64,000 nt of DNA from Bacteroidia bacterium (GTDB lineage Bacteria; Bacteroidota; Bacteroidia; UBA8524), in NCBI GenBank assembly GCA_037968475.1, contig JBBKVO010000017.1, forward strand, positions 78,598-142,597, in the 5' to 3' direction. Within the stretch, counting starts at the first letter, position 1. The number at the start of each line of letters is the position of its first letter. Shown piece after piece: positions 1 to 64,000 of the stretch. The translations under genes and the position numbers were made by a program. Under the pieces are notes generated by a model. The model had not been told where the DNA came from. It was given only the letters and a program-made list of their open reading frames with translations, and ran no database searches.

Positions 1-3000
1 GAAGTTGGCTGATAAGTTGAATCTGTTGCAGATTGGATAGTACTCCATGTTATTGAATCACTGGAGCTTTCCCATTGATAATTAAAAGATGAAGTGCCGC
101 CAATAGGAATTGTCCCCGTTAATTTTGAAGGAGTAAAACCCTGACAATTTGCTTGAGGAGCTGTGATTGAATTATTAGTAACCCCTGGTGTAACTACAAC
201 CTTAACGATATTAGACGTATCTGAACAATCTCCTGAAGCAATAATTCTTCTGTACCAAGTCGTAATTGAAAGTGAGGGAGGCAGATAATCCGAAGATGTA
301 GCCCCTGATACATTACTCCATGAGATAGAATCGGTTGAAGATTGCCATTGATAGTTATAAGTGTTATTTCCACCAATAACAGTGCTATCTGATATTAATT
401 TTTGCGGTTGTGCCCCTGCACAAATACTTTGGGGCGTTTTAATTTTATTACCCCCAATATTTGGGTTAACGATGACCTGTTTGGTTAATGAGTCTTTGCA
501 GCCTCGATTTGACGTTGTCATCAACTTTACTTGATATGTATTACCAGCCGAATATTGTTTTGTGGGATTGGCTTGGATTGAAGTATCATTAACAATACTT
601 GAAAACATCCATAAGTAGTTTAAAGTTCCTGATGATATAGAAGAACTGTTTGTGAATACAAATGAGTTACCCCTCAAACATTGGAAAGTATCATTAATAG
701 AAAAAGTAGGTGTGGGTTTAGGAAATACATACACATTTTTAAATGTAGTGTCTTTACAGCCGTTGAATGTGGTTACAATTAACCGCACCAAAAAAGTATC
801 AGTAGTTGTGTAGTTTTTTTGAGGATGTTGATTGGTTGATGTGCTGTTATCCCCGAAATTCCAACTCCACTGATTAATGGAATATCCACTAGGAATAGCA
901 GATGTATCTCTAAATAAAAAGTTGTTACCATTAATACACTGCATAGAATCAGTTATGCCAATGCGAGCAATAGGCTCAGGCCATACATATACATTTTTAT
1001 ATGCCGTATCACGGCAGCCTTTATCAGAAATGGCAATAAGTCTTACGGATCGATTACCGTAGTTTGAATACACTTTTGACGGGGAAATAACATTAGAAGT
1101 ATCAGCAGCGCTAGAAGAAAATAACCACTTATAACTTAATGTTCCCGCTGATATTGAGGAAGAATTTGTGAATTCAAACTTATGACCTCTCTCGCATTGG
1201 CCACTGTCGTTTACTGAAAAAACAGCAACAGGTACAGGAAAAACAACTACTGTTTTACTAATAGAATCTTTACACAAAGAATCAGTAGTAACGATCAATT
1301 TAGTGGTATAGCTGCCCGCAGCAGTGTATGCTTTGTTAATGTTTTTGCCTGTATTGGATGTGTTATCACCAAACGTCCAATTATAAGCGGTTATACTACC
1401 TGATGCCACAGAGGATGAATCAGCAGAAAATGCAATCGGGTTACTTTTACAAGTATCTCTAAAAGAAAACTTGGCAACTGGTTTAGGGAGCACATAAATA
1501 GTTTTAGCTAGCGAATCCTTACACCCATCTGTAGTGGTTACAACCAGTTTGGCTGTAAACTGGCCACTGTATGTGAAACTCTTTGCCAATGAGCTAGCCG
1601 ATGATGTAGTTGTATCAGAAAACGTCCAGCGATATTGAGAAATAGTACTACCCGTAACGGTTGAGGTTGAAGCAAAATTTATAGCAAAACCATAACAAGC
1701 ATTTGGGGCAGTGAACGAAGCAGTTACTTTTGGATAGATACCTATTTTGATGAAATTAGAAATACTTGTGCAAGTGCCTGATGTTACATTTCTACGATAA
1801 TAAATAGTGTTACTAAGAGTTCCGGGTTGGTAGCTGCTATCATTAGCTGAAGTTATTACATTCCATGTAATAGAATCGTTAGAACTTTCCCATTGGTAAG
1901 TAAATGTAGAAATTCCACCCGATGGAGTGGTTCCTGTAAGTTTATTGGGAGTAAAATTAGTACAGCCTGATTGTGCTGAAGAAATAGTATTGTTATTTAT
2001 TCCTGTTGTTACAGTTATCTTAATTTTATTTGAAGTGTCTGCGCAATCTCCGGAAGCTATAATTCTTCTGTACCAAGTTGTAACTGATAATGAATTCGGT
2101 TGATAATCCGTAGAGGTAGCCCCAGACACATTATTCCATGAAATAGAATCTGTCGAAGACTGCCACTGATAGCTATATGTGTTATTTCCACCAATAATAG
2201 TACTATCTGATATTAATTTTTGTGGTTGTGCCCCTGCACAAATACTTTGAGGTGTTTTAATTTTATTACCTGCAATATTTGGGTTAACTATAACCTGTTT
2301 GGTTAAAGAATCTTTACAACCTCTATTTGAAGTTACTATCAACTTTATTTGATACGTGTTACCAGCCGAATATTGTTTTGTTGGGTTGGCTTGGCTCGAA
2401 GTGTCGTTCGCAATACTTGAAAACTTCCATAGGTAATTTAAAGTTCCCGATGTAATAGAAGAGCTATTAGTAAGAGTAAATAAATTCCCTCTTAAACACT
2501 GAAAAGTATCATTAATAGAAAAAACTGGGACAGGTGTTGGAAATACATACACATTTTTAAATGCAGTATCCTTACACCCATTGGCAGTTGTAGCAATTAA
2601 ACGCACCAAAAAAGTATCGACAGTGGTATAGGTTTTTTGAGGATGCTGGTTAGTAGATGTACTATTATCACCAAAACTCCAACTCCACTGGTTAATAGAA
2701 TATCCACTAGGTATAGTTGATGTATCTCTAAACAAGAAATGATTTCCATTGATACATTGCATAGAATCAGTTATGCTAATGCGAGCAATAGGTTCAGGGT
2801 AAACATACATGGTTTTTGCTAAGGTGTCTTTACATCCCTTATCCGTAGTTGTAATGAGCCTTACAACATAATTTCCGTATGTATTATATGTTTTTGATGG
2901 GCTTGTTTGGTTGGATGTATCACCAGTTGATGTTGAAAACAACCATTTATATGTGAGCGAACCCGAGGATACCGTTGATGTATTTGTAAAATCAAATTTA

Positions 3001-5933
3001 TTTCCTTTAAAACATTGGTCGCTATCATTTACTGTAAAGATGGGGTTGCCTTTTGGAAATATGTATACGTTTTTAGTAATAGAATCTTTGCACCCATTGT
3101 TTGATGTTGCTATGAGTTTTACTGCATAAGTACCTGCACTGGCATAGCTTTTAGATGGATTTTGTTGATTTGAAGTATCGCTTGTGGTAGAGCTAAATCG
3201 CCATAAATAATTTAAACTACCTGAGCTTATTGTAGAGCTATTTGTAAATGTAAATAAGTTGCTATTTCCACATTGGTCAGTATCGTTTACAGAAAATAAA
3301 GCTACGGGTTTAGCAAATACTATCACCTGTTTAGTAATAGAATCTTTACACCCTTTATCAGAAATGGCCAATAATTTTACTGAATACGTCCCTACTGATG
3401 TATATGTTTTTGTTGGATTTTTTATTGATGATGTGTCGCTTGCTGTACTTGAGAATTTCCACAGATATGTTAATGTGCCAGTGGAAATACTTGAGTTATT
3501 AGTGAAATTGAATACGTTTCCGTTTACACACTGGTCAGTATCATTTACTGAAAATGAAACGGATGGATTATTGTAAACCGTAACATTTTTTGTAGTAGAG
3601 TCTTTGCATCCTAAATTACTTGTAAGTACTAATTTTACAGTATATGAACCAGCACTTGAGTATGAGATATTGTGACTTACGGTTGAAGCTGTTGTGCTGT
3701 TTCCAAAAGTCCATAGCCTAGTACTTATAGAACCCGATGCTATGCTACTACTATCGATAAAGGTAAAACTATTTGTATTTAGACATTGGCTTGAATCATT
3801 TACAGAAATTTTGGGTATTGGTAAAGGATTAATAAATATAGTTTGTATAGCCGTATCGCTACTACACTCATTACTAAAAATTATTTGAACCTTAAATGAA
3901 CCTGAACTATTAAACTTTACTGTTGTTGAAGATGATATTGAATCACCACCAACAAACGTATAGCTACCTCCTGTTACCTTCCATTTGTAACGTAATGTAT
4001 CGCCATTATTAGTTGTATAAACGGGTTTATGCGCAGTGTCTGATGCTGCGGGATTAAACGTTATTGTTTTAGGCTCACAATAGGTTTTAGGGGCGGGTAA
4101 TGTAACCGATGGTTTACCTTTAATATTAATATTTTTAGAAGCAGTATCACTGCCACAATAATTGCTTACTTTTTGTTGAATAGTGAAGGCTCCACCTCCT
4201 GAAAATAATATAGAAGGATTTGCAGTTGTTGAACTTCCTGATGAATAACTAAAACCTGTGTTGGGGTTTATCGTCCACAAATAACTTCTATGTACCCCTT
4301 TTGAGGTATCTACCATATTTAGTGTAACAGGGGCACATATATTTCCGCCTCCGGGATTATTAAATTTAAAACCTGCAACTGGCTTTTTGTGTATGCGGAT
4401 GGTTCTAATAGCGGTGTCGTTTCCACAAAGCCCTTGTGAAGTGTTATTGGTGGTATTACCCGTTACTAATTTAATAGTAAATAAGCCTGTATCAGTAAAT
4501 TTAATTGACAATGTGTTTGAGCCCCAATTAGATGAACTTCCATAATTGGTTTGTGTCCCAGTGTCGCCGCTACTAATTGTCCAGCCAGTATTTGGACTAA
4601 TACGCCAAATTAGTCGCTTAGTATTATCACAAGTGAAAGTATTTTTAATTGAGTTCCCCGCTGTTGATGTATCAGTAAACTTAACTATATCATTTAAACA
4701 GGCAGAATCTTTATCTTTTGTAAACCCTGCTTTTGGTTTTTCGCTAATGAGAATACGGGGTAAAATAGCAGGATTAGGACCACAACCATTTTCAGCAATT
4801 AATGTGGCCTGAAAAGAATTATTATACGATACTGAATTAGAACCGCAAGATGACTTTGTAAATGTTTTTACATAAGTTGATGGGTACGTGGTTGTGTCGT
4901 ACGATATAGGCGGAGTGCCATCAGTAAATAGTAATGTATATTTAGTGCCTGTCGTATTTTTCCGTAATCCCGTAGCTGACGAAGTATCAATGGTGAAAGT
5001 AATAGTATGAGGGGCGCAACCGTCTGTTGTGCCAAGGTTTCCAAGATTTGAAGCAGGATTGCTGCCATTGTATGGGTTATATACTTTAGTTGATTTACAC
5101 CCTACCGAATCCGTGACTGTAAGTGTAAGAGTATAATAACCAAAACCAATATAATTATGCGTAATGGTATCAAAACCATTATTAAAAGTTGCACTTGAGT
5201 TGTTGCCCCAAGTAATTTCATACAACTTGTCGGTAGTTTTTGATGTACTTATATTTTTTACTAGCAATGCAAAAACAGTATCCCTGCTACATTGGGCAAA
5301 ATTATTAAATCCTTGGTCTTCAAGTGTGGCGTCAGGTCTTGTGCGTACAAGTACAGTTTTGGTAGTAGTGCTTTTACATCCATAAGCATCCGTTACTGTT
5401 AGTGTTGTAGTGTACGATACTTTTTTGCGTGTTCCAACGGTGTCAAACTTATGTGAGGGGTTTGTGAGCAAACTGGTATTGGAGGTGCTACTGCTATTTC
5501 CAAAATTCCATGATGAGCTTAGCCCTGTTCCCGTTGAGGCGTTTGTAAAATTAACTGCGGTGAGTGAGCAAGCACTATCGGGTGAAAATGTAAATGAGGC
5601 TGTTGGAAGTGCGAAAACTGAGTATCTTTTGAAGGAGGAATCTACACAAGAAGGCGAACTAAAATAGCGGTACATCCACACAGTATCGTTCGTTACTGTT
5701 GAAGTATATGTTTTGGTTATAGAACTGGCTTTGGTTCGGGTGTTTTTATACACCCAAACAACAGAATCAGCAGCGGGTGATGGTGTTGTAGTATCAGTAA
5801 AAGTTATAACTTGATTAATACATAAGGGTGATGATGTTGTGAACCCATTAGTACCCCTACATTGTGTAAAAGCTTGATTACTAAAAAGTAAAGCAAGTGC
5901 AGTAAAAGACAGTATTTGTTTAAAACTTGGCAA
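1..5933 (-). CDS. Giant secreted PKD-repeat surface adhesin (SprB-like 'GG..Y.YQW' motifs). The N-terminal part is in the window; the C-terminus runs off the left edge.
   Basis: I translated the minus strand from ~5933 downward. It gives a signal-peptide-like N-terminus (LPSFKQILSFTALALLFSNQAFTQC) followed by >1900 aa with no stop. The body holds many ~80-aa repeats of the PKD pattern (FS.NDT.QC..N.F.FTN.S.I..G.L.YLW.F....DTS...NP.K.Y...G.Y.VKL......GCKDS..K.V.V.P.P). The only in-frame start after the upstream TAA (5937-5939) is TTG at 5931-5933. The ORF track omits this gene because it is edge-truncated. Confidence 0.7.
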   Translation of the reverse strand, partial: MPSFKQILSFTALALLFSNQAFTQCRGTNGFTTSSPLCINQVITFTDTTTPSPAADSVVWVYKNTRTKASSITKTYTSTVTNDTVWMYRYFSSPSCVDSSFKRYSVFALPTASFTFSPDSACSLTAVNFTNASTGTGLSSSWNFGNSSSTSNTSLLTNPSHKFDTVGTRKKVSYTTTLTVTDAYGCKSTTTKTVLVRTRPDATLEDQGFNNFAQCSRDTVFALLVKNISTSKTTDKLYEITWGNNSSATFNNGFDTITHNYIGFGYYTLTLTVTDSVGCKSTKVYNPYNGSNPASNLGNLGTTDGCAPHTITFTIDTSSATGLRKNTTGTKYTLLFTDGTPPISYDTTTYPSTYVKTFTKSSCGSNSVSYNNSFQATLIAENGCGPNPAILPRILISEKPKAGFTKDKDSACLNDIVKFTDTSTAGNSIKNTFTCDNTKRLIWRISPNTGWTISSGDTGTQTNYGSSSNWGSNTLSIKFTDTGLFTIKLVTGNTTNNTSQGLCGNDTAIRTIRIHKKPVAGFKFNNPGGGNICAPVTLNMVDTSKGVHRSYLWTINPNTGFSYSSGSSTTANPSILFSGGGAFTIQQKVSNYCGSDTASKNINIKGKPSVTLPAPKTYCEPKTITFNPAASDTAHKPVYTTNNGDTLRYKWKVTGGSYTFVGGDSISSSTTVKFNSSGSFKVQIIFSNECSSDTAIQTIFINPLPIPKISVNDSSQCLNTNSFTFIDSSSIASGSISTRLWTFGNSTTASTVSHNISYSSAGSYTVKLVLTSNLGCKDSTTKNVTVYNNPSVSFSVNDTDQCVNGNVFNFTNNSSISTGTLTYLWKFSSTASDTSSIKNPTKTYTSVGTYSVKLLAISDKGCKDSITKQVIVFAKPVALFSVNDTDQCGNSNLFTFTNSSTISSGSLNYLWRFSSTTSDTSNQQNPSKSYASAGTYAVKLIATSNNGCKDSITKNVYIFPKGNPIFTVNDSDQCFKGNKFDFTNTSTVSSGSLTYKWLFSTSTGDTSNQTSPSKTYNTYGNYVVRLITTTDKGCKDTLAKTMYVYPEPIARISITDSMQCINGNHFLFRDTSTIPSGYSINQWSWSFGDNSTSTNQHPQKTYTTVDTFLVRLIATTANGCKDTAFKNVYVFPTPVPVFSINDTFQCLRGNLFTLTNSSSITSGTLNYLWKFSSIANDTSSQANPTKQYSAGNTYQIKLIVTSNRGCKDSLTKQVIVNPNIAGNKIKTPQSICAGAQPQKLISDSTIIGGNNTYSYQWQSSTDSISWNNVSGATSTDYQPNSLSVTTWYRRIIASGDCADTSNKIKITVTTGINNNTISSAQSGCTNFTPNKLTGTTPSGGISTFTYQWESSNDSITWNVITSANDSSYQPGTLSNTIYYRRNVTSGTCTSISNFIKIGIYPKVTASFTAPNACYGFAINFASTSTVTGSTISQYRWTFSDTTTSSASSLAKSFTYSGQFTAKLVVTTTDGCKDSLAKTIYVLPKPVAKFSFRDTCKSNPIAFSADSSSVASGSITAYNWTFGDNTSNTGKNINKAYTAAGSYTTKLIVTTDSLCKDSISKTVVVFPVPVAVFSVNDSGQCERGHKFEFTNSSSISAGTLSYKWLFSSSAADTSNVISPSKVYSNYGNRSVRLIAISDKGCRDTAYKNVYVWPEPIARIGITDSMQCINGNNFLFRDTSAIPSGYSINQWSWNFGDNSTSTNQHPQKNYTTTDTFLVRLIVTTFNGCKDTTFKNVYVFPKPTPTFSINDTFQCLRGNSFVFTNSSSISSGTLNYLWMFSSIVNDTSIQANPTKQYSAGNTYQVKLMTTSNRGCKDSLTKQVIVNPNIGGNKIKTPQSICAGAQPQKLISDSTVIGGNNTYNYQWQSSTDSISWSNVSGATSSDYLPPSLSITTWYRRIIASGDCSDTSNIVKVVVTPGVTNNSITAPQANCQGFTPSKLTGTIPIGGTSSFNYQWESSSDSITWSTIQSATDSTYQPT

Positions 5934-6150
5934 GTTTTATAAAATTAATAGAGGCAAATGTATTGCAATAAATTTATCAAATTGTAAAATAGATATTTTT
6001 TTAAAGCTTTTTATTTGTTTTTAGAAAGAAAAAAAATAAATATATAAAAAATATGGATAAATGAGTGGGTGTTTTTAGTTAGTGATGTGTACATAGATAT
6101 AACTACCAAGGTTAATTTAATAAAAACAAAAGATAAATTTTTCAAATTCA

Positions 6151-6188
6151 TAAATCTAAACTATCCTCTAAAGAATAGTTTAGATTTA
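6151..6188 (-). terminator. Hairpin with a 14-bp perfect stem (taaatctaaactat...atagtttagattta), downstream of the minus-strand OMP gene.
   Basis: The inverted repeat was read directly. It sits in the AT-rich spacer between the OMP gene end (6233) and the giant adhesin start. Confidence 0.45.
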
Positions 6189-6232
6189 ACATGTAACCAC
6201 AAAATTGTTTTGGTTTATAAAAAATTTTGAAT

Positions 6233-6940
6233 TTAAAAATTATAGCCAATACCCACTGAAGGAATAATATTTCTAACCTTTATATATCCATCAAGTGAGG
6301 ATCGACTGGTATAATTGCCATTCGTATACTGAGTAAACAAAACATTTTCAAATGTTGGTTTAGCAAACATATAATCCAGCGAAGCTAAAAAGCTAAAGTT
6401 ATTACTAAAATTACTTTTAAGCTGAATACCTAATGTACCTGTTAAAGCACTAATGGCAGATGAAGCGGTAATAAACTTAAATGTATTTCCTCCACCTGAT
6501 AAGGTGGTTTGCAGTTCTCCAATACCATAGCTTAAATAGCCGATTTTTAAATGGCCACCAACCACAGTATTGCCCGACGAGTAAAAATTATATCCCCATG
6601 TTGCTGATATACCCAGCCCTGCATACCCCCCTCCATTTGTTGAAGATAAAAAACTGGCCGATTGCTTTTCTATATTTGCATCATACTCATCAGTATTAAA
6701 GCCATTGGTAAAAAGTGATAACTGGCCACCTATATACAATTTGTTAATTGTATGCAAAAAGTCGGCTTGCAAATAAATACCTGTGGTGGCATAACTTGCA
6801 TTGTTTGAATTGTCGGTTTGTGAGTATTGACCGATTGGTATGGCTGAACCCACCTGAAAATTGATGCTGTTTTTTAGCTCTTGGGCTGAGCTATTTAATG
6901 CGAAAAAAAATGCAAGTAAAATTGTTAATAGTGATTTCAT
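6233..6940 (-). CDS. Outer-membrane beta-barrel (porin-like) protein with a signal peptide.
   Basis: N-terminal MKSLLTILLAFFFALNSSAQ. The body has alternating Gly/aromatic-rich beta-strand character and ends in a C-terminal aromatic (..GIGYNF). An 8-bp gap separates it from the upstream gene. Confidence 0.55.
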   Translation of the reverse strand: MKSLLTILLAFFFALNSSAQELKNSINFQVGSAIPIGQYSQTDNSNNASYATTGIYLQADFLHTINKLYIGGQLSLFTNGFNTDEYDANIEKQSASFLSSTNGGGYAGLGISATWGYNFYSSGNTVVGGHLKIGYLSYGIGELQTTLSGGGNTFKFITASSAISALTGTLGIQLKSNFSNNFSFLASLDYMFAKPTFENVLFTQYTNGNYTSRSSLDGYIKVRNIIPSVGIGYNF

Positions 6941-6947
6941 AGGTTTA

Positions 6948-9608
6948 TTAATTTGTTTGTCTTATTTTATTAATTCTAAATATCCAACGTGCTACTCTAT
7001 TAGTTTTTCCATCATTTCTTCTCAAAAGATTATGACCTAAAATCCCCATTCCTTCAATATCAGCTGTAAAAGGGTGTTGAAGTAGTGTGCGGATGTATTG
7101 TTTTATTAGTACCCTGTTTTCTTGATTTTCAAACAACAGTAAAATAAAAAATAGTATCTTATTGTATAATGATATATAAGGCTCAACAAGATGTGTAGGG
7201 CTACGTTTAAATGTATATTCAGGTGCTTTTTGGCTATAATTTGGTTTTATTGTAGAACTGTTAAAATTTAGTGTCTGGTACAATATTGGTTCTGTTCTTT
7301 TTTCTTTTTTGTCAAAATCAATGGCAAAGTAGGCTAAAGCCAAAACGGCTATATCTTTTATTAATGGTTCGCTTGCATTCATCCACCTATACATGGTTTG
7401 TTCAATGCCTGTGAGTGGTCGGCTTGAATACCAAAACGGATATCTTTCACCATCAATAATGGTATATGCAGGCGCGTTCTCTAGCCCTTGTCTTTGATGC
7501 CTATATATAGGCGTAAAGCATTTTATTATTTGTTGCCTATCATCAACTGCTGAATAACTAAATAAAAATTTTACTAATGGTAATGCCGCTTCAGTATCAA
7601 TAGCTATAAGCTTGCTTATAATTGCATAAAATAATGCTGGGTTCACTCTATCTTTACCCAATACATATAGCTCTTTTATAGTTTCGCACAATTGCAAAAA
7701 ATTTTGCTCGTTATTAATAGGTAGCTTTATGTATACGTTTAATACTGTTTGTAGTAATAACCCCGAGCTATTGTTTTCTTGTAAACAAATATTTGCCCAG
7801 TTGTTAAGCCATTCTTCAACCTCATCAGTATAATTTTCGTATGCCTCTAATAATCCATTAACAATAAATTCGCTTCGCTTTTCATTAGTTATAAATTCTG
7901 GCGTAAATAGGGGACGTATTTGGTAAAAATGATTTAATAATAGTTTTGATACTAAAACTTTATAATGCTCCGCAGTCAAATCAATAGGCTTATCAAGTAT
8001 GTATTCCACAAGCTTTATTACTTCTGCCGACAATTGGTTAGGGGCTTCATCTTCTGTAATATATTGTAGGGCACGTATAACTACATTATACAAATACCGT
8101 TTTGCACGTGGGCTTATAACTCCGCTAGTATTACCCTCATCACCATCGTGCAGTATATCCTCAATTTGTTTTCCCGCCTCATCATTTTCAAGCCATCGCC
8201 ATATCAACTTATACAATTGCTCTTCTTTGCCAAGTGATTTCCAGCGCACAATAGCCTTTGCTACAATGCGTTGCAAGCTGTCGTCGTTTGTTGCTGCCAG
8301 CTTAAGTAACTTGCTCTCAACAGCGGGTAGATACTCTAAACCTATGTCGCTAAAAGTTTCAGCAATGGTTTCTCTTAGTACCTGCCTTTTATGGCGAGTG
8401 CTGTGTAGCTCTTGCTTCATGTAGCTTTTATAGCGTGATTGTTGGGCAGCAGTTTCTAATACTGGTATAGCCGCAGCTATATGCCTACGATGGGTTTGCC
8501 AAGCGCAATGCAAAATTTCTGCCCGTTGAAAGGGGAAGCGGCTTTTGATTAATGTTCCTTTACCCGTTTCTCCGTCAAATTTAAAAAAGCCTAAAAGAAA
8601 ATCTAAATCAACATAATCTAAAGCATATAACGATGAATCACGATAATGCCAAAACTCTTCTGTTATCCGCCTCAACACCTCAAAAAACTGGTCTTCGTAT
8701 ACGCCATCTAATAATGCCGCAGCAATAACCATTAATTTTTCTTTTTCAGTATTAATGTTTTTAAACCAACGTGCAACAAGTGTATCTGTTTTATCTGAAA
8801 AACTATTCAGCAACGTATTAAGTGCATCAGCCAAAATGGGCTGTGGCTCTGCGGATAGCAAATCAATAAAGAACCTTACCTGCTCGGGAGTTTGAAATGA
8901 TGTAGCTATTTGAGCTATTGTTTTATTACCCGATAGTGTGGCATTGGTATCAATTTTTTTAGGCTTATTTTCAAAAGTTAAATGATATTTAGTTACACTA
9001 AGCTCGTATGCAAGCACATTAGCAATAGCTTCTTGGCTATAAAGGTTAGTAGAGGGAATTTGAAACCAATATTTTTTTTCTTGATGTGCCTTAAGTTGCC
9101 ATGTTTTTAATTCCAAATCAGTAATTAAAATAATATAATGCTTTCCTCTTGCTGCTTGGCACAACTCATCAGCATCAAACCCAATATTTTTTGGCGCAAA
9201 TTCATTTAAAATAAAAACTGTTGTGTCTTGTTTTTCTTTGATAAAAGAAAATAGTTCTTTCGGTTTTTTGTCTCCGGCAATTTTCTCTAATGTCGATTTA
9301 GATTCAATATCTTGCTCTAACAAATAAGCCAAATGTCGTGCAAATGCATCTTTATCAAACCCGGTTCCACCTGCTAAAATGATAAGGTTATTTTCTGTTA
9401 ACTGCCCAAGTAATAATAGCGTGAATACGGGGCTAATATAATTTTCAGGCGAGTACGAAGCGGTGTTAACAGTAATCCACTCTGTATCATAATAGTTTTC
9501 ATTAATCTGATCCCCACCAATTGCATTTTGGGCATTAATATTAATATTTCCTTCTGCTACAAACCCCACATTATTTATATTGGTCTCACTTATGTTATCC
9601 ATTATCAA
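6948..9608 (-). CDS. Large (886 aa) hypothetical protein. It has an N-terminal Gly/Asn/Ile hexapeptide-like motif, a degenerate P-loop-like segment (LIILAGGTGFDKD ... VFILNEF) and a long alpha-helical repeat region.
   Basis: Long clean ORF that starts 7 bp after the stop of the TIR gene. The Walker-A-like motif has G-x-x-G-F-D-K-D instead of GxxxxGK[ST]. The remainder is helix-rich and matches no family I recognise. Confidence 0.6.
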   Translation of the reverse strand: MIMDNISETNINNVGFVAEGNININAQNAIGGDQINENYYDTEWITVNTASYSPENYISPVFTLLLLGQLTENNLIILAGGTGFDKDAFARHLAYLLEQDIESKSTLEKIAGDKKPKELFSFIKEKQDTTVFILNEFAPKNIGFDADELCQAARGKHYIILITDLELKTWQLKAHQEKKYWFQIPSTNLYSQEAIANVLAYELSVTKYHLTFENKPKKIDTNATLSGNKTIAQIATSFQTPEQVRFFIDLLSAEPQPILADALNTLLNSFSDKTDTLVARWFKNINTEKEKLMVIAAALLDGVYEDQFFEVLRRITEEFWHYRDSSLYALDYVDLDFLLGFFKFDGETGKGTLIKSRFPFQRAEILHCAWQTHRRHIAAAIPVLETAAQQSRYKSYMKQELHSTRHKRQVLRETIAETFSDIGLEYLPAVESKLLKLAATNDDSLQRIVAKAIVRWKSLGKEEQLYKLIWRWLENDEAGKQIEDILHDGDEGNTSGVISPRAKRYLYNVVIRALQYITEDEAPNQLSAEVIKLVEYILDKPIDLTAEHYKVLVSKLLLNHFYQIRPLFTPEFITNEKRSEFIVNGLLEAYENYTDEVEEWLNNWANICLQENNSSGLLLQTVLNVYIKLPINNEQNFLQLCETIKELYVLGKDRVNPALFYAIISKLIAIDTEAALPLVKFLFSYSAVDDRQQIIKCFTPIYRHQRQGLENAPAYTIIDGERYPFWYSSRPLTGIEQTMYRWMNASEPLIKDIAVLALAYFAIDFDKKEKRTEPILYQTLNFNSSTIKPNYSQKAPEYTFKRSPTHLVEPYISLYNKILFFILLLFENQENRVLIKQYIRTLLQHPFTADIEGMGILGHNLLRRNDGKTNRVARWIFRINKIRQTN

Positions 9609-9614
9609 TATTTT

Positions 9615-10184
9615 TTATTTCTTGTTAGTGATAATATCTCTGCCTGCTACGTTTTTGCCGGTAATATTTATGTCGCCACCTATTGATACTGTGCCTGCAT
9701 CAGTTATATTTACTGCTGGTATTTGAGAAGGTTGTGATGTTTTTTTTGTAGATTTTACTATTTTTGGCTTGCAAGCACTAACTATTTGGCGTACAGCTTT
9801 GTCTGTATCATCACTTAGCTTTATAGCAAAATGGTTTTTTTGTAAAGGGAAATTTATTTCTACATCCTCAAAAGGGATATTGAATAATACCGGAATGATA
9901 ATTTTTTTATGCTTTGTTTCTAGGGCTACAGCTGCATTAAACTCTGTGCGTGTCCAAACACTTTTTATATAATTTTGGCTAATAATGGCAATAAAATATC
10001 TGCTTCGTGGTATAGCTTGCTGCAATATCGCCTCTTCCATATCATCCCCCGCATTTAAGTCTGAGCCAGAATACCAAACAGAAAGACCCGCCTCGCGTAA
10101 CTTGGCATTTAGCTCATTGGCTATAGCTGCCTTATCTTTATATGCGTGCGAAAGAAAAATATCGCATTTTTTGTGTTTAGCCAT
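9615..10184 (-). CDS. TIR-domain protein (189 aa) with a C-terminal extension ending in the motif VSIGGDINITGKNVAGRDII.
   Basis: DIFLSHAYKDK...LREAGLSVWYSGSDLNAGDD...AIPRSRYFIAIISQNYIKSVWTRTEF matches the bacterial/plant TIR consensus (D[IV]F[IL]SH, G..V[FW]..., S.W...E[LF]). The glutamate in the S.W..E motif (candidate NADase catalytic Glu) is retained. Confidence 0.8.
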   Translation of the reverse strand: MAKHKKCDIFLSHAYKDKAAIANELNAKLREAGLSVWYSGSDLNAGDDMEEAILQQAIPRSRYFIAIISQNYIKSVWTRTEFNAAVALETKHKKIIIPVLFNIPFEDVEINFPLQKNHFAIKLSDDTDKAVRQIVSACKPKIVKSTKKTSQPSQIPAVNITDAGTVSIGGDINITGKNVAGRDIITNKK

Positions 10185-10205
10185 TTATTAATTTATTTAA
10201 AAAAA

Positions 10206-10229
10206 CCTTTCGGGAATACACCCGAAAGG
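10206..10229 (-). terminator. Intrinsic-terminator-like hairpin (cctttcggg/cccgaaagg) followed on the minus strand by a U7 run. It sits 5-20 nt upstream of the TIR start codon.
   Basis: Read directly: 9-bp GC-containing stem, 6-nt loop, then A7 on the plus strand (T7/U7 on the minus strand). Confidence 0.45.
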
Positions 10230-10404
10230 CGAGGTTTAGATGTGGCTACTCAGAGCGCGATATAGCCAACACCTAATGTTTTTATAACTTCTTTGCGTCA
10301 AGTTTACCATTGGGTTCTTTGATAGATTAATCTGTTTTCCGAATGGTGGTTTGTTCTTTCCGAATAAATGGAGGGTTGCTATGTTTCCTGTGGGTAGACA
10401 GTTT

Positions 10405-10668
10405 CTACCCTTTAATGATATTTATTGAATATTTGATGTTAGCACTCCCTCCCCCAAGATCAATCACAATATTCCAATTACCTTTATGTGGAACTGATAT
10501 TCTTGCAGGAAGTATTTCATAGAAGCCTCCATAATATTTACAACTTCTACCTGATTTATAATTTGAGTAATTAGTATCATCCATAAGTTTGATATTACAT
10601 TGATGTGTGCATTTAACTTCTACAATATCACCAATGTTTAAATATTCTCGTTTATGTAAGAAATTCAT
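10405..10668 (-). CDS. Small hypothetical protein (87 aa), DUF1883-like.
   Basis: ORF with the pattern IGDIVEVKC.H.CNI.LMDD.NY.NYK.GR...YYGG......ARISVP..G.W..VIDLGGG. This resembles my recollection of the DUF1883 small beta-rich family; the assignment is from memory only. Confidence 0.4.
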   Translation of the reverse strand: MNFLHKREYLNIGDIVEVKCTHQCNIKLMDDTNYSNYKSGRSCKYYGGFYEILPARISVPHKGNWNIVIDLGGGSANIKYSINIIKG

Positions 10669-10685
10669 GATAATTTTTATAGTTT

Positions 10686-11258
10686 CTAAATTTTACCAAG
10701 TTCTTTTAAACGCCAAAAACATTTTGCAGTAATCGCAATATCAATAGATGCATCATGTGCATCTTCAAATTCTTCTCCAAACAACGTATAATGAAGCTCC
10801 TGAAGTTTAGGCCATTTATAGCCTCCAAAACTTCCGGGAATTGCACAAAAACCTGTGGTACTCATCATAGTGCATACTTTGATTTTAGCAGGGATCACGT
10901 TGATCATTCCTTTTCGTATAAATTCAGCACCAACAATTTTTTCATCAAAACTCATATTATGAGCAACTAAGACTTTAGAATTATCAAGTTGATTATTGAA
11001 GTTTTGAAGAACTTCATACAGACTCTTGCCTTCTCTTCGGGCACGTTCAGTTGAAATTCCATGGATGTTAGTTGATTCAGCTGGAATCGAAAAACCTTCT
11101 GGTTTTATAATAAAATTCTCTTCAAGAAGTTTTGTTCCTGCATCATCGTATAAGAGATAGGCTAATTGCACCATACGTGGCCAATTATTAACATCAGTTA
11201 CTGGTGATTTCCAATTATTGGGTAAACCAGTCGTTTCGGTGTCAAAAAATAGATACAT
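10686..11258 (-). CDS. DEDD-family 3'-5' exonuclease (DnaQ/epsilon-like, standalone).
   Basis: Exo I FFDTETTGL, Exo II LVAHNMSFD and Exo III (Y-x3-D) HDASIDIAITAKCF are all present. Confidence 0.8.
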   Translation of the reverse strand: MYLFFDTETTGLPNNWKSPVTDVNNWPRMVQLAYLLYDDAGTKLLEENFIIKPEGFSIPAESTNIHGISTERARREGKSLYEVLQNFNNQLDNSKVLVAHNMSFDEKIVGAEFIRKGMINVIPAKIKVCTMMSTTGFCAIPGSFGGYKWPKLQELHYTLFGEEFEDAHDASIDIAITAKCFWRLKELGKI

Positions 11259-11277
11259 TTTATTTATTTTAATTAAA

Positions 11278-11715
11278 TCAATAACAAATTTTACAAGCCC
11301 TATAGCCTGAGTTTTGCGCTTGGGTTTTGGTTACATTACTGGTGCCAGCCTTGCATCGATTTAGCCCGTGGCAGTAGTGTGAGTGATATGCATAGGCACT
11401 TTTACTATTACAAATAATTACGGTGGTTTCCTTTGGGGGGGCTTGTTTTGCTGCACTTGGTTTTTGTGTGCTTAGATGCTCTTTGGCCACATAGCCCTTT
11501 AGAGTGTCGTAAACCGTAATATTTGCCCAATCACCCGTTTCAAAATTCACAGTAACCCCAGCCCCTTTGTTAAGAGTAGTTTTTATTGTGGCTGTTGTAT
11601 TGGGTTGGCTTCTAACGTTTAGTTTATCAGCAGTTACATAATGGGTTATTACTGCCTTTACTGTAAATGCTAAAAAAAATAATGAGCCAAAAAATATTAT
11701 TAGTTTCGTTTTCAT
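11278..11715 (-). CDS. Secreted SH3b-domain protein with a C-terminal Cys/His motif (YH..YCHGL..C...A...GY..CK.C).
   Basis: Signal peptide MKTKLIIFFGSLFFLAFTVKA. The bacterial SH3-like segment is LNVRSQPNTTATIKTTLNKGAGVTV...WANI. The Cys-rich tail is shared with the next gene. Confidence 0.55.
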   Translation of the reverse strand: MKTKLIIFFGSLFFLAFTVKAVITHYVTADKLNVRSQPNTTATIKTTLNKGAGVTVNFETGDWANITVYDTLKGYVAKEHLSTQKPSAAKQAPPKETTVIICNSKSAYAYHSHYCHGLNRCKAGTSNVTKTQAQNSGYRACKICY

Positions 11716-11722
11716 AGTAAAT

Positions 11723-12004
11723 TTATTTAGTTATGGTTGGTATTGGTGCATTGCAACGCTTGCAGGGCGTAAACCCTTTTTGTTTTGCAAGTGATAAGCT
11801 AAGCGGTGTTTTGCTGGATGCTAAAGCACCGCAGTTTGCTGTATGATATTTTTTACCTGTTTTGGTAATGTATACTTGCTGTTGAGTTTTAACCGAACTA
11901 GCCGTACACGAAGCTATTGATAGGGCAATGCTGCATATAGTAATAAGCCTTGCCACTTGTTTTTGCACTTTTGATGCGCTTGCTATTTGGTTTTGATAAA
12001 ACAT
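11723..12004 (-). CDS. Small secreted/lipoprotein-like protein (93 aa) with the same C-terminal motif (KKYH..NCGAL...A...GF.PCKRC).
   Basis: ORF in a 7-bp-spaced tandem with 11278..11715. Hydrophobic N-terminus. The C-terminal motif can be aligned to its neighbour. Confidence 0.5.
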   Translation of the reverse strand: MFYQNQIASASKVQKQVARLITICSIALSIASCTASSVKTQQQVYITKTGKKYHTANCGALASSKTPLSLSLAKQKGFTPCKRCNAPIPTITK

Positions 12005-12108
12005 TCTATTTTACTGAAATCAATAGCAAGTTCACTTCTTTGTATTTCAGCAGATAGTTTGTTTTCCTAAAGGGTTACTATTTTTTCCTAATAGACTTTT
12101 TTAATTTT

Positions 12109-13242
12109 CTAACGTATTTGCTGCAAAAACCAGTAGCTCCCTTTTTTTTCAAACACCAAGGTTTCTTGAGGTTTAAATCCCAAAAGGGTTACTGTTCGGT
12201 TTTGCCGGTGGTTTGAAGGCGAAAGTTTAAGATTTATTTCAGCGCACCTTAAAAATTGAGTATAAGCAATATCAATCTCACACAGTCCGTTACCTATTCT
12301 TTTACCCACAATTTCATATTGAACAGGCTCAATATTTATAAGGCTATACAAAAGGCTACTATCGTTTTCTTGTTTAAATATATAGGGGCGATATTGTAAT
12401 AAACCAAAAGGTGCTTCGGCTAATGAGGTATTACTAATTATTCCATTGCTTTTTAAACCTGTTAATGATTGTATATGCTCCATACCATTATAAAAATTAT
12501 AATGGTTTCTGTGTGATGTAATCGTGTGTTGGAAATATAGGCCTTGCTGTTTTTGATTTATAGCTTCAAGCGTGCTTAGCTTGCCGTTTTTTAATACTAA
12601 AACTTCTTGAAAATGGTTTTTAACAAGGGCATCCATTTCTCCTTTACGTTTTTCAACAACTTGATTTATTTCAGTTTTTGATGGCTGTAATGATTGCCTA
12701 TGTGATAGAAAAAGTGCTAGTAAATAAAAAAGCCCCAGCACTATAAATAAATTCCGTATAAATATTTTTTTCTTTTTTATAAAATGCAAACCAAATGCAC
12801 AGTTGTAGTAAACTGCTGGTTTTGGTTCAATTTTTTTAACAATTTCGCTAATTATTGTGTCAATATTAGTTTCTACTACTGCCCATCGATGAAGCAAATC
12901 AGGTTTCTCAGCAGTTACTTCCTCAATAGTTATGTTGTATAATATGGGTACAAATTTTTTGTTTTTTCTTTTCAGTTCTTCCAGTTCTACATGCGCCCAA
13001 TAACTATTATAGTTGTGGGTAATAAGTGCTATGCCTAATCTGTTGTTTTTTAGCCCTTCATAAATTCTATCGGCAATATTATCGCCGGGTTCAAATTCTT
13101 TTTTAGCATACCAAACCCTTAGCCCATGCTCGGTTAGCTTGTTGTATATTTCATTAACAAGCTCTCTGTCTTCTATAACATAAGAGATAAAAATATCGTG
13201 GGTTTTGGGTCCTTCAAACAACATATAGTATATATTGTTCAA
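12109..13242 (-). CDS. TIR-domain protein with a central transmembrane helix and a ~200-aa C-terminal domain of unknown function.
   Basis: The N-terminal HDIFISYVIEDRELVNEIYNKLTEHGLRVWYAKKEFEPGDNIADRI...GIALITHNYNSYWAHVELEEL is a TIR domain and retains Glu in the SxW..E motif. A strong hydrophobic segment follows (IFIRNLFIVLGLFYLLALFLS). The true start may be the internal M at MLFEGPK. Confidence 0.75.
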   Translation of the reverse strand: MNNIYYMLFEGPKTHDIFISYVIEDRELVNEIYNKLTEHGLRVWYAKKEFEPGDNIADRIYEGLKNNRLGIALITHNYNSYWAHVELEELKRKNKKFVPILYNITIEEVTAEKPDLLHRWAVVETNIDTIISEIVKKIEPKPAVYYNCAFGLHFIKKKKIFIRNLFIVLGLFYLLALFLSHRQSLQPSKTEINQVVEKRKGEMDALVKNHFQEVLVLKNGKLSTLEAINQKQQGLYFQHTITSHRNHYNFYNGMEHIQSLTGLKSNGIISNTSLAEAPFGLLQYRPYIFKQENDSSLLYSLINIEPVQYEIVGKRIGNGLCEIDIAYTQFLRCAEINLKLSPSNHRQNRTVTLLGFKPQETLVFEKKGSYWFLQQIR

Positions 13243-13314
13243 AAAGAATATTTATAAGAATAATTTAAGCAATATTATTTCCTAGGGGGTGGTTTTTTTT
13301 TCCAAAAAGATATT

Positions 13315-14064
13315 TTATATCAATGGAAGGTGTTTAAAAACATCTTCTTTAAAAGTATCTCCAACGGCAATTTCATAATCGCCCAGCACTAATACATTGC
13401 CTTTAACTGCATCAACATTGTTAATGTTTACCACGTGCGACCTATGGGCTCTTATAAGACTATCGTGATTGATTTTAATGTTTAATGCCCCCATACTAAT
13501 GCTTTGTGTAAGTTTGGTTTTATTTGTAAGGTATATATGGCAATATGCCCTATCGGCTTCAATAAATAGTATATCAGCTATATCATACTTTTTGTAAGTA
13601 TCATTGCTGTCTTTTAAAAATAACTTTCCTTTTCGCACTACGGCATTTGGATGCTCGGGCTCAATATCATCAATAGATATTTTTCTTTTTTCAGCACTAT
13701 TGTTAATGGCTGTGTGTATACTTACATGCAGTTGATTGGCCGAAAATGGTTTTATTAAATATGCCGCAGGGTTTGTTGCCAGTGCTTTTTGCAAGGTTTT
13801 GCTATCACTTAAGTTTGTAAGAAAAATGATAGGAAAATCATCAATAGCCTTTAGCATTATAGCGGTTTCAATGCCATTTTTTTTGCCTGCTATCATAATA
13901 TCTAAAAAAATCAAATCGGGCAGGTTATTTTTAACTGATTGCAAGGCACTATCGCAATTATCAACACAATCTGTAATTTCGTAGCCTAGTTTGATTAGCT
14001 GATTTGCCATGTCATCGGCAATAAGCTCTTCATCCTCAACAATTAATATTTTTATTGATGGCAT
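13315..14064 (-). CDS. Response regulator, LytTR family (CheY-like receiver plus LytTR DNA-binding domain).
   Basis: KILIVEDEELIADDM...DLIFLDIMIAGKKNG carries the receiver acidic pocket and phospho-Asp. C-terminal ADILFIEADRAYCHIYL...LIRAHRSHVVN is the LytTR signature. Confidence 0.85.
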   Translation of the reverse strand: MPSIKILIVEDEELIADDMANQLIKLGYEITDCVDNCDSALQSVKNNLPDLIFLDIMIAGKKNGIETAIMLKAIDDFPIIFLTNLSDSKTLQKALATNPAAYLIKPFSANQLHVSIHTAINNSAEKRKISIDDIEPEHPNAVVRKGKLFLKDSNDTYKKYDIADILFIEADRAYCHIYLTNKTKLTQSISMGALNIKINHDSLIRAHRSHVVNINNVDAVKGNVLVLGDYEIAVGDTFKEDVFKHLPLI

Positions 14065-14117
14065 TATGCTAATGATAATTTTTCTGTAAAATTAGCTTAT
14101 TTTTTTAACTTTATACA

Positions 14118-15974
14118 ATGAGACTAACCCTATTTGCTTGCCTTCTCCTGTTTTTTCACAACTTTGCTGCTGGGCAAAACAGTATTATTACTGATGCAAA
14201 AAGTCTTAGTGATTCAGCTATAAAATTGTTAGGAAATAATGAATATGATTCAGCCCTATCAATTATTAACAAGGCTATTGCAATTTCTCAAAAAAATAAT
14301 GACTCACTCCAAACAGCTAAATGTTTAAACAATATTGGGTTGATATATAGTAGCAAAGGCGATCCTGTAAAAAGTCTTTTTTACTACGAGCAATCGCTGA
14401 AGCTACTTAGGCAGCTTAATAATAAGGAGGATTTTCCTACAGCGCTTTTAAACATAGGTATTTCATACAAAGAACAAGGTATATACGATAGGGCGCTTAA
14501 AAATCTTTTTGAAGCGGTGGCTTTTTTTGAGTTGCGAGGCGAAGCCAAAAAACTATCGTCAGCTTATAATGCTATTGGAAATATTAATAGGATTGAAGGG
14601 AATTATAATTGGGCTTTAGAATACCACACAAAGGCGTTAAAATTGAGGCAAAGCATTAATTATACACAAGGTGTAGCAGCTTCGCTAAGCAGTATTGGGG
14701 TTGTATATAAAGAACTGGGTAAATACGATTCGGCACTATTTTATCTTGGAAAATCTTTGGCATCAATAGAGGTAGGCAAAACAAGGGATGATCACTATGC
14801 CAACACATTATCACACATTGCTGAAATATATGAGATTGAAGAAAGCTACCCAAATGCAAAGAAATATTTTGACAGTGCTTACGCTATTAGAAAGAAAAAT
14901 GATAGTAAAAAAGGAATAGCATATTCGTTATTTGAGTTAGGACGGTTGTATTACTCAACCAATGAGCATACAAAGGCTGAAACATATTTATTAAGAAGTA
15001 TTGATGAGGCTAATAATGTAAAGGCTTTTGATATTGTGCTAAATGCCTATGAAATTTTACGGAAGCTATATAAAAGCAAAAAAAACTACATAAAGGCTAT
15101 TTTGTATGATGATTTGTTTATAAAACTTAATATGCAATTGCTGGGCGAAGAGAAACAAAAATCGCTTACCCAAATGCAGATTAAGTACGAAACTGAAAAA
15201 AAGCAAGAAGAAATTGATAATCTAAATCAAGATAAGCAAACACGCGAAGCTATTTTACAAGCAAAGGAAGCACAACTTGAATCGAAACGAGTTCATAATC
15301 AAAACTTAGTAATTGTTATTGTGTCACTTACACTAATTTTAACATTAGTTTTAGTCTTATTTGTTCTTAGGCTTCGTTATGCAAAAAAACTTGACATTGT
15401 AATGCGTGAATTACACCACAGGGTGAAAAACAATTTTCAGGTATTGTTATCTCTTTTTAATCTTCAACTAGAGGATATAAATGATGAGGAAGCTAAAAAA
15501 GTTATTGCTAGTAACAGTAATCGGATTACGGCCATGATGCTGATACATAGAAAGTTGTATTTTGATAAAGAGATAACAACAGTAAAGGTGGCTGATTATA
15601 TACAAAACATAGTTGAGAACTTGCTTGTGGTTTATGGGCTAAAGAAACGGGGGATAGAAATAAAATACACAATTGATGATAAAATTAAAATTAGTGTTGA
15701 TAATGCCATTTCACTGGGTCTTTTAGTAAACGAATTAGTAACAAACTCTTTTAAGTATGCTTTTGATGATAGGAATAAAAAGCCCCTGCTTTTTATCGAG
15801 CTAACTAAAAATAAGAATAATATTTTACTAGTACAAGATAATTGTACAAATTCAACCGAAGTTATATTTAAAAATTCGTTTGGGTTGAAATTGGTAAATA
15901 CGCAAGTAAAACTTCTAAAAGGCAATTTGCAAAGAACAACTGATAATGGTATTAAATATACAATTGTTTTTTAG
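14118..15974 (+). CDS. Sensor histidine kinase with a periplasmic/N-terminal TPR repeat region, one TM helix, a HisKA_2-type H-box and a HATPase domain.
   Basis: Signal peptide, then multiple 34-aa TPR-like repeats (A..LNNIG.IY...G....SL.YYEQSL). TM helix LVIVIVSLTLILTLVLVLFVL, H-box HHRVKNNFQVLLSLFNLQ, and a C-terminal ATPase region. It is transcribed divergently from the LytTR regulator. Confidence 0.85.
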   Translation: MRLTLFACLLLFFHNFAAGQNSIITDAKSLSDSAIKLLGNNEYDSALSIINKAIAISQKNNDSLQTAKCLNNIGLIYSSKGDPVKSLFYYEQSLKLLRQLNNKEDFPTALLNIGISYKEQGIYDRALKNLFEAVAFFELRGEAKKLSSAYNAIGNINRIEGNYNWALEYHTKALKLRQSINYTQGVAASLSSIGVVYKELGKYDSALFYLGKSLASIEVGKTRDDHYANTLSHIAEIYEIEESYPNAKKYFDSAYAIRKKNDSKKGIAYSLFELGRLYYSTNEHTKAETYLLRSIDEANNVKAFDIVLNAYEILRKLYKSKKNYIKAILYDDLFIKLNMQLLGEEKQKSLTQMQIKYETEKKQEEIDNLNQDKQTREAILQAKEAQLESKRVHNQNLVIVIVSLTLILTLVLVLFVLRLRYAKKLDIVMRELHHRVKNNFQVLLSLFNLQLEDINDEEAKKVIASNSNRITAMMLIHRKLYFDKEITTVKVADYIQNIVENLLVVYGLKKRGIEIKYTIDDKIKISVDNAISLGLLVNELVTNSFKYAFDDRNKKPLLFIELTKNKNNILLVQDNCTNSTEVIFKNSFGLKLVNTQVKLLKGNLQRTTDNGIKYTIVF

Positions 15975-15981
15975 CAATAAA

Positions 15982-16009
15982 AAAGCCTTGCCATATACGG
16001 CAAGGCTTT
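15982..16009. terminator. Bidirectional hairpin (aaaagccttgcc-atatac-ggcaaggcttt) between convergent genes.
   Basis: An 11-bp inverted repeat flanked by A-run and T-run, read directly. Confidence 0.5.
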
Positions 16010-16032
16010 AAATTATTTCTTTTTATTAAAGA

Positions 16033-16425
16033 TTAATTTAGTGAAACATTAACAGTTTGCGGTGTGCCGCTTATTGTTATGGCTGTTGTTTTGGGTGAGT
16101 AGCCGGGGTAAGATACTTTTAAGTAATAACTACCATTACTTACTGAATTAAAGAAGTAGTGGCCTACACTGTTGGTGCCTATAATGGCTACTAAAGTGCC
16201 GCCTGAGGTTCTAATTTCAACACAGGCATGGTAAAGAGCCCCACCAGCCGAATCTGTTACTGCGCCGCTAAGCATGGGTTGCGGATCTTCGTTATCGCCC
16301 TCATCACAATAGGTTTCAGTGGCAGCTAAAGGAGCTGAGTCAATATTAGTTTTGGTATCAACAAGGCTGTTAAATGAACCTGACAACAGCAACAAAGGGA
16401 ATATAACTTCAATTACTTTTTTCAT
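16033..16425 (-). CDS. Small secreted protein with a carboxypeptidase-regulatory-like (CarbopepD_reg) beta-sandwich fold.
   Basis: Signal peptide. G.V.DS.GG.L..A.V.I...GG.....T...G.Y.F..V..G.Y.L.VS..GY pattern. Confidence 0.45.
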   Translation of the reverse strand: MKKVIEVIFPLLLLSGSFNSLVDTKTNIDSAPLAATETYCDEGDNEDPQPMLSGAVTDSAGGALYHACVEIRTSGGTLVAIIGTNSVGHYFFNSVSNGSYYLKVSYPGYSPKTTAITISGTPQTVNVSLN

Positions 16426-16940
16426 AACATTAAAAATTTAATTGTTTTGATTTCCCGACATGACACGCCTTTCCCAATACCACATGTTGCGGGTTATACA
16501 GTGGTTTAACTAGCTGAAATGTTTACAGCAAAAAGGCATGAAGGAGATAGGAGAATTCCCTGTTTTACTAAGCCTTTTACTACTCTCCCAAATAGTTAGG
16601 CTTAGTTTGCAGGATAGCACTTGCTAATTTTTTAACAACAATTAAATGGGGTTTTGCTAGTGGCTTTCGCCAAGGCCTTCCTGACCTTTGTATGCCATTT
16701 TTTATTGTTAATATTTAGCCGGTGCTGTTGTTTGGTTGCGCTACCAGTTAATTAACAATACAAAGGTGGGGCATATAATTAGGCTGTTTATACACGTTTC
16801 AGGTTAGTTCACACAAGGTTCGGATGGATTTCACGAGTTTTTCACGAGTTTGGGAAAAGCCTTTATCGTATATGGAAAATAGAAATGTCAATTAGGAAAT
16901 ATTTTTAATTAAACAAATACCTAAAGACTTCCTTTGATTT

Positions 16941-17708
16941 ATGGCATCAAATACATTACACGTATTAAAACTAATTGAGCTATTGGCTGAAGACCGTAAT
17001 CAGACTTTAGACTATGCAGGTTTTGGTGCTATGAGTAATGTGCTGGATGAGCCTGTATCTCAACGGTATTTAGATGATTTATACAGAGATACAAAACAAA
17101 AAATCTCAAAAGAGATATTCACTACACGAAAATCAAAATTATTTTTAGACAAAATAGCACAGTATTTAGGCTTCAAAAATTTTGATGAATTCTCTGCTAC
17201 GTGTAATAAGGAGTTTTCTGAAATAATAAAAGCGTGTATCGGGTATTGGTGGAGTTACGTTAGAGCAAACTCTGGCAATTATATCCTGAAAGCACCTGTG
17301 CGGATTTTTTTGGATGACAATAAGCAGAAAATAATGATGGAGTTAAGGGGAGCTGAAAGAACGTTTATAGGTGAGATTGTTGAAAAAGAGGGATGTATGA
17401 CAGGCTTTTTAAACTCTGGCACTGCTAAAAGACTTGGAGTGTGTTTTAAACTGGGTTTAAGCAAGCAAATTCAAGTTACTCAGGGTGTTTTTTGTGGAAT
17501 TTCTTCAACAGGGAACCCTATTGCAGGGAAAGAAATTTTAGTTCGTGAAGAAAGAATACCATTTGAAAATATGAGATGGGAAAAATTTCCCATCACTGAT
17601 GATAGAATTGACGAGAATATTCGCAACTATTTTACAGAATACAATAAAACCTGTATTCAGGTTAAAGATGTAAGCGGTTTTGACTTAGAGAGCCTAAACA
17701 GTATTTAA
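16941..17708 (+). CDS. Hypothetical protein (255 aa).
   Basis: ORF only; no family I recognise. Confidence 0.4.
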   Translation: MASNTLHVLKLIELLAEDRNQTLDYAGFGAMSNVLDEPVSQRYLDDLYRDTKQKISKEIFTTRKSKLFLDKIAQYLGFKNFDEFSATCNKEFSEIIKACIGYWWSYVRANSGNYILKAPVRIFLDDNKQKIMMELRGAERTFIGEIVEKEGCMTGFLNSGTAKRLGVCFKLGLSKQIQVTQGVFCGISSTGNPIAGKEILVREERIPFENMRWEKFPITDDRIDENIRNYFTEYNKTCIQVKDVSGFDLESLNSI

Positions 17709-17728
17709 TTATTAACACTTAACTTATT

Positions 17729-17944
17729 ATGAAAACCAAACTTGTTTTAGTAATGCTATTTGCTTTAGCTTTTAGCCTCAGTAATTGTTCAAAAGATGAT
17801 GCTCCTACTGCTTCAAATTCTGATTGCCATACTGACCAAAGCAAACGTAGAGGAGCAATGTGTAAAGATGGGTCAACAAGCAATTCAACTGGTTCAGGAG
17901 CTTGCTCTGGTCATGGAGGAGTTGATTATTGGTTGTGTAAGTAA
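17729..17944 (+). CDS. Small Cys-rich lipoprotein (DUF3761-like; C.DG..S.S..GACS.HGGV.YW).
   Basis: Lipoprotein signal (LSNCSK) and a C-terminal GACSGHGGVDYWLCK motif. Confidence 0.45.
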   Translation: MKTKLVLVMLFALAFSLSNCSKDDAPTASNSDCHTDQSKRRGAMCKDGSTSNSTGSGACSGHGGVDYWLCK

Positions 17945-18059
17945 GCATGATTCTTTAATCGTGCATTAGCTTTCCTGTTCTTCTCATACTGCATTCAGTT
18001 CTTTACCTCTTTAAATTTGAATAAGAGTATCTATAAATTATAGAAATACTTTTATTCTG

Positions 18060-18506
18060 TTGCACTTCATCTTAACTTCGCATAACATGAAAGTTCGCCT
18101 TACCAAAGAACAAAAGATAAAGATTGCCAATAGTGATGATGTATTTAAGGTAATGCAAGCAGTATTGCTTAGGCAAAACAAATTACACCGCAGGAAAGAA
18201 TACTTTTGGTCGATAGGATTGAATACAGCTAATGACATTCTTTATATTGAGTTGGTAACTTTAGGAGTACTTAATAAAGTAAATGTTGACCCTGTTGAAC
18301 TATTTAGCTTTGCTGTACAGAAAAAGTGTAAGAAGATTATATTGGTGCATAACCATCCTTCAGATAATGTAACCCCCAGTGCTGATGATATTGCTTTAAC
18401 CCACCATTTGGTAACGGGAGGTAGTTATCTGAGTATAGAAATATTAGACCACATTATTATTACTGAAGAGAAGTTTTACAGTATGGCTTCAAGTGGGTTG
18501 GTGTAG
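18060..18506 (+). CDS. RadC-like JAB/MPN domain protein (DUF2466); the start is probably at the internal Met, 18087.
   Basis: HNHPSDNVTPSADDIALTHHL...LDHIII matches the RadC JAB metalloprotease signature (HNHPSG..PS..D). This family is frequent on mobile elements. Confidence 0.75.
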   Translation: MHFILTSHNMKVRLTKEQKIKIANSDDVFKVMQAVLLRQNKLHRRKEYFWSIGLNTANDILYIELVTLGVLNKVNVDPVELFSFAVQKKCKKIILVHNHPSDNVTPSADDIALTHHLVTGGSYLSIEILDHIIITEEKFYSMASSGLV

Positions 18507-19738
18507 AGTCTTTGAGCTCAACAACGTGTTGTTGCATCCTTTGTTTCATCCAATATCCCACATCATAGGATATGGAAATCAGTCAGAGCCAAGCCTTTAA
18601 ATCGGCTAAATCAATTTCGTAAGCCTTCATTTCTAATATTGCATTAGTCCTAAAAAATCAGAAACACTAACATCCCTCCTTTGGTAATAAAGTTGTTGTG
18701 CCTGTCGTTGGCTATACATCTACAATACCAATAGCAACATCTTAACCCCTTTATTTAACTGGTAGAGTTCAAATAAGCATTGCTTCAAATAAGAATTGCC
18801 CTTACCTCACCACTTTTTTGCAACTGCATATGCTCACACATCTACTGTAGATATAAAAAATACTGTATTGCTATCTATAAATCCCCTGTTTTTGTTCTGT
18901 TGCAACACTGCGTTGCTCTTTATTCAACCCTTTGTTTTTATAGTGTTTTAAGATAGTTTATATATACAGCATTCTTTTTCTCCTTAGCTCTGACATCGGT
19001 CTGATACGGTTTTTACTTTACAGTTTTTGAGATGTTTTTATCAAACTGACGTGGACTTTTTGCAAAGAAAGCATAGGGTATTATATTATAAGTATTTGAT
19101 TTATTCGTCTCAGTTAAATTCTTAATCGATATAACACAGCTTTATTTTTCACACAAGTATCCTTTTCCAACAACTCGTTGCTGCCTTTCGAATGACCTGT
19201 TGTCTTCTCTTCTGAGAATTGTCACGTCCTTTAAATACCGCTGAAGCTGCGAAATATATTGATGTGGCTAATGGGACGAGGTATAAATTCACACAAAGTA
19301 GAGCTATTCCATATTTAAAAGGGGGTAAGCGTTCATGTGTTCTTTTTTATTGCTGACCTTTAACAATTGGATACGCGCCTGTAAGCAAATGACAGTTAAG
19401 GAGATTGAAGATGAAGCATCATATCATTGAAACGAGGGAGTTATAAGATATACCTTCAATTTAAACGAACTAAAATTTTTAAGGAAAAATGTTAGAAACA
19501 ATAATTTTACAAGCTGATTTTTTTATCGGATATTTAATTAATGGAGATTAAAATTATATGACAAGATATTCAAGAGCATGAATGATATTTTGTAATTCAA
19601 AACTTCGACAGTTATATCCTTTGGATGACAACGCGCTCCTTCTAATTCGTCCATAATCATAACGCACTTTAAGTGGTTATTTTCAAATCTTATCATTGGC
19701 ATATTAGCACATTCACTAATCAGCACATTGAAGAAGAA

Positions 19739-20083
19739 TTACCCTGCTTTTTTGGTTTGGCTATATCCGTTATCCAGCAACCATTTTAGTACTTTGTCTC
19801 TGTGGTCGCCTTGCACTAATATTTCACTGTCTTTGGCACTACCTCCGCTACCGCAAAGATTTTTCAGTTTTTTGCCTAGTGTAGCAAGGTCGTCTTCGTT
19901 ACCAATAAAACCCGTTACAAGGGTAACGGCTTTGCCTGCACGGTTTTTCTTATCCAGCATCACCCTAAGTTTTTGCTGTTGTGGGGGCAAAGTGTTTTCC
20001 TGTTCGGGGCTATCGTCTTCGTAATTAAAATCGTTACTAGTACTATATACAATCCCCGATTTGTTTTTGTTCTTATTACTCAT
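19739..20083 (-). CDS. Translation initiation factor SUI1/YciH family.
   Basis: VTLVTGF...DL..LGKKLK..CGSGGS....EI.VQGDHRD.V...L...GY matches SUI1. The start was chosen at the internal MSNKNKNK. Confidence 0.75.
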   Translation of the reverse strand: MSNKNKNKSGIVYSTSNDFNYEDDSPEQENTLPPQQQKLRVMLDKKNRAGKAVTLVTGFIGNEDDLATLGKKLKNLCGSGGSAKDSEILVQGDHRDKVLKWLLDNGYSQTKKAG

Positions 20084-20173
20084 AAAAATATTTTTCTGCT
20101 CTTTGTTGTGCTGTCTCAATAAACATCAATATTGACGATGAGATGCTGAAATAAGTTCAGCATGACTGCACAA

Positions 20174-21049
20174 TTACACCAACAAATTAAGCGAAGCAGG
20201 GTCTATTTTAAAACTAATTTCTGTACCCATTTCGGCAGGTTCGCCATCAAAATGCACAGCGCCTTTGCTATTGCGTTGTATCAGCACATTACTGGCTTTA
20301 AAAGAAAGTATACGTTTGTTTTTATCTATCGATTTTGAAAACATTTGCAAGGCAAGTTGTGGCACATCGTAAAACTTAAACGGTTTCATTACCACCACAT
20401 CCATCAACCCGTCGCGAGTGCTGGCATGAGGCGCTATGGTAGCATTATTGCCCCATTGCGAACCATTGGTAACCGAGATAAGAAAAGCATCTTCTTGGTA
20501 TACCACGCCATCAATGGTAAGTGTATAGTGTTCAGGCTTAAAACTGCTTAGTTCTTTCATTACTATTTTGGTATAGGTTTTAAACCCGCGCGATTGCGCT
20601 GTGGCAAACAAATAACCAATATGGGCATCAAAACCTATGCCTGCTACATTTACGTAGCGTTGGCTGTTTATTAACACCGTATCTACCTTTTTTATGGTAG
20701 GGCGGTTTAGCAATTGCAAGGCTTTTTCAGCATTCATGGGTATACCGTTGTGGCGTGCAAAACCATTGCCCGAACCCATAGGGATAATACCCATCAGTTT
20801 TTCAGTACCAGCCAGTTGGCTGGCTACTTGATTTATTGTCCCGTCTCCGCCTGCAGCCACTATAATATCAAAGTTTTTGCTAAGGGCTTTGCCTACCATT
20901 TGCTCTACACTATCGTTATCGCCCCACTCTTCAATATCGTAATCATATAAATCTAGGTTGATATTGGCGTTTACCAACGTATGAAAGTTGTCTTTATTTT
21001 TTCCACCCGATATGGGGTTGACTAAAAAATATATTTTTTGTTTTGCCAT
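20174..21049 (-). CDS. Lipid/diacylglycerol kinase catalytic-domain protein (YegS/BmrU family).
   Basis: IYFLVNPISGG...IVAAGGDGTINQV...GIIPMGSGNGFAR are DAGK_cat motifs. Confidence 0.8.
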   Translation of the reverse strand: MAKQKIYFLVNPISGGKNKDNFHTLVNANINLDLYDYDIEEWGDNDSVEQMVGKALSKNFDIIVAAGGDGTINQVASQLAGTEKLMGIIPMGSGNGFARHNGIPMNAEKALQLLNRPTIKKVDTVLINSQRYVNVAGIGFDAHIGYLFATAQSRGFKTYTKIVMKELSSFKPEHYTLTIDGVVYQEDAFLISVTNGSQWGNNATIAPHASTRDGLMDVVVMKPFKFYDVPQLALQMFSKSIDKNKRILSFKASNVLIQRNSKGAVHFDGEPAEMGTEISFKIDPASLNLLV

Positions 21050-22066
21050 TTATATAAGGTTTACCTCTGCAACAAGCTGAATACCGAAATGTTGCTTTAC
21101 TGATGCTATTACGTTTTGTGCGTGTGCATACACCTCACTACCAGTAGCACCGCCATAATTTACCAACACCAATGCCTGTTTTTTGTGGTTGCCTGTATGG
21201 CCTACTACTTTACCCTTCCAGCCCAGTTGCTCAATAAGCCAACCTGCGGGAACTTTAGTATGTGTAGGGCTAACGGTGTAACCTGGCATATCGGGGTGTT
21301 TTTCTTTCAGTGCGGTATAGTCAACAGTTAAAATTTCAGGATTCTTAAAAAAACTACCCGCATTACCCAATTCTTTGGGGTTAGGTAGTTTGCTTTGTCG
21401 TATGGCAATAACAGCATCACTTATTACCTTAACGTTAAGCATTTTAACGCCCATTTCGTCAAGGGTTTCTTGTATCGCTCCGTAGCTGGTATTAAAAACA
21501 GGTTTTTTGCTTAGTTGAATAGTGATAGAAAGTATAAATACCTTGTTTTTTAGCTCACGCTTAAAAATACTTTCTCGGTAGCCAAAATCACACTCGGCAT
21601 TGCTAAGGGTGCACACCGTTTGGGTGTCAAAATCAAAATAATCAACACTAAGCAAAACGTTTTTTACCTCTACCCCATACGCACCAATATTTTGCATGGG
21701 TGCTGCGCCCACTGTGCCGGGTATTAACGATAGGTTTTCAATCCCTCCAAAACCACGCTCTACACTATACATTACCAATTGGTGCCAATTTTCGCCCGAT
21801 GCAGCTTTTATCACCACGTTATCATCAGTTTCGCTCACAATTTCAATCCCCTTAAGTTCATTTAGCAGGGTAACGCCTTCCCAATTTTGGGTAAACAATA
21901 CATTGCTACCACCGCCCAATACCAAACGAGGTAATTGCGATAGGGTAGGGTGTGAAGTAAAACTTTGTAAATCAGCCAATGATTTTATGCTGATAAGGTA
22001 TCGGGTAGAGGCCTCTATACCAAAGGTATTAAAGGGTTTTAGGGCTGCGTTTTCCTGTATATCCAT
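21050..22066 (-). CDS. murB: UDP-N-acetylenolpyruvoylglucosamine reductase.
   Basis: FAD-binding LVLGGGSNVLF and C-terminal MurB motifs (PGTVGAAPMQNIGAYGVE, GSFFKNP). Confidence 0.85.
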   Translation of the reverse strand: MDIQENAALKPFNTFGIEASTRYLISIKSLADLQSFTSHPTLSQLPRLVLGGGSNVLFTQNWEGVTLLNELKGIEIVSETDDNVVIKAASGENWHQLVMYSVERGFGGIENLSLIPGTVGAAPMQNIGAYGVEVKNVLLSVDYFDFDTQTVCTLSNAECDFGYRESIFKRELKNKVFILSITIQLSKKPVFNTSYGAIQETLDEMGVKMLNVKVISDAVIAIRQSKLPNPKELGNAGSFFKNPEILTVDYTALKEKHPDMPGYTVSPTHTKVPAGWLIEQLGWKGKVVGHTGNHKKQALVLVNYGGATGSEVYAHAQNVIASVKQHFGIQLVAEVNLI

Positions 22067-22139
22067 TTAAGAAGTACGAAGGTAGTAAAATGTTATCGGC
22101 AATTGTTTTTTGATGTTTATATTGGCTGAAAATTAGAGG

Positions 22140-22658
22140 ATGGGATTTTTTGATGCTGTAATTGATGTGTTTAAAAAACTTGGTAATGCTCGTAAGGAAA
22201 AAATGGCTAGGGGAGCAAATAGGGATAAAATATTTGTGAATGACGATTTTTTTGGAAAGATGGAGTATAAAAAAGGTGATGAATATTTGGGCAATTCTTA
22301 CCGCGCAGATTATTATGAGCCACAATTTAAAAAACAAATTTCTGTTTTGATTGAGAGCGATACCCCTATAACCAATGAACAAAAAGAGCTTTATAAATTG
22401 ATAGTTAGCAGGTTTGAAGAGTTAGAGTCAAAAATGTTTGAAAACCTATCACACAAGATAGCTATTACCTTAGAAGAGTTTCATTCAAATTTTGAGTTTT
22501 TTCAAATAACCATTAATAAGCCATTGCTAAATAAACGTAGATGGTTTGCGAGTTATAGTCATATAAAAGAGTTTGATTATCATTATTTAGGTTTTTCATT
22601 TGAAGAGTTTGAGGTGGTTGAAGTAGTAATAATTAATAATAAAGGAGAAGAGATTTAG
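22140..22658 (+). CDS. Hypothetical protein (172 aa).
   Basis: ORF only. Confidence 0.4.
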   Translation: MGFFDAVIDVFKKLGNARKEKMARGANRDKIFVNDDFFGKMEYKKGDEYLGNSYRADYYEPQFKKQISVLIESDTPITNEQKELYKLIVSRFEELESKMFENLSHKIAITLEEFHSNFEFFQITINKPLLNKRRWFASYSHIKEFDYHYLGFSFEEFEVVEVVIINNKGEEI

Positions 22659-22661
22659 ATT

Positions 22662-23828
22662 TTGTCTATTAAACCATTTCTTTCGAACCTATGGAAAACC
22701 ATTTATAAAAACCCTCGCAACAGGGTAAAGGAAGAGCGTTTTTTAAAAAACAGGTTAGCTTTTGTTGATAGCATAAAGCAAACCACGCAAACCTTTGATA
22801 AAGAAGTACTGATTATCCGTACCGATGATATTGGCGATTATATACTGTTTAGAAACACGCTTGAGTCTATTCGTAAACACTATGCGGGGTATAAAATCAC
22901 ATTGATAGGTCATGCCCTTTGGCGACCCATAGCGGAGAGTTGGGATGGTAATTTTGTAGATGAATTTATTTGGATAGAAAAAGGCAGGTTTTTAAAAGAC
23001 GATGCTTATGCCCACCAATTTTTGCAGCAAATAGCCCACAAAAAGCCTGAGCTTATTTTAGCCCCCTCATACTCGCGTAGTACATTTATTGATGGGGTTA
23101 TAGCAGCCCTTATTCCTGCTCAAAGCAAATATTGCTGGCAACGCAACGATAGAGAGGTGCGCCAATGGTTGCGCAAATATTGCGATGCTCCGTTTACCAA
23201 AACCTTTCCTATTCCAAAAGATTTACACGAGTTTGACCTTAACAAACAGTTTGTAGAGTTGGTAACGGGTGAACAATTAGAAATTACCAAGCCTGAAATC
23301 AATCAGCAAAAGTTACAGCAAATAGAGGGCTTACCGCAAAACTATGTAGTGCTGTTTGCAGGGGCGGCAGCCAAGCGTAAGCGTTGGGCTACCCAAAACT
23401 TTGCCCAAATAGCTGATTATATATATACCAGCTACCAATTGCCCAGTGTGGTTTGTGGCGCAAAAGGCGATGCACCGTTGGCGCAAGCAATACTTCAATC
23501 AGCCAAAAACAAAGAAGCAATAATTGATTATACAGGCAAAACCGATTTGTTGCAATTGGCCACAGTGATAAACCAATGCCAATTAATAATTACCAACGAT
23601 ACCAGTGCCGCACACTACGCTGCTGCTTTAGATAAAAACACTATTACCCTACTAAACGGCAATAGCTACGGTCGTTTCTTTCCCTATCCAGTAAACCATC
23701 ACCCCAATATAAAAGCTATTTACCCGCCTACGGTTACACAACCCGTATACGATTGGGTAGGCATGGGCGATATTGATAAAATAAGTGTTGGTAGGGTGGA
23801 GAAAGTGGTGGATGGGGTTTTGAAATAG
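22662..23828 (+). CDS. Glycosyltransferase family 9 (heptosyltransferase-like).
   Basis: ILIIRTDDIGDYILF..., C-terminal GNDTSAAHYAAAL; GT9 architecture. Confidence 0.7.
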   Translation: MSIKPFLSNLWKTIYKNPRNRVKEERFLKNRLAFVDSIKQTTQTFDKEVLIIRTDDIGDYILFRNTLESIRKHYAGYKITLIGHALWRPIAESWDGNFVDEFIWIEKGRFLKDDAYAHQFLQQIAHKKPELILAPSYSRSTFIDGVIAALIPAQSKYCWQRNDREVRQWLRKYCDAPFTKTFPIPKDLHEFDLNKQFVELVTGEQLEITKPEINQQKLQQIEGLPQNYVVLFAGAAAKRKRWATQNFAQIADYIYTSYQLPSVVCGAKGDAPLAQAILQSAKNKEAIIDYTGKTDLLQLATVINQCQLIITNDTSAAHYAAALDKNTITLLNGNSYGRFFPYPVNHHPNIKAIYPPTVTQPVYDWVGMGDIDKISVGRVEKVVDGVLK

Positions 23829-24086
23829 TTTTTTGTTATCCCCCTAGCCCCTTCTTTAGCGTGCTTTTCAACCCATAAGTGGGACTTGAATCGGCAAAAC
23901 TTATTGCCTTTTTTTAAATTTAAAATATAGGTTCAGTTTTGGATTAAATACTATCTACCAAAAGAGAATACTCACAGTTATTGCTTTACACAAATGATGA
24001 TTGTGCAGCGGCTACCGAACTGATTATTATGGCTAAAACTACTACTATATAGCGCATTGCTGCGAAGATAGGAGATTTTACAAAGA

Positions 24087-24533
24087 CTATTTCGCCTTCC
24101 TTTGCTCGTATTCACCAATGAGTAGACTTAGCGTTGCTGCTTGCTCAGCAGTAATTATGCCTTCTTGTTGGTAAACAACTAAACCATCAGTAACAAAATC
24201 ATACTCATGTATATTGCTGATTTTGTTTTTAGCTAAAATTTTCTCCAGTTTATTTTCACTTTCATAAGGCAGGTTGTTCTCTTTTATAAGAGACCAAAAA
24301 TAGTTCACGTCTTCGCCCGCACCTTCATTATAGTAAGTAAATAGTGCTTCTTCAAGATATTTTAAACTGCGGATGCTTTTAAACTGTGGCTCCGCATTTT
24401 CAGCCATTTGCTTTAAGCCCTCTTCGTGCAAAATATCTTGTTCGGGGCGGTACTTTTTCTTTGTTTCTATTGATAAATCAACGGCTTTTACAAACTCTTT
24501 AACAGCATCGTTATAGTTTCTTCTTTTGCTCAT
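24087..24533 (-). CDS. Hypothetical protein (148 aa).
   Basis: ORF only. Confidence 0.4.
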   Translation of the reverse strand: MSKRRNYNDAVKEFVKAVDLSIETKKKYRPEQDILHEEGLKQMAENAEPQFKSIRSLKYLEEALFTYYNEGAGEDVNYFWSLIKENNLPYESENKLEKILAKNKISNIHEYDFVTDGLVVYQQEGIITAEQAATLSLLIGEYEQRKAK

Positions 24534-24542
24534 ATTATTTAT

Positions 24543-24797
24543 TTAATCGATACCCAAATCACTTGTAAAACTGTGGTAGAGTTCAATTTTATATACGGGG
24601 ATACCTGTTTTTTCAGAAGTGAGTTTTATGACATCTTGCTCTACTAATACTTTATCAATTTTTTCACTGGATTTTACAGTATAAATGTAATCTACAACTT
24701 GTTGTACTGTATACATTTTTTCAGCCTCAATATCGGGAATTTCAATATCAAAATGCTTTTCGAACTCATAAATTAGTTCTACAGAATCTAAACTCAT
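24543..24797 (-). CDS. Acyl-carrier-protein-like small protein (atypical).
   Basis: [37 protein letters not shown] resembles ACP helix II-III including the DSL phosphopantetheine site, but it starts at the DSL motif. An extra ~45-aa tail ends in ..SDLGID. Confidence 0.4.
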
Positions 24798-24947
24798 TAT
24801 ATTTTACAAAACTACAAATTAATGCTAATAGTATAAAGTTACGAAATAGAGGATTAATGATACGAGTGCTGTGTCCCCCTTGTGTGAAGGAATATTGAGC
24901 TGTGCGAAAAATAAGTGTGCCAGCGAAGGGGTTAGGGGGATGAAAAA

Positions 24948-25214
24948 TCACTCCTCTGTTTTATCCTTTTCTTTAATTGGCGATATAAGTCCGCTTATAT
25001 AGGTCGAGCATCCGTATTTTTTTCGAGCCCACTCGGCAAAAGCAATGCCTGATATTATTCCCGCAATAACTAAAAACACAGAGATAGGAAGCAAGCTATT
25101 ATCGGATTGGTGAACTATAAAAGCAATAATACTAAAGCCCACAAAGGGGGATAAAAATATCCTTATCCAAAACAAGGTTTCTGATATCCACTCTATAAAT
25201 CGTAACATTAGCAT
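24948..25214 (-). CDS. Small two-TM membrane protein.
   Basis: ORF with two hydrophobic helices. Confidence 0.35.
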   Translation of the reverse strand: MLMLRFIEWISETLFWIRIFLSPFVGFSIIAFIVHQSDNSLLPISVFLVIAGIISGIAFAEWARKKYGCSTYISGLISPIKEKDKTEE

Positions 25215-25323
25215 AAATATAGTATGATTTTAGCTTAAACAAATGCTCGTTCATCTATATTAAGCAACATTTTTACTTATGCACCCGTTCAAGTATTAAC
25301 AAAATCACTAATTTTGACCTTTA

Positions 25324-27348
25324 ATGAGTTGGCTATACCCTTTGTTTTTTGCCGCACTGGCATCCATAGCAATACCTATCATAATACACCTTTTCAATTT
25401 CAGGCGTTTCAAGCGTATATATTTCACCAATGTAGCTTTGTTGCAAGAGGTGCAACAAGAAACCCGCTCGCAGCGAAACCTTAAACATATTTTGGTGCTA
25501 ATGGCGCGCATTTTTGCCATTACCTTTTTGGTGTTGGCCTTTGTGCAACCTTATATACCTGCTGCTACGGGAGGTAATCAACAAGGAGTAACTGCGGTAA
25601 GTGTTTATATTGATAACTCGTTTAGTATGAGTAGTGTAGGCAAAGAAGGCGAGTTGTTGCAAGCTGCCAAAAACAAAGCCCGCGATATAGCCTCGGCCTA
25701 TTCATCTACCGATTTATACCAATTGCTAACGGCCGATTTTGAAGGCAAACACCAACGTTTGGTAAACCGTGAAGATTTCTTACGCATGGTTGATGAAGTG
25801 CAGGTATCGCCTGTATCGCGCAAATTATCTGATATTATTTCTCGCCAAAAAGAAGCGCTTAATAAAGACCCTTACGCGCAGCGTATTGCCTATATACTTA
25901 GCGATTACCAACAAAATATGGTGGATGTAAGTGCTATAAATGCCGACACTACCATAGTAACCGAATTGGTGAAGTTGGAAGCCAACCCCAAAGCCAACTT
26001 AAGTATTGATTCGGTGTGGTTAATAACCCCTTATGTGCAGGCTAATAAGTCGGCGCAATTAATGGTACGGGTAAAAAACTTTGGCGATGAGCAAGAAAAC
26101 ATACCCCTTACCCTAAAAATAAACAACGTACAAAAGGGTTTGGCCAACTTTAGTATTGGCAAAAACGAAACAAAAAATTTAGAACTCACCTTCACCGCCT
26201 CAACCACAGGTTGGCAAAATGCTGAGGTAGCGGTGATGGACGCTCCCATTACTTTTGATGATAAATTGTTTTTTTCTTTCGAGGTGAAACAAGAAATAAA
26301 AATACTTTCCATTTATCCTGATGAACCCTCCAACTACATAGGTGCGGTGTATGGCAAAATTGACGAGTATTATAAGCTAAACCAAGTAAGCGATAAACAG
26401 CTAGACTATTCGGCCTTTCCACAATACAGCTTAATAGTTTTGGATGGAGTAAAAACCATTTCGAGCGGATTGAGCGAGGAGCTTAAAAAGTTTACCAATT
26501 CAGGTGGGTCATTAGTAGTATTTCCCCCCGCTGTTGATAAGCTAGATGCTTCGTTAAACAGTTTCTTAGCTTCACTTGGGACAGGGCAATGGCAAGGCTA
26601 TACCGAGCAGAACGAAAAGGTGGTATACTTAAATGCCGAACATCCTGTGTTTAGAAATACGTTTGAAAAACTAGCTGATAATATTGATAAGCCCATTGTT
26701 CAAAAATATTTCAACCTAGCTGCTACCAGTGGCGAGCCTATAATGCGCCTGCAAAACGGCCAACCTTTTCTTACCCATTATACAGCACAAAACGGGCATG
26801 TATACCTATTCAACTCAGCACTAAACGGCCAGTGGAATAACTTCGCCTCACACGCCTTGTTTGTCCCCATAATGTTTAATATGGCACTGAATAGTGTTGT
26901 CAATCCCGATTTATTTTATACCATTGGCGATGGCAAACTGGTAAAATTAAACCTTGCAGGACAAGGCAAAGACCAAGTGTATAAGCTAAAATTAGATAAA
27001 GCGGAGTTGATACCACAAATGGTGATAAAAGAAAATAAACTAAACCTTGCCGCAGGGCCAGAACTGAAAGAACCCGGAAATTATACCCTAATGACCAGCA
27101 ATAAAGATGCAGGGGTAAGGGTAGCCTTTAATTACGATAGAAGCGAATCGGCCAATAGTTATTTTAGCGAAGAACAACTTACTGAAATAATTACTTTGCC
27201 CAATATTAGGGTGTTGAAAAATACCCCCAAAGGCATAGCGCAAGCCATTGTTGAGGCCGATAAGGGTGTGCAATTGTGGCGATATTGCATAATGTTTGGC
27301 TTGTTTTTCCTTTTATGTGAAGTATTATTGCTAAGATTTTTAAAATAG
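25324..27348 (+). CDS. BatA-like protein with an N-terminal double-transmembrane domain (Bacteroidetes 'aerotolerance'-type family).
   Basis: MSWLYPLFFAALASIAIPIIIHLFNFRR is the hallmark N-terminal double-TM motif. It is followed by a ~600-aa region and a C-terminal TM. Confidence 0.65.
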   Translation: MSWLYPLFFAALASIAIPIIIHLFNFRRFKRIYFTNVALLQEVQQETRSQRNLKHILVLMARIFAITFLVLAFVQPYIPAATGGNQQGVTAVSVYIDNSFSMSSVGKEGELLQAAKNKARDIASAYSSTDLYQLLTADFEGKHQRLVNREDFLRMVDEVQVSPVSRKLSDIISRQKEALNKDPYAQRIAYILSDYQQNMVDVSAINADTTIVTELVKLEANPKANLSIDSVWLITPYVQANKSAQLMVRVKNFGDEQENIPLTLKINNVQKGLANFSIGKNETKNLELTFTASTTGWQNAEVAVMDAPITFDDKLFFSFEVKQEIKILSIYPDEPSNYIGAVYGKIDEYYKLNQVSDKQLDYSAFPQYSLIVLDGVKTISSGLSEELKKFTNSGGSLVVFPPAVDKLDASLNSFLASLGTGQWQGYTEQNEKVVYLNAEHPVFRNTFEKLADNIDKPIVQKYFNLAATSGEPIMRLQNGQPFLTHYTAQNGHVYLFNSALNGQWNNFASHALFVPIMFNMALNSVVNPDLFYTIGDGKLVKLNLAGQGKDQVYKLKLDKAELIPQMVIKENKLNLAAGPELKEPGNYTLMTSNKDAGVRVAFNYDRSESANSYFSEEQLTEIITLPNIRVLKNTPKGIAQAIVEADKGVQLWRYCIMFGLFFLLCEVLLLRFLK

Positions 27349-27353
27349 CAGAA

Positions 27354-28616
27354 ATGCACCTGCTGATACAAAACACAACCATAGCCGACCCAAACGGCCC
27401 TCACAACGGGCAAACCCTTGATATTTTAATCGAGAATGGGCAAATAAAAGCCATTGGCAAAAATTTAAGTAGTACCAATACCGAAACGGTAGACGGAACG
27501 GGCACCTATACCTCGACAGGGTTTATGGATATGCGCGTTCAATTTGCCGACCCTGGTTACGAGCAACGAGAAGATATACTTAGCGGTTGCCGTGCCGCGG
27601 CCGCAGGTGGTTTTACGGGCGTGGCAGTATTGCCCGCTACTTATCCGCCAATACACTCAAAATCAGAAGTAGAGTATATAATAAACAAAGCCAAAGGGCA
27701 GGTAACCAGTGTATACCCTATGGGTTGCATTAGTCAAAAAAGAGAAGGCGAAGACTTGGCCGAGTTGTATGATATGCACACCGCAGGAGCAATAGCCTTT
27801 ACTGATGGAGACGAAGCCATTGCCGATAGCGGACTAATGCACCGTGCTATGTTGTATGCCAAAGGCTTTAACGGCTTGTTGTGCGTACATGCACAAGATG
27901 CAGGCCTATCTGTAAGCGGGCAAATGAATGAAGGCGAAATGGCGGTTCATTTAGGCATGAAGGGTATACCCCACCTTGCCGAGCAGCTGGTAATTGCCCG
28001 TGATATAGAACTGGTAAGATATAACAATGCAAAAATTCACTTTTCGCACCTGTCTACTGCACAAGGGGTAGAGTTGGTTCGTCAAGCTAAAAAAGAAGGA
28101 TTACAAGTAACTGCCGATGTGGCTATTGCCAACTTAATTTGGGATGATAGCGCATTGGAAGAATACGACACCAACTATAAACTAACCCCTCCACTGCGTA
28201 CTAGTGCCGATAGGGAGGCTTTGATAAACGGATTGAAAGATGGTACTATTGATGCCATTTGCAGCGACCACAACCCACAAGATGCCGAAAGCAAAGTGGT
28301 AGAGTTTGAATACGCTGCCAACGGAATTACAGGCTTACAAACTTTTTTACCGCTAGCACTTCAACTAAAAGATAGTTTGGGAATAGATACCCTTATAAAT
28401 GCCATTAGCCACCAACCCCGCAAAGTGTTGGGTGTTGAGGCAGCAGGCATACAAGAAGGCAACACGGCAAACATTACCGTGTTTAACCCTACCGAAAAAT
28501 GGCCGTATAATAAAACTGCTAATTTTTCAAAATCGGTAAACTCACCCCTTTGGGGACAAACCCTTACGGGTAAAATAATTTTAACAGCAAACAATAATAA
28601 AACACTACGGTTTTGA
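27354..28616 (+). CDS. pyrC: Dihydroorotase-type amidohydrolase.
   Basis: Amidohydrolase metal-ligand motifs (F.D.RVQ, HLSTAQ, DHNP..). The length and order fit the DHOase multifunctional-complex type. Confidence 0.7.
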   Translation: MHLLIQNTTIADPNGPHNGQTLDILIENGQIKAIGKNLSSTNTETVDGTGTYTSTGFMDMRVQFADPGYEQREDILSGCRAAAAGGFTGVAVLPATYPPIHSKSEVEYIINKAKGQVTSVYPMGCISQKREGEDLAELYDMHTAGAIAFTDGDEAIADSGLMHRAMLYAKGFNGLLCVHAQDAGLSVSGQMNEGEMAVHLGMKGIPHLAEQLVIARDIELVRYNNAKIHFSHLSTAQGVELVRQAKKEGLQVTADVAIANLIWDDSALEEYDTNYKLTPPLRTSADREALINGLKDGTIDAICSDHNPQDAESKVVEFEYAANGITGLQTFLPLALQLKDSLGIDTLINAISHQPRKVLGVEAAGIQEGNTANITVFNPTEKWPYNKTANFSKSVNSPLWGQTLTGKIILTANNNKTLRF

Positions 28617-29356
28617 GTACAGAAGATATGCAACCCCAAATTTTTGCACCTGTAAAAGATGCCTTGCAGGCAATGATAACAGGTTTTTTAGACGGAAGTA
28701 ACGCCGATGGCAAAGCTGTGAGTAATACAGGGCATCAACCTTTGTTGGGCGAGTTGGTTACGGCATTTAGTCAAATGGATAATTTTGTAGTAAAGTTAGC
28801 CAGTGTTGATGCTGCCTTTGATGCTAATCCTACTTTTGAGCCGATAAGAGAGTTTTGTTTTGATTTATTGATGGTAAACTTTTTTGCTTCCGATTCTGTA
28901 CGTTTGGGAGCAGATTATCTTGAATCGGCTGAATGGGCAGAGATAGAAGACGGTATACTTGACCGTGGAACAGAACTTCTAAACCTGTTGCTATACATAA
29001 ACGAGTGTAAAGAAGCCGATGCCGAACTTTCTTTAGATGATTTTTTAAAGGAGTTTTTACTTACTGACGACGACCTATACCAAGATGAGCACGTGATATA
29101 CGAGCCCATAATAAAAAACCAAAACTTGGTGGATGGTGAAGTAAAAGACATTGTTGATAGCGCCGCACAGGTAGATGATGAAGACATACAAGAAATATAT
29201 GTGCCTTTGATGGTGTTTTTTAATGTTGCCGATGAGTATGAAGAACGCTACCAACAGCTATTAAAATACTCAGACAACAAGGCTACTGATGTAGCCATAC
29301 TTGCAGGTATACAAACCTTTGCCGAAAGTTTAGGCGAAGATATTGAAGGTGAATAG
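28613..29356 (+). CDS. Acidic hypothetical protein (247 aa).
   Basis: ORF overlapping the dihydroorotase stop by 4 nt (operonic). Confidence 0.5.
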   Translation: MSTEDMQPQIFAPVKDALQAMITGFLDGSNADGKAVSNTGHQPLLGELVTAFSQMDNFVVKLASVDAAFDANPTFEPIREFCFDLLMVNFFASDSVRLGADYLESAEWAEIEDGILDRGTELLNLLLYINECKEADAELSLDDFLKEFLLTDDDLYQDEHVIYEPIIKNQNLVDGEVKDIVDSAAQVDDEDIQEIYVPLMVFFNVADEYEERYQQLLKYSDNKATDVAILAGIQTFAESLGEDIEGE

Positions 29357-29491
29357 TTGCTTTCTTATTATTGCTAGATTGACTTCTTAGGCTGTTGAAG
29401 CAATCTTGCAGAAACAACACAAACAGATTGCTTCGGAAGACCTTGCAATGACGCGACGTTGGGCAGTCATCCTGAACTTGTTTCAGGATCT

Positions 29492-29845
29492 CATTCCCCA
29501 ATTCATGTGTAATGCATATCGAGATCTCGAATCCCGAATACTTTCGGGATCAGCATGATGGGAGGCTTCTCTTATGGCAGCAACAAACTGCTATCACCAT
29601 AGCTAAGAAAACCGGAAGTTCCTTCAAGCGTCTGCGCTTGAAGACTGTGAATTGTAGCGTCCCGCTACTAGTAAGCAAGCGGTAACGCTTGTATATATAA
29701 TCCTTAAGCGAGGACGCTTAAGGGAACGAGCGCATTTCATTCCCCAATTCATATGTAATACATATCGAGATCCTGAAATAAATTCGGAATGACAGGCGGC
29801 TGATTACGGCAGCAACAAACTGCTATCGCCATAGCTAAGAAAACG
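29492..29845. repeat. ~246-bp direct duplication (copies at 29492-29615 and 29738-29845). Copy 2 includes the queA 3' end, so copy 1 re-creates the last 8 codons plus stop of queA.
   Basis: Both copies contain cattccccaattcat[g/a]tgtaat[g/a]catatcgagatc and ggcagcaacaaactgctatc[a/g]ccatagctaagaaaac; read directly. Confidence 0.7.
29622..29723. other. Array of four consecutive stem-loops with related stems ((c)aagcg-N4-cgctt(g), gtagcg-tcc-cgctac), one with a GNRA (gtaa) loop.
   Basis: Inverted repeats at 29622-29643, 29654-29668, 29675-29692 and 29702-29723, read directly. Confidence 0.5.
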
Positions 29846-31021
29846 ATAATCGTTTTCAAGCGCAGCGTTGTAAATCGTTTTCCAGTTCCCACCCACAAGT
29901 GCATCAACCAACAACAGCAGGGTAGAGGTAGGCTGATGAAAATTAGTAACCAAACCTTTGCATATTTTAAACTCATAACTAGGGGCGATTAAAAGTTCGG
30001 TTTCGCCAATCAACTGTTCCAATTGGTGCTTTTGCATAAAATTTAAAACAGCTTGCAAGCTTTCCGTCGCATCAATATTTTTAGCAGTAGTATATGGGCT
30101 TAGTTTATCAATTAAAAACTCGTGGTTAGTTTCCGTTAGCAATTTTACGCCATACCAATACAAGCTTTCAAGTGTGCGCATACTAGTTGTTCCTACAGCA
30201 ATAGTGTGGGCATGGTGTGCCAATACGTTCTCAATATTTTGACGGGTATATACCACCTGCTCGCGGTGCATAGGGTGAGTGCTTAGGTCTTTCACCTTCA
30301 CAGGTTGGAAAGTGCCCGCGCCAACGTGCAGCGTTAAAAAATCTTTGCCAATTCCTTTCTTCTCTAGCGCATCAAAAACAGCATCCGTAAAGTGTAAACC
30401 TGCTGTGGGTGCCGCTACCGAACCATCGTTTTTGGCATATACCGTTTGGTAGGTTTCGCGGTCGCTATCTGTGCTTTCACGGTTTAGGTAGGGCGGTATG
30501 GGTATTTGTCCCACTTGTCCCAATAATTCTGATAAGGTAATATGTTCAGGTTGCCAGCTTATTTGTACGTGCAGTCTTTCTCTGTTGCTTAGTTGGGCTT
30601 GTATATTAATCTCTTCGCCGTTAAGTTGCAGTTTACGCTCAAGCACTTCGTCGTTTTTCCATTTTTTTAGGTTACCCACCAAACACTCAAACGTAGCACT
30701 GCCTTGGGCAGCCATAGTTACCGATGTAATGCGAGATGGCAATACAGGGTGTAGCAAAAACACCTCAATTAGCGCGCCTGTAGCCCTGCGAAAATGCAAA
30801 CGGGCAGGTATTACCTTAGTATTATTAAAAAATAAAAAACTGTTTGCAGGCAGTAAATCGGGCAATTGGGCAAACTGTTTATGCTCAACCTTTCCACCCT
30901 TGTATAGCAATAACTTCGATTGGTCTCTAGCCGCCAACGGATATTTGGCTATTCGTTCATCGGGCAGGGGGTAGTTATACTCCTCAAGGTCTATTTGTTG
31001 CAGTTGTTCCAGTTTATTCAT
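29804..31021 (-). CDS. queA: S-adenosylmethionine:tRNA ribosyltransferase-isomerase.
   Basis: MNKLEQLQQIDLEEYNYPLPDERIAKYP... is a typical QueA N-terminus and the full length is conserved. The start was taken at the internal Met rather than the ORF-track Met at 31087. Confidence 0.85.
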   Translation of the reverse strand: MNKLEQLQQIDLEEYNYPLPDERIAKYPLAARDQSKLLLYKGGKVEHKQFAQLPDLLPANSFLFFNNTKVIPARLHFRRATGALIEVFLLHPVLPSRITSVTMAAQGSATFECLVGNLKKWKNDEVLERKLQLNGEEINIQAQLSNRERLHVQISWQPEHITLSELLGQVGQIPIPPYLNRESTDSDRETYQTVYAKNDGSVAAPTAGLHFTDAVFDALEKKGIGKDFLTLHVGAGTFQPVKVKDLSTHPMHREQVVYTRQNIENVLAHHAHTIAVGTTSMRTLESLYWYGVKLLTETNHEFLIDKLSPYTTAKNIDATESLQAVLNFMQKHQLEQLIGETELLIAPSYEFKICKGLVTNFHQPTSTLLLLVDALVGGNWKTIYNAALENDYRFLSYGDSSLLLP

Positions 31022-31125
31022 TGCTGGGCGCAAAAATATCTCGCCGCAGGCTATAAAAAAAATAGCAGATCTTTTTAGGTGCTGCAACTATTATCTGATT
31101 GGATTTGAAATCCTATTCTATACTA

Positions 31126-31174
31126 AAATTACAATGCGAAGCGGAACTTAAAGTTCCGCTTCGCATTGTAATTT
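31126..31174. repeat. 48-bp perfect palindrome (aaattacaatgcgaagcggaactt|aagttccgcttcgcattgtaattt).
   Basis: Read directly. Its arm termini are shared with the palindrome at 57771-57818. Confidence 0.7.
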
Positions 31175-31306
31175 AAAAACGGGGGGACCCCACCGCCTTC
31201 AATACATATTATCCTACTAAAGACTACGGGGCACACAAGGATTTTAATCCCCATGTGCCCCGTATCAAATTAAAAGCAGTTTAACCTGCTGAGTATATCT
31301 GTTTAA

Positions 31307-32101
31307 TTAAAACTTAGCTACTTTTTGTACTACTGCTATGCTACCTGTATTTACACTAACAACATAAATGCCTTTAGCCAGATTTTCTGTATTTAAAGTG
31401 TAGTTATCACCAACTATTACAGTATTCAATACCATTTTACCATCAAGGGTAAATACTTTTACATTAGCACGTTCAAAATTTTGAGTGCCTTTATCAATAG
31501 TTAGAGTGTTTGTAAAAGGTACAGGATAAATATTCATACCCGCAGCATCAAAACTTTTTACGCTGTTGGTGCCTGATTCGCTAATAACTAAACTTGAAGT
31601 TTTTACAATATCACCCGCATCTGATACGCCATTACCATTAGCCGCCATTACAGCCGCATTAAACGTAACATCACCTGTGCCTACTGCGGGCGCAGTCCAA
31701 GTAAACGTCCACGATTTTGAATCTGTTGCTTGTGTGCTAGCTAACCTATGGGTAACATACGCACCACCGCCTACTAATTGTGTTGCTGACGATGCAATTA
31801 ATGTTCCTGCCGATGTACGGCATTGGAAACCAAAACGAGGACGACCTACTTCTGCCGATGTAACGGTGATATTGTACGTAGTGCCTGAAACATAACCACC
31901 TACGGGAACATCAGAAGTAATGGCATTGGCTACCGTGCCTGCAGTACCACCATGGCATCCAGCTTGTGCACAAGTGGTTTCGCCTGCACCTGTATTACCT
32001 GCGGGAGCACCTGTTGAGTTTGAATGCCCTGTTTGTGGGTTGATAGAAATAATGGCCATGCTTACAAATGCCATGACGATAAGAGTGTAGATGTACTTCA
32101 T
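31307..32101 (-). CDS. Secreted protein with an N-terminal C-x4-CH (CAQAGCHG) motif and a T9SS C-terminal sorting domain.
   Basis: Signal peptide. The C-terminal ~80 aa (MNIYPVPF...VKVFTLDGKMV...GIYVVSVNTGS..VQKVAKF) match the Por/T9SS CTD pattern. Confidence 0.6.
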   Translation of the reverse strand: MKYIYTLIVMAFVSMAIISINPQTGHSNSTGAPAGNTGAGETTCAQAGCHGGTAGTVANAITSDVPVGGYVSGTTYNITVTSAEVGRPRFGFQCRTSAGTLIASSATQLVGGGAYVTHRLASTQATDSKSWTFTWTAPAVGTGDVTFNAAVMAANGNGVSDAGDIVKTSSLVISESGTNSVKSFDAAGMNIYPVPFTNTLTIDKGTQNFERANVKVFTLDGKMVLNTVIVGDNYTLNTENLAKGIYVVSVNTGSIAVVQKVAKF

Positions 32102-32210
32102 TGATTTTTGTTAGGGTTTAAAAAAGTTGAAAATAAATAAAAAATCCTTGTCAACGAATATTGACAAGGATTTTTTGTGAAGCGTTGTATCTACAACTAT
32201 AAAATTTTTA

Positions 32211-32855
32211 TTACTTGTGTGCAGTAAGATATTTGGCTACACCATCAGCGTCGGCCACCATACCTTCTTGTCCTTTTTCCCAGTTTGCAGGGCAAACTTC
32301 ACCCTTTTCTTCAAAGAAAAGTAAAGCATCAATCATACGTAAAGTTTCGTCGATATTGCGACCAAGTGGCATATCATTTACTACTTGGTGGCGTACCAAA
32401 CCTTCTTTATCTATAAGGAAAAGACCACGATATGCAACAGCTTCATCACCTTTATCACTTACAAAAACCATTTCGCCTTCTTCGTTATAATCGTAATGGC
32501 CCGCCAATACACCATAATTCATAGATATAGTTTTTTCCAAATCGGCAACCAAAGGATATTTTACACCTTCAATACCACCTTTTTCTTGTGGGGTGTTTAC
32601 CCAAGCCCAGTGCGAAAATTTAGAATCTACTGAGCAACCAACTACTTGCACACCACGACTTTCAAAATCGGCAATGCGTTTTTGGAAAGCAATAATTTCG
32701 GTAGGGCATACAAATGTGAAATCAAGAGGGTAAAAGAAAAACACAACGTGTTTTTTACCTAGATATTGGGTTAGTGAAAAATTTTCTGCAAATTCACCGT
32801 TCACTACGGCATCTGCACTAAATACAGGAGCTTTTTTTCCTACTAATACTGACAT
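32211..32855 (-). CDS. Peroxiredoxin (typical 2-Cys, AhpC/TSA/Prx1 family).
   Basis: FFFYPLDFTFVCPTEI peroxidatic-Cys motif, plus the C-terminal resolving-Cys region (GEVCPANW). Confidence 0.85.
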   Translation of the reverse strand: MSVLVGKKAPVFSADAVVNGEFAENFSLTQYLGKKHVVFFFYPLDFTFVCPTEIIAFQKRIADFESRGVQVVGCSVDSKFSHWAWVNTPQEKGGIEGVKYPLVADLEKTISMNYGVLAGHYDYNEEGEMVFVSDKGDEAVAYRGLFLIDKEGLVRHQVVNDMPLGRNIDETLRMIDALLFFEEKGEVCPANWEKGQEGMVADADGVAKYLTAHK

Positions 32856-32956
32856 TGTTTTAATATTTGTTTAGATTAACAACTTAAAATGAAAATTGAT
32901 TTGCAAAAGTAGGGTTTTTGTTGCTATTGTTGATATGAACTTACAGTAATCTAGGC

Positions 32957-33952
32957 ATGAGAAGCATACTAAAATCAAAATTATATTTACTGTTTACCCT
33001 CATAGCTTTTACTCTTGCTATAGGTACCGGCGGCTATATGATTATAGAAGGTTTTGATTTTATTGATGCCATTTATATGACGGTGATAACCATCTCTACC
33101 ACAGGCTTTGGTGAGGTGCATCCGCTAACCGATGGCGGCAGAATATTTACTATACTACTACTCATCTTCGCTTTGGGTGTATTTGCCTACTCTATAGGCT
33201 CCATATCGTCCTACCTGCTTGATGGTGATTTTATGGTGCTGCTACGCAAACGAAGAATACGCAAACAAGCTAAAAAAATGGAAAACCATGTTATAATATG
33301 CGGCTATGGGCGCAATGGGCGCAAAGCCGCAGAAATGTTTACCCTACACAAAACCCCATTTGTAGTTATTGAGCGTAAGCACGAGTTGTGTATGGAACTA
33401 CGCGAAAAAAACATATCGGTATTTGAAGAAAGCGCATTGGAGGATGAAGTGCTACTTTCAGCAGGAATAATGAATGCCCGCGCACTTATGTGTGCCCTGC
33501 CCGATGATACCGATAACTTATACGTGGTGCTATCAGCCAGAGAGATGAACAAAGAACTTCATATTATTAGCCGTGCCAGTAACGATAGTGTAGAGAAAAA
33601 ACTGAAAATTGCAGGCGCAACCGAAGTAATAAAACCCGATTTTTTGGGAGGTATGCACATGGCCTACCTAATTATAAATCCCGATGTAAAAGAGTTTATT
33701 GATTTTGTAACCCATGATGCCGAAAATATGTTTCACGAGATTGACCTTGAGTTATACATGAAGCTTTGGGATAAACCTATACGAGAATTACGCAAACACA
33801 GCGCACTTGATATTAGTATTGTGGGGTTAAAAAATAATACGGGCGCTTATACAGTTAACCCACCGGAAGATACCTTAATGACCCGCCACCAACAATTAAT
33901 AGTATTAGCCACCACACAACAATTAGAAGCCTTTAAGCACAACTTTGCTTAA
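32957..33952 (+). CDS. Potassium channel with an RCK (TrkA-N/TrkA-C) regulatory domain.
   Basis: Two TM helices flank the selectivity-filter-like TISTTGFGEV. A Rossmann-like VIICGYGRNG (TrkA-N) follows. Confidence 0.7.
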   Translation: MRSILKSKLYLLFTLIAFTLAIGTGGYMIIEGFDFIDAIYMTVITISTTGFGEVHPLTDGGRIFTILLLIFALGVFAYSIGSISSYLLDGDFMVLLRKRRIRKQAKKMENHVIICGYGRNGRKAAEMFTLHKTPFVVIERKHELCMELREKNISVFEESALEDEVLLSAGIMNARALMCALPDDTDNLYVVLSAREMNKELHIISRASNDSVEKKLKIAGATEVIKPDFLGGMHMAYLIINPDVKEFIDFVTHDAENMFHEIDLELYMKLWDKPIRELRKHSALDISIVGLKNNTGAYTVNPPEDTLMTRHQQLIVLATTQQLEAFKHNFA

Positions 33953-33965
33953 TTAATTAAATACC

Positions 33966-35453
33966 ATGCTTGCACAGTTACAGCAAAATTTTGAGCAATA
34001 TGCAGCTCAAAATGCGTTTTATATTAAAGGTACATTTTATACCTACAATCAACTAGCAAAAAAAACATATACCATTGCTAATTGGCTAAAAACAAACAAC
34101 CCAAACCATCAACCCGTTGGCATAATAGCCGACGACCATATTGATACCTACGCGGCACTTTTGGGTATATTACTAAGTGGCGCAGCTTATGTGCCTATAC
34201 TCCCCGATTATCCTAAAGACCGTAGCCAAAGCATTATTGCCCAAGCAGGGCTGCACATACTACTTAGTCCACACCCTGCTGCACAATTGCAAGCAGCTAT
34301 AAGCAATACTAACGTTATAACAGAAATAGCAACATTGCCCACTTTTGATGGGGCATATACCCTACCAAAAATTAGTGAGAGTGATTTTGCGTACATACTT
34401 TTTACTTCGGGTAGTACTGGGGTGCCTAAAGGCGTACCGTTAACCCACCAAAACCTTTGGGGTTTTATGGATTCGTTTTTTGCTTTGGGGTATGAGTTAA
34501 GCCCCGAAGATCGTTTTTTACAGATGTTCGACCTTACGTTCGACCTCTCTGTAATGTCGTACCTAGCGCCATTATTAGTGGGCGGCTGCGTATATACCGT
34601 TAATCCTGAAGAAATTAAATACATGGCTATTTATAGCTTGCTAGAAGATCATAAACTCACCTTTACCCTTATGGTTCCTTCTATGCTTAGTTATTTGCGC
34701 CCTTATTTTGAAGATATTGAATTGCCCCACCTGCGACACTCGCTGTTTTGTGGCGAAGCATTGTATGCCGATATAGCTAAAGAATGGCAAGCCTGCTTAC
34801 CCAATGGGCAAGTGCAAAACGTATACGGCCCTACTGAGGCTACTATATTTTGTCTTACCTACAACTGTGGCGAAACCATAAAAAGCTATAACGAAATGGT
34901 GTGCATAGGCCAGACTATGAAAAACGTAAAAGCCATAGTAGTGGGTGATACTAACCAACCCGTAGTAAAAGGCGAAAAGGGCGAACTATGCGTAACGGGT
35001 GCACAAGTAACCCCTGGCTATTTGCACAACTCCGAGAAAAACCAAGAAGCATTTTTTGAACTGAACAATACACGCTACTACCGCACGGGTGATATTGTAT
35101 ACCAAGACGAAAGTGGCGATTATATGTATTGTGGCCGTGTTGATTATCAGGTGAAGGTAAAAGGCGGTTTTAGAGTTGAACTGAATGAAATTGAAGCCCA
35201 TGCCCGACACCATACCCAACTTAGCGGAGTAGTGGCCGTAGCAGTGGCTAACAGCATAGGTATAGCTCAAATATTTTTATACTTAGAAGATTATAAGGGC
35301 GATATAAACCAACTAACAGGCTACCTAAAAACCCAAATGCCCGATTATATGTTGCCCGAAAAAATTATTAATATCCCTATTTTTCCTCTAAACGATAATG
35401 GCAAAGTAGACCGCAAACAACTTACCATTTTGTTATCATCAAAAGCATTATGA
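33966..35453 (+). CDS. AMP-binding (adenylate-forming) enzyme; the adenylation domain is DltA/NRPS-A-like.
   Basis: Core motifs LFTSGSTGVPKGV, YGPTE, YRTGD and VKVKGGFRVELNEIE. Confidence 0.8.
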   Translation: MLAQLQQNFEQYAAQNAFYIKGTFYTYNQLAKKTYTIANWLKTNNPNHQPVGIIADDHIDTYAALLGILLSGAAYVPILPDYPKDRSQSIIAQAGLHILLSPHPAAQLQAAISNTNVITEIATLPTFDGAYTLPKISESDFAYILFTSGSTGVPKGVPLTHQNLWGFMDSFFALGYELSPEDRFLQMFDLTFDLSVMSYLAPLLVGGCVYTVNPEEIKYMAIYSLLEDHKLTFTLMVPSMLSYLRPYFEDIELPHLRHSLFCGEALYADIAKEWQACLPNGQVQNVYGPTEATIFCLTYNCGETIKSYNEMVCIGQTMKNVKAIVVGDTNQPVVKGEKGELCVTGAQVTPGYLHNSEKNQEAFFELNNTRYYRTGDIVYQDESGDYMYCGRVDYQVKVKGGFRVELNEIEAHARHHTQLSGVVAVAVANSIGIAQIFLYLEDYKGDINQLTGYLKTQMPDYMLPEKIINIPIFPLNDNGKVDRKQLTILLSSKAL

Positions 35454-36106
35454 AGAAAATAAATATTGTACCCTCAGCAACTAGCGATATTGATTTTATT
35501 ACCACTGCCGTTTTTGCAGCCGTAAAAAGTGGTACTGATATTCTTACCTACTCAACCCTTTTTGAAAAAAGTGAAGAAGAACTTCTACCCTTGTTTAAAG
35601 AAATGATTAAAGAAGATATAGAGGGGCAAGAACTTTGGCTAAGCGGCTTTTTATTAGCCGAAGAGTACGACGGCACACCTGCTGCTACTTGTTGTGCTTG
35701 GATAGAGGGAGAAAAAGGTCCATCTTCTATGCTGACGGCACAGTTACTCTCGTTTACATTAGGTACTGAAACCTATAAAAAAGCACTTGAGAAACAGGAG
35801 GTGATAGAAAGTATGAGGATAGACCGTGCGGAAGGTGCAGTACAAATAGAACACGTATACACCGCCCCTAACTATAGAGGTAGAGGCTTGGCGGCGCGGG
35901 TAATTGAAAAGCAAATAGAGCTTTATAAATTCATACAACCTGAAATACAAAAAGCACAAATTATACTATTTAAAACCAATCAAAACGCACTAAACGCCTA
36001 TACCAATATGGGGTTTAAAATAGTAAAAGAGCAGCATAGCAATCATCCGCAAGTGCTGGATTACTTCCCTGCCAATACAAGGGTATTGATGGAAAAAGAT
36101 ATTTAG
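35450..36106 (+). CDS. GNAT-family acetyltransferase-like protein.
   Basis: VYTAPNYRGRGLAARVI is the acetyl-CoA-binding motif A (R/Q-x-x-G-x-G/A). The ORF overlaps the upstream stop by 4 nt. Confidence 0.5.
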   Translation: MKKINIVPSATSDIDFITTAVFAAVKSGTDILTYSTLFEKSEEELLPLFKEMIKEDIEGQELWLSGFLLAEEYDGTPAATCCAWIEGEKGPSSMLTAQLLSFTLGTETYKKALEKQEVIESMRIDRAEGAVQIEHVYTAPNYRGRGLAARVIEKQIELYKFIQPEIQKAQIILFKTNQNALNAYTNMGFKIVKEQHSNHPQVLDYFPANTRVLMEKDI

Positions 36107-36121
36107 CTCAAAAATTTTCGA

Positions 36122-36440
36122 TAGGTATAAAACCCATCGTTTTGAAGTTACACCATAGCTGGCGCGCGCGTCCGCTCGTGCCAAGAATAATAGAGCGTCC
36201 GCTCGACAGTGAAATGCTATTGGTTGTTTTTTTCATCCCCCTGCCCCCCTTCGCTTACGAGCTTATGTTTCACTCCTTCGACTCCGCTCAGGATGACAGC
36301 GCACAAAGAGGATAATGCAGGGCTTATCATCTTGATAAAAGACGCAAAACCAAAGGGTAGTGGCGTGGCTTCCCTCCTTGTGCCGTCGTCCTGAGCGAAG
36401 TCGAAGGGTTGTGTACTGATAAGGAGGGATTGAGGGTGGT
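36122..36440. repeat. Composite intergenic repeat element (modules M1-M3). Module M3 is present in direct (36271-36320) and inverted (36384-36412) orientation and forms a long imperfect hairpin.
   Basis: M1 is ggtataaaacccatcgttttgaagttaca and M2 is gagcgtccgctcg (twice). M3 is ctccttcgactccgctcaggatgacagcgcacaaagagg. Homologous copies lie at 39543-39665, 42005-42100 and 57745-57780. Confidence 0.65.
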
Positions 36441-36500
36441 AGAGAAGTTGACGTATTGATTTTAATAAGTCTCTTAACCCAAACTTCCCGTTATTTAAAC

Positions 36501-37760
36501 TTACCTATTCAAAATAGCTTTGGCGTAGTTTTCCCAACTTAGTAATTTAGCAGTTTCAGTAATGTTTTGACGCGGTATGGGGTGTTCAATAAATCGTTCC
36601 ATTTGTGCCGCCATACTGTCAATATCCTCAGCTTCGGCAAGGTAGCCGTTAAAACCGTCTTTTATAGTTTCAGGAAAATGTCCCACTTTGGTAGCCAGCA
36701 CAGGCACATTAAAATTGTACGATAAACTTTCTACACCCGATGGTGTGGCCGTAAGATAATACAACAGCACTACATCACTCACCTGCCAATATTTATTCAC
36801 CTCTTCGTTAGGCACAAATCGGTTCACAATCACCGTGCGGTCTTGTAAATTCAATTCATCCACCAAATCAATAGGTCTATAATCCTGCTCGTTATCACTG
36901 TTTTTCAGTACTAACGATTTTGCAAATTTGAATAGGTTTTGTTTTATCCGTGTGCCTAGTTTTTTATTGTCCAGCGTATTCCAAAACGATTCGCCCACAA
37001 TAAGTAAACTCACATCATCACGCTTATCGGCCACCTTTTTAAATGCTTTTATGGCATTGTGCAACCCCTTGTATTTACGTATAAACCCAAAATACAAAAA
37101 CACGTATTTGCGTAGGCCAAGTTCAGTTTTTACCGCCTCCATATTAAAATTGGGGTCGGGTTGGTATAAATCGTATATGGGGTGGTATAGTTTTATTACC
37201 GTATTTGTGCCGTCTTTAGCCCTATCGCCCGTTTCGTTTACCGTTATTTTTAGTTCGGGTAAAGTACTGGTTAGTTCATCCACCGTTTTATAGGCATGGG
37301 TGAGGTAGGTATTGGCTTTTTTTAGCCCGTAGCGGGTAAAAAATTTATCTACGCTACTGCTCTCTTTTTGCACCACAAGGTGGCAATCAAAAATCACCTC
37401 AATATTGGTTTTCAGCAATCGGCGCGCCATCCAGCCCATAGGTAAACCCTGCAAAGCAATAGCCCACTGAAAAATAACCATATCGGGCTTTAACCCTTTT
37501 ATCAAACTAACTGTTTTTGCCCAACTAAAAGGGTTATTATAGTTGGTGATGTAAGTTACCTTTATGTTAGTCCCTTCCAAATGGTCGGTTTTACTGCTAC
37601 GATCAATAAAATCTCGCGGAATAATGGCAGGGTATTGTTGTGTCCACGATACTATGTGTACCTCAACCCCCAACTTATCCAAAGCCTTTGCCAGCGATGT
37701 ATTGTAATTACTAATTCCTCCTTTAAACTGTGGGCCGGGCCCAAATAAAACTGCTTTCAT
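36501..37760 (-). CDS. Glycosyltransferase (GT4/GT1-like).
   Basis: Two Rossmann-like halves. C-terminal ..VGHFPETIKDGFNGYL is a GT-B donor-binding motif. Confidence 0.65.
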   Translation of the reverse strand: MKAVLFGPGPQFKGGISNYNTSLAKALDKLGVEVHIVSWTQQYPAIIPRDFIDRSSKTDHLEGTNIKVTYITNYNNPFSWAKTVSLIKGLKPDMVIFQWAIALQGLPMGWMARRLLKTNIEVIFDCHLVVQKESSSVDKFFTRYGLKKANTYLTHAYKTVDELTSTLPELKITVNETGDRAKDGTNTVIKLYHPIYDLYQPDPNFNMEAVKTELGLRKYVFLYFGFIRKYKGLHNAIKAFKKVADKRDDVSLLIVGESFWNTLDNKKLGTRIKQNLFKFAKSLVLKNSDNEQDYRPIDLVDELNLQDRTVIVNRFVPNEEVNKYWQVSDVVLLYYLTATPSGVESLSYNFNVPVLATKVGHFPETIKDGFNGYLAEAEDIDSMAAQMERFIEHPIPRQNITETAKLLSWENYAKAILNR

Positions 37761-37782
37761 CCTTAACTGCGAAGGTAAAGTA

Positions 37783-38586
37783 TTGAAACTAAGTTTTAAA
37801 AATGAAAATATTCAAGTAGATTACATTAAATTTCTATCTATGGTATTACTCTTTCCAAAAAAAGATATAGCTCAACCTCCTTTTCATCTTTCGGAGGGAA
37901 TGTCAAGTTTTACTATTGTTATTACTGTAGGGCTGATTACAATTGTCACTGTAATCATTTTAAGAATTCTAAATAAAAGGTTAATAAAAATTGAAGATGA
38001 ATCAAATGTTACTGAAAATATTATTAATGATGATGACTACGAATATTATTTAAAAACTAATGTTCTCGATGATATTGAAGAAAATATATCTGAATACAAT
38101 ATCTCCCAAAAAGAAGCAAAAAAAAGAGCATACAGCTTTTTATATTTAGGCTTTCTGATTGCAACTATAGGTCTAATTATATTTCTATTTTTAATAATTG
38201 TTCCTATTAGCTATTTCTTTAACCTGTATTCTTCCTCAGAAATAAGCAATATTGCTTTGCTTTTTATAAGCAAGTTTAGTGTTTTTATATTCATAGAGTC
38301 CATCGCGTTTTATCTATTTAGACAATACAGACTTAATATGGATGACTATAAATATTTTGATTCCCTTAAAAGACAAATAATTGGGAATAAAATTTTATTC
38401 AAAATAAAACACCAATACCCAGAGGCGTATAATGATTTAAAAATAGATATGAAGTTGTTTGACAATCCCGATAAACTGCAAAATGGGGAAACTACAATTA
38501 GTGTAAAAAACAGACGACTTACTCAAAACGATGACGTTTTTATCAATAAACTAACCGAATCCATATTGAACAAATTAGGAAAGTAA
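37783..38586 (+). CDS. Hypothetical membrane protein.
   Basis: ORF with several hydrophobic helices; the start is uncertain. Confidence 0.35.
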   Translation: MKLSFKNENIQVDYIKFLSMVLLFPKKDIAQPPFHLSEGMSSFTIVITVGLITIVTVIILRILNKRLIKIEDESNVTENIINDDDYEYYLKTNVLDDIEENISEYNISQKEAKKRAYSFLYLGFLIATIGLIIFLFLIIVPISYFFNLYSSSEISNIALLFISKFSVFIFIESIAFYLFRQYRLNMDDYKYFDSLKRQIIGNKILFKIKHQYPEAYNDLKIDMKLFDNPDKLQNGETTISVKNRRLTQNDDVFINKLTESILNKLGK

Positions 38587-38588
38587 CC

Positions 38589-39023
38589 TTATAAACTATC
38601 GTTGTGTGTTTCTTCTTTCGCCAAGCATCTTTCAAGCGCAGCCTGCCACTCCATCGCCTTCACATTATATTTTTCAAGTATTTCTTTAAACTCTTTCAGG
38701 TTTTGGGCTGCATCATCGGTTTTCACTTCATCGTTTTCAAACTTCACCTTCCAATCGTCAAAGGCCTTTCCTGCTATGTTCCATTCTATTAATGCCGTAT
38801 AGTACTCTGGCTCAAGTTGCGGGCAATTTATTGTTATGCTACTATCAGCCGCTACTTTTTGTTTAAGCTCAAGCCCCCAATTGTTTACAATATCGTTGGT
38901 AGCTGCCCAATCTCTATCAAAAGCACCAATTTCAGCTTTTATAGTGGTGCGTTTTTCATCGCGGGGCTTGCACGCAGTCAGTAAAACTACAGCTGAAAAT
39001 ATTAAAACTACTACTCTTTTCAT
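38589..39023 (-). CDS. Lipoprotein, hypothetical.
   Basis: MKRVVVLIFSAVVLLTAC is a lipobox signal. The start is taken at the internal Met. Confidence 0.5.
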   Translation of the reverse strand: MKRVVVLIFSAVVLLTACKPRDEKRTTIKAEIGAFDRDWAATNDIVNNWGLELKQKVAADSSITINCPQLEPEYYTALIEWNIAGKAFDDWKVKFENDEVKTDDAAQNLKEFKEILEKYNVKAMEWQAALERCLAKEETHNDSL

Positions 39024-39102
39024 ATCACAAATATTTGTCTCAAAATTAAGGCACACATTTTAAGGGTGCAAACAAGTTTTGAACGACTTATTTTTGCGAA
39101 CT

Positions 39103-39522
39103 ATGGAAGAAAGCAAAATCAACTCAAGCAAAGCCCCCGAACCTGTGGGTTTATATCCTCACGCCCGCCGTGTGGGCAATTTATTATTCCTTTCAGGCGT
39201 TGGCCCTCGCGAGCGTGGTACTAAAAAAATACCGGGTGTTGACTTGGATGAGAACGGAAATATTGTGAGCTACGATATTGCCGAACAATGCCACAGCGTG
39301 TTTAGAAATGTGCGTTATGTATTGGAAGATGCAGGTAGCAGTTGGGATAAGATTGTTGATGTAACTGTTTTTCTTACCAATATGAAAGACGATTTCCCTA
39401 TTTATAACAAACTTTGGGCTGAGTATTTTAAAGATAATTTGCCTTGCCGCACTACGCTTGAAATTAATTGCCTGCCCACCCCAATAGCTATTGAGCTAAA
39501 GGTTTTGGCTACTATTGATTAA
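39103..39522 (+). CDS. RidA/YjgF (Rid) family reactive-intermediate deaminase.
   Basis: The length, the ..GNLLFLSGVGP.. core and the C-terminal pattern are typical of endoribonuclease L-PSP/Rid. Confidence 0.75.
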   Translation: MEESKINSSKAPEPVGLYPHARRVGNLLFLSGVGPRERGTKKIPGVDLDENGNIVSYDIAEQCHSVFRNVRYVLEDAGSSWDKIVDVTVFLTNMKDDFPIYNKLWAEYFKDNLPCRTTLEINCLPTPIAIELKVLATID

Positions 39523-39542
39523 TTTTTTAAGCTAATGAAATT

Positions 39543-39665
39543 CTGCTGGCATGAGCGTCCGCTCGGAAGTGGGATTGTTTTTTCCTGCGCTGTCTTTCGC
39601 ACTCCTTCGACTTCGCTCAGGATGACAATGCACAAGGGAGACAATGCTGTGCTTTGAACATAGAG
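39543..39665. repeat. Copy B of the dispersed intergenic repeat (M2+M3).
   Basis: gctggcatgagcgtccgctcgg ... cgcactccttcgacttcgctcaggatgacaatgcacaagggag. Confidence 0.65.
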
Positions 39666-39758
39666 AGTACAGAATATTTACGAGTAGGGCTTAACCTCAC
39701 ACCAAAAACAGGACAAGCAACCGCTTGCTTTGCTTTTAGATTGGATTACAAAATTTGA

Positions 39759-40898
39759 CTAGGCATACTCGTTTGCTTTAAAAAAATGCTGACCGGGGAA
39801 GCTAATAAGCAAAGCCTCCGACAATTTGAGTATGCGAAACGATAGCCAATAGATAAATAACTTTATTGGGCTTTGCTTGCCCAAAAATTCATTTTTTTGC
39901 ACCTGCACACAGCTTGTTGATAGTAAACTATTTAGGTATTGCGCAAATTGGACTGAAAATTCTTCATCCAACACACTAATATTAAATTCTATACTGGCGT
40001 ATGCACTAAGGTAGTTAAGGTTGTACGAGCCTACGGTGCACCACTGCCCATCAATACAAGCAATTTTACCATGCAATACGCTGGGCATCCACTCGTATAT
40101 TTCAATATTATTGCGCAGCAAAAAACGGTATAGGTAGTATATGGCTTGCTTGGCCAGTGGCACATCTGATATTCCGGGTAAAAGTATTTTTACTTTTACG
40201 CCGCGTTTGGCAGCATCTTTTAGTAGGTTTCTAAAAAAACCACCGGGCAAAAAATAGCTGTTGGCAATAATAATTTCGTGTTTTGCTGCTTTTATGGCTT
40301 TGGCATAGGCTTGTGCTATTTGGTTTTTGCTACGCAGCCAATCGTTTTGTTGTAACTGTATTTTTATGGCTTTATTTTTGGCATCAAAGTGATGAAACTG
40401 CTTATAGCCTTGTTGCGGCTGCACAAACCACTGACTATACACTTGTTTGCATATTTTCACTATTTGCTGCACTGCTGTACCCTCTATTAGCAAAGCAAAA
40501 TCAAGCCATGCTTTTTCGCCGTAACCTGCATAGCGGTTTGATACATTTATTCCCCCCACTAATGCCCTACACCTATCTGCAACTATAATTTTGTGGTGCA
40601 ATCGTCTACCCCAAGCCAAGCTGCCTGCTGCCCCAATAGCACCAAAAAAACGCAGTTTTATACCTGCTGCTTTAAGTTGCTGCTGCATTTCTTTGGTTAG
40701 TTTATCGGTGCCATAGGCATCTAAAACCATAAAAACAGTAACGTCCCGCCGCGCAGCCTGTATAAGGGCATTGGTTATGCGTACGCCTGTTTCATCACTA
40801 TCAAAAATGTAGGTTTGTAGGTGTATTTCGTGTTCAGCACTGTGTATCAGTTCTTCCAGTCGGGCAAAATAATCATCACCACTGTGCACCAACTGCAC
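39759..40898 (-). CDS. Phospholipase D / cardiolipin synthase-like protein (two HKD motifs).
   Basis: HHKIIVADRCRALVGGINVSNRY and HGKIACIDGQWCTVGSYNLN. Confidence 0.8.
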   Translation of the reverse strand: MQLVHSGDDYFARLEELIHSAEHEIHLQTYIFDSDETGVRITNALIQAARRDVTVFMVLDAYGTDKLTKEMQQQLKAAGIKLRFFGAIGAAGSLAWGRRLHHKIIVADRCRALVGGINVSNRYAGYGEKAWLDFALLIEGTAVQQIVKICKQVYSQWFVQPQQGYKQFHHFDAKNKAIKIQLQQNDWLRSKNQIAQAYAKAIKAAKHEIIIANSYFLPGGFFRNLLKDAAKRGVKVKILLPGISDVPLAKQAIYYLYRFLLRNNIEIYEWMPSVLHGKIACIDGQWCTVGSYNLNYLSAYASIEFNISVLDEEFSVQFAQYLNSLLSTSCVQVQKNEFLGKQSPIKLFIYWLSFRILKLSEALLISFPGQHFFKANEYA

Positions 40899-41183
40899 AT
40901 TATGGGTAGCAAATACTTTTGCTTTGGTTTTATATAAATAGTTTTTACTGATAGTGCTAATTTACAACCTCTGGGGCACTGTTGGTACAATTAAATTCAT
41001 GGGTTTAAAAACCAATACTATTTGTTACCATTGGCAACCCTAAATTACCCACTTGATTGGTCGATAGATTTGAAAACCCACTCTAGTAAAATTACAGCCC
41101 GAAAGAAGATTTAAATCCTCTTTCGGGCTGTAACAACAAAAGCTTTATTTAAATGATAAATATTTACTGTTAAATGAGAAAAA

Positions 41184-41960
41184 CTATTGCCCTTTAAACT
41201 CAGGCTTGCGTTTTTCTACAAATGCAGCCATGCCTTCTTTTTGGTCTTCGGTGGCAAACAGCATATAAAAGTTTTTACGCTCAAAGTACAACCCTTCTGT
41301 TAAGTTACTTTCAAACGATTTTAAAACACTTTCTTTTGCCATTTGCACAGCTATGGGCGAGCGTTCGGCAATATCTTTGGCTAGCTTCACCGCTTCTTGT
41401 AAATACACTTCTACGGGTACTACACGGTTTATAAGACCTGCTTGCAAGGCTTGTTCGGCACTAATAAAATTACCGGTAAGCACCATTTCCATAGCCAATG
41501 CTTTGCCTACAGTGCGGGGTAAACGTTGTGTGCCACCTGCACCGGGCATAACACCTATTTTAATTTCGGGTTGACCGAATTGTGCGGTTTCAGATGCTAT
41601 TACCATGTCGCAGTGCATTACTAACTCGCAACCGCCACCCAATGCAAAGCCTGATACGGCTGCTATTATTGGTTTTTTTGTACGCTTAATCTGATCCCAT
41701 GTGCTAAACTGGTCAATCTTTAGCATATCAATGGCATTTTTGCCACTCATTTGCTTTATATCGGCACCAGCGGCAAAAGCACGTTCGTTTCCTGTAATAA
41801 TTATCACACGCACATTATCATCTTCGTCCAAAGCCTTTAAAGCATCGCGTACCTCTAGCATCAATTGCAGGTTTAGTGCATTTAATTCTTTTGGACGATT
41901 AAGGCGTATAAGGGCTATGTATGGCTGATACTGGGGTTCTACTATTATAAATTCGTTCAT
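41184..41960 (-). CDS. Enoyl-CoA hydratase/isomerase (crotonase family).
   Basis: Crotonase-fold motifs (VIIITGNERAFAAGADI, AAVSGFALGGGCELVMHCD). Confidence 0.85.
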   Translation of the reverse strand: MNEFIIVEPQYQPYIALIRLNRPKELNALNLQLMLEVRDALKALDEDDNVRVIIITGNERAFAAGADIKQMSGKNAIDMLKIDQFSTWDQIKRTKKPIIAAVSGFALGGGCELVMHCDMVIASETAQFGQPEIKIGVMPGAGGTQRLPRTVGKALAMEMVLTGNFISAEQALQAGLINRVVPVEVYLQEAVKLAKDIAERSPIAVQMAKESVLKSFESNLTEGLYFERKNFYMLFATEDQKEGMAAFVEKRKPEFKGQ

Positions 41961-42004
41961 GGTTGGTTATTAGTTGTTTGTGATTGATAAACCAGTGTGA
42001 AGAA

Positions 42005-42100
42005 TCATCCCCCTGCTCCCTTCGCTACCGCACTTATCCTTCATCTCCACTCAGGATAATACCACACAAGGGGGACAATGCTTTGCAAGCACCGCCTATC
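42005..42100. repeat. Copy C (degenerate) of the dispersed intergenic repeat.
   Basis: catccccctgctcccttcgctaccgcactt...ctccactcaggataataccacacaagggggacaatgc aligns to 36235-36330. Confidence 0.55.
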
Positions 42101-42159
42101 AATTGCACAATAATAACTTCTTAAAATTAAATCTGTAAACAGAAACCCAAAAACTAAAT

Positions 42160-42897
42160 CTAATGGTGAAGCAACAGGTTTAATACTCCTACTACAATGC
42201 CTATCATTATGGCGGTTAGCTTCATACGGTTGAAACGGTGGTTCTCACTGGTTTCAAACAATATAGTGGTTGATATATGAAGGAATGAACCTATTACTAT
42301 GGCTAAGATGTTAGTAAGCGCGGCTTCGCTAATGGTATTGTATTGGTTTACATAATGGCTAAACAATGCCCCCAATAGCGACATTGATGCGTATAGCAAC
42401 ATTAACGGCAATACTATTTTATTTTTTAGATGATTGGCGCGCAGTATGCTAACCAGCACAAAGGCGGCGGGTATTTCGTGCAGGGCTATGCCTGTTATCA
42501 TAGCAGTGCCAAAACCTGCACTATCATAAGCACCCGTGCCTACGGGTATACCTTCTATAAAGCTATGCAGGCTAAGTGCTGCAATTAGCGAAATGGGTAT
42601 GCGGTGGGGTTGTTTTTTACCGTCGGCATGAAAATGGCCGTGATCGGCACCACGCGTATAAAAATCAAGAAATACTTGTAACAGAAAGCCTCCCAATACA
42701 AACATACCTGCATATTGGTTGTCGTGCTCGCTAAACACATGGGGCATTAGCACCAATATAGATAACGATAGCAAAAACGAACCGCTAAATGCCAGTAATA
42801 GTTTGGTAAACGACTCTTTCCCTCTATTAAGAAAAAAGCCCAATACACCGCCAACAAAGGGGGCTAAAAACAAAACTGCGTACCAAAAAAAACTCAT
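42160..42897 (-). CDS. ZIP-family metal (Zn/Fe) transporter.
   Basis: Multi-TM with a His-rich loop (GADHGHFHADG) and the HEIPAAFVL/HSFIEG ZIP signature. The start was taken at the internal Met abutting the upstream stop. Confidence 0.65.
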   Translation of the reverse strand: MSFFWYAVLFLAPFVGGVLGFFLNRGKESFTKLLLAFSGSFLLSLSILVLMPHVFSEHDNQYAGMFVLGGFLLQVFLDFYTRGADHGHFHADGKKQPHRIPISLIAALSLHSFIEGIPVGTGAYDSAGFGTAMITGIALHEIPAAFVLVSILRANHLKNKIVLPLMLLYASMSLLGALFSHYVNQYNTISEAALTNILAIVIGSFLHISTTILFETSENHRFNRMKLTAIMIGIVVGVLNLLLHH

Positions 42898-43466
42898 GTA
42901 TATATGCCCTTCACACTTTTTTGTAGTAGCCAATAGGCTAGTATACCTAGCAAACTGCCTACTATTGCACCCGTTATCACATCAAGCGGATAATGTTTGC
43001 CTACATACACCTGTGCATAGGCAATGGCTGCCGCCCAAAAAAGCAGGGCAAAGGTAGCCCAACGAAAACGTTTTTTTAACAGTAGGCTAAAAAACAAAGC
43101 CAGCGCAAAATGGTTGGTAGCATGTGCCGAAAAATAGCCATACATACCGCCACAGCCCACACGCTCTACCATTTTATCTTTTAGGGCTTCTTCTTGGCAG
43201 GGGCGTAAGCGTTTAAAACCATCTTTGGCAGTATCGGTAATAAGGCTATTGCCCACAACTATCATTAAAATAGTAAATAGTGCAATGTATAACGTACCTT
43301 TTAACTTGTATAGTTTATAAAAGGTAATAAGAATTATTATGTATAGAGGTATCCATGTTAGTTTGTGGCGCAAAATGGGCATTAGCACATCAAAAAACGC
43401 ATTGCTACCTTGCTTGTTTATAAGCAAAAAAACATTGGTATCCCATTGCAGCAGTTGTTCTAACAC
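42894..43466 (-). CDS. PAP2-family phosphatase (phosphatidic acid phosphatase type 2).
   Basis: KRLRPC, SFFSAHATN and YVGKHYPLDV are the three PAP2 motifs. Confidence 0.75.
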   Translation of the reverse strand: MLEQLLQWDTNVFLLINKQGSNAFFDVLMPILRHKLTWIPLYIIILITFYKLYKLKGTLYIALFTILMIVVGNSLITDTAKDGFKRLRPCQEEALKDKMVERVGCGGMYGYFSAHATNHFALALFFSLLLKKRFRWATFALLFWAAAIAYAQVYVGKHYPLDVITGAIVGSLLGILAYWLLQKSVKGIYT

Positions 43467-44200
43467 GTAGCTAAAGTTTTTTGTACAACAAATATAATAC
43501 GGTCTGATGTTTGGGCATTGTAGGGCAATAGCTGGTAATTACCAAACACTTCTATAATTTCAAAATCGGTTTGGGCAAACAGGCTTTCAAACTGTGTTTT
43601 GCTTATAGCTTCTACCTTTTCGGTGTAGGAATATGAGTTGCCCTCGGCCTCAAAACTTATGTTTTTTATAATTCTTTGCCCTTCCATTTTTTTATTAATG
43701 GTAAAAGCTATACCATCAATGGTTTTGGTTTCGTGCGGCACTATTTGTTTTAATATTCTTTCGGCATTAAAAAAATCGAGCACAAAACGTCCATTAGGCT
43801 TCATGGCCTTACAAATATTTTGTAGTGCCAACAAATTATCCTGCTCGCACTCAAAATAGCCAAAGCTGGTAAACAGGTTTAGTGCAATATCAAAATTATC
43901 TTTGGCAAAGGGCTGGCGCATATCGGCCACCTCAAAATGAAGGGTTTGGTTTTGGTATAATTGAGCTTCCTCAATACTTTTGGGGCTAATATCTATCCCC
44001 GTAACATTATAGCCTTTGCTGTTTAGGTATATACTGTGGCGACCTTTGCCGCAAGCCACATCTAAAAAGTGGTCGGAAGGTAGTGGCGCAAGGTAACTTA
44101 CCAACTTATCTATAAATGCCGATGCTTCGCTATCGTCTCTGTTTTTATATAAAATGTGGTAATATTTCGTATTAAACCACTCTTTAAACCACTCGCCCAT
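43460..44200 (-). CDS. Class I SAM-dependent methyltransferase.
   Basis: FLDVACGKGRHSIYL is motif I; operonic with PAP2 and ZIP. Confidence 0.7.
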   Translation of the reverse strand: MGEWFKEWFNTKYYHILYKNRDDSEASAFIDKLVSYLAPLPSDHFLDVACGKGRHSIYLNSKGYNVTGIDISPKSIEEAQLYQNQTLHFEVADMRQPFAKDNFDIALNLFTSFGYFECEQDNLLALQNICKAMKPNGRFVLDFFNAERILKQIVPHETKTIDGIAFTINKKMEGQRIIKNISFEAEGNSYSYTEKVEAISKTQFESLFAQTDFEIIEVFGNYQLLPYNAQTSDRIIFVVQKTLATC

Positions 44201-44331
44201 TGGCGCAAATTTATTACTTGCTAAGCTGTGCCACTAATTTTTTTTGCTTTCGATTTAAACCTTTTTCATTTCTCTATATCAAATAAGCAAACACAGTAAA
44301 TAATTCATATTCACCATAATTTTTAAAATCC

Positions 44332-44736
44332 ATGAAAAAAATACTCGTATTAGCCTTTGCAGCTCTTTTTACCATGAGCGCATTTGCACAAGACAAACGC
44401 CAAAGTACCCCCGAAGCTCGCGCCGAAAAGGTTACTAATAAAATGAAAGAAAAACTAAACCTTAGCGATGAGCAGGTAACCAAAATAAAAACAATAAACC
44501 TTGATGCCGCCAAAAAGAAAGAAGAGCTAAAAGGTAAGGGTAAAGACGAACGCAAAGAGATGCGTACCAAAATAAAAAATATAGAAAGCGACCGTGATAG
44601 TCAAATATTGGAAGTGCTTACCGACGAGCAAAAAGCACAGTACAATAAAATGAAAGAGAATGCCAAAGAACACCGTAAGGGTAAAGGCAAACAAAAGAAA
44701 GGCAATGATGCCGACGAAACCGAAGACGAAGGTTAG
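44332..44736 (+). CDS. Periplasmic Lys-rich protein with two LTxxQ-like motifs (Spy/CpxP-like).
   Basis: Signal peptide; LSDEQVTKIK and LTDEQKAQYNKM. Confidence 0.5.
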   Translation: MKKILVLAFAALFTMSAFAQDKRQSTPEARAEKVTNKMKEKLNLSDEQVTKIKTINLDAAKKKEELKGKGKDERKEMRTKIKNIESDRDSQILEVLTDEQKAQYNKMKENAKEHRKGKGKQKKGNDADETEDEG

Positions 44737-44857
44737 TATTGGTTAGTATAATGCGGTTTGTGGTGGGTTTTCAAACCCTATCGAGCACAAAAAGAAAACG
44801 GGTTAGCACATTTATGTGCTAACCCGTTTGTATTAGGAATAGAAATACCAATAGGGA

Positions 44858-45772
44858 TTATCTCAATTCAAATTTTTTAGTCCCAATCAAAAAACCTTCG
44901 CAATATATCTCGGCAGTGTATACGCCTTCTTCCCACTCAGTAGTACCACGTGCGTAGTAAAAAGTAATAGTAGGTTGTGTATTTTTAAAGTTGATACGTT
45001 GGCGTTGACTATACAAAGCTTCATCGCCCATATATTCAAACTTACCACCGCCCGAAGTAGCTGTTGATATAGTAGCACCTTCAGGAGAAAGCACACGTAA
45101 ATACACCTCTTTGTCGCCAGCTTGCGCGGTTGGGTTATCACCAATAACAAACTGAACTTTTATTTGGTCTACACGTTTGGCACGGGTAGTTTCTCTTTCA
45201 CGTCCGCTACTGCGGTTTTGTACACCTATAACAATCATACTTTCTACACGAAGACGAGAGGCAATATTAAGCTGATTGTCTTTCTTAATATTTTCCATAG
45301 TAAGGTCTTCAATCTTGTTAGAAGCCTTATTAAGTTTTGTTTTAGTTTGTTGCAGGTCTTGCACTAAAACCTCATTTTCTTTAGCCAAAGAATCTATTTG
45401 ACGTGAGTATTTTTGGGTATAGTAACGCAGTACATCCAATTCGTCTTTTACTTTCAGCAATTCTGAAGCACTTACTTTATTACTGCGTAGCAACGCTTTT
45501 ATTTTATCGGCTTGCGCTTGTATTTCTACATTTTTTAGTTGAATAACAGAATCCAATTCGGCATTTTGTCCTACATAAGAGTCCAATTCTAATTTTGTCG
45601 ATTTCAATAACTCGTCAAGTTCTTGGCGAGCATTGTCAGTATTTACAAGTTCTTCAGTTACTTTTATTACTTCTTTGCCTTTGGTAAAATATAAATAACC
45701 AAAAACTCCATTGCCAATAAGCAGCAAAATGATGATGATAATGTAAATTGCCCTGCTGTTTTTGTTTTCCAT
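44858..45772 (-). CDS. Membrane-anchored coiled-coil protein with a C-terminal beta-rich domain; paralog of 57923..58810.
   Basis: N-terminal TM, ~150 aa of heptad-rich sequence (NAELDS...LKVKDELDVLRYYTQKYSRQIDSLAKENEVL), and a conserved tail (..Y.R......G......G.Y...I...G). Confidence 0.5.
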   Translation of the reverse strand: MENKNSRAIYIIIIILLLIGNGVFGYLYFTKGKEVIKVTEELVNTDNARQELDELLKSTKLELDSYVGQNAELDSVIQLKNVEIQAQADKIKALLRSNKVSASELLKVKDELDVLRYYTQKYSRQIDSLAKENEVLVQDLQQTKTKLNKASNKIEDLTMENIKKDNQLNIASRLRVESMIVIGVQNRSSGRERETTRAKRVDQIKVQFVIGDNPTAQAGDKEVYLRVLSPEGATISTATSGGGKFEYMGDEALYSQRQRINFKNTQPTITFYYARGTTEWEEGVYTAEIYCEGFLIGTKKFELR

Positions 45773-45838
45773 TAGGTGTTTTTATTCTTTTGTGCAAAAA
45801 TAGATATTTAAATTTGCCCTGCCTTAAAACTTAACGAT

Positions 45839-46381
45839 TTGGAAGTAACGAATATTTTTATTGATGGCCCTTTAGTGCTACAACCCAAAGTTTTTTATGA
45901 TGAACGCGGGTATTTTTATGAAAGTTATAATAAACAAGCCTTTGAAAAGGCAGGTATAACTGCCGATTTTGTGCAAGACAATCAATCACTATCGCAAAAG
46001 GGAGCGGTGCGTGGGTTGCATTTTCAAGCAGTGCCGTTTGAGCAAGGTAAATTGGTACGAGTAATACAAGGTGCTGTGTATGATGTAGTAGTTGATGTGC
46101 GCAAAAACTCGCCTACTTACGGCAAACACTTTGGTATTGAACTTACTGCCGAAAACTTTACCATGTTTTGGATTCCCCCCGGTTTTGCACACGGCTTTTC
46201 TACATTGAAAGACAATACTATTTTTAGTTACAAATGCACCAATGTATACAACAAACAAGCCGAAGGTGGCTTACTTTGGAACGATGTTAGCTTAGGTATA
46301 AATTGGGAGGTAGAGCAACCTATTGTCTCCGACAAAGACAAATTATTGCCTACTTTTGAAAATTTTATTTCACCATTTTAA
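45839..46381 (+). CDS. rfbC: dTDP-4-dehydrorhamnose 3,5-epimerase.
   Basis: RGLHFQ...KLVRVIQGAVYDVVVD.R..SPT.G......L......WIP.GFAHGF. Confidence 0.85.
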   Translation: MEVTNIFIDGPLVLQPKVFYDERGYFYESYNKQAFEKAGITADFVQDNQSLSQKGAVRGLHFQAVPFEQGKLVRVIQGAVYDVVVDVRKNSPTYGKHFGIELTAENFTMFWIPPGFAHGFSTLKDNTIFSYKCTNVYNKQAEGGLLWNDVSLGINWEVEQPIVSDKDKLLPTFENFISPF

Positions 46382-46401
46382 GGGATTATATTGCGACCAT
46401 T

Positions 46402-47352
46402 ATGAAGACTGAGGAGACAATAGAGATAACACCACGTATACATGATTTGCTGAACCAGCTAGAGAAAAAATACGATGCAATGGGGCAAAGTATGGAATCG
46501 TATCTTGAGGGCTTATTGCACGCTGATTATACTACTTATTGGGATTATATACATACCGACGCATTGCTGGCTTTGCAAACAACAAAAACCAGTTTTCCTG
46601 ATGAAGTGGTATTTATAATGTACCATCAAATTACCGAGTTGTACTTTAAACTTTGCTTGCATGAAATGGAGCAAATTTGCAAAAAAACCAATTTGGATAA
46701 TGCGTTCTTTTTGGCACGCATGAAACGTATAAACGCTTACTTTGATAACCTTACCGCATCGTTTAAAATAATGATTGATGGTATGGAGCCCGAGCAGTTT
46801 CTTAAATTTCGTATGTCGTTATTACCCGCTAGTGGTTTTCAATCGGCACAATATCGCATGATAGAAATTTGCAGTACCAATTTTTATAATTTGGTAGGTA
46901 AAGATTATAGAAGCCGTTTTAATGGTGATGAAGATATAGAATCGATGTTTGATTATATCTACTGGAAATCAGGTGCAACTGAATTAGCTACAGGTAAAAA
47001 AACATTAACACTTACACAATTCGAGCGTAAGTATACTTCGCAGCTTAAAAGAATGGCTAATGAATATCGCCATAGAAACCTTTGGGAGCGATTTAGACAA
47101 TTGCCTGATAAAGATGACGAATTGTTAAAAGAAATGCGTCATTTTGATTTAAGTGTAAATGTAAGCTGGCCAATGATACATATGCGTTCGGCAGCCCGTT
47201 ATTTGCAAAAACCCGAAGGTGAAATTGCGGCAACAGGCGGAACCAACTGGCAAAAATATTTATCACCTCGTATGCAACTCCGCATTTTCTACCCAGAATT
47301 ATGGACAGATGAGGAAAAAGAAAACTGGGGAACATCTTCAGTAGAATATTAA
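46402..47352 (+). CDS. kynA: Tryptophan 2,3-dioxygenase-like protein.
   Basis: Y..YWDYIHTDALL.LQ.....DE..FI.YHQ.TELYFKL..HEM matches the TDO helical core motifs. Confidence 0.7.
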   Translation: MKTEETIEITPRIHDLLNQLEKKYDAMGQSMESYLEGLLHADYTTYWDYIHTDALLALQTTKTSFPDEVVFIMYHQITELYFKLCLHEMEQICKKTNLDNAFFLARMKRINAYFDNLTASFKIMIDGMEPEQFLKFRMSLLPASGFQSAQYRMIEICSTNFYNLVGKDYRSRFNGDEDIESMFDYIYWKSGATELATGKKTLTLTQFERKYTSQLKRMANEYRHRNLWERFRQLPDKDDELLKEMRHFDLSVNVSWPMIHMRSAARYLQKPEGEIAATGGTNWQKYLSPRMQLRIFYPELWTDEEKENWGTSSVEY

Positions 47353-47417
47353 GAAAATACAGAAAAGAAGGAATAGAGAGGGGCAACAAATACCCCTCTT
47401 TTTTATTTTATAGCATT

Positions 47418-47861
47418 ATGATACTACGCAAAGCAACTGCTACCGATATTGATACTCTTGCCCAACACAATAATATGATGGCGCAAGAAACGGAAAACAA
47501 GAGTTTAGATTGGGTTACTGTGCAAAATGGCGTAAAGGCAGTGATAGACGACCCTATGAAGGGTTTTTATTTATTGGTAGATATTGATGGGCAAATAGCC
47601 GCAAACCTAATGATAACTTACGAATGGAGCGACTGGCGCAATAGCAATATTTGGTGGGTACAAAGTGTATACGTGCAGCAACAACACCGCCGTAAAGGCT
47701 TGTACAAAATGTTGTATACCGAAATTAAACGATTGGCCAAGCTAGAAGGTATTGGCGTGATACGTTTATATGTTGAGCAAGAAAATACAGTTGCTCAAAA
47801 AACGTACTCAAGTTTAGGTATGCAACATAGTTATTACCAACTGTACGAGGAGAGTATTTAA
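47418..47861 (+). CDS. GNAT-family N-acetyltransferase.
   Basis: VQQQHRRKGLYKML is the acetyl-CoA-binding motif A (Q/R-x-x-G-x-G/A). Confidence 0.65.
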   Translation: MILRKATATDIDTLAQHNNMMAQETENKSLDWVTVQNGVKAVIDDPMKGFYLLVDIDGQIAANLMITYEWSDWRNSNIWWVQSVYVQQQHRRKGLYKMLYTEIKRLAKLEGIGVIRLYVEQENTVAQKTYSSLGMQHSYYQLYEESI

Positions 47862-47869
47862 GTTATCGT

Positions 47870-48667
47870 TTAAAAAGAGTTTTTTGATAGTTTGCCCAGT
47901 GCAAACGATAACAAGGGAGAGGGTATAATTGCTTTTAAGATTATATTTAGTTTATCACTAAAGGTAGGCAGTATTACTGCTTTGTTTGCTAAAACTCCTT
48001 TAACGGCAATAGCGGCTATTGTATCAGGTTCAGTAATGCTGGTAACATACTTGCGCCAACCTATATGTTTTATTCGTTCGCGCACCTCGTCATTAGTTAT
48101 CATAGGGCCCGGGGTTATACAGCTTACATTTACCCCTTTTTCTTTAAACTCTTGTCGCAACGCTTTTGAAAACGAAAGCACAAAGGCTTTTGAAGCCGCA
48201 TATACAGTTTTATAAGGTAGAGAGAAATAAGCGGCCATGCTTGCTACATTAAGTATAAAGGCAGGCTTATTGGCCAATAATTTGGGCGCTAGTATATGGG
48301 TGAGGTTGTTGGTGAAAATTACATTTAGTTGCAGTAGGTTGTTTATAAAGCCACTATCGGTTTTTTCATACTCGCCTGCGTAGCCAAAACCTACATTGTT
48401 TACCAACCCATGCAGGTATATTTTTTCATCATCAACCCATTGTGCTATAGTTTGGTGTGCATTGGTTTGCAGCATATCTACAGCAATGGTTTTCACAGAA
48501 ATGGCAGCATACTTAGCCTCAATTTCTTTTTTCACTTCTTCAAGTTCATTAGCCAGCAGCGATGCAAGGGCAAGACTATATCCTTTTTGGGCGAAGTTTA
48601 GGGCAATATATTTTCCCAAGCCTGAACCTGCACCTGTTATCAGTACGTATTTTTTAGTAGTTGTCAC
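47870..48667 (-). CDS. Short-chain dehydrogenase/reductase (SDR).
   Basis: LITGAGSGLGKYIA and a YxxxK catalytic motif. Confidence 0.8.
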   Translation of the reverse strand: MTTTKKYVLITGAGSGLGKYIALNFAQKGYSLALASLLANELEEVKKEIEAKYAAISVKTIAVDMLQTNAHQTIAQWVDDEKIYLHGLVNNVGFGYAGEYEKTDSGFINNLLQLNVIFTNNLTHILAPKLLANKPAFILNVASMAAYFSLPYKTVYAASKAFVLSFSKALRQEFKEKGVNVSCITPGPMITNDEVRERIKHIGWRKYVTSITEPDTIAAIAVKGVLANKAVILPTFSDKLNIILKAIIPSPLLSFALGKLSKNSF

Positions 48668-48704
48668 AGTAAGTCGGTTTCAATAGTAAGTTAAGTACGA
48701 GAAT

Positions 48705-49694
48705 CTATTTCTTTTCGGGCGGATTCTGTTTTAGCCACTCAACAGTTTTTTGCATTCCTTCTTCAAAGGGGGTAAAGCTAATACCTAATTCGGTTTTGGC
48801 TTTAGTATTATCCAATACCCAATTATACATATAACGTCTTACCCAAGGAGGAGTAATAGTTGGAGTAATACCTAAAGGGGCAAGCCACAACATAACCCGA
48901 GATATGCCCATAATAATGCTAACGGGTAGATTTACCATTTTTTGGGTAGCACCTGTAGCTTGTTTTGCAATGGAAAAATAGGTGTTAAAATCAATATTAT
49001 CTCCGCCGATAATATAACGGTGACCGCTTTTACCTTTTTCTACCGTTTGATAGCAAGCATCAAGCACATCATCAATGTATACATAGTTGCCTATGCTTTT
49101 CCCATCGCCGGGTATTATACGCCATCCGTTAGCTACTTGGTATATCAAACGTGTTCCTGCATTAGCCTCCGTAAGCTGACCAGGGCCAAATACGCGGGTA
49201 AGGTTTAATGAGGATACAGTAAGACTATCACTACTTTGTTCTAATAGCCATTTTTCGGCTTCGGCTTTGGTACGTTCGTACTCGTTAAAATAGGGGGTGG
49301 TGCGCGTCGTATCTTCATGCACAGGCATATTATCACTAGGGCCTAGTATGCCTGCTGATGATATGTATATAAATTTTTTAACGTTTGCTTTTTGTGCTGC
49401 CGCAAAAACGTTTTGACTTCCCTTTATATTTATCTCGCCATATAACACTTCTTTTGGAGTATACAATGCCGAAAAAGCTGCCGAATGTATAACAATATCA
49501 CAATCCTGCATTGCTGTTTCAAGTGCCTCAGCTTGATGTACATCACCTGTAAAAAGTAAAATATTATCATGCACCAAAAGGGTAGCCTTTTGTTTTGATC
49601 GCACCAATGCGTGTACCGTAAATCCTTTATTGGCAAAATGGAGGGCAATGCGGTTGCCAATATAACCAGTACCACCCGTTAAAAACACCTTCAT
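48705..49694 (-). CDS. NAD-dependent epimerase/dehydratase family protein.
   Basis: VFLTGGTGYIGNRIALHF Rossmann motif; YxxxK. Confidence 0.8.
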   Translation of the reverse strand: MKVFLTGGTGYIGNRIALHFANKGFTVHALVRSKQKATLLVHDNILLFTGDVHQAEALETAMQDCDIVIHSAAFSALYTPKEVLYGEINIKGSQNVFAAAQKANVKKFIYISSAGILGPSDNMPVHEDTTRTTPYFNEYERTKAEAEKWLLEQSSDSLTVSSLNLTRVFGPGQLTEANAGTRLIYQVANGWRIIPGDGKSIGNYVYIDDVLDACYQTVEKGKSGHRYIIGGDNIDFNTYFSIAKQATGATQKMVNLPVSIIMGISRVMLWLAPLGITPTITPPWVRRYMYNWVLDNTKAKTELGISFTPFEEGMQKTVEWLKQNPPEKK

Positions 49695-49721
49695 AGTTTC
49701 TTCTTCTAATAAAAATGCTTG

Positions 49722-50426
49722 TTAAAATTTTTTCCAGTCAATTTTCATTTGGGGATTGGCATATATAGCCACCATACTGTTGGACAGTGCCAATGTAAGG
49801 TGTATAAGCCATGCTGCCCAAAAACTACCTGTAAAATAGCTTACCAAGCATAGCACAACCCCAAAGGGTATCGACGCTATTATTTCTAATCTCCCTTTAG
49901 GCAAATGTGCCACTGCATATAATATGCAGTTGATGGTAATATTAAGCCAAAGGGGTAAAATTTCTATTCCTGCAAAAAACAATATACCTCTAAACAAAAA
50001 TTCGTAGCCCAGTAGGTATATAGCCCAACCAAAAATGTAGTAGCCAAGTAAACTTACCGGCCATGCTTCGGTACGTATTTGTGGGTATAGGTTATAATTG
50101 GCAGGTTTGCCCGCACGAATTATATTTATGGTTAATACTATTGCCCCAAATATACCCCACCATAACAATACTTTTTGTGGGTGTATAAATGCTATACCCA
50201 ATGCTTCAGGATTGTACAAGCCCATTATTAGCAACACTATAAGTGGTAGGATAAGCATAAGAACGAAGCCCGCAAATTTTTCAAGACCAACGTACAAGAC
50301 ATTGGCTTTAGAAAAACCGTATTTAATGCTGAATTTGTTTTCTACTTTTTTACGACTATACAATAGCCAAAAGTAAAAGGCAAAGGCAACAAAGAATAGG
50401 GCGTATACTGAAATTATGGTTTGCAA
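49722..50426 (-). CDS. CPBP-family intramembrane metalloprotease (CAAX protease-like).
   Basis: EFLFRGILF (EExxxR-type) and YAVAHL motifs in a multi-TM protein. Confidence 0.6.
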   Translation of the reverse strand: MQTIISVYALFFVAFAFYFWLLYSRKKVENKFSIKYGFSKANVLYVGLEKFAGFVLMLILPLIVLLIMGLYNPEALGIAFIHPQKVLLWWGIFGAIVLTINIIRAGKPANYNLYPQIRTEAWPVSLLGYYIFGWAIYLLGYEFLFRGILFFAGIEILPLWLNITINCILYAVAHLPKGRLEIIASIPFGVVLCLVSYFTGSFWAAWLIHLTLALSNSMVAIYANPQMKIDWKKF

Positions 50427-50508
50427 AACAGTTGCTAAATTAGTGGTTTACCCTGTTTAAGCCACATTAAATATTGATGTAATGCAACTTTTGTGCGATG
50501 AAACGTAG

Positions 50509-51240
50509 TTAAGCTACTTCAAAGTAGAACTTTAGCAATAGTGATACACCTATAGCAAATACTAAACCCAGTATTATTTTTTTGAAAAGTGATTGACTGA
50601 TTTTATCGAGCAATTGCTTGCCTATCCACGAGCCGATAAACGATACAATTATAAGAAAGGGGATAAGAAAATATAAATCACTACTCAAATAACCATTGCC
50701 TAAATAGATAAACGAGCGGCTAACATCAACCCCCATATCTATAGTGGCCGATGTAGCAATAAAAACTCCTTTTTCAAAATTAAAACCCGCTAATAGCAGC
50801 CCACGCAGTGGGCCACCCGTACCAATAAATCCTGCTAAAAAGCCTGCCAGCCCTCCACCCACAATGGCGTTTGTTTTTGTTGGGGCAAGTGCCCAGTTGG
50901 GTTTTAGCCAAAGTGCGGTGCTAGTAACAATTAATACAATACCCAAAGCAGCCTCAGCCCAAGTGAGGCGAATATAGGTGGTGAGCCATGCACCAACCAA
51001 TACCAATAGCACACCCGGTATACCTAGCAACAAGCTAATTTTCCAATTGATATGTGTACGGAAAAGCCACATTTTGCTGCCGTTGCTAAAAACGTGCATT
51101 AGGCCTGTAATGGCCAATACCGTTTTGAAATTAAAGAAGAATTGTGAAAGGGAAACCATGAAAATAGAAGAGCCAAACCCACCAACGGTGCCTAAAATTT
51201 CTGCTAATAGTGTGATAAGTAAAAACAGCAGATATTTCAT
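50509..51240 (-). CDS. Sulfite exporter TauE/SafE-family membrane protein.
   Basis: Internally duplicated 4+4 TM architecture with Gly-rich helices (GGFGSS.., GTGGPLRG). Confidence 0.65.
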   Translation of the reverse strand: MKYLLFLLITLLAEILGTVGGFGSSIFMVSLSQFFFNFKTVLAITGLMHVFSNGSKMWLFRTHINWKISLLLGIPGVLLVLVGAWLTTYIRLTWAEAALGIVLIVTSTALWLKPNWALAPTKTNAIVGGGLAGFLAGFIGTGGPLRGLLLAGFNFEKGVFIATSATIDMGVDVSRSFIYLGNGYLSSDLYFLIPFLIIVSFIGSWIGKQLLDKISQSLFKKIILGLVFAIGVSLLLKFYFEVA

Positions 51241-51256
51241 GGGGCAGGATTAGAAG

Positions 51257-51817
51257 TTAGGTATTGCAAATATTCATAGTGCGCTCTAAGCCAATAGCTG
51301 CGTAAGATAATACCGCATCAGCAGCACGTTGTATATGGGCATCAATATCTTTTTGTTCTTCAATGCTCCACTTACTAAGCACATAATCAACTTGGCGGCC
51401 TTTTGAAAAATTATCGCCCACACCAAAACGAAGGCGGGGATAATCGGCAGTTTGTAATACCTCAGTTATGCTTTTTAGTCCGTTGTGTCCGCCATCGCTG
51501 CCTTTGCCACGCATACGCAGTTTGCCAAAGGGCAAGGCCAAATCATCAGTAACCACTAGTATATTGGCTAAATCAACCTTGGCTTCTGTTTTCCAATAGG
51601 AAACAGCCTTGCCGCTCAGGTTCATATAAGTAGTGGGTTTTATTAAATGTATGGTGCGGCCTTTGTATTTTCCTTCGGCATGGTAGGCCAATCGGCCAAC
51701 TTCAAACTGAATATCTAACCTTTTAGCCACTTCATTCAGTACCTCAAAACCAATATTGTGTCGGGTAAACTCATAGTCAGCACCAATATTGCCCAATCCT
51801 GCTATTAAAAACTTCAT
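51257..51817 (-). CDS. pth: Peptidyl-tRNA hydrolase.
   Basis: MKFLIAGLGNIGADYEFTRHNIGF is the canonical Pth N-terminus. Confidence 0.9.
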   Translation of the reverse strand: MKFLIAGLGNIGADYEFTRHNIGFEVLNEVAKRLDIQFEVGRLAYHAEGKYKGRTIHLIKPTTYMNLSGKAVSYWKTEAKVDLANILVVTDDLALPFGKLRMRGKGSDGGHNGLKSITEVLQTADYPRLRFGVGDNFSKGRQVDYVLSKWSIEEQKDIDAHIQRAADAVLSYAAIGLERTMNICNT

Positions 51818-51820
51818 AAA

Positions 51821-53047
51821 CTATTTACCAAAATACATTTCTTGTTGCGATGATTTTAGGGCAGGGTATAGCGATGTAACTGCGCCTAAAAATAAGGTGG
51901 TAAAAAATACCAAAACAATATCAAAAATCTTCATTTTCACAGGGTAGTTATTTACTACAAAAGTGCCTGCACCACCCAGTTTTATAAAGCCGTAGGTTTG
52001 CTGTAACCAGCATACTAATATGCCCAATGCTATACCTACAAGTGCACCTATAAGAGCTATAATAATACCTTCTTTAAAAAATATTTTGCGTATTAGTCCA
52101 TTGGGTGCACCCATACTTTTCAGTACCGATATATCTCCTTTTTTATCAATCACCAACATAGTTAGCGAGCCTATAACATTAAAGGCAGCTACCAAAAGTA
52201 TAAAGGTGAGAATGAAATAAGTAGCCCAACGTTCTGTATTAAACACGCGATACAAAACCTCTTGCAATTGGTAGCGGTTTTTCACCTCGTAGCTTTCGCC
52301 CAGTAGTTCTTGTATTTGACTTTGTACTTTTTTAGTATCGGCACTAGAGGTTAGTAGTATTTCAAAACTGCTTATTTCCCTATCGTATTCTAACAACTGA
52401 CGTGCAAAATCAAGGGGTACTATTACGTATTTGTCGTTTATGTTATCCTCAACACTAAATATACCCGATGGTGAAATGTATTTTTTCACCATAGCATTAT
52501 CAAGATCAAAGGTAGTAGTGTTGCCTCTTTTGGGAGTGTATACGGCTATTTGGGTGAAATAATTATCAATATTAACCGATAGAAAACGGGCTATGCCATA
52601 GCCCAATATGGCAAAGTTATTTCCATTTTCAGTAAGCACCATACTACCTTCCAGCATCATGGTATCTAAACCGCTGTATGTTTCAAAGCCTTTGCTAACT
52701 CCTTTTATTGTAGCTATGGTTTGCTTGTCGTCGTACTTTAATACTGCGTTTTCTTCCAGTACTTCAGTTATGTGTAATACACCTTTAATATTCCTTAGCT
52801 CAGCATATTTAGTAGTATCAGGGTTAAATACTTTGCCCTGTGCGGGTGTGATTTTAATATCAGGGTCGAAGGTGTTGTATAGCGATACCACCAAATCTTC
52901 GAAACCATTAAATACCGAAAGTACCACCACAAGCGCAAACGAGCCCACTGCAAAGCCAACAATGGATATGCCTGATATAATATTGATGGCGTTTTTGTTG
53001 TTTTTTGAAAACAAATACCGCCGAGATATGAAATTGGAAAGATTCAA
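51821..53047 (-). CDS. FtsX-like ABC transporter permease (LolC/E-type lipoprotein-release permease).
   Basis: N-terminal TM, large periplasmic domain, C-terminal three-TM FtsX domain; MNLSNFISRRYLFSKNN is a typical LolE start. Confidence 0.75.
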   Translation of the reverse strand: MNLSNFISRRYLFSKNNKNAINIISGISIVGFAVGSFALVVVLSVFNGFEDLVVSLYNTFDPDIKITPAQGKVFNPDTTKYAELRNIKGVLHITEVLEENAVLKYDDKQTIATIKGVSKGFETYSGLDTMMLEGSMVLTENGNNFAILGYGIARFLSVNIDNYFTQIAVYTPKRGNTTTFDLDNAMVKKYISPSGIFSVEDNINDKYVIVPLDFARQLLEYDREISSFEILLTSSADTKKVQSQIQELLGESYEVKNRYQLQEVLYRVFNTERWATYFILTFILLVAAFNVIGSLTMLVIDKKGDISVLKSMGAPNGLIRKIFFKEGIIIALIGALVGIALGILVCWLQQTYGFIKLGGAGTFVVNNYPVKMKIFDIVLVFFTTLFLGAVTSLYPALKSSQQEMYFGK

Positions 53048-53126
53048 CCTGCTTTGTGTTTAGGGCAAAAATACGTTTTTAGCTCATTGCAGGGATATGA
53101 ATTATCGAAATAAAGGAGTGTTTTGA

Positions 53127-53933
53127 TTATTTATAGGCTTTTACCAACATACCGGTACCCGTTAAGTGCCCTACGTGCGTATCAATATAGTTTAATAACA
53201 AGCAGAGGGGAGCCATTATAATGTAGTATAGTGGTAGTATGAATAAAAACCAACGAGATATATTTAATAGCTTAAAAGGTAATTTCATTGATAAACTCCA
53301 CGAAAGTTTACCTGCTTTACCATACGAGTATCGTGCGCGCACTTTTTTAAAGCCCAGTTTTTTAAGGCGTTGTTTCAAATCGCGCATATCATAGCCTACC
53401 CTCACTTTTTCGCCGTGCAGGCCTGTACTTAAACATTCAATAGGTTGTTCATTCTTTTTGCAGGCTTGGGTAAATAATAGTAGGTTACCGTCGTCCTTTA
53501 AATCGTCATAAAAAACCTTTAACATATCGTTGTCTTCGGCTACGTATTCAATCACATCAACAGCCAAAATCAAATCAAATGCTTTTGGTTGCTTTAGGTC
53601 TAGTATGTTGCCACTACGGCAAAACACATTATCAATTTTCTTTTTCCTGAAAAAATTATTGCATTCGCAAATAGCCTGTTGGCGAATATCCATTGCCGTA
53701 ACATTGTATTGCGAGTTGAGTTGGCTCATATAATAGCTATACTGCCCATATCCTGAACCTGCATCTAAAATGTGAGAAGGGTGTTTGTTAGAATTGGCCC
53801 AAATGCGCAGTTCTCTGTGCACGTGCCAACTTTTCAGCATAAAAAAATCTATTAGCCAAAAGAAAATTCTTTTCTGTCGAGCATTGCTACCAAAAATGGT
53901 AGCTAAAGTGCCTTCAATACGCTGGCAGTCCAT
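53127..53933 (-). CDS. Class I SAM-dependent methyltransferase.
   Basis: ILDAGSGYGQYSYYM is motif I. Confidence 0.55.
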   Translation of the reverse strand: MDCQRIEGTLATIFGSNARQKRIFFWLIDFFMLKSWHVHRELRIWANSNKHPSHILDAGSGYGQYSYYMSQLNSQYNVTAMDIRQQAICECNNFFRKKKIDNVFCRSGNILDLKQPKAFDLILAVDVIEYVAEDNDMLKVFYDDLKDDGNLLLFTQACKKNEQPIECLSTGLHGEKVRVGYDMRDLKQRLKKLGFKKVRARYSYGKAGKLSWSLSMKLPFKLLNISRWFLFILPLYYIIMAPLCLLLNYIDTHVGHLTGTGMLVKAYK

Positions 53934-54326
53934 CTATTTCTTTTCTATTTTTTCTGTGGAATTTTCGGCTTGTGGTTCGTCGCTTTTAATATTTTTAAAA
54001 ACTTCTTCCATATGCTCTACATAATCAAGGCTATCATCAATATAAAACTCCAATTCGGGAATTTTTCTAACCTGATTTTTTATTTTAGCTGCCAATTCGT
54101 GCCTTATCTCTTTTTTGTGCAGTTGCACTAAATTTAATAAGTCATTTTTGTTACCAACTTTAAAGAAGCTAAGGTAAACCTTAGCATAGCCCATATCGGG
54201 CGATACGCTTACACTGCTAATGGTGATGAAGTTTCCTTTAAACAAAGAGGGTGTTTTTTGTAAGAAAATATCACCTAAATCTCTTTGTACCAACTTCGCA
54301 AATTTTTCCTGCCTACGGCTATTCAT
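53934..54326 (-). CDS. rbfA: Ribosome-binding factor A.
   Basis: RRQEKFAKLVQRDLGDIF... and the length match RbfA. Confidence 0.8.
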   Translation of the reverse strand: MNSRRQEKFAKLVQRDLGDIFLQKTPSLFKGNFITISSVSVSPDMGYAKVYLSFFKVGNKNDLLNLVQLHKKEIRHELAAKIKNQVRKIPELEFYIDDSLDYVEHMEEVFKNIKSDEPQAENSTEKIEKK

Positions 54327-54448
54327 ATAACTAACTTACAAATATCAAATACTTTTAGGTTTTATTACTACATATAACACGCCGTTGTGGTAAAGTGTTT
54401 TGTATGAGGTAGATAAATTTATGTATCTACAAGTTTTTGTAGCTTAGT

Positions 54449-55150
54449 ATGTATGTGTTATTTGCTTTGGCACTTTGTTTATTTGTTATAATTATTGAGC
54501 AAATAGTATCTTCGCCGCAAGTGCAAACGCTAGATATAATACTAAAGGGCTTTTTGGCAGGTTTGATGCTGAGTTTTGGTTTAGGGGCTGTTTTTTTTGC
54601 TTTAATACAGAATAGTATTAAGGGTGGGTATAAAACAGGCATTGCCATTGCGTCAGGCGTTATTTTATCAGATATAATTTTTGTGAGTTTTGCCCTTTTG
54701 GGCACCAGCTTGTTTAGTCAGGGCGATTTGCGCAGTCGCTGGGTACAGCTTTTAGCCATATCGTTTTTGTTGTTTTTGGGTATTTATACTTTTATCAATG
54801 CAAAAAAGCCACTGGATAAAACCTCTAGCGATAACTCGATAAGTTTTGGAAATGTGATGAAGTATTTTGGTAAAGGGTTTTTGCTAAACGGACTTAACCC
54901 TGCTAATTTTTTTGCATGGACGGTTATATGTACGTATACCACTGGTACACTAGGCTATACTATTAACAACAATATCTTATTTTTTTCTTTTTCTTTATTA
55001 GCTATATTTTTAATGGAAAGCGCTATTTCTTTTGGGGCACACTCTATTAAAAGACACCTAACTGATAAAATAATGCTGTGGATTAATCGTATTAGTGGCA
55101 GCATATACATAGCCGTAGCTATATGGCTTGTTATCACTTTGTATTTGTAG
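54449..55150 (+). CDS. LysE/RhtB-type amino-acid exporter-like membrane protein.
   Basis: Six-TM ~210-aa topology with the N-terminal LKGFLAGL..G pattern. Confidence 0.5.
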   Translation: MYVLFALALCLFVIIIEQIVSSPQVQTLDIILKGFLAGLMLSFGLGAVFFALIQNSIKGGYKTGIAIASGVILSDIIFVSFALLGTSLFSQGDLRSRWVQLLAISFLLFLGIYTFINAKKPLDKTSSDNSISFGNVMKYFGKGFLLNGLNPANFFAWTVICTYTTGTLGYTINNNILFFSFSLLAIFLMESAISFGAHSIKRHLTDKIMLWINRISGSIYIAVAIWLVITLYL

Positions 55151-55221
55151 GCACTCTTTTTTTGGGGTTGCTAAAGTATTTTTTTTTATATCTTGCCCAC
55201 TACGTTATTTATTAGATAGAT

Positions 55222-57726
55222 ATGAAAAGAATTTTACTTGGATTTTTATTAACTACCCTCTCAGTTTCTCTTTCCATTGGCCAATGTATGCTTGTTCCTG
55301 TATCGCTGCAAGACCGCACAAAAAGTGCTTCGGTTGTTGTAGAAGGAGAAGTAATAGCTAGTCAAAGTTATTGGAATAAAAGCCACACATGCATTTATAC
55401 TTTACATCAAATACGCCCTACCAAAATATTTAATTGGGATATTAGCGGCGCAATTCCTCAAGGCTTTTATGTAGTTACCGAAGGCGGCATGGTGGATAAT
55501 ACTATGCTAAATGTTACCTCTACACTTGAATTGAAAAAAGGTGATGTAGGCATTTTCTTTTGTCAAACCTCGCAAGTTGTTATTGAGAATGAAAACATTG
55601 AACCTTATTGGTATAAGTTTGAGGCCTATGCAGGCCCTCAAGGTTGTATAAAGTTTGATACTAAAAAGATAAATGCTACCGACCCTTTTGCTAGCTATAG
55701 CATTAACCCCGATTTATACAATCAGATAACACAACTGACAGGCAAAAGCTATACTGTTGTGGGTGATTATAAACAACCTTACCCAACTATAAATGTAGCT
55801 CCAACAATAACATCGTTTAGCCCTGATAGCCTAAGTGCGGGTACTAAAAGTGTACTAACTATTACAGGTACAGGTTTCGGATCATCTCAAGGGTCTGGAA
55901 GAGTTAGGTTTAAAGATGCAAACAGTGGCGGAAGTGCGCTATACGATCCTGAAGATGTGGAGTATGTTTCGTGGACTGATACTGAAATAAAAGTTGAGGT
56001 TACAAGCAGGGCAGGTACAGGCAAGTTTACTGTTGATAATGGCTCAGGCAGTACACAATCAGCCACAAATCTTACAATCACTTTTTCGCAACTTAATGTG
56101 GTTGACGGTAACAATATAACCTACCAACCTATACATATTGGTGAGAATGGTACAGGCTATACTTGGCAATTTTATACTGATTTTGATGCTAACTCGGTAG
56201 CAAAACAATCGTTTTTACGCGCCTTTCAAAACTGGCGTTGTGGTACACTTATTAACTGGAATATTGGAACAACTACAACTGTAAATACTATTGCACGAGA
56301 CAATGTGAATGTAATCCGTTTTGATATTGGTAGCGAGTTACCCAATGGAGTTTTGGGTCGTTGCAGCAGTTGGTGGAGTGGTTGCACACAAGGTGGAACA
56401 ACTAAATGGTATGTAGCCGAGTTGGATATTGTTTTTGACGACGGTGCAAACTGGAATTTTGGCCCCGGAAACCCTGCATTTTCTCAATACGATTTTGAAT
56501 CGGTGGCTGTGCACGAGTTGGGACATGGACACCAATTAGGGCACGTGATAAAGAGCACTGAAATAATGCACTATTCCATTTCCAACGGACAAAAGAAACG
56601 TGATTTGAGTACTGAAGGCGACCTTACGGGTGGTAATTATGTTATGGATTTAAACCTTAAAGGTGGGGTATGTGCCCAAAGTGTTATGAAAGCTCTTAAC
56701 CCTAACTTTTGTTCACTTATTCCTGTTGCAGGTTTTTCATCATCGGCTACATCAATATGCCCTTCAAATACTATAACTTTTACAGATACTTCGGGTGGAA
56801 GCACCAATAGTTTTTCTTGGAATTTTGGTATAGGTGCTGCACCAGCAACAGCTGTTGGCAAAGGCCCGCATAGTGTTACATACACAACAGCAGGCTTAAA
56901 AACAGTGCAGCTTATTGTAGGTGGCGTGATTGGTAACGATACGAGTACGAAGGTTGATTTGGTAGAGGTAATGCCAGATAAACCTACAAAACCAGTGGCT
57001 ATTTTTGGGACTGATACTGCTTGCGTAGGTTCGCAACAATATCAAATTGACAAAGTAGCAAACACACTTACTTATGATTGGGGTGTGGTAGGTGGAACCG
57101 TAAATAAAACCACTGATACTTTTGCTTTTGTATCGTTTGCTGCAAAAGCAGCTACAGCAAGTATATGGGTAAAAGCTACTAACTCTTGCGGTAGTTCTGA
57201 TTCTGTAGTGAAACAAGTACCTGTGTTGGATAAACCTTCAGCTGATTTTTCATTCACCATACAAAACGATACTATATATTTAACCAATGCCTCTACAGAT
57301 GCACTTAGCTATTTATGGAAGTTAGGGAACGGGCAAACCGCCTCTTTCCAAAACCTTAATATTATTCCGGCTCAAAGTGGTAATTATACGGTAAAGTTAT
57401 TGTCAACCAATTTTTGTGGTACTGATAGCACAGAGAAAACGATAAACTTTATAAAATCATCAATAGGGGAGGTGGTAAACAAAATTGGAGCCAGTGTATA
57501 TCCCAACCCGTTTACCTCAGTTACTACTGTTAGGGTGAATGATATTTACAGCCACTCTGATATGATGTTTGAGATGTATGATATTACAGGCCGTAAAGTG
57601 CAAGCTACCGCATTGCACGATGTTGAAACTACTATTGCTAAAGGTAATTTGGCTACAGGTATGTATGTATATAAAATACAAAGCAATGGTGAGTTGCTTG
57701 CCACAGGGCGTTTAGTAATAGAATAA
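55222..57726 (+). CDS. T9SS-secreted zinc metalloprotease with IPT/TIG and PKD domains and a C-terminal Por-type sorting domain.
   Basis: Signal peptide; VAVHELGHGHQLGH is the HExxH..(+His) zinc site. An IPT-like block (TITGTGFGSS.GSGRVRF) and PKD-like blocks follow. The CTD is VYPNPFTS...MFEMYDITGRKV...GMYVYKIQSNGELLATGRLVIE. Confidence 0.75.
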   Translation: MKRILLGFLLTTLSVSLSIGQCMLVPVSLQDRTKSASVVVEGEVIASQSYWNKSHTCIYTLHQIRPTKIFNWDISGAIPQGFYVVTEGGMVDNTMLNVTSTLELKKGDVGIFFCQTSQVVIENENIEPYWYKFEAYAGPQGCIKFDTKKINATDPFASYSINPDLYNQITQLTGKSYTVVGDYKQPYPTINVAPTITSFSPDSLSAGTKSVLTITGTGFGSSQGSGRVRFKDANSGGSALYDPEDVEYVSWTDTEIKVEVTSRAGTGKFTVDNGSGSTQSATNLTITFSQLNVVDGNNITYQPIHIGENGTGYTWQFYTDFDANSVAKQSFLRAFQNWRCGTLINWNIGTTTTVNTIARDNVNVIRFDIGSELPNGVLGRCSSWWSGCTQGGTTKWYVAELDIVFDDGANWNFGPGNPAFSQYDFESVAVHELGHGHQLGHVIKSTEIMHYSISNGQKKRDLSTEGDLTGGNYVMDLNLKGGVCAQSVMKALNPNFCSLIPVAGFSSSATSICPSNTITFTDTSGGSTNSFSWNFGIGAAPATAVGKGPHSVTYTTAGLKTVQLIVGGVIGNDTSTKVDLVEVMPDKPTKPVAIFGTDTACVGSQQYQIDKVANTLTYDWGVVGGTVNKTTDTFAFVSFAAKAATASIWVKATNSCGSSDSVVKQVPVLDKPSADFSFTIQNDTIYLTNASTDALSYLWKLGNGQTASFQNLNIIPAQSGNYTVKLLSTNFCGTDSTEKTINFIKSSIGEVVNKIGASVYPNPFTSVTTVRVNDIYSHSDMMFEMYDITGRKVQATALHDVETTIAKGNLATGMYVYKIQSNGELLATGRLVIE

Positions 57727-57744
57727 ATTTAATAGGTATTTACG

Positions 57745-57818
57745 GTAGGTATATAAAACCCATCGTTTTGAAATTACAACGCAAAAGAGGGCTTTAAGCC
57801 CCCTTTTGCGTTGTAATT
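57745..57818. repeat. M1 repeat module followed by a 48-bp near-perfect palindrome (aaattacaacgcaaaagagggcttt|aagcccccttttgcgttgtaattt).
   Basis: M1 is ggtatataaaacccatcgttttgaaattaca, the same module as at 36124. The palindrome arm ends are identical to the 31126-31174 palindrome. Confidence 0.65.
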
Positions 57819-57873
57819 TTTAATAGAATAGAATTTAAAATTCTATTAGTTTACATCCTCACTGAATAATACT

Positions 57874-57901
57874 AAAAAAGCCCGCAATTGCGGGCTTTTT
57901 T
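57874..57901. terminator. Bidirectional intrinsic terminator (A-run, gcccgcaattgcgggc, T-run).
   Basis: A perfect 16-nt palindrome flanked by A6 and T6, between convergent genes. Confidence 0.7.
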
Positions 57902-57922
57902 AGTTTGTAGTGTAAGACTATT

Positions 57923-58810
57923 TTATTTCAAATCGTAGTAACCGCTAGTGTGCAGTTCGCCATCAATAAAAATATCTATAATGTAAGTACCTTTTGGGAA
58001 ACGGTATTTTTCATCAGTAAAGTTAAAACAAAAGTCTTTTTTACTTTTGTTATAGCCAAATGTTTCTGACGCTGTATAACCTGTTTCTACACCGTTGCTT
58101 TTTACTATAAACTTGCCTTGCTCGCCCAATACACCTTTATCTTCAGGTTGCATAATACGTAGGTATGCAGTATGTTCTTTCTCCTCAGCATATTTGTTAT
58201 CCATCACACTAAAACATACTTCCATTTTTTCAGCACGGCGTGCCAAGCTGGTTTCAACAGGTTTGCCATTATAACGTAGTTTGTATGAGTTTACAGTAAC
58301 GTATTGCACATTTAGTGCTCCTGCATTTTTCAATTCGCCTGTAAGTGAATCGTTGCGTTGGCTCACAATTACTATTTCAGTTTTTAGTTTTTCGTTTTCA
58401 GCAGTTAGCTCGTCAATTCTCTCCAAGTATTGGTCGCGCATTACTTTTACATCTTCCAATTCTTTTCTCAAATCAGCTAATAAAGCGTTGGTTGATTTTT
58501 TATCGCGCAAAAGACTCTTTATATAGCTTTGGCGTTCTTTTAGTTTAGTTTGTGCATCATTTAACAAACTGTCCAATTCAGCATTTTTACCTCTATATGT
58601 TTCTAATTCCGCCAATGCCACGTTCAACTCGGTTTCTATACTCACACGGGCATCTACCAAGCTATCTATCACTACTTCTTTTTCTTGTATAGTAACCACA
58701 CCTGTATTTCTAGCTTTATACAAATAAAAGTTACCTGCCAACGAGCCTAAAAGCAGCAATGCCAATAGTATAAGCATCGCCTTGTTGCTTGATGATTTAT
58801 TCTCTTCCAT
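57923..58810 (-). CDS. Membrane-anchored coiled-coil protein; paralog of 44858..45772.
   Basis: Same architecture and alignable blocks (GKNAELDSLL..., ..YLRIM.PE......G.F......G......F..). Confidence 0.5.
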   Translation of the reverse strand: MEENKSSSNKAMLILLALLLLGSLAGNFYLYKARNTGVVTIQEKEVVIDSLVDARVSIETELNVALAELETYRGKNAELDSLLNDAQTKLKERQSYIKSLLRDKKSTNALLADLRKELEDVKVMRDQYLERIDELTAENEKLKTEIVIVSQRNDSLTGELKNAGALNVQYVTVNSYKLRYNGKPVETSLARRAEKMEVCFSVMDNKYAEEKEHTAYLRIMQPEDKGVLGEQGKFIVKSNGVETGYTASETFGYNKSKKDFCFNFTDEKYRFPKGTYIIDIFIDGELHTSGYYDLK

Positions 58811-58902
58811 AGTTCTTAATTATAATGTTTTACAAAACTACTATTTAGTTTCACTATTTGTGAAAAATACTGATGTGTTAGTTTGGGTTTTAATATGCGC
58901 AT

Positions 58903-59817
58903 TTATAAATTGAAGCGAATACCGTAATAAAACTCTTGGTACTGCTGCAAAAAGTCGAGCCCTCTACCATTGCTATTATTATAGCCTGCAAAAACACTTA
59001 AATTGTTTTTGTTTTTAGGGTGGGCTAAAAACAGCCCAAGCTCATACCGTCTATAAATAAAAGGTTGCTTGTTCCAAAATGAGCGATAGGGGCTGGTTAC
59101 GCCAACAAAATCATTCAATACCTGCTCGTAAAAAGTATGCAGGTAAAACAGGTGGTTTTGTTTTTTAGCAATTTTATACTGTATACCTATTTCAACAGCG
59201 TAAGCACTTTTTTGTTGGCGTATAGCAGTGGGTAATATAGGTTTTGAGAAGTAGCGAGCAGTTAATGCTCCATATATTTTCAGTCTTGTTTCGGGTATGC
59301 TGTACTCATCTTTCACCTCAAACCCTATAAATTCAAACGAGCGAGCCGATGCATAATCAAAATAAAATGCAGGTTTTAAAAACTGATCCGAAAAGGTATA
59401 CAAATCGGTAACGTGTTGGCTTTCATGGTGTAGCAAGGCCGTTAATGAAAAGGTATGTTGGGTGTTATTTTTAAAAGGAAAAAATTTAATATCAAAACCT
59501 AAGTGCCCCCGCCACATTTGCCACGACATTAATTGATTATCAGAAATATCGTGCAGATTAATAAACCCTGCCATAGAAAGCGATAGGTATTTTTTTGGAG
59601 TAGAATATCCCACCAACGGTATGGTAGCCCCTACTGTGTTATCCCAACGGTATCCTGTGCGCATTAGTTTTACACAAGCAAAATCAGGATTTATACTTAG
59701 TTGTCTTTGATATTGTTGGGGCAGAAATGTAACTTTTAAACTATCGGTTTGTGAATAAGAATACGTAGTACTTATTATGCACAACAGCGCACATAGCTTT
59801 GTTTTCATATATGCCAT
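58903..59817 (-). CDS. Hypothetical outer-membrane-type protein with a signal peptide.
   Basis: MKTKLCALLCIISTTYSYSQ signal; aromatic/Gly-rich body ending in ..GIRFNL. Confidence 0.45.
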   Translation of the reverse strand: MAYMKTKLCALLCIISTTYSYSQTDSLKVTFLPQQYQRQLSINPDFACVKLMRTGYRWDNTVGATIPLVGYSTPKKYLSLSMAGFINLHDISDNQLMSWQMWRGHLGFDIKFFPFKNNTQHTFSLTALLHHESQHVTDLYTFSDQFLKPAFYFDYASARSFEFIGFEVKDEYSIPETRLKIYGALTARYFSKPILPTAIRQQKSAYAVEIGIQYKIAKKQNHLFYLHTFYEQVLNDFVGVTSPYRSFWNKQPFIYRRYELGLFLAHPKNKNNLSVFAGYNNSNGRGLDFLQQYQEFYYGIRFNL

Positions 59818-59844
59818 AAACGATGTTCGACGGCAAAAAATTGC

Positions 59845-61011
59845 CTACTCAACCCAAAGCAGTAGCCCTTTTAGGTATTCGCCTTCAGGGTGAAAGATAT
59901 TTACAGGATGGTCGGGTGTTTGAGACAGGTATTGCAATATGCGTACATTTCTGCGTGCATCGGCAGCAGCTCCGAACACTATTTTCTGAAAAAGTGATTT
60001 GTCGATATTTTGAGAGCAAGAGAAAGTGAAGATTAAACCTCCTGCTTTTATTTTTTTTATAGCTACCATGTTTAGTTCTTTATAGCCGCGTGTGGCGTTG
60101 GGAACTGAACGGGCATTTTTGGCAAATGCGGGAGGGTCTAAAACTATTATATCGTATTCTTCTTGGGTGTGCTTTAAATACTCAAAACAATCCATAGCAA
60201 ATGATTGGTGTGCACCTTTACCACTATTTTGAGCTACGTTAGCATCACACTGGGTAATAGCATCTTTTGATATATCAACTGAATGGACTTGGGTGGCACC
60301 ACCTGCCAAAGCATACACACTAAAACCTCCTGAATAGCTAAAGGTGTTTAGTATTTTTTTGCCGTTGGCAAAACCTTTAAGCAATTCGCGGTTATCGCGT
60401 TGGTCAATAAAAAATCCTGTTTTTTGACCTGTTTCTACATCAATAAAAAACTTTTGTCCGTTTTCCATTGCCAATAGTGGCATTGGTTTGGGTTCAGTAC
60501 GCCAGTTTTGGGCATTTATGCCTTCAAGTACTTGCGAGCTGCTTTTTGTTTTTAGGTAAATGTGCTTATAACCTAAACGCAAAAACTCGGCTTCTATAAT
60601 GGGTAATAGTTGTTCAGTGCCTTTTATAAGTATTTGGGCAACAATGGTATCGTTATATACATCGGCTATTATACCAGGGAAAAAATCACCTTCGGCGTGC
60701 AGTAGTCGGTAACAGTTGGTGTGGCTAAAATCAATAATTCTTTGACGTAGCTTGTATGCGTTTTCTATTTTTGTGCGCCAGTATTCTTCGTCTATTTCAA
60801 CAGGTGTTTGGCTAAACTCGAACAAGCGGCAGCATATTTGGCTGTTGGGGTTGTAAAAGCCATAACCAAGCAATCCTTTTTCATTACTAACTACTTGTAC
60901 TATTTCGCCATTTTCAGCATCAGGAAATTGCTGCACAGCACCTGTAAACAACCACGGGTGGCGGTTAATAAGTGCGCGTTCTTTTTTTGGCTTTAGTAGT
61001 ATAGTTTGCAT
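59845..61011 (-). CDS. rlmI: 23S rRNA (cytosine-C5) methyltransferase RlmI-like (PUA plus class I MTase).
   Basis: N-terminal KPKKERALINRHPWLFTGAV (PUA-like); the C-terminal DPPAF motif is typical of the RlmI/RlmL family. Confidence 0.75.
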   Translation of the reverse strand: MQTILLKPKKERALINRHPWLFTGAVQQFPDAENGEIVQVVSNEKGLLGYGFYNPNSQICCRLFEFSQTPVEIDEEYWRTKIENAYKLRQRIIDFSHTNCYRLLHAEGDFFPGIIADVYNDTIVAQILIKGTEQLLPIIEAEFLRLGYKHIYLKTKSSSQVLEGINAQNWRTEPKPMPLLAMENGQKFFIDVETGQKTGFFIDQRDNRELLKGFANGKKILNTFSYSGGFSVYALAGGATQVHSVDISKDAITQCDANVAQNSGKGAHQSFAMDCFEYLKHTQEEYDIIVLDPPAFAKNARSVPNATRGYKELNMVAIKKIKAGGLIFTFSCSQNIDKSLFQKIVFGAAADARRNVRILQYLSQTPDHPVNIFHPEGEYLKGLLLWVE

Positions 61012-61060
61012 GGCAAAGGTTTGGCAAAATAAAGCTTATGCTACAAGTAGCAAGGCTGCT

Positions 61061-61369
61061 TTATTGTTGAGCTTCTTTTTTAAATAGTAAGGCATCAGCT
61101 ACAAAAGTGCCGGCAGGTAGTATAGAGGCAACAAGAGCCAATAAGGTTTTTTTCATACCCCAGCCCAGTTCTACTTTTACTTGTAAAACACCCAAAAGGT
61201 ATAGTATAAACAAAATACCATGCGCCATACCCACTCCTTGTACAGCCTCCGGCATTTTCCAGATATATTTTAGCGGCATAGCTATAAGTAGTAGTACAAG
61301 AAAAGATATACCTTCTAAAAAGCCTACAATACGTAAGCGGCCTAGTGCAGTGGTGAGGCGAATTTTCAT
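61061..61369 (-). CDS. DUF3817-family small membrane protein.
   Basis: LRIVGFLEGISFLVLLLIAMPLKY pattern; two to three TM helices. Confidence 0.55.
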   Translation of the reverse strand: MKIRLTTALGRLRIVGFLEGISFLVLLLIAMPLKYIWKMPEAVQGVGMAHGILFILYLLGVLQVKVELGWGMKKTLLALVASILPAGTFVADALLFKKEAQQ

Positions 61370-63261
61370 TATTTCTTTTTAGTGGGTTTAGCTGAGCCTG
61401 CATCAAGACCACGTTTTTTGGCCATATCCTCCAAACGTTGTTGGAATGACGATTTTTTAACGGGCTTTTTCTTGTTCTCTTGTATTTTACGGTGCAGCGC
61501 ATCTTCATCAACAAAACTGCGTATTAAGAATTGTTGACCTATTGATACTACGTTGGTAAGAAAATAGTAATAGGTTAAGCCCGCTGCATAGTTGTTAAAG
61601 AAACCTAAGAAGAATATTGGCATGATATAGCCAATGTATTTCATTTGGCCTGTAGCACCTGTAAGTTGATTGTTTAGTAGGGTATAAATAAGCGTGGTAA
61701 CCGTCATTAGTATGGTAAACAAACTAACGTGGTCGCCATATATAGTACTAATTAAAGGCACATTTCCAAAAGTCCAAATGCTATCAAATGTACTTAAATC
61801 GCTTGCCCAAAGGAAACTTTGCTGCCTTAGCTCGATAGAGGAGGGGAAGAACTGGAACATAGCAATAAGAAAAGGCATTTGTATAAGCAATGGTAAACAG
61901 CCTCCTAATGGAGATACGCCAGCTTTTTTAAACAGAGCCATTTGCTCTTGTTGGAATTTTTGAAGATTCTCGCCGTGTTTCGCTTTTAGCTCGTCAATCT
62001 CAGGTTTCAAAATTCTCATTTTGGCCGATGACAAGTACGATTTGTATACCAAACCAAACAGCAAACCTTTAATAATAATGGTCATTAACAAAATAATGAT
62101 ACCAAAATTGCCGGTTAGCTTGCTTAGGTATTTAAAAATAGGCAAAATCATGCCTTTGTTTATCCACCCAAAAACGCCCCAGCCCATGTTTACCAGCCTA
62201 TCCATATCCATACCTACTTCTTTAAGTTCGTGGTATTTATTGGGGCCGAAATAAAACTTCATGGGTATGGTAGCATCATCAATAAGTGCTGCTGCTACTA
62301 TGGTATTGGTTTTTAAAGTTTTTACATAGTTAGGGTCGGCGTTAGCTTCAGTAACTAAACTTGTTCCTGTAAAACCTTCAGGGTCTAGCGATACAAGAGT
62401 TGAGTTAAAGAACTTTTGTTTGAAAGATATCCATTGCAAACCACCTACGGGTTTTTCCTCTTCATAAGAGGTTTCGCCAATATTATCTACTGATTCATCC
62501 AAGCCCCTATAGTATATTGTTGATGTTTTTTCTTCACTTTCAAGCGAAGGTTCTTGCAAAGGCAGTGTTATCTTCCAATCTACCGACATAAAATTGTTGT
62601 TTTGATTCAACAACTTGTTAATGCCTTTTAGGCGAATAGTATAGTACAGCTCGTAGCTATTGGGTTTAAGCCAATACACTTGCTCAAAATATTGGTCGTT
62701 GTTAAACGCTGCTTTTAGTGATAGCACCCCCGAATCTTTAGATACTTTAACATCTTTTGCTGATGGTGTAAAGTATAAACGTGAAGTAGAATCGGTATAT
62801 CCTTCGGCAGTGATAAAGCTAATATTAAACCTGCTTTCTTTTCCTTCAAACAAAAGCAAAGGTTGTTTTTCTGTTTCTCCTTCACGCAAAGCTCTTTTGT
62901 AGTTTTTAAGTTCTACAGAGTATGGATGCCCGCCTTTGGTAGAGAATTTTACTTTTATAAGATCATTCTCAAGCGATACTATTTCTTCTTCACCTTGTGC
63001 AAACTGAGCAAAAGCACCAGAAGGGCGAACAGCAGGAACTACTATTTGGCCGCTATCGGTTGTAATAGTTTGTGCACTATCGGCAACAGCAGGTACAGTT
63101 GTTGCTTTAACTGTGTCGGCCATGCTTTTATATGCGTTTGCAATAGAGTCTTGCTTTCTTTTTTGCGCCTCAATCTCGCCTACATTATCTTGGGTAAGAA
63201 AAAAATACCCAACCATAATTATCATTATCAGCGATAAACCTATTATCGAATTTCTATCCAT
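61369..63261 (-). CDS. yidC: Membrane protein insertase YidC (long Bacteroidetes form).
   Basis: N-terminal TM, large periplasmic domain, and a C-terminal five-TM insertase core (..GWGVFGWINKGMILPIFKYL.., ..GCLPLLIQMPFLIAMF..). Confidence 0.85.
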   Translation of the reverse strand: MDRNSIIGLSLIMIIMVGYFFLTQDNVGEIEAQKRKQDSIANAYKSMADTVKATTVPAVADSAQTITTDSGQIVVPAVRPSGAFAQFAQGEEEIVSLENDLIKVKFSTKGGHPYSVELKNYKRALREGETEKQPLLLFEGKESRFNISFITAEGYTDSTSRLYFTPSAKDVKVSKDSGVLSLKAAFNNDQYFEQVYWLKPNSYELYYTIRLKGINKLLNQNNNFMSVDWKITLPLQEPSLESEEKTSTIYYRGLDESVDNIGETSYEEEKPVGGLQWISFKQKFFNSTLVSLDPEGFTGTSLVTEANADPNYVKTLKTNTIVAAALIDDATIPMKFYFGPNKYHELKEVGMDMDRLVNMGWGVFGWINKGMILPIFKYLSKLTGNFGIIILLMTIIIKGLLFGLVYKSYLSSAKMRILKPEIDELKAKHGENLQKFQQEQMALFKKAGVSPLGGCLPLLIQMPFLIAMFQFFPSSIELRQQSFLWASDLSTFDSIWTFGNVPLISTIYGDHVSLFTILMTVTTLIYTLLNNQLTGATGQMKYIGYIMPIFFLGFFNNYAAGLTYYYFLTNVVSIGQQFLIRSFVDEDALHRKIQENKKKPVKKSSFQQRLEDMAKKRGLDAGSAKPTKKK

Positions 63262-63409
63262 TGGTCTTTTTTAATCGAGGCGCAAAGGTATTGTTTTTTG
63301 TAAAAGATGGGGTGCTTTTAACTATAAAATAATAGCCGTTGTTTATGCACTTTGTATAATAGTTTGGTGGGGATGCTTCAAAATGTATATTTTTATATTT
63401 TAGTATGCA

Positions 63410-64000
63410 TAGTTGGCAAAAATATTTTCTTCTATTACTACTGCTTCAAGGTAGTTTGGGCTTGTTTGCGCAAGACTGTGAATGGCTTGATTTGATTGGT
63501 GAAGAATCTAAGTCGACCGTATTTGGCTATGGAATTACTTCATATAAAGACGAGATTATAGCCATAGGAAAATTTCAGGACAGTGTGGAAATAAATAATA
63601 CTGTATACAAAGTTCAGGGAAAGTACAGTACAGCAGGTTATGTGATTAAATATAAGCCCGATAGCACAATTTTATGGTCTAAGTATTTCTATAGTACCAA
63701 TAATGGTAGGTCAAATTTGGAGTTTTTAGATGTAGAAACCGATGCAAACGGTAATATTTTTATTTCAGGTACTGTTAATGGAACAGCAGATTTTGGGAAC
63801 GGTGTAATCATTTCTACACCATCTGTTACATCTCATATTGAAAGTTTTATACTGAAACTTGATTCTAATGGAAAAGCTAAATGGGCAACTACAATACGCA
63901 CTGTTACCACAGGTAGTTTTCTTAATGATTTATCCATTACCGTAGATAACAATGGCGATGTAATAGCAGGGATAATGTTTACTAATGATATTACATTTAC
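63410..64000 (+). CDS. Partial secreted hypothetical protein (continues past the window end).
   Basis: ATG at 63410 and signal peptide MHSWQKYFLLLLLLQGSLGLFAQ; the ORF is open to position 64000. Confidence 0.4.

Follow-up and report, generated by a model that had tools for sequence, protein, structure and literature searches.

A two-gene TIR effector/receptor pair with a shared terminal motif in Bacteroidota

Genes and predicted proteins of the locus

The window analyzed here is a stretch of 64,000 nt; all coordinates are positions within it, and strands are given as (+) or (-) of the window. Three packed minus-strand open reading frames, reported in a preliminary description, were all confirmed at 9615-10184(-), 6948-9608(-) and 6233-6940(-), and the spacers, given there as 7 and 8 bp, were recounted as 6 and 7 nt. 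The first of these is 6 nt if the receptor starts at TTG 9608 (886 aa) and 12 nt if it starts at ATG 9602 (884 aa), and the 884-aa version is the form given in a public protein collection (P0001). The core of the locus is a two-gene TIR/receptor pair, not a three-gene system. The close coupling of the TIR gene to the large gene, which the preliminary description read from the short spacers, is supported and conserved; effector and receptor genes overlap or lie 0-12 nt apart at every TIR locus. The features discussed below are as follows.

9615..10184 (-): TIR effector gene, 189 aa, with TIR_2 and PDC-S66 matches
9624..9713 (-): effector-side motif, aa 158-187, VNITDAGTVSIGGDINITGKNVAGRDIITN, aligning with the receptor N-terminus
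6948..9602 (-): receptor gene, encoding motif, AAA+/STAND-like pseudo-NTPase, helical domains and HEAT-type solenoid
9495..9584 (-): receptor-side motif, aa 7-36, TNINNVGFVAEGNININAQNAIGGDQINEN, matching the TIR tail, low pLDDT
8988..9479 (-): AAA+/STAND-like alpha/beta domain, aa ~42-205, from topology and weak nSTAND3/McrB matches
7293..8405 (-): HEAT/ARM-type helical solenoid, aa ~400-770, from HEAT_2 in relatives and fold matches
6233..6940 (-): OMP-like secreted orphan, 235 aa, 7-nt spacer 3' of the receptor gene
10336..10364 (-): LytTR-box-like direct repeat ATTCGGAAA-N12-ATTCGGAAA, exact repeat pair
10205..10230 (-): terminator-like hairpin and T-run, downstream of the LytTR box and ahead of the TIR start
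10405-10668, 10686-11258, 11278-11715 and 11723-12004: small secreted protein operon
12063..12112 (-): triple LytTR-box-like repeat upstream of that operon
12109..13242 (-): second TIR protein, one TM helix (TIR_2 1.7e-19)
13278-13306: weaker LytTR-like box upstream of the second TIR gene
13315..14064 (-): response regulator with LytTR domain (Pfam Response_reg 5e-19, LytTR 3e-12)
14118..15974 (+): TPR-HisKA_2 histidine kinase (Pfam TPR_12 1e-34, HisKA_2 8e-23)
16871..16899 (+): weaker LytTR-box-like repeat with 2 mismatches, 42 nt upstream of the 255-aa gene
16941-17708: 255-aa protein gene

The first gene had been called a clear TIR domain, which is borne out by Pfam (TIR_2, 1.8e-24, aa 8-134); the PADLOC model PDC-S66 also matches the effector (5e-29). 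A Lys/Pro/Ser-rich linker (aa ~137-157) leads to the C-terminal signaling motif, a 30-aa tail rich in N, G, I and V. The catalytic-type Glu previously assigned to an S.W..E motif is kept, but the spacing was wrong and actually reads S75-x-W77-x3-E81. W77 and E81 are unchanged in an alignment of seven TIR orthologues and correspond to the WxxxE motif in AbTIR. The nearest solved structures are AbTIR, PdTIR and TcpB, of which AbTIR and PdTIR are bacterial NADases. On sequence grounds, the protein may be a NADase or "suicide enzyme".

The large protein had been described as helical, with an N-proximal segment resembling a decayed P-loop NTPase and carrying GGTGFDKD and hhhhNE (VFILNE); both motifs are present, and the description is supported by their degeneracy and by an AF2 model (pLDDT 89) that predicts an AAA+/STAND-like domain of beta-loop-alpha topology and HEAT repeats. 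Model confidence falls below 50 mainly at residues 1-38, which are disordered in the model, and also at loop 790-801. The degenerate Walker A reads G78-G-T-G-F-D-K84-D (nt 9351-9371), with V-F-I-L-N133-E as the Walker B counterpart. G78, F82, D83 and K84 are unchanged in the 14 closest receptor relatives; family-wide column counts reveal neither an S/T after the Walker A Lys nor an acidic Walker B residue, so a nucleotide-driven STAND switch is not to be assumed. Profile matches to the receptor itself are weak for nSTAND3 (E 0.077; 2/51 relatives match, down to 4e-5) and McrB (E 0.03), and HEAT_2 is detected in 20/51 relatives (best 3.7e-9). Fold matches of the solenoid include PP2A-A/B56, beta-catenin and CAND1, and the best fold matches of the receptor are to Avs5 SIR2-STAND. 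The family comprises 425 clusters and, the marginal nSTAND3 signal aside, has no Pfam, NCBIfam or PADLOC model; a PADLOC check on the large protein returned no system match. No homologues occur in the phage or plasmid collections searched. The model suggests that the 884-aa protein is an NLR-like sensor with a dead ATPase, the HEAT-type solenoid being presumably the ligand-sensing part.

A shared, pair-specific terminal motif

The C-terminal tail of the TIR protein mirrors the disordered N-terminus of the receptor with an alignment score of 47, versus 23 ± 4.3 for shuffles, and none of 2000 composition-preserving shuffles reached this value. Across 12 Bacteroidota pairs (the window and loci L001 and L004-L013), cognate pairs scored 52 and non-cognate pairs 32 (permutation p = 5e-5), with the cognate partner ranked top in 7/12 rows and 7/12 columns; some non-cognate pairs score equal to the window's own. 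Distinct motif types, 'NFHQGD' being one, are each shared solely inside the locus they belong to. Pairing of effector and receptor by a shared terminal motif was found in 16/16 other loci read, of which 13 are from Bacteroidota, one is of cyanobacterial type and two are metagenomic without a known taxon; they include L001, L004-L014 and the more distant L017, L019 and L020.

The effector domain is exchanged between loci with the motif link retained, partners of the receptor being TIR, PNP_UDP_1, PNP_UDP_1 with EAD11, an unknown domain, or small helical proteins. At the cyanobacterial-type locus L017, the partner of the receptor is a small helical protein, and a BASS4-like motif links the two. 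At L010, a member of the receptor family, an NB-ARC-TPR protein and a CHAT-STAND-TPR protein all begin with the motif of one PNP_UDP effector, indicating that the receptor family fills the slot of canonical NLRs.

Motif composition is biased towards N (3.7-fold), G (2.9-fold), I (1.8-fold) and V (1.4-fold) and away from P (0.08-fold) and L (0.24-fold), a bias like that described for BASS motifs (Dyrka et al. 2020, bioRxiv 10.1101/2020.01.06.895854). The motif core A-G-[RG]-D resembles BASS1, and the window's receptor N-terminus scores only 0.6 bits against a BASS1 profile derived from published pairs, which puts the motif outside every tested class. Judged from sequence, a short amyloid-type tag probably lets the sensor switch on the TIR enzyme, and by analogy the motif may form and template amyloid through contact between its copies.

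Alternatively, the motif could be a non-amyloid homotypic adaptor whose stable, stoichiometric beta-structure permanently tethers TIR to receptor, in the manner of the effector-associated domains (EADs) of STAND systems; we regard this as unlikely but worth weighing, and the same holds for the activation it would entail, by a conformational change within a preformed complex and with no prion-like templating. Tight translational coupling suggests 1:1 co-expression, the pair-specific covariation is compatible with any direct contact, and EAD-type adaptors are present in the same neighborhoods (EAD11 on the L012 effector). However, motif length, composition and glycine-punctuated short strands are like BASS/HRAM and not like a folded EAD (Dyrka et al. 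2020), as are the terminal position and disordered monomer state. Moreover, effectors in L009 and L010 carry two different motifs, each matching another receptor, which fits modular templating tags. That the similarity is a chance effect of short, compositionally biased N/G/I-rich termini, as the equal-scoring non-cognate pairs might hint, is scarcely credible and was ruled out by both the shuffles and the permutation test, and it also conflicts with recurrence of the arrangement at every examined locus and with motif types confined to their own locus.

A candidate LytTR regulon and the genes around the pair

The exact repeat pair, which lies 152 nt ahead of the ATG of the TIR gene, is a LytTR-type box, and known LytTR sites share its layout of a 9-bp repeat and 12-bp spacer (PMC6193735). 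The window and loci together contain 16 matches, where shuffles yield 0.36 ± 0.61. Every match falls between genes and points the same way as the gene it precedes, and none comes from a locus lacking an adjacent TPR-kinase/LytTR regulator. The boxes precede five transcription units, including those for secreted SH3, Zn-ribbon-like, TIR-TM and 255-aa proteins. L014, L004 and L007 have a box at the position of the window's triple repeat, and stronger boxes stand ahead of the homologue of the 255-aa gene in L001, L005 and L007. The response regulator adjoins the effector-receptor pair in L001, L004, L005, L007, L008, L011 and L014; the histidine kinase (single TM helix, aa 392-410), divergent from the regulator gene, is syntenic in the same loci, which could be partly due to shared ancestry of related genomes. 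The LytTR-type repeat in its promoter region would place the pair in the regulon of the adjacent TPR-histidine kinase/LytTR response regulator, the latter being the presumed regulator of the cluster and the protein that would bind the candidate boxes. The hairpin is conserved in L001 with compensatory changes and preceded in both by the identical 13-mer GCGCTCTGAGTAG. It may be either the terminator of the upstream operon or a leader/attenuator, and its position complicates the promoter model.

Of the surroundings first described, the second TIR gene, a DEDDh exonuclease (10686-11258) and RadC (18060-18506) were confirmed, but the AT-rich non-coding remnants were not: positions 1-5936(-) form a single open frame, at least 1978 codons long without a break, that continues past the window edge, leaving just ~300 bp of intergenic DNA (5937-6232) near the 3' side of the cassette. 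The second TIR protein, with a TM helix at aa 159-177 and a C-terminal domain of ~200 aa, is a recurrent companion of the pair; its homologues lie directly 3' of the receptor in L005, L006 and L007 and adjoin the regulator in L001 and L014. The neighborhood is only loosely defense-like.

These features also bear on a reading of the module as a two-component-controlled envelope-stress, developmental or kin-conflict regulon of gliding or filamentous Bacteroidota rather than anti-phage immunity, one in which the TIR proteins would produce nucleotide signals or carry out programmed cell death. This is quite unlikely in our estimation. The five box-preceded units, with their secreted, TIR-TM and 255-aa proteins, fit it, as do synteny of the block in several MAGs, flanks of MurB, a YegS-type kinase and a glycosyltransferase, and the lack of detectable mobile-element or defense-island hallmarks around the locus. 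Conversely, effector swapping, family rarity, faster divergence of both TIR genes (88-89% versus 94-98% for neighbors) and a variable slot beside the TIR gene (exonuclease and DUF1883 versus a 96-aa gene) are typical of conflict systems, and the same-architecture precedent Bab/Agp is antiphage.

The third gene had been presented as a signal-peptide beta-barrel OMP and a defining component. The N-terminus of its product is signal-peptide-like and the last residues read ...GIGYNF, but searches of Pfam, NCBIfam, PADLOC and PDB sequences gave no match, and among 5.8 billion proteins it retrieved itself alone. Tracing across loci found the gene only in the two closest relatives, L001 (59% identity) and L014 (98%). 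It is absent from the 11 other Bacteroidota loci, among them L004-L013, none was called beside the receptor in L017, L019 or L020 despite an intact pair, and in L005, L006 and L007 the third position is occupied by the TIR-TM gene. A three-gene TIR conflict system, with the OMP-like protein as, for example, envelope sensor or executioner pore, is thus improbable, even with the shared strand and short spacer, the position retained in two relatives and a nearby regulon rich in secreted and envelope proteins. The gene also lies directly upstream of the long (>1978-codon) secreted repeat-protein gene, and association with that is equally possible. It is probably co-transcribed with the receptor and probably outside the mechanism of the TIR/receptor pair.

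Relation to known systems and a proposed mechanism

Calling the architecture undescribed was too strong, since effector/NLR pairs coupled by amyloid signaling motifs are already described and the shared terminal motif, which the preliminary description had overlooked, places our pair in that class. TIR effectors have been noted bioinformatically in such pairs (Dyrka et al. 2020; Ibarlosa et al. 2024, bioRxiv 10.1101/2024.11.07.622273), and TIR_2 and other non-Bell effectors occur in the BASS survey, in which Bacteroidota contributed no classified pair and one unclassified pair (Flectobacillus) (Dyrka et al. 2020). The locus has the architecture of an NLR-associated BASS pair with a new receptor family. 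As in BASS pairs (Dyrka et al. 2020), the genes are adjacent, a ~25-30-aa motif that is N/G/V/I-rich and P/L-poor lies at the effector C-terminus and receptor N-terminus, and identity within pairs exceeds that between them. Unlike BASS pairs, the window receptor has degenerate Walker motifs and no NACHT/NB-ARC match, the BASS1 profile fails on its motif, and the module lies under LytTR-type boxes.

Bab/Agp of E. coli is an experimentally shown amyloid-signaling Abi system with a non-canonical-NLR receptor (Ibarlosa et al. 2024), likewise built from two adjacent genes with a common terminal motif. Its effector, a small Bell-like domain, forms pores and its receptor is TPR-GreA/B-C-PIN, whereas the window has a TIR enzyme and a pseudo-STAND/HEAT protein. 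Avs/AVAST STAND proteins such as Avs5 SIR2-STAND share the order of effector, NTPase-like domain and helical-repeat sensor, and some homologues have degenerate Walker motifs (KpAvs8, PMC13581612). In contrast, the window effector is a separate polypeptide joined through a peptide motif, both Walker motifs are degenerate across the entire receptor family, and the receptor is unmatched by PADLOC, Pfam and NCBIfam, bar marginal nSTAND3. iSTAND ternary systems, reported from cyanobacteria, proteobacteria and bacteroidetes, also combine an inactive STAND-type core with TIR and other conflict effectors (Kaur, Burroughs, Iyer and Aravind 2020, PMC7159879). They are defined by MoxR AAA+ and vWA partners, neither of which the window cluster has, and their effectors or EADs are fused to the core rather than linked via a shared terminal motif.

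In fungal HET-S/NWD2-type pairs, the N-terminal motif of the receptor serves as template for the motif at the C-terminus of an executioner encoded by another gene, and PNP_UDP effectors are also used, as at L009, L010, L012 and L013. Unlike the window pair, those are eukaryotic, with active NACHT receptors, and their classic effector forms pores instead of being a TIR protein.

With moderate confidence, we favor a two-gene effector/receptor module in which an NLR-like sensor activates a TIR protein by motif templating under LytTR control. A cue would bind the receptor solenoid and cause receptors to oligomerize, whereupon their disordered N-terminal motifs of ~35 aa would take a beta-rich, amyloid-like fold and template the identical motif on the TIR protein, carried on its flexible Lys-rich linker. 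Templating would align TIR domains into composite NADase sites, and consumption of NAD+ or production of a signaling nucleotide would stop growth of the affected cell, following abortive-infection logic. The pair would share its regulon with the TIR-TM protein and small secreted proteins. Relative to the literature on amyloid-coupled pairs, four things are new here: the family of the receptor, the host phylum, the class of motif and the wiring to a two-component system.

A TIR protein and the adjacent receptor share a terminal motif

The three minus-strand ORFs from which the preliminary description assembled its cassette lie where it placed them, as listed here with the other features of the window, and are separated by 6 and 7 nt, not the claimed 7 and 8 bp. 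The OMP-like gene begins 7 nt after the receptor gene, and the spacer between TIR and receptor genes becomes 12 nt if the receptor starts at the ATG at 9602, which yields the 884-aa product of public protein P0001 (886 aa from an upstream TTG).

Features of the window
1-5936, minus strand: uninterrupted ORF running off the window
6233-6940, minus strand: OMP-like gene, 235-aa product
6948-9608, minus strand: receptor gene
9615-10184, minus strand: TIR effector gene, 189-aa product
10205-10230, minus strand: strong terminator-like hairpin with a T-run
10336-10364, minus strand: perfect direct repeat ATTCGGAAA-N12-ATTCGGAAA, upstream of the TIR gene
10405-11258, minus strand: DEDDh exonuclease and DUF1883 genes
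11278-11715 and 11723-12004, minus strand: genes for small secreted/lipoprotein-like proteins
12109-13242, minus strand: second TIR gene, encoding a TIR-transmembrane (TIR-TM) protein
13315-14064, minus strand: LytTR response regulator gene
14118-15974, plus strand: TPR-HisKA_2 kinase gene
16941-17708, plus strand: gene for a 255-aa protein

The first gene clearly encodes a TIR domain, as originally proposed (Pfam TIR_2, 1.8e-24). Its top PADLOC model is PDC-S66 (5e-29), and among solved structures it is closest to those of the bacterial TIR proteins AbTIR, PdTIR and TcpB. In AbTIR, the Glu of the WxxxE motif is the catalytic residue. Trp77 and Glu81 of the window protein align to this motif and are invariant in seven orthologues, confirming that a catalytic-type Glu is retained. 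With its TIR fold and conserved WxxxE Glu, the protein classes by sequence as a putative enzymatic (NADase-type) TIR. A word-based homologue search returned only the protein itself and one relative of 88% identity.

The preliminary description overlooked a motif that the TIR tail has in common with the N-terminus of the receptor. The 30 C-terminal residues of the TIR protein, VNITDAGTVSIGGDINITGKNVAGRDIITN, resemble residues 7-36 of the receptor, TNINNVGFVAEGNININAQNAIGGDQINEN, with a local alignment score of 47 versus 23 ± 4.3 for composition-preserving shuffles, none of 2000 of which reached 47. Sharing between effector C-terminus and receptor N-terminus was found in the window and in all 16 other loci read, including the Bacteroidota locus L004, which carries its own variant of the pair (VSGKQIAGKNINN versus VSGEQIAGNDINN). 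Pair specificity was evaluated on 12 Bacteroidota pairs (window, L001 and L004-L013), where the mean motif score was 52 for cognate effector and receptor versus 32 for non-cognate combinations (permutation p = 5e-5). In 7 of the 12 rows, and likewise in 7 of the 12 columns, the top-ranked partner was the cognate one; separate motif types, such as NFHQGD in L010, are confined to their own locus. Compositionally, the motifs are enriched in N (×3.7), G (×2.9), I (×1.8) and V (×1.4) and depleted in P (×0.08), L (×0.24) and K (×0.73). They fit the bias and length of bacterial amyloid signalling motifs, or BASS (N/Q/G/V/I up, P/L/K down, ~25 aa), with Q itself not enriched (×0.71).

A family of receptors with degenerate NTPase motifs

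A word-based search with the receptor found only three proteins. The two relatives among them, 51% and 30% identical, are both encoded directly 3' of a TIR gene, either overlapping it or after a 0-1 nt gap. The family itself emerged only when HMMER was run exhaustively against 1.84 billion cluster representatives, revealing at least 425 clusters at 50% identity, 238 of them at E ≤ 1e-30, with most members spanning 870-950 aa. Most begin with a G/N/Q/D/V/I-rich segment of 20-45 residues, variable in sequence, which precedes a conserved core. Scans of genome contigs yielded no loci with a 3-sequence alignment; an 80-sequence alignment was too divergent, and a 14-sequence alignment gave nine further loci, all in Bacteroidota MAGs (Cytophagales, Saprospiraceae, Lewinellaceae, Phaeodactylibacter and Bacteroidia). 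A scan of metagenome contigs gave only two loci, one a duplicate.

The receptor has no match above cutoff in Pfam, NCBIfam or PADLOC. At E ≤ 10, Pfam offers only a marginal, below-cutoff nSTAND3 match (E 0.077), a domain matched by 2 of 51 relatives at values down to 4.1e-5; NACHT and NB-ARC match neither the receptor at E ≤ 10 nor any of the 51 relatives. HEAT_2 is found at the sequence level in 20 of the 51, and the family profile weakly matches McrB across the P-loop region. An AF2 model built from a 3-sequence alignment was poor in the N-terminal half (pLDDT 53) and was replaced by one built from 80 family members (pLDDT 89.1, pTM 0.84), in which only residues 1-38, containing the motif, and the loop 790-801 are disordered. 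Its fold matches include Avs5, SAMD9, Apaf-1/DARK/NRC2, AAA+ and HEAT proteins. The receptor is accordingly modelled as an AAA+/STAND alpha/beta core with helical domains and superstructure-forming repeats, the predicted architecture being that of a STAND-like protein.

The original 'pseudo-NTPase' call proved correct and extends to the Walker columns of 80 members. The window receptor reads GGTGFDKD at the Walker A position and VFILNE at the Walker B position. G78, D83 and K84 are frequent across the family (64-70 of 80 members), in which an Asp precedes the Lys, no Ser or Thr follows it, and Pro, Asn or Asp occupies the Walker B position. Neither the receptor nor the family thus has a canonical Walker A (GxxxxGK[ST]) and Walker B (hhhhD[DE]).

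Longer members of 1000-1500 aa (proteins P0041, P0054, P0058, P0083, P0134, P0158, P0037, P0042, P0046 and P0124) have a TM helix after the core, followed by extracytoplasmic modules such as ARC6-like IMS and SH3-like domains and cadherin-like repeats. Some members of ~900 aa (P0021, P0023, P0026, P0028 and P0029) end in a TM helix, so part of the family is anchored in the membrane.

Each of the nine loci from the genome scan contains a neighbouring gene that mirrors the receptor motif in a terminal or near-terminal segment, with partner domains assigned by Pfam.

Motif-bearing partners of family receptors in Bacteroidota loci
L005, L006, L007: TIR, directly upstream of receptor
L009, L010: PNP_UDP_1, directly upstream of receptor
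L013: PNP_UDP_1, two genes upstream of receptor
L012: PNP_UDP_1+EAD11, downstream of receptor
L008, L011: 275-296-aa domain with no Pfam match, upstream of receptor

Among more distant loci, the cyanobacterial-type member L017 is partnered by a small helical protein with a BASS4-like motif, and the receptors of L019 and L020 are likewise paired with small proteins. Locus L010 is especially informative (4731-14437): a single PNP_UDP_1 effector precedes a family member, an NB-ARC-TPR receptor and a CHAT-STAND-TPR receptor. This effector carries two different C-terminal motifs, as does that of L009. The NB-ARC-TPR and CHAT-STAND-TPR proteins start near-identically (SKNI[IL]Y...GN[IV]HIGD), and the family member starts with a variant (NFHQGD) of the motif on these two canonical STAND neighbours. 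As all three start with one motif, the family fills the position of a canonical NLR.

Operon neighbours, LytTR-type boxes and a terminator-like hairpin

The preliminary description treated the OMP-like gene as a defining third component. The gene persists in L001, at 59% identity, and in L014, a near-identical relative of the window; it is absent from L004-L013, and none was called beside the receptor in L017, L019 or L020. Its product, with a signal-peptide-like N-terminus and a terminal Phe, is an orphan: a word-based search across 5.8 billion proteins returned nothing besides the protein itself, and no match was obtained in Pfam, even at E ≤ 10, or in NCBIfam, PADLOC or PDB sequences. In L005, L006 and L007, the place directly behind the receptor gene is taken instead by a gene for a homologue of the window TIR-TM protein. 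Some 300 bp past the OMP-like gene, the region described as 'non-coding remnants' is in fact a single open reading frame without interruptions, at least 1978 codons long, whose product is a secreted protein with internal repeats. Over 1203 aa, this protein shares 95% identity with that of a partial gene in L014. In our view, the OMP-like gene is either a lineage-specific passenger of the operon or part of a unit with the downstream giant ORF, rather than a defining component. Of the three-gene cassette, the TIR/receptor pair is real, and its centre is this motif-linked pair, not a three-gene system.

The TIR-TM protein has one TM helix and a C-terminal domain of ~200 aa in a Toll-like-receptor-style topology, and retains a Trp/Glu pair (WAHVE). 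Its gene adjoins the regulator in the window, L001 and L014, and follows the receptor directly in L005 (8692-9840), L006 (3713-4816) and L007 (8611-9753). The small secreted/lipoprotein-like proteins end in KKYH..C...PC..C, a motif with a weak Ada Zn-binding match (E 0.028), and one protein of this type carries an SH3_3 domain. They recur beside the module in L004 (11576-11827), L005 (~9950-10153) and L007 (~10096-10332), and their genes sit behind LytTR-type boxes.

The TPR-HisKA_2 kinase and LytTR regulator flank the module in the window, L001, L004, L005, L007, L008, L011 and L014, and this flanking persists across differing effector types. Upstream of the TIR gene, the perfect direct repeat has the documented layout of LytTR sites, 9-base direct repeats with a 12-bp spacer (PMC6193735, Tables 2-3). 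Scanning the window and all loci (288 kb) for pairs of TT[CA][AG]GAAA 21 bp apart, with at most one mismatch, gave 16 matches versus 0.36 ± 0.61 in 300 shuffles (maximum 4). All 16 are intergenic, share the orientation of the downstream gene and fall within loci bearing the kinase/regulator pair. The genes behind them are the motif-bearing effector, the small secreted-protein operon, the TIR-TM gene (L001) and the conserved 255-aa gene; in the window, weaker boxes lie 5' of the TIR-TM and 255-aa genes. Judged from these sequences, the LytTR regulator of the cluster would bind the boxes. The 255-aa protein has no Pfam match and is syntenic in L001, L004, L005 and L007, with LytTR-type boxes 5' of its gene. 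Residues 39-84 of this protein are similar to the N-terminal portion of the motif-bearing effector of L011 (5086-5976; pairwise BLASTP E 8e-5).

The promoter model is complicated by the hairpin, which stands between the box and the TIR start codon, ~20 nt before the start. It is preceded by the 13-mer GCGCTCTGAGTAG, identical in L001, where the hairpin is conserved via compensatory changes; the region with both elements is 10205-10258 (minus strand) in the window and 8748-8800 in L001. Since it lies downstream of a LytTR box, the hairpin may be a leader or attenuator, not a simple terminator. Rfam reported no family anywhere in the window, this hairpin included, and a sigma-70 promoter scan did not rise above chance, the sigma-70 model being uninformative for Bacteroidota.

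Comparison with L014 also reveals which parts of the cluster vary. Most cluster proteins are 94-98% identical between the two, versus 88.4% and 89.4% for the two TIR proteins, while the TIR-tail and receptor N-terminal motif segments differ by at most one residue. A CarboxypepD_reg protein (80%), like both TIR proteins, diverges faster than its neighbours. The exonuclease (PADLOC DEDDh, 1e-25), also present in L001, and DUF1883 are replaced in L014 by a 96-aa gene (9515-9805), so that the position just 5' of the TIR operon is a variable slot. Ordinary chromosomal genes make up the flanks (MurB, YegS-type kinase, glycosyltransferase and BatA), and no tRNAs occur in the window. A mobile-element origin was rejected, with 0 homologues in plasmid and phage collections.

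Relation to amyloid signalling pairs

Fungi offer established examples of amyloid-motif signalling from an NLR to a separate executioner. In bacteria, Bab/Agp is to our knowledge the one experimental example, and the bioinformatic catalogues we know of are limited to NACHT/NB-ARC receptors in Actinobacteria and Cyanobacteria. The Bab/Agp system of E. coli was shown experimentally to mediate abortive infection via a BASS11 motif, stated to occur with TIR too (Ibarlosa et al. 2024, bioRxiv 10.1101/2024.11.07.622273). BASS1-10 were defined from Bell-domain/NLR pairs in a search that required NACHT or NB-ARC (Dyrka et al. 2020, bioRxiv 10.1101/2020.01.06.895854). That work reported an identical bias in composition and noted effectors of the TIR_2, CHAT, alpha/beta-hydrolase and cyclase types, and its tables contain no classified BASS pairs among 2858 Bacteroidota genomes, with one unclassified pair in Flectobacillus.

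The architecture first considered undescribed has, in its shared terminal motif, the layout of these NLR-associated amyloid signalling pairs. Adjacency, terminal motif, greater similarity within than between pairs, and composition are all features of BASS pairs found at this locus. The receptors differ, however, in lacking the NACHT or NB-ARC domain required in the Dyrka search; the fold is STAND-like instead. An A-G-[RG]-D core is common to BASS1 and the motifs here. Against a BASS1 profile derived from the published Table S2, the window N-terminus scored only 0.6 bits and the TIR tail was undetected; across the family, 5 of 164 termini reached 8 bits versus 0 of 3643 control sequences. The motif has the core but scores 0.6 bits, and is therefore BASS-like in style and outside BASS1.

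Systems of the iSTAND type likewise have an inactive STAND and are defined by MoxR and vWA partners (Kaur et al. 2020, PMC7159879), and we rejected an iSTAND ternary system because the MoxR AAA+ and vWA partners are missing from the window cluster genes. Among the loci, a vWA neighbour (Hsp70-vWA) occurs only in L013, where the genes flanking the receptor encode Hsp70 and an Hsp70-vWA fusion (126-8608), surroundings reminiscent of chaperone/vWA-coupled conflict systems. Thoeris was dismissed, as the cluster has no ThsA-like (SIR2/Macro-SLOG) gene and ThsB models match the TIR protein less well (2e-12) than PDC-S66.

Overall, the core of the locus pairs a TIR effector with an NLR-like, NTPase-dead receptor bearing HEAT repeats, the two being joined by a shared amyloid-type terminal motif. 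The receptor family is sizeable and unannotated, and the module is probably wired to a LytTR two-component system. By analogy with characterized pairs, the shared motif would act by amyloid templating, the TIR output would be NADase activity and the module would have an immune role. We tentatively propose, with somewhat less than even confidence, that the receptor is the founder of an unrecognised, fairly large family (at least 425 clusters, Bacteroidota and cyanobacterial-type). On this proposal, its NLR-like members would be NTPase-dead and would use diverse terminal motifs to template, in prion-like fashion, effectors encoded by separate genes, among them TIR, nucleoside-phosphorylase and Bell-like proteins. 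Within one lineage of Bacteroidota, the entire module would form an inducible regulon under a TPR-kinase/LytTR system that senses the periplasm.

If true, this would be an immune or cell-death pathway that depends on neither a receptor nucleotide switch nor constitutive expression. The locus supplies short, concrete peptides and a candidate 30-bp operator that are directly testable. TIR and PNP enzymes would become templated effectors, beyond pore formers, with forced polymerisation a simple possible route to TIR activation, and amyloid-type modules would prove placeable under two-component transcriptional control. A large receptor family with the same logic, missed by current domain and defence databases, would be added. 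Its family-wide degenerate NTPase motifs would mean that no NTPase cycle is needed, which bears on how STAND-like sensors switch.

Follow-up and report, generated by a model that had tools for sequence, protein, structure and literature searches.

Two neighbouring genes on the minus strand of the 64-kb stretch of DNA that was analysed (hereafter, the window) encode a TIR protein and a receptor-like partner, and an ordered Gly/Asn/Asp/Ile motif is common to the last 32 residues of the former and the first 38 residues of the latter. The motif is conserved at these terminal positions in related loci, where it co-varies within pairs of adjacent genes while the effectors are swapped. By analogy with known systems, the two genes probably form an effector/receptor cassette of the immune type, coupled by an amyloid-signalling-type motif of the kind known as bacterial amyloid signalling sequences (BASS). 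The TIR gene (10184..9615) precedes the partner gene, and the features of the pair are as follows.

9615..10184, minus strand: TIR effector gene (ORF call; Pfam TIR_2), 189 aa plus stop, ending in ...AVNITDAGTVSIGGDINITGKNVAGRDIITNKK before the stop codon
9783..10160, minus strand: TIR domain, residues 9-134 (Pfam TIR_2, E = 1.8e-24), with the putative catalytic Glu81 in W77-T-R-T-E81
9714..9782, minus strand: variable Lys/Pro/Ser/Thr-rich linker, residues 135-157, differing in length and sequence among six TIR effectors
9618..9713, minus strand: effector-side motif, TIR residues 158-189, VNITDAGTVSIGGDINITGKNVAGRDIITNKK, supported by motif HMM and shuffle tests
9603..9614, minus strand: spacer of 12 nt from the TIR stop codon (TAA, 9617-9615) to the partner ATG, with both ORFs in the same frame
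6948..9602, minus strand: receptor-like partner gene, 884 aa from the ATG at 9602, plus stop; identical to P0001
9489..9602, minus strand: receptor-side motif, partner residues 1-38, MDNISETNINNVGFVAEGNININAQNAIGGDQINENYY, with disorder predicted in the monomer model (pLDDT below 50)
8433..9479, minus strand: STAND/AAA+-like alpha/beta module, approximately residues 42-390
9348..9371, minus strand: degenerate Walker A-like loop GGTGFDKD, residues 78-85
7293..8414, minus strand: HEAT/ARM-like helical repeats, approximately residues 397-770, the presumed sensor, taken from the secondary structure of the model
6954..7169, minus strand: C-terminal helical bundle, residues 812-883, preceded by a borderline hydrophobic helix (residues 805-823)

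An 886-aa product, which would start at the TTG at 9608, had been assumed in the first-pass annotation of this DNA, but the ATG at 9602 is the most likely start, in agreement with the NCBI-derived P0001 and with both orthologues. In the orthologous cassettes the genes are separated by 0 nt (L004, in frame) or overlap as TAATG, a gap of -1 nt (L001, in different frames), and gaps of 0-12 nt make translational coupling likely.

The same annotation had proposed a shared motif on both sides of the gene junction, and this is real, both of its quoted peptide strings being correct. Its coordinates, 9488-9692, take in partner codons 1-38 and TIR residues 165-189; the true start on the TIR side lies slightly further upstream, at residue 158 (9713). 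The motif does lie outside the globular TIR fold, as had been suggested, since it begins after the Pfam TIR domain and the Lys/Pro-rich linker. The six-residue units that had been read into it hold only approximately: the glycines of the window tail are spaced 6, 6 and 5 residues apart, and there is no true hexapeptide repeat. The receptor-side motif carries a one-residue deletion relative to the register of the tail. A hexapeptide left-handed beta-helix was considered and rejected, as the tail comprises about three hexads, the register is broken by the receptor-side indel, and neither protein matches the Pfam Hexapep or bactofilin models at E <= 0.1. No Pfam match of any kind falls in the motif at either terminus.

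The likeness of the two termini depends on residue order. Smith-Waterman comparison against 2000 composition-preserving shuffles gives z = 5.4 for the window pair (p = 0.0005); the two orthologous pairs reach z = 8.5 and 10.8, and in cross comparisons of tails with N-termini p <= 0.001 was obtained in eight of nine cases. BLASTP returned no alignment, and searching a word index with the motif profile gave no match. An HMM built from nine effector tails only finds residues 6-37 of the window partner at E = 1.3e-3, and nearly all of its approximately 30 next-best matches outside the training set (E to ~0.3) are N-termini of the receptor family. A six-instance motif HMM run over the six-frame translation of the window and over L001-L004 gave no further match (next best, E = 4.8). 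In a TIR homologue with 88% identity, the tail shows 0/32 substitutions, compared with 22/157 elsewhere (p = 0.013). Absence of the motif from orthologous cassettes had been named beforehand as the mark of chance similarity; both orthologous cassettes keep it at a partner identity of 30-51%, so that this mark is not seen.

The pairing recurs across related loci. In 20 of 26 of these, with L018 doubtful among the 20, the best C-terminal match to the N-terminus of the receptor comes from the co-directional gene next to it (expectation 12%; binomial 5e-14). Outside these 20, upstream Bell-like effectors with BASS4-like tails were recognized, by inspection only, at L019 and L020, and the motif is altogether absent at L012, L014 and L022, which means that the receptor family can work without it. 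Motif types vary among loci and agree inside each pair: the mean score is 51 on the diagonal versus 27 off the diagonal, and for 13 of 21 pairs the highest score in the row lies on the diagonal. Intergenic gaps mostly fall between -11 and +10 bp, with a full range of -11 to +244 bp. The effectors interchange among TIR, SEFIR/TIR, PNP_UDP and CHAT proteins and small proteins with a Bell-like 'MEPIT...' N-terminus, and several of the Bell-like effectors carry two tandem copies of the motif against one on the receptor. Most of the listed family N-termini bear short G/N/Q/D/V/I motifs of several types; over 138 of them, the first 35 residues are enriched relative to the rest in N (2.3x), G (1.9x), and V and Q (1.35x), and depleted in L (0.26x) and in K and P (0.72x). 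Eight Bacteroidota loci have a TPR histidine kinase and a LytTR response regulator conserved beside the cassette; these two-component genes are missing from most cyanobacterial loci, whose pairs still match. Conservation, co-variation within pairs, recurrence and terminal position together support the earlier proposal that the motif may act as a homotypic adaptor coupling the TIR protein to its partner.

The effector carries a TIR fold with a conserved Glu in a W-x-x-x-E context, from which NADase activity can be predicted. Its closest solved relatives are AbTIR (7uxr, 1.3e-15), PdTIR and TcpB, over a range of E = 1e-15 to 1e-13. E81 aligns with the Glu of the AbTIR segment 'WTEYEL', and neither W77 nor E81 varies among six TIR effectors of the same cassette type, whether orthologous or paralogous. 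The similarity to these AbTIR/TcpB-type NADases, which are its closest solved homologues and share the aligned catalytic Glu, differs in extent from the whole protein, as the alignment covers the TIR domain alone and includes no counterpart of the C-terminal motif. The TIR domain is also the only part of the pair matched by PADLOC (ThsB-like, PDC-S66). Thoeris and other catalogued TIR defence systems were set aside, the partner protein matching none of the PADLOC defence models. No relatives of the receptor were found in viral contigs; with neither a PADLOC match nor viral relatives, a role in defence is suggested by analogy.

The partner was modelled by AF2 as a monomer with a pLDDT of 85.4 and a pTM of 0.80. 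A P-loop alpha/beta fold is followed by helical and winged-helix modules and then by repeats, which is the order that characterizes STAND proteins. There is no match to Pfam NACHT or NB-ARC and a faint one to nSTAND3 (E = 0.078); the AF2 model combines a STAND/NB-ARC-like module with HEAT repeats. The HEAT region matches PP2A-A, karyopherin-beta2, beta-catenin, TOG and CLASP, and weak HEAT_2 matches occur in relatives of the partner. The predicted layout appears NLR-like, with a disordered 38-residue motif, a STAND/NB-ARC-like module and a HEAT-repeat region as presumed sensor. The hydrophobic helix at residues 805-823 reaches a Kyte-Doolittle 19-residue maximum of 1.59, and in other family members a clear TM helix follows the HEAT repeats, near the C-terminal part.

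The P-loop of the receptor is degenerate. Among 51 family members, G78 is kept in 45, D83, which replaces the second Gly, in 44, and K84 in 42, and position 85 shows no preference for Ser/Thr. The consensus across the family reads G-x-x-G-F-D-K-x, with P/N/D after the Walker B strand; neither the canonical Walker A GxxxxGK[ST] nor the canonical Walker B hhhhD[DE] is found in the receptor family. The usual NTP-driven oligomerization step is therefore uncertain. The best structural matches to the N-terminal half of the receptor are Avs5 (SIR2-STAND), SAMD9 and plant NRC NB-ARC modules, which likewise place a NOD-like module first and repeats second. They differ from it in that sequence identity is about 10%, and in that the receptor has Asp for the second Gly of Walker A and no conserved acidic residue after the Walker B-like strand. 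Furthermore, the effector of Avs5 is fused in cis, whereas that of the window receptor would be recruited in trans via the motif. The receptor family comprises at least 509 cluster representatives (at 50% identity) from Bacteroidota, Cyanobacteria, Methanotrichaceae and Clostridia, and no Pfam or NCBIfam model for it was found.

The pair exhibits considerable similarities to BASS pairs. These, known from Bell/NLR gene pairs, are encoded by adjacent collinear genes with gaps mostly of 10 bp or less or overlapping, and their motifs are enriched in G/N/Q/V/I and depleted in K/P/L (Dyrka et al., 2020, bioRxiv 10.1101/2020.01.06.895854). In the window pair, likewise, the effector ends and the receptor begins with a motif of about 25-30 aa; the similarity is pair-specific and goes beyond composition, the genes are adjacent and collinear with a short gap, and the composition bias is the same. 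The alternative effectors include TIR2 and CHAT, as in BASS systems, and the taxonomic spread (Cyanobacteria, Methanotrichaceae-type archaea and filamentous Bacteroidota) is also alike. The contrast between 'AGRD' in the effector and 'GGDQ' in the receptor, seen in BASS1, is present in the window pair too. In bacteria and fungi, the effectors associated with amyloid motifs are of the TIR, CHAT, PNP_UDP and Bell/HeLo-like types.

There are also differences, in that the window receptor belongs to a separate STAND-like family with degenerate Walker A/B motifs and HEAT repeats. Because it lacks a NACHT/NB-ARC Pfam signature, the Pfam-based screen of Dyrka et al. should have missed this family; among the BASS pairs that the survey classified, none came from Bacteroidota (Dyrka et al., 2020, bioRxiv 10.1101/2020.01.06.895854). 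Against exemplars of BASS1, BASS4 and BASS7, the window motif scores z = 2.7-4.9, the best of many comparisons with a small exemplar set; as these values are not significant after multiple comparisons, the motif is not assignable to a validated class among BASS1-10. The motifs of cyanobacterial family members match published BASS4 sequences at z = 6.2-6.7.

A second comparison is offered by Bab/Agp, an abortive-infection system of E. coli directed against phage, in which a non-NLR receptor carries BASS11, a motif that has also been reported on TIR, CHAT, NACHT and NB-ARC proteins (Ibarlosa et al., 2024, bioRxiv 10.1101/2024.11.07.622273). There, too, two genes have a common terminal motif and the receptor is no canonical NLR; the BASS11 motif, compared here by description, has been modelled as four short beta-strands with glycine breaks. 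The Bab/Agp effector is a small Bell-like membrane protein and its receptor is of the TPR-GreA/B-C-PIN type, unlike the putative TIR NADase and STAND-like plus HEAT receptor of the window.

In the fungal NWD2/HET-S system and others with NLR-associated amyloid motifs (HRAM, sigma and PP), an activated receptor templates the effector tail, as would be the case here, and the effectors include PNP_UDP and pore-forming HeLo-like domains (Dyrka 2020; PMC9815663). HET-s/NWD2 has two pseudo-repeats on the effector and one on the receptor, as do the cyanobacterial Bell-like partners. The fungal systems differ in being eukaryotic, with other motif sequences and with NACHT/NB-ARC receptors whose P-loops are active.

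Effector-associated domains (EADs) are globular domains, often Death-like, and far longer than the window motif. In the EAD adaptors of NTP-dependent conflict systems, one copy resides on a regulatory or NTPase protein and another on the effector, the product of the neighbouring gene; inactive STAND (iSTAND) proteins have also been described, so that degenerate P-loops have a precedent (Kaur et al., 2020, PMC7159879). The analogy with EADs drawn in the first-pass annotation stands as far as the same module on a regulator and a neighbouring effector is concerned, but the closest known analogue is the short amyloid motif of BASS and Bab/Agp. A globular, profile-recognizable EAD was rejected, as the window element is a disordered motif of 25-30 aa with pLDDT below 50 and no Pfam match. 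MoxR and vWA genes are absent.

Taken together, these analogies suggest how the cassette would most likely work. The receptor would remain monomeric until its repeat region senses a trigger, presumably a phage or another non-self cue, whereupon the STAND-like module would oligomerize and gather several N-terminal motifs. These would fold cooperatively into a cross-beta nucleus (a beta-arch or solenoid-like structure) of about four short strands, with the conserved Gly/Asn/Asp turns between them, and the nucleus would template the C-terminal tail, which is near-identical to them, of the TIR protein expressed alongside. As the tails polymerize, the TIR domains, each on a flexible linker of about 20 residues, would be forced close together. 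Because AbTIR-like TIR domains build their NADase active site by self-association, such clustering may lead to cleavage of NAD+, resulting in its depletion or in a signalling nucleotide, and then in growth arrest or death of the cell.

Much of the evidence might also suggest stoichiometric, non-amyloid docking, in which the TIR tail and the receptor N-terminus would pair as a small beta-sheet or hairpin (beta-augmentation). One TIR protein would then be held constitutively on each receptor and be activated when the receptor oligomerizes, as in an NLR with its effector domain in trans. Adjacency, co-variation within pairs and terminal position are equally expected of a specific heterodimeric tether; in addition, the likely translational coupling suggests near-equimolar synthesis, and disorder in the monomer model is expected of segments that fold upon binding. 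However, a heterodimer does not need two sides of the same sequence, and segments that are self-similar and G/N/Q-rich are the hallmark of homotypic stacking. The tandem copies on Bell-like effectors, facing one on the receptor as in HET-s/NWD2, also argue against docking, as do the BASS4-like motifs of the cyanobacterial members, since tested representatives of BASS families form prions and fibrils. Docking of this kind is, in our judgment, rather unlikely.

It is improbable that the motif is a shared address label by which both termini bind a third partner or site, such as a membrane, cell pole or scaffold, instead of each other. Some family members are membrane-anchored, and the histidine kinase and LytTR regulator adjoining the eight Bacteroidota loci imply that extra components may exist; nevertheless, motif types change across loci while staying matched inside pairs, also where two-component genes are missing, and no third motif-bearing gene is found in the window or in L001-L004. 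Descent from a TIR-STAND fusion, split by a recent nonsense codon or still read through at the TAA at 9617-9615, with the similarity being an internal duplication, would fit the shared frame and the single stop plus 12 nt between the ORFs, and L004 is likewise in frame. This origin is very improbable, because all orthologues and about 20 further loci have the stop, the frames differ at the TAATG overlap of L001, gaps extend to +244 bp, and one fission event cannot explain a family-wide two-gene layout with swapped effectors. Finally, a functionless chance likeness of low-complexity Asn/Gly/Ile-rich termini would account for the empty BLASTP and word-index searches in an AT-rich genome that favours N, I and K. 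It is effectively refuted by the order-specific z scores of 5.4-10.8, the retention of the motif in diverged orthologues and of an invariant tail in the diverged homologue, the adjacency enrichment, and the 64-kb window being otherwise devoid of matches.

The partner could also be viewed more broadly. We tentatively raise the possibility that it represents an undescribed, widespread NLR-like class of STAND proteins that lack canonical nucleotide-binding motifs and might signal through amyloid, independently of NTP, to TIR, PNP_UDP, CHAT and Bell effectors. Some family members are single-pass membrane proteins with extracytoplasmic ARC6-IMS, cadherin or Ig-like domains, and the Bacteroidota cassette would be wired to the TPR-histidine-kinase/LytTR system. 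On this reading, the membrane-spanning members would be the first candidates for transmembrane signalling via amyloid templating.

To our knowledge, the amyloid (prion-like) signalling of prokaryotic immune systems has until now been linked to NACHT/NB-ARC receptors and to one experimentally studied non-NLR case in E. coli. The present locus suggests the use of the same signalling trick by a large, as yet unannotated family of receptors that combine a degenerate P-loop with HEAT repeats, and it provides a Bacteroidota example in which a putative TIR NADase is the proposed templated effector. If confirmed, this would extend the range of amyloid signalling, both in phylogeny and in mechanism, and allow 'activation by templated clustering' to be tested simply in TIR enzymes. 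It would also supply a new receptor family and a motif profile with which to find defence-type cassettes that are missed by Pfam, NCBIfam and PADLOC.

The TIR protein (the effector) and the large protein encoded beside it (its partner, the receptor) carry the same short Gly/Asn/Asp/Ile motif, at the C-terminal tail of the former and the N-terminus of the latter. The two peptides noticed in the first-pass annotation, which had proposed a homotypic, hexapeptide-like adaptor at this junction, were re-read from the sequence and are correct: TIR residues 158-189 are VNITDAGTVSIGGDINITGKNVAGRDIITNKK, and the partner begins with MDNISETNINNVGFVAEGNININAQNAIGGDQINENYY. The partner length of 886 aa given there, however, fits a TTG start at 9608, whereas the likeliest start is ATG 9602. 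The tail is joined to the TIR domain by a Lys/Pro/Ser/Thr-rich linker.

The gene pair in the window
10184..9615, minus strand: TIR gene, 189 aa (ORF)
residues 9-134 of its product, minus strand: TIR domain (Pfam TIR_2, E = 1.8e-24)
9602 to 6948, minus strand: partner gene, 884 aa, likeliest start ATG 9602 (ORF)

The two termini are short, biased segments, and BLASTP of the TIR tail against the partner N-terminus returned no alignment; Smith-Waterman scoring against 2000 composition-preserving shuffles, on the other hand, gave z = 5.4 and p = 0.0005 for the window pair. A word-index database search found two partner orthologues (51% and 30% identity), and in both cassettes (L001 and L004) a TIR gene of 189 or 195 aa stops 0-1 nt ahead of the partner ATG. 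Chance similarity of the termini is unlikely: the motif, whose absence from orthologous cassettes the first-pass annotation had counted towards chance together with a lack of interaction, is kept by both orthologous pairs (z = 8.5 and 10.8); tail-by-N-terminus cross comparisons reached p <= 0.001 in eight of nine cases. A cassette closely related to that of the window, on a 52.8 kb Logan contig (P0155/P0153), has a TIR protein 88% identical to that of the window, with substitutions at 0 of 32 tail positions vs 22 of 157 elsewhere (one-sided Fisher p = 0.013), and its receptor carries V12A, by which its NNAGFV comes nearer to the TIR TDAGTV. Gene fission or stop read-through offers another account of the shared motif, since the TIR stop codon (TAA, 9617-9615) lies 12 nt from the partner ATG with both ORFs in one frame, and read-through at 9600..9617 would fuse the two proteins, leaving two motif copies in tandem. 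This account is unlikely and was set aside, as the frame relation varies between cassettes: in L004, TAA is followed at once by ATG in frame, but L001 has a TAATG overlap in a different frame.

Over six instances, the register of the motif is [ND]-x-G-h-h-x(x)-G-[ND]-h-x-h-x-G-x-[NQ]-h-A-G-x-D-I-h-x-N, with two invariant glycines (TIR G164 and G181, equivalent to receptor G13 and G29). The hexapeptide description holds only roughly: the Gly residues are spaced by 6, 6 and 5, the receptor side has an indel, and there is no Hexapep match; hexapeptide-repeat and bactofilin readings were both set aside, with no Pfam model matched and the register broken. A profile of the six instances found no further copy in six-frame translations of the window and L001-L004 (next best E = 4.8), and its 28 candidates in the word-index protein database included no match. 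The TIR protein itself retrieved from that database only itself and the 88% homologue, and a genome contig scan from the TIR protein alone gave no match.

The partner belongs to a sizeable and unnamed family. Pfam, NCBIfam and PADLOC gave nothing for it beyond a faint nSTAND3 match (E = 0.078). When 1.84 billion cluster representatives were searched exhaustively with a profile, 509 relatives emerged, 337 of them at E <= 1e-30; a scan of viral contigs found no relatives. With a 51-sequence alignment, AlphaFold2 gave a confident partner model (pLDDT 85.4, pTM 0.80), whereas a 3-sequence alignment left the N-terminal half at pLDDT 53 and unusable. In the former model, the segment that coincides with the motif, residues 1-38, is predicted to be disordered, and is followed by a predicted alpha/beta module (~42-390) and predicted helical repeats (~400-770). 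The P-loop is degenerate family-wide (consensus G-x-x-G-F-D-K-x, with Asp in place of the second Walker A Gly in 44 of 51 members), and the residue after the Walker B strand is P, N or D. Therefore, the layout is probably NLR-like, but a conventional NTPase is improbable. Degenerate motifs have also been reported for KpAvs8, a functional Avs family.

The window partner is borderline for a transmembrane helix (KD maximum 1.59). Many relatives (P0014, P0031, P0035, P0037, P0043, P0047, P0054 and P0070) carry one strong transmembrane helix C-terminal to the HEAT repeats, and in the long, presumably cyanobacterial P0031, P0035, P0047 and P0054 an ARC6-like IMS domain comes next, in some with cadherin- or Ig-like domains. 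This layout suggests that membrane-spanning versions of the receptor exist.

Most listed family members begin with one of several kinds of short beta-type motif rich in G/N/Q/D (for example VAGRDI..., VALRDV..., GNITQIGQQ... and VTVGRDL...), and their N-termini share the composition bias (N 2.3x, G 1.9x, L 0.26x, K and P 0.72x) that has been described for bacterial amyloid signalling sequences (BASS). A genome scan, with its pattern taken from a 14-sequence alignment because the 51-sequence one was too diverse for pattern design, yielded 25 loci from Bacteroidota (Cytophagales, Saprospiraceae, Lewinellaceae), Cyanobacteria, a Methanotrichaceae archaeon and a Clostridia MAG. The C-terminal 45 residues of every flanking ORF of at least 70 aa were compared with the receptor N-terminus, and the best match was the adjacent co-directional gene in 20 of 26 loci, one of them (L018) doubtful, against an expected 12% (binomial P = 5e-14). 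Two further loci, L019 and L020, were judged by inspection only, from Bell-like upstream effectors with BASS4-like tails. The motif type varies across loci and agrees inside pairs (mean score 51 on the diagonal vs 27 off it), and for 13 of 21 pairs the highest score of the row lay on the diagonal. When an HMM was built from nine effector tails alone, nearly all of the ~30 next-best matches were receptor N-termini, always at about residues 6-40. Receptors of L012 (the Methanotrichaceae archaeon), L014 and L022 have no N-terminal motif, and the gene immediately downstream of each encodes a PNP_UDP protein extended at its N-terminus; these loci therefore represent a different coupling mode within the family.

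The effectors of this receptor family are interchangeable.

Effector types by locus
TIR: window, L001, L004, L005, L006, L007
SEFIR/TIR: L025
PNP_UDP phosphorylase: L009, L010, L015
CHAT: L016
Unknown, 275-298 aa: three proteins
Small Bell-like, 127-165 aa, N-terminus MEPITAIATTI...: among them the upstream genes (~133-158 aa) in L019, L020, L021, L023, L024, L027, L028

The TIR domain is nearest to AbTIR, PdTIR and TcpB (E = 1e-15 to 1e-13), the catalytic Glu of these solved TIRs aligns with E81, which is putatively catalytic here, and W77 and E81 are invariant in the six TIR effectors of this cassette type. The Bell/HeLo-type N-terminus of the Bell-like effectors is the one highlighted by Ibarlosa et al. 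(bioRxiv 10.1101/2024.11.07.622273). Several of them have two tandem BASS4-like copies (e.g., ...LEVKGDMIQK...DVKFDGNLTQES) for one on the receptor, and this arrangement in the Bell-like pairs (L019-L021, L023, L024, L027, L028) is the same as that of HET-s/NWD2.

The genes surrounding the pair also recur in part.

Neighbouring genes in the window
3..5936, minus strand: very large ORF, > 1978 aa, running past the window end; 12 or more PKD repeats (PKD_4, E = 2.4e-116) plus a segment resembling the chitinase-A N-terminus
6233..6940, minus strand: 235-aa protein with signal-peptide-like N-terminus, immediately downstream of the receptor; no Pfam or PADLOC match
10405..10668, minus strand: DUF1883 protein
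10686..11258, minus strand: DEDDh/RNase_T exonuclease (PADLOC DEDDh, 1.3e-25)
12109..13242, minus strand: second TIR protein (also L001 3242..4330, L005 7692..8840, L006 3713..4816, L007 7611..8753)
13315..14064, minus strand, and 14118..15974, plus strand: TPR histidine kinase/LytTR response regulator genes (also L001, L004, L005, L007, L008, L011, L013)
18060..18506, plus strand: RadC-like JAB domain protein (E = 1.9e-33)

In eight Bacteroidota loci, that of the window among them, the region directly upstream of the effector gene encodes a TPR histidine kinase (~610-765 aa; with HisKA_2/HATPase in L001 and L004) and a LytTR response regulator of ~240-250 aa, and the two may regulate the cassette or belong to it. 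This pair is retained across the eight loci though receptor identity is only 25-50%. The second TIR protein is a recurrent member of TIR-type cassettes. It comprises an N-terminal TIR_2, a hydrophobic transmembrane helix (residues 160-178, KD 2.31) and a C-terminal domain that is conserved, is encoded immediately downstream of the receptor in L005-L007, and has no motif copy. The exonuclease and DUF1883 genes lie between the two TIR genes of the window, and L001 has an RNase_T gene at the corresponding place as well as a gene (10661..11254) positioned like that of the 235-aa protein. RadC-like JAB proteins are a frequent feature of mobile or defence-associated regions.

The architecture of the cassette is that of fungal NLR/HET-S-type systems and bacterial BASS pairs. 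With the latter it shares a motif of 20-30 aa placed C-terminally in the effector and N-terminally in the receptor, collinear neighbouring genes with minimal spacing, and a choice of effectors, TIR2 and CHAT among them; fungal pairs are known to use PNP_UDP effectors (Dyrka et al. 2020, bioRxiv 10.1101/2020.01.06.895854). The AGRD (effector) vs GGDQ (receptor) contrast of the window pair is also that of BASS1 (...YQAGRDQHI and ...YQAGGDQYI; Table S2 of Dyrka et al. 2020). The motifs of cyanobacterial family members score z 6.2-6.7 against BASS4 exemplars. That of the window is placed in no published class because its similarity to BASS1, BASS4 and BASS7 is weak (z 2.7-4.9), BASS11 being compared by description only. 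BASS11 links Agp, a non-NLR receptor, to the Bell-like effector that it activates in phage T5 infection, and is stated to occur on TIR, CHAT, NACHT and NB-ARC proteins too (Ibarlosa et al. 2024). The analogy to effector-associated domains (EADs; Kaur et al. 2020, PMC7159879) drawn in the first-pass annotation is good for logic, because the same adaptor is on both proteins, but does not extend to membership. The motif is short and predicted to be disordered, whereas EADs, as generally understood, are globular domains; the functional analogy is kept.

The anatomy and the comparative statistics are directly established. TIR NADase activity requires self-association (SARM1, plant TNLs, AbTIR filaments). 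In the best-supported model, which we hold to be reasonably probable, the HEAT repeats would recognize a trigger and the STAND-like module would oligomerize, upon which the clustered N-terminal motifs would fold cooperatively into a cross-beta nucleus that templates the TIR tails, so that the TIR NADase would be clustered and activated. Amyloid formation, templating, the trigger and a physiological role are what we infer from that anatomy. The chief alternative, in which the TIR tail and the receptor N-terminus would form a 1:1 tether by a beta-sheet of non-amyloid type, we regard as rather improbable beside the BASS-like composition of the receptor N-termini and the two-to-one copy arrangement of the Bell-like pairs. 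A third partner common to both termini is also unlikely, since the motif type varies across loci yet agrees inside pairs, and no third motif-bearing gene was found in the window or L001-L004.

The principle of motif-coupled effector/receptor pairs is already known. Within the libraries and literature searched, three things appear to be new: a STAND-like receptor family with a degenerate P-loop and HEAT repeats, of at least 509 clusters and without a Pfam, NCBIfam or PADLOC model; the systematic use of BASS-type motifs by this family with swapped effectors; and a Bacteroidota motif variant on a TIR effector, for which BASS11 was compared by description only. More tentatively, the family may signal through amyloid without NTP, in part across the membrane, and under the control of a two-component system.

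Follow-up and report, generated by a model that had tools for sequence, protein, structure and literature searches.

The TIR-TM-X gene, which codes for a TIR domain, a transmembrane (TM) helix and a C-terminal domain named X here, in our reading belongs to a regulon that is specific to Bacteroidota, has not been described before and carries two TIR genes. More than a single gene is concerned: the repeat in front of TIR-TM-X recurs ahead of the other TIR gene and of three or four additional transcription units, and we therefore speak of a regulon. The idea of an earlier note on this DNA, that a two-component system controls a TIR gene, is supported by the conserved linkage of the genes, by this repeat and by the retained catalytic residues, and we propose that an enzyme with the potential to kill the cell is probably turned on by a switch that senses the envelope. 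The whole explanation, namely a two-component-induced regulon in which TIR-TM-X is the most constant target, would cleave NAD+ and would serve in defence or conflict, is the one we favour, with moderate confidence. To our knowledge, the TIR effectors of the known bacterial systems compared below respond to triggers within the cell (nucleotides, nucleic acids or phage proteins), and bacterial immune systems are rarely placed under a classical sensor kinase and a DNA-binding regulator. Here a two-component system that faces the envelope is tied, in a conserved manner, to two TIR genes, which lets one ask whether bacteria arm NAD+-destroying enzymes upon signals outside the cell. Moreover, the defined operator sequence makes the regulon readable directly from Bacteroidota genome sequence, and the locus provides a confidently modelled new periplasmic domain that is exchangeable across several cytoplasmic outputs. 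Marivirga lumbricoides CGMCC 1.10832 is a cultivable carrier; the Fulvivirga matches are metagenome-assembled genomes.

Table 1. Features of the locus, with positions in the window
Feature	Position	Strand	Remarks
886-aa partner of soluble TIR	6948-9608	-	behind operator copy 10336-10361
Soluble TIR protein, 189 aa	9615-10184	-	behind operator copy 10336-10361
Putative operator copy before first TIR gene	10336-10361	-	exact repeat match
Four-gene operon	10405-12004	-	gaps 7-19 nt
Putative operator copy before 93-aa gene	12063-12088	-	equivalent site after TIR-TM-X in most relatives
TIR-TM-X gene	12109-13224	-	371 aa; TIR_2 E 1.7e-19; ATG shared by homologues
Domain X (predicted periplasmic)	12112-12699	-	part of TIR-TM-X
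TM helix	about 12709-12765	-	part of TIR-TM-X
TIR domain	about 12820-13212	-	part of TIR-TM-X
Promoter-like box TTCTTTTTG	13240-13248	-	42-43 nt past proximal repeat, ~16 nt before ATG
Putative operator, GGAAA-N16-GGAAA	13278-13303	-	upstream of TIR-TM-X; extended form TTTGGAAA...CTAGGAAA
LytTR-family response regulator, 249 aa	13315-14064	-	Response_reg E 5e-19, LytTR E 3e-12
Sensor histidine kinase	14118-15974	+	TPR + HisKA_2 + weak HATPase_c
Small secreted CarboxypepD_reg-like protein, 130 aa	16033-16425	-	signal peptide; Pfam on homologues
Conserved structured leader, ~320 nt	16426-16764	-	before CarboxypepD_reg-like gene
Three in-phase GGAAA repeats (two overlapping putative operators)	16853-16899	+	upstream of 255-aa gene
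255-aa cytoplasmic protein	16941-17708	+	divergent, conserved in cluster
71-aa DUF3761-like Cys-rich lipoprotein	17729-17944	+	downstream of 255-aa gene

The consensus site of LytTR regulators consists of 9-bp repeats with a 12-bp spacer, hence a 21-bp period (PMC2766830; PMC4227749). LytTR direct repeats were sought in 13243-13314, where the earlier note had thought that they might lie, and the direct repeat TTCGGAAA-N12-TTCGGAAA, with a period of 21 bp, was found there at a conserved position before TIR-TM-X. This element is over-represented. Its exact form, GGAAA-N16-GGAAA, occurs five times in the window (the whole 64-kb stretch of DNA that was analysed) against 0.15 expected, and all five copies are intergenic, lie between 10.3 and 16.9 kb and precede TIR-TM-X, the operon of the 93-aa gene, the genes of the other TIR protein and its 886-aa partner, and the gene for the 255-aa protein. 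A repeat-like match at 63567, with a 20-bp period and apparently within coding sequence, was set aside as chance. Across 16 related loci, 57 repeat matches were counted, as compared with 6.0 +/- 2.8 in shuffles. The repeat lies 49-58 nt upstream of the ATG, and the same element is found at this distance in 14 relatives; the 21-bp period is exact in seven of the eight close relatives, and a clear repeat before the gene is missing in L011 and L012. Two direct repeats of ~9 bp, ~12 bp apart and conserved upstream of the promoter, correspond to the sequence pattern of LytTR promoters, and the repeat is a putative site of the LytTR regulator; it could also be bound by some other protein that is conserved in the cluster, such as the 255-aa one.

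A box T(T/C)nTTTG stands at the same distance from the repeat (42-43 nt to the TTTG) in eight relatives and resembles the Bacteroidota -7 element ..TTTG, which suggests that the TTCTTTTTG box acts as the promoter. A scan for sigma-70 promoters and terminators, which is unsuited to Bacteroidota promoters, gave promoter matches that were not above chance. Between the operator copy of the first TIR gene and its ATG at 10184, a terminator-like hairpin (10206-10229) is followed by a T-run. As for the triple repeat before the 255-aa gene, its equivalent is present in L001, L003, L004, L005 and L012.

The linkage to the two-component genes is as described in the earlier note, with a LytTR regulator directly upstream and a TPR kinase divergently encoded, since Response_reg and LytTR matches on the one hand, and TPR and HisKA_2 matches on the other hand, were obtained. 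This arrangement is conserved: the LytTR regulator lies immediately upstream in 18 of 19 distinct homologues, the TPR-HisKA_2 kinase is also present in all 15 homologues with enough flank, and the 255-aa gene is found wherever the flank suffices. The linkage persists to 22-25% identity and is seen in two different gene orders, which speaks for selection rather than for a single segment inherited from a common ancestor. The genes of kinase and regulator overlap in the Cytophagales clade, where a gene for an acidic lipoprotein of 60-70 aa directly precedes them. In L016 the regulator is absent from the 690 bp of available sequence upstream of the TIR-TM-X relative, and several genes separate the X protein from the kinase in L040 and L041. 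The kinase itself consists, in this order, of a signal-like N-terminal segment, ~360 aa of TPR repeats, a TM helix (392-423), HisKA_2 and HATPase_c. Its TPR domain is presumably periplasmic, a placement that rests on the signal-like N-terminus, which is below the hydropathy threshold.

The reading frame that had been reported at 12109-13242 on the minus strand is present, with a different start. Translation almost certainly starts with the ATG at 13224, for a protein of 371 aa, because the identical database protein P0001 and all homologues begin there; the conserved promoter-like box ends with the TTG at 13242-13240. The gap to the regulator gene, which had been given as 72 bp, is therefore 90 bp. 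The N-terminal TIR domain stood up well, the Pfam TIR_2 (PF13676) score being over the curated cut-off, as did the catalytic glutamate: W76-A-H-V-E80 aligns (phmmer) to W-T-N-Y-E of AbTIR, which we take to be the WxxxE motif W204/E208. The E208A substitution inactivates AbTir, and the function of the WxxxE motif is documented (PMC10641520). E80 is found in 107 of 111 TIR domains of the family (96%) and W76 in 105 of 111, and the other TIR_2 motifs are, like WxxxE, near-invariant across these 111 members. The closest solved relatives of the domain are AbTIR, PdTIR and TcpB. By its sequence it is thus of the NAD-cleaving type represented by AbTir and PdTIR, from which we infer the NADase activity itself. 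The single strong TM helix is also borne out, at about aa 154-172, with KKKK before it. TIR-TM-X lacks a signal peptide and has a single TM helix, which is flanked by positive charges on its N side, and it is therefore predicted that the TIR domain is cytoplasmic and that X is periplasmic. The features of the TIR-TM-X locus (reading frame, motif, helix and neighbours) are not due to chance. The gene product had been called a TIR effector: the TIR domain and the catalytic motif are there, and the role of effector is one that it may play.

The C-terminal domain, of ~200 aa, had been left unassigned, and indeed Pfam, NCBIfam and PADLOC gave no match. The 196 aa of domain X matched nothing in Pfam even at E<=1, nothing in NCBIfam, no relative in the PDB in a sequence profile search and nothing among the viral models of BFVD; it is not a housekeeping family with a match in Pfam (E<=1), PDB or BFVD. 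A fold search with the whole TIR-TM-X protein returned TIR and flavodoxin-like matches only and was uninformative for the C-terminus. When domain X was modelled alone, from an input of 60 sequences, AlphaFold2 gave a pLDDT of 96.5. We take X to be a previously undescribed domain that is predicted to face outwards; it might be related in structure to the NTF2, cystatin or VirB8-like periplasmic domains. Domain X is carried by 143 clusters. Three polar residues, R326, E354 and W365, are invariant, each in 132 of 136 sequences. Nevertheless X evolves faster than the TIR domain, the mean pairwise identity being 22% for X against 37% for TIR. Its partners are a TIR domain, a TIR domain with three TM helices, or three TM helices with a CarboxypepD_reg-like domain, and it also occurs behind an N-domain of the 255-aa type and behind a short cytoplasmic stub (P0034 and others). 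Every other architecture likewise puts X outside the cytoplasm. Weak Pfam matches indicate a direct fusion of a CarboxypepD_reg-like domain to X in P0030, P0076 and P0091; BLAST gave no match between the CarboxypepD_reg-like protein of the locus and P0091. The variants P0088 and P0030 are still within the same kinase/regulator cassette. The contig of P0034 is too short to judge cassette membership. X is an exchangeable module that is combined with several N-terminal parts, as one would expect if it were a sensor or bound a partner.

According to the scenario that we propose, the probably periplasmic TPR domain of the kinase would perceive a cue from the envelope or from outside the cell, and the kinase would phosphorylate the LytTR regulator. 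A regulator dimer would then bind the TTCGGAAA repeats 21 bp apart, centred ~50-70 bp upstream of weak ..TTTG promoters, and switch on TIR-TM-X, the soluble TIR with its 886-aa partner and the 255-aa protein, together with small Cys-rich periplasmic and cytoplasmic proteins and nucleases (DEDDh here, HNH in other genomes). TIR-TM-X would span the inner membrane in the N-in orientation, so that the TIR domain lies in the cytoplasm and X in the periplasm. X may bind a ligand or partner, the best candidate being the co-encoded CarboxypepD_reg-like protein, and such binding would lead to the clustering of TIR-TM-X, clustering being the event that activates TIR NADases. The active TIR would cleave NAD+ through the WxxxE glutamate, with NAD+ depletion and/or a cyclic ADP-ribose-type signal as a result. 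Most likely, the regulon would serve as an inducible response in conflict or defence, with an arrest of growth. The second TIR with a STAND-like partner, the HNH insertion, the variable cargo and the ICE-like and Cas9 contexts lend the locus the flavour of a conflict system. Against this explanation, the locus is found on the chromosome, in synteny across several genomes and between housekeeping genes, and many members of the regulon are small, secreted and rich in Cys, a make-up that known anti-phage systems do not typically have. The IMG/VR search gave TIR-only relatives and no full-length relative, which says nothing for or against defence; a phage origin was rejected on the same TIR-only relatives.

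The two-component system might do no more than prime a TIR-TM-X that is itself a true transmembrane TIR receptor, X detecting an extracellular or envelope event and clustering triggering the cytoplasmic NADase. We consider this possible, and put it forward tentatively; the cue may be a phage (its attachment or damage from injection), a fragment of the cell wall or a protein from a competitor. If true, it would be a bacterial counterpart of the logic of Toll-like receptors, with an unrelated ectodomain of new fold. It seems unlikely that TIR-TM-X is instead a signal input, where X and the CarboxypepD_reg-like protein would form a co-sensor with the TPR domain of the kinase, in the manner of accessory membrane proteins of other two-component systems, with the TIR domain tuning the signalling or producing a second messenger. 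The gene adjoins the kinase/regulator pair, yet the X protein of L040 and L041 is away from the kinase. Likewise, the fusion of X to a CarboxypepD_reg-like domain in some proteins, the short cytoplasmic stub that is all some X proteins have, and the predicted extracytoplasmic position of X, TPR domain and CarboxypepD_reg-like protein alike would suit a co-sensor, whereas the conservation of the catalytic glutamate speaks against one, and a promoter of its own, of inducible type and with an operator, fits a target, although positive feedback is possible.

Quite unlikely, in our opinion, is a peptide- or protein-based circuit for cell-cell signalling or competition, comparable to Agr, Com, Blp or Pln, in which the Cys-rich secreted proteins would be signals or bacteriocin-like products and the TIR proteins would serve immunity, self-killing or development rather than anti-phage defence. 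Polytopic peptide-sensing kinases are classed HPK10, and the kinase of the locus is not of this class but a TPR-HisKA_2 protein. Moreover, no ABC exporter or peptide-processing gene was found among the called neighbours. The operator precedes many small secreted proteins, as such a circuit would have it, but not the unit of secreted protein and kinase in the Cytophagales clade. The small acidic lipoprotein gene directly before the kinase and regulator genes of this clade speaks for such a circuit, as does the classical role of LytTR regulators in the control of circuits of this kind (PMC2766830). Finally, the TIR domain might be a non-enzymatic scaffold, as in animal TLR adaptors, TIR-TM-X being a structural or signalling component of the membrane without NADase activity. 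Several TIR domains do serve as scaffolds, and the enzymatic reading is here drawn from sequence; however, the near-invariance of WxxxE and of the other TIR_2 motifs, and the fact that AbTIR, the nearest solved relative with activity checked, is an active NADase, make this very improbable.

A known defence system was rejected as an explanation: PADLOC gave TIR-domain matches only, no partner genes were found and no system model fits; the candidate PDC-S66 was matched at model positions 147-276 of 282 only, which is the TIR part. Thoeris was rejected because only ThsB-model TIR matches and no ThsA were obtained with PADLOC and Pfam over nine or ten proteins (6233-15974), and the genes of 16033-17944 showed no Pfam or NCBIfam match to a ThsA-type partner. 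A TIR effector of CBASS or Pycsar was rejected as well, neither the protein nor its neighbours having a CD-NTase, cyclase, SAVED, STING or cNMP-binding domain. ThsB of Thoeris, TIR-SAVED and TIR-STING of CBASS, PycTIR of Pycsar, and SPARTA likewise have a TIR with catalytic glutamate and are effectors that require assembly, and anti-phage TIR systems share the variable, conflict-like neighbourhood; in contrast, TIR-TM-X is without a ThsA, CD-NTase, cyclase, SAVED, STING, cNMP-binding or Argonaute partner, its sensor-like domain is predicted to be extracytoplasmic and its control would be transcriptional, via the kinase/regulator pair. AbTir, PdTIR and TcpB (BtpA) have the WxxxE motif in common with TIR-TM-X. 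These are soluble proteins whose TIR is C-terminal and preceded by a different part, whereas in TIR-TM-X an N-terminal TIR is followed by a TM helix and a new, predicted periplasmic domain, and the gene lies within a proposed two-component regulon. With Toll-like and IL-1 receptors, the protein appears to share the logic of an extracytoplasmic domain, a single TM helix and a cytoplasmic TIR, but with opposite polarity (N-in, type II, TIR at the N-terminus), an unrelated ectodomain without LRR or Ig, and a TIR of the enzymatic bacterial type; the likeness is an analogy, homology being claimed for the TIR domain alone.

The regulatory side recalls AgrCA, ComDE, BlpHR and SilAB, with which the locus shares a LytTR regulator, paired direct repeats of 21-bp period upstream of activated promoters and a compact multi-operon regulon with small secreted products. 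It differs from them in phylum, in its TPR-HisKA_2 kinase class, in the new repeat TTCGGAAA and in its putative targets, which include TIR proteins and nucleases. In Detocs, immunity involves two-component phosphotransfer and the kinase carries TPR repeats (bioRxiv 10.1101/2023.01.24.525353). The Detocs receiver carries the effector itself, a PNP ATP nucleosidase, and acts post-translationally, whereas here the regulator is a DNA-binding LytTR protein with presumably transcriptional output. PADLOC on the kinase, the regulator and their neighbours gave no match named as a Detocs component, and we found no description of this TIR/LytTR two-component system in the literature.

The 886-aa protein has a weak nSTAND3 match (E 0.078), and its homologue in L040 (948 aa, E 2e-98) is directly downstream of the regulator. 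The four-gene operon encodes a 93-aa lipoprotein (KYH..C..C), a 145-aa SH3b protein with the same motif, a DEDDh exonuclease and a DUF1883 protein, and its homologues lie downstream of TIR-TM-X in L008, L009, L017 and others. In L008 and L017, the same promoter is followed by an inserted HNH gene, the downstream cargo varies among loci, and many small secreted proteins carry the operator. L003 is in an ICE-like context and L041 adjoins Cas9. The 255-aa protein has no relative in Pfam, NCBIfam or the PDB. Over its first ~90 aa it shares homology with the N-terminal part of the N-dom-TM-X proteins (hhalign 94.9%, E 4.7e-8), as revealed by profile-profile comparison only, pairwise BLAST against P0088 and P0108 being insignificant. 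The 71-aa lipoprotein gene is probably co-transcribed with it.

Upstream of the CarboxypepD_reg-like gene, the structured leader includes a promoter-like TTTGTATTGTTAATTAAC at 16747-16764 and a GGGAAA-N14-GGGAAA element at 16450-16475. An Rfam scan of 9-20 kb gave sub-threshold, terminator-like matches only, the leader being without Rfam match. RNAalifold on MAFFT alignments of the leader found two short helices only, because variable inserts break the alignment. The MFE z-score of the leader is -4.1, and it contains a covarying helix, UGGGAGA/UCUCCCA.

The earlier note had started the TIR-TM-X gene at 13242, where the ORF list begins the frame with a TTG (12109-13242, minus strand, 377 aa). 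This start has to be moved, since a conserved TTCTTTTTG box ends in that TTG, the database protein identical to the product has 371 aa, and every homologue aligns from the Met encoded by the ATG at 13224. On these grounds we place the gene at 12109-13224. In Pfam, the protein matched TIR_2 (E 1.7e-19) and TIR (E 5.9e-7), with no match over its C-terminal half, and the NCBIfam and PADLOC matches (retron-TIR, ThsB, PDC-S66 and SAVED-TIR) were confined to the TIR part. Hydropathy agreed with the single transmembrane helix first read after the TIR domain: it gave one helix only, at aa 154-172, with an equivalent in four homologues and, in all these proteins, a Lys/Arg cluster before it. Because there is only this helix and the N-terminus has no signal peptide, topology rules lead us to infer that the TIR domain is cytoplasmic and the C-terminal 196 aa (domain X) extracytoplasmic. 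The data support this TIR-TM-X architecture.

Within the AbTir/PdTIR group, the TIR domain is an unremarkable member. AbTIR, PdTIR, TcpB/BtpA and another bacterial TIR matched at E 1e-12 to 1e-9 in a phmmer comparison with PDB sequences, and W-TNY-E of AbTIR was aligned with W76-AHV-E80. By this alignment, W76 and E80 are the WxxxE motif, equivalent to AbTIR W204 and E208. The E208A substitution eliminates NADase activity in AbTir, where W204 is important for making cADPR (PMC10641520). The catalytic Glu, already noticed as retained, is kept in 107 of the 111 family members carrying a TIR domain, and W76 in 105. The domain thus has the requirements of an active NADase, and such activity is predicted.

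Word-indexed searching among 5.8 billion proteins brought up only four non-identical full-length relatives (35-38% identity). A profile of X alone matched 143 proteins among 1.84 billion cluster representatives, 67 of them at E<1e-10, nearly all 360-390 aa long with the domain at about 180-375; the majority of relatives are metagenome-assembled. Of 133 scanned, 108 had TIR_2 and none had a Pfam family on the C-terminus. X therefore stays without an assignable family, as the earlier note had it, in Pfam, NCBIfam and PADLOC. AlphaFold2 (60 sequences) modelled it confidently (pLDDT 96.5, pTM 0.90), predicting a pair of helices and then a long antiparallel sheet with about nine strands, and no close solved or viral counterpart to this fold was found. 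R326, E354 and W365 each occur in 132 of 136 sequences, and N297, N240 and R193 in 110-118; outside the conserved residues X is more variable than the TIR domain (mean pairwise identity 22% vs 37%, lower for X in 96% of pairs). The family also includes a short stub-TM-X, a TIR-3TM-X, a 3TM-(CarboxypepD_reg-like)-X and a 470-620-aa form, whose N-terminal 90 aa or so show homology with the N-terminal part of the 255-aa protein encoded in the window (hhalign probability 94.9%, E 4.7e-8; hmmsearch E 2.9e-7). In every architecture X is predicted to be extracytoplasmic. Both the CarboxypepD_reg-like domain and the 255-aa-type N-domain, encoded beside TIR-TM-X in the window, are thus fused to X elsewhere, and such fusions are independent evidence that the three genes function together.

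The linkage to the LytTR regulator and kinase, first seen in the window, recurs in other genomes. Scanning a single genome for each species gave 11 full-length TIR-TM-X loci, all assigned to Bacteroidota by their label or content (Bacteroidia MAGs, Fulvivirga, Marivirga lumbricoides, Flammeovirgaceae, Cytophagales); one carries the label Burkholderiales. When window proteins were compared with locus ORFs by BLAST, the regulator lay directly upstream of TIR-TM-X in 10 of 11 loci, and the kinase and 255-aa gene were found wherever the flank sufficed; in the exception, L016, TIR-TM-X is flanked by TIR genes on either side and preceded by just 690 bp of sequence. All four close homologues share one order: 255-aa gene (opposite strand), CarboxypepD_reg-like gene, kinase (opposite strand), regulator, TIR-TM-X and small genes. 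In a Cytophagales clade (L012-L015, L018) the kinase, regulator and TIR-TM-X are on one strand, with overlapping kinase and regulator genes. The distant proteins P0006, P0060 and P0110 have, as elsewhere, an upstream LytTR regulator or its C-terminal fragment, and the X-only variants P0088 and P0030 lie a few genes downstream of a CarboxypepD_reg/kinase/LytTR cassette. The data support an association that, judged from gene order, appears to have been selected.

A direct repeat of the LytTR type, as sought between regulator and TIR-TM-X, is present. In eight close relatives this spacer holds two GGAAA exactly 21 bp apart (20-21 in one), with a T(T/C)nTTTG box 42-43 nt past the pair and the ATG about 15-25 nt beyond; we take such boxes to be putative promoters from their resemblance to the Bacteroidota -7 element. 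The 64-kb window contains five exact copies of GGAAA-N16-GGAAA where 0.15 would be expected (0 of 100 shuffles reached five), all of them intergenic and within the TIR-TM-X/regulator locus, and a 20-bp-period variant precedes the CarboxypepD_reg-like gene. In 16 related loci a relaxed pattern gave 57 matches; dinucleotide shuffles of them gave 6.0 +/- 2.8 and never more than 14. In 12 loci the operator lies 49-58 nt ahead of the start of TIR-TM-X. It also precedes the gene after TIR-TM-X, the 255-aa gene and many small genes; the related loci L046 and L047 likewise carry it. The consensus of 27 sites is TT(C/A)GGAAA-N12-TT(C/A/G)GGAAA. The data thus support a repeat that is conserved, over-represented and correctly spaced, and whose distance to the predicted start is fixed. 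Dimers of LytTR regulators bind 9-bp direct repeats with 12-bp spacing upstream of activated promoters (PMC2766830; PMC4227749), a period that the window repeat matches exactly, and both regulator and site type are ordinary LytTR features. We consider it likely that the repeat belongs to the LytTR regulator; the 255-aa protein is the alternative binder. Since the 53-bp kinase-regulator spacer has no operator, the sensor pair is probably not auto-induced.

Operators, genes and other elements of the TIR-TM-X locus (window positions)
Feature	Position	Strand	Remark
Operator	13278-13303	-	before TIR-TM-X
Operator	12063-12088	-	before 93-aa operon
Operator	10336-10361	-	before first TIR gene
Operator, two overlapping copies	16853-16899	+	before 255-aa gene
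255-aa protein and DUF3761-like lipoprotein	16941-17708 (255-aa gene)	+	regulon member
Secreted CarboxypepD_reg-like protein	16033-16425	-	regulon member
TIR-TM-X	12109-13224	-	regulon member
Operon: KYH..C..C lipoprotein, SH3b protein with same motif, DEDDh exonuclease, DUF1883			regulon member
Soluble TIR (189 aa) and 886-aa partner	9615-10184; 6948-9608	-	regulon member
Tail of 189-aa TIR	9615-9720	-	..NITDAGTVSIGGDINITGKNVAGRDII..
N-terminus of 886-aa protein	9480-9608	-	..NININAQNAIGGDQIN..
Leader	16426-16764	-	CarboxypepD_reg-like gene
Palindrome GTTAATTAAC	16747-16756	-	perfect, 10 bp
Terminator-like hairpin	10199-10229	-	CCTTTCGGG-TGTATT-CCCGAAAGG, then seven T's

What stays constant across loci is the kinase, the regulator, the 255-aa-type domain and an X protein of some kind; the cargo varies. 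In L040, a 948-aa homologue of the 886-aa protein (E 2e-98) directly follows the regulator and is preceded by a protein with a 255-aa-type N-domain and a 189-aa-TIR-like C-terminal tail. In L008:7645-7960 and L017:7640-7950, the operator/promoter is separated from TIR-TM-X by an inserted gene for an HNH endonuclease of 103 aa (Pfam HNH, 22.1 bits vs cut-off 21.4). Further operator-bearing genes encode 66-68-aa Cys/His proteins, YjzC-like 51-aa proteins, Excalibur-like Cys-rich lipoproteins and DUF6232-like membrane proteins.

We propose that the phosphorylated regulator would induce TIR-TM-X, that clustering via X would activate it, that its TIR domain would act as an NADase, and that its role would lie in conflict or defence. 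In favour of defence are the presence of two TIR genes, the STAND-like partner, the nucleases, the variability of the cargo and the mobile elements or CRISPR found nearby in some loci. This reading is weakened because no signature of a known system was found, the setting in the chromosome is stable and small secreted proteins are numerous, and the locus may instead be a signalling or competition circuit. Likewise, TIR-TM-X may serve as a co-sensor, or its TIR domain as a scaffold. For a defence role, the nearest precedent of two-component logic in immunity is Detocs (bioRxiv 10.1101/2023.01.24.525353), which acts post-translationally and carries the effector on its receiver protein. Judged against Pfam, PADLOC, NCBIfam, PDB and the literature open to searching, novelty lies in X, in the N-in arrangement of TIR, TM helix and ectodomain, in the TTCGGAAA operator and in setting TIR proteins under a sensor kinase paired with a DNA-binding regulator.

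Several other observations concern the cargo and its surroundings. The C-terminal tail of the 189-aa TIR resembles the N-terminus of the 886-aa protein and the tails of N-domain proteins in L040:3160-6873 (before the 886-aa homologue) and L041:3255-4136 (after the regulator); it looks like a paired adaptor motif joining effector to large partner. The Cys/His-rich 66-68-aa family (M(A)xYYVNxxAQxxGxHEVHKxGCxxMP....NCxxA...A......DGCxxCxxECH) is operator-linked in both clades (L003:12204-12410, L009, L010, L011, L015, L018), with no signal peptide and no Pfam match. In L004:10295-13313, 1.2 kb downstream of TIR-TM-X, lies an NAD salvage operon (NrtR-like Nudix regulator, PRPP synthetase, NAMPT), at which no operator was seen and which the close relative L001 lacks; found in L004 only, it may be coincidence or relevant to recovery after NAD+ loss. 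The whole L003 locus has ICE-like surroundings, with a serine recombinase and genes of the TraG/VirD4-like type, and a type II CRISPR-Cas9 locus directly adjoins the cluster in L041:8656-14501. Between the window (12109-17708) and its closest relative, L005, protein identity drops steadily along the locus (255-aa 94%, CarboxypepD_reg-like 78%, regulator 69%, kinase 57-60%, TIR-TM-X 38-39%) and the genes past TIR-TM-X are wholly different, as if the cargo end of the cluster had been recombined or replaced; between L001 and L004 identity is uniform (71-84%).

A conserved leader of about 320 nt, starting after a promoter-like TTTGTATTGTTAATTAAC, precedes the CarboxypepD_reg-like gene and folds better than shuffles (z -4.1 in the window, -2.2 in L001). 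Its hairpins covary between loci (GGUC..GGCC and GGC-GAAA-GCC vs GGAUC..GAUCC and GACG-AAA-CGUC), and the helix UGGGAGA/UCUCCCA is compensated elsewhere as UGAGAGA/UCUCUCA, GUGGGAG/CUCCCAC and GUGAGAG/CUCUCAC. The leader has no Rfam match; it is possibly a new cis-regulatory RNA. Directly past the TTTG box of its promoter, the palindrome, kept or nearly so (GTTGTTCAAC, GTTAATTGAC) at equivalent sites in L001, L003, L004 and L005, resembles the operator of a dimeric repressor; a candidate binder is the 255-aa protein, whose gene is divergent. In the Cytophagales clade, a comparable leader precedes the gene of a 60-70-aa acidic, Pro/Gly-rich lipoprotein, which has its own strong terminator, lies between leader and kinase gene (about 350-550 nt upstream of the latter) and holds the position of the CarboxypepD_reg-like gene in the window clade; this lipoprotein is a candidate secreted signal or co-sensor. 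The strong terminator-like hairpin between operator and ATG (10184) of the 189-aa TIR may either yield a short RNA or attenuate read-through into the TIR/886-aa operon. Finally, only two listed ORFs of at least 100 aa fall wholly within the first 6.2 kb of the window (1-6200), and a very long ORF probably extends past the window start.
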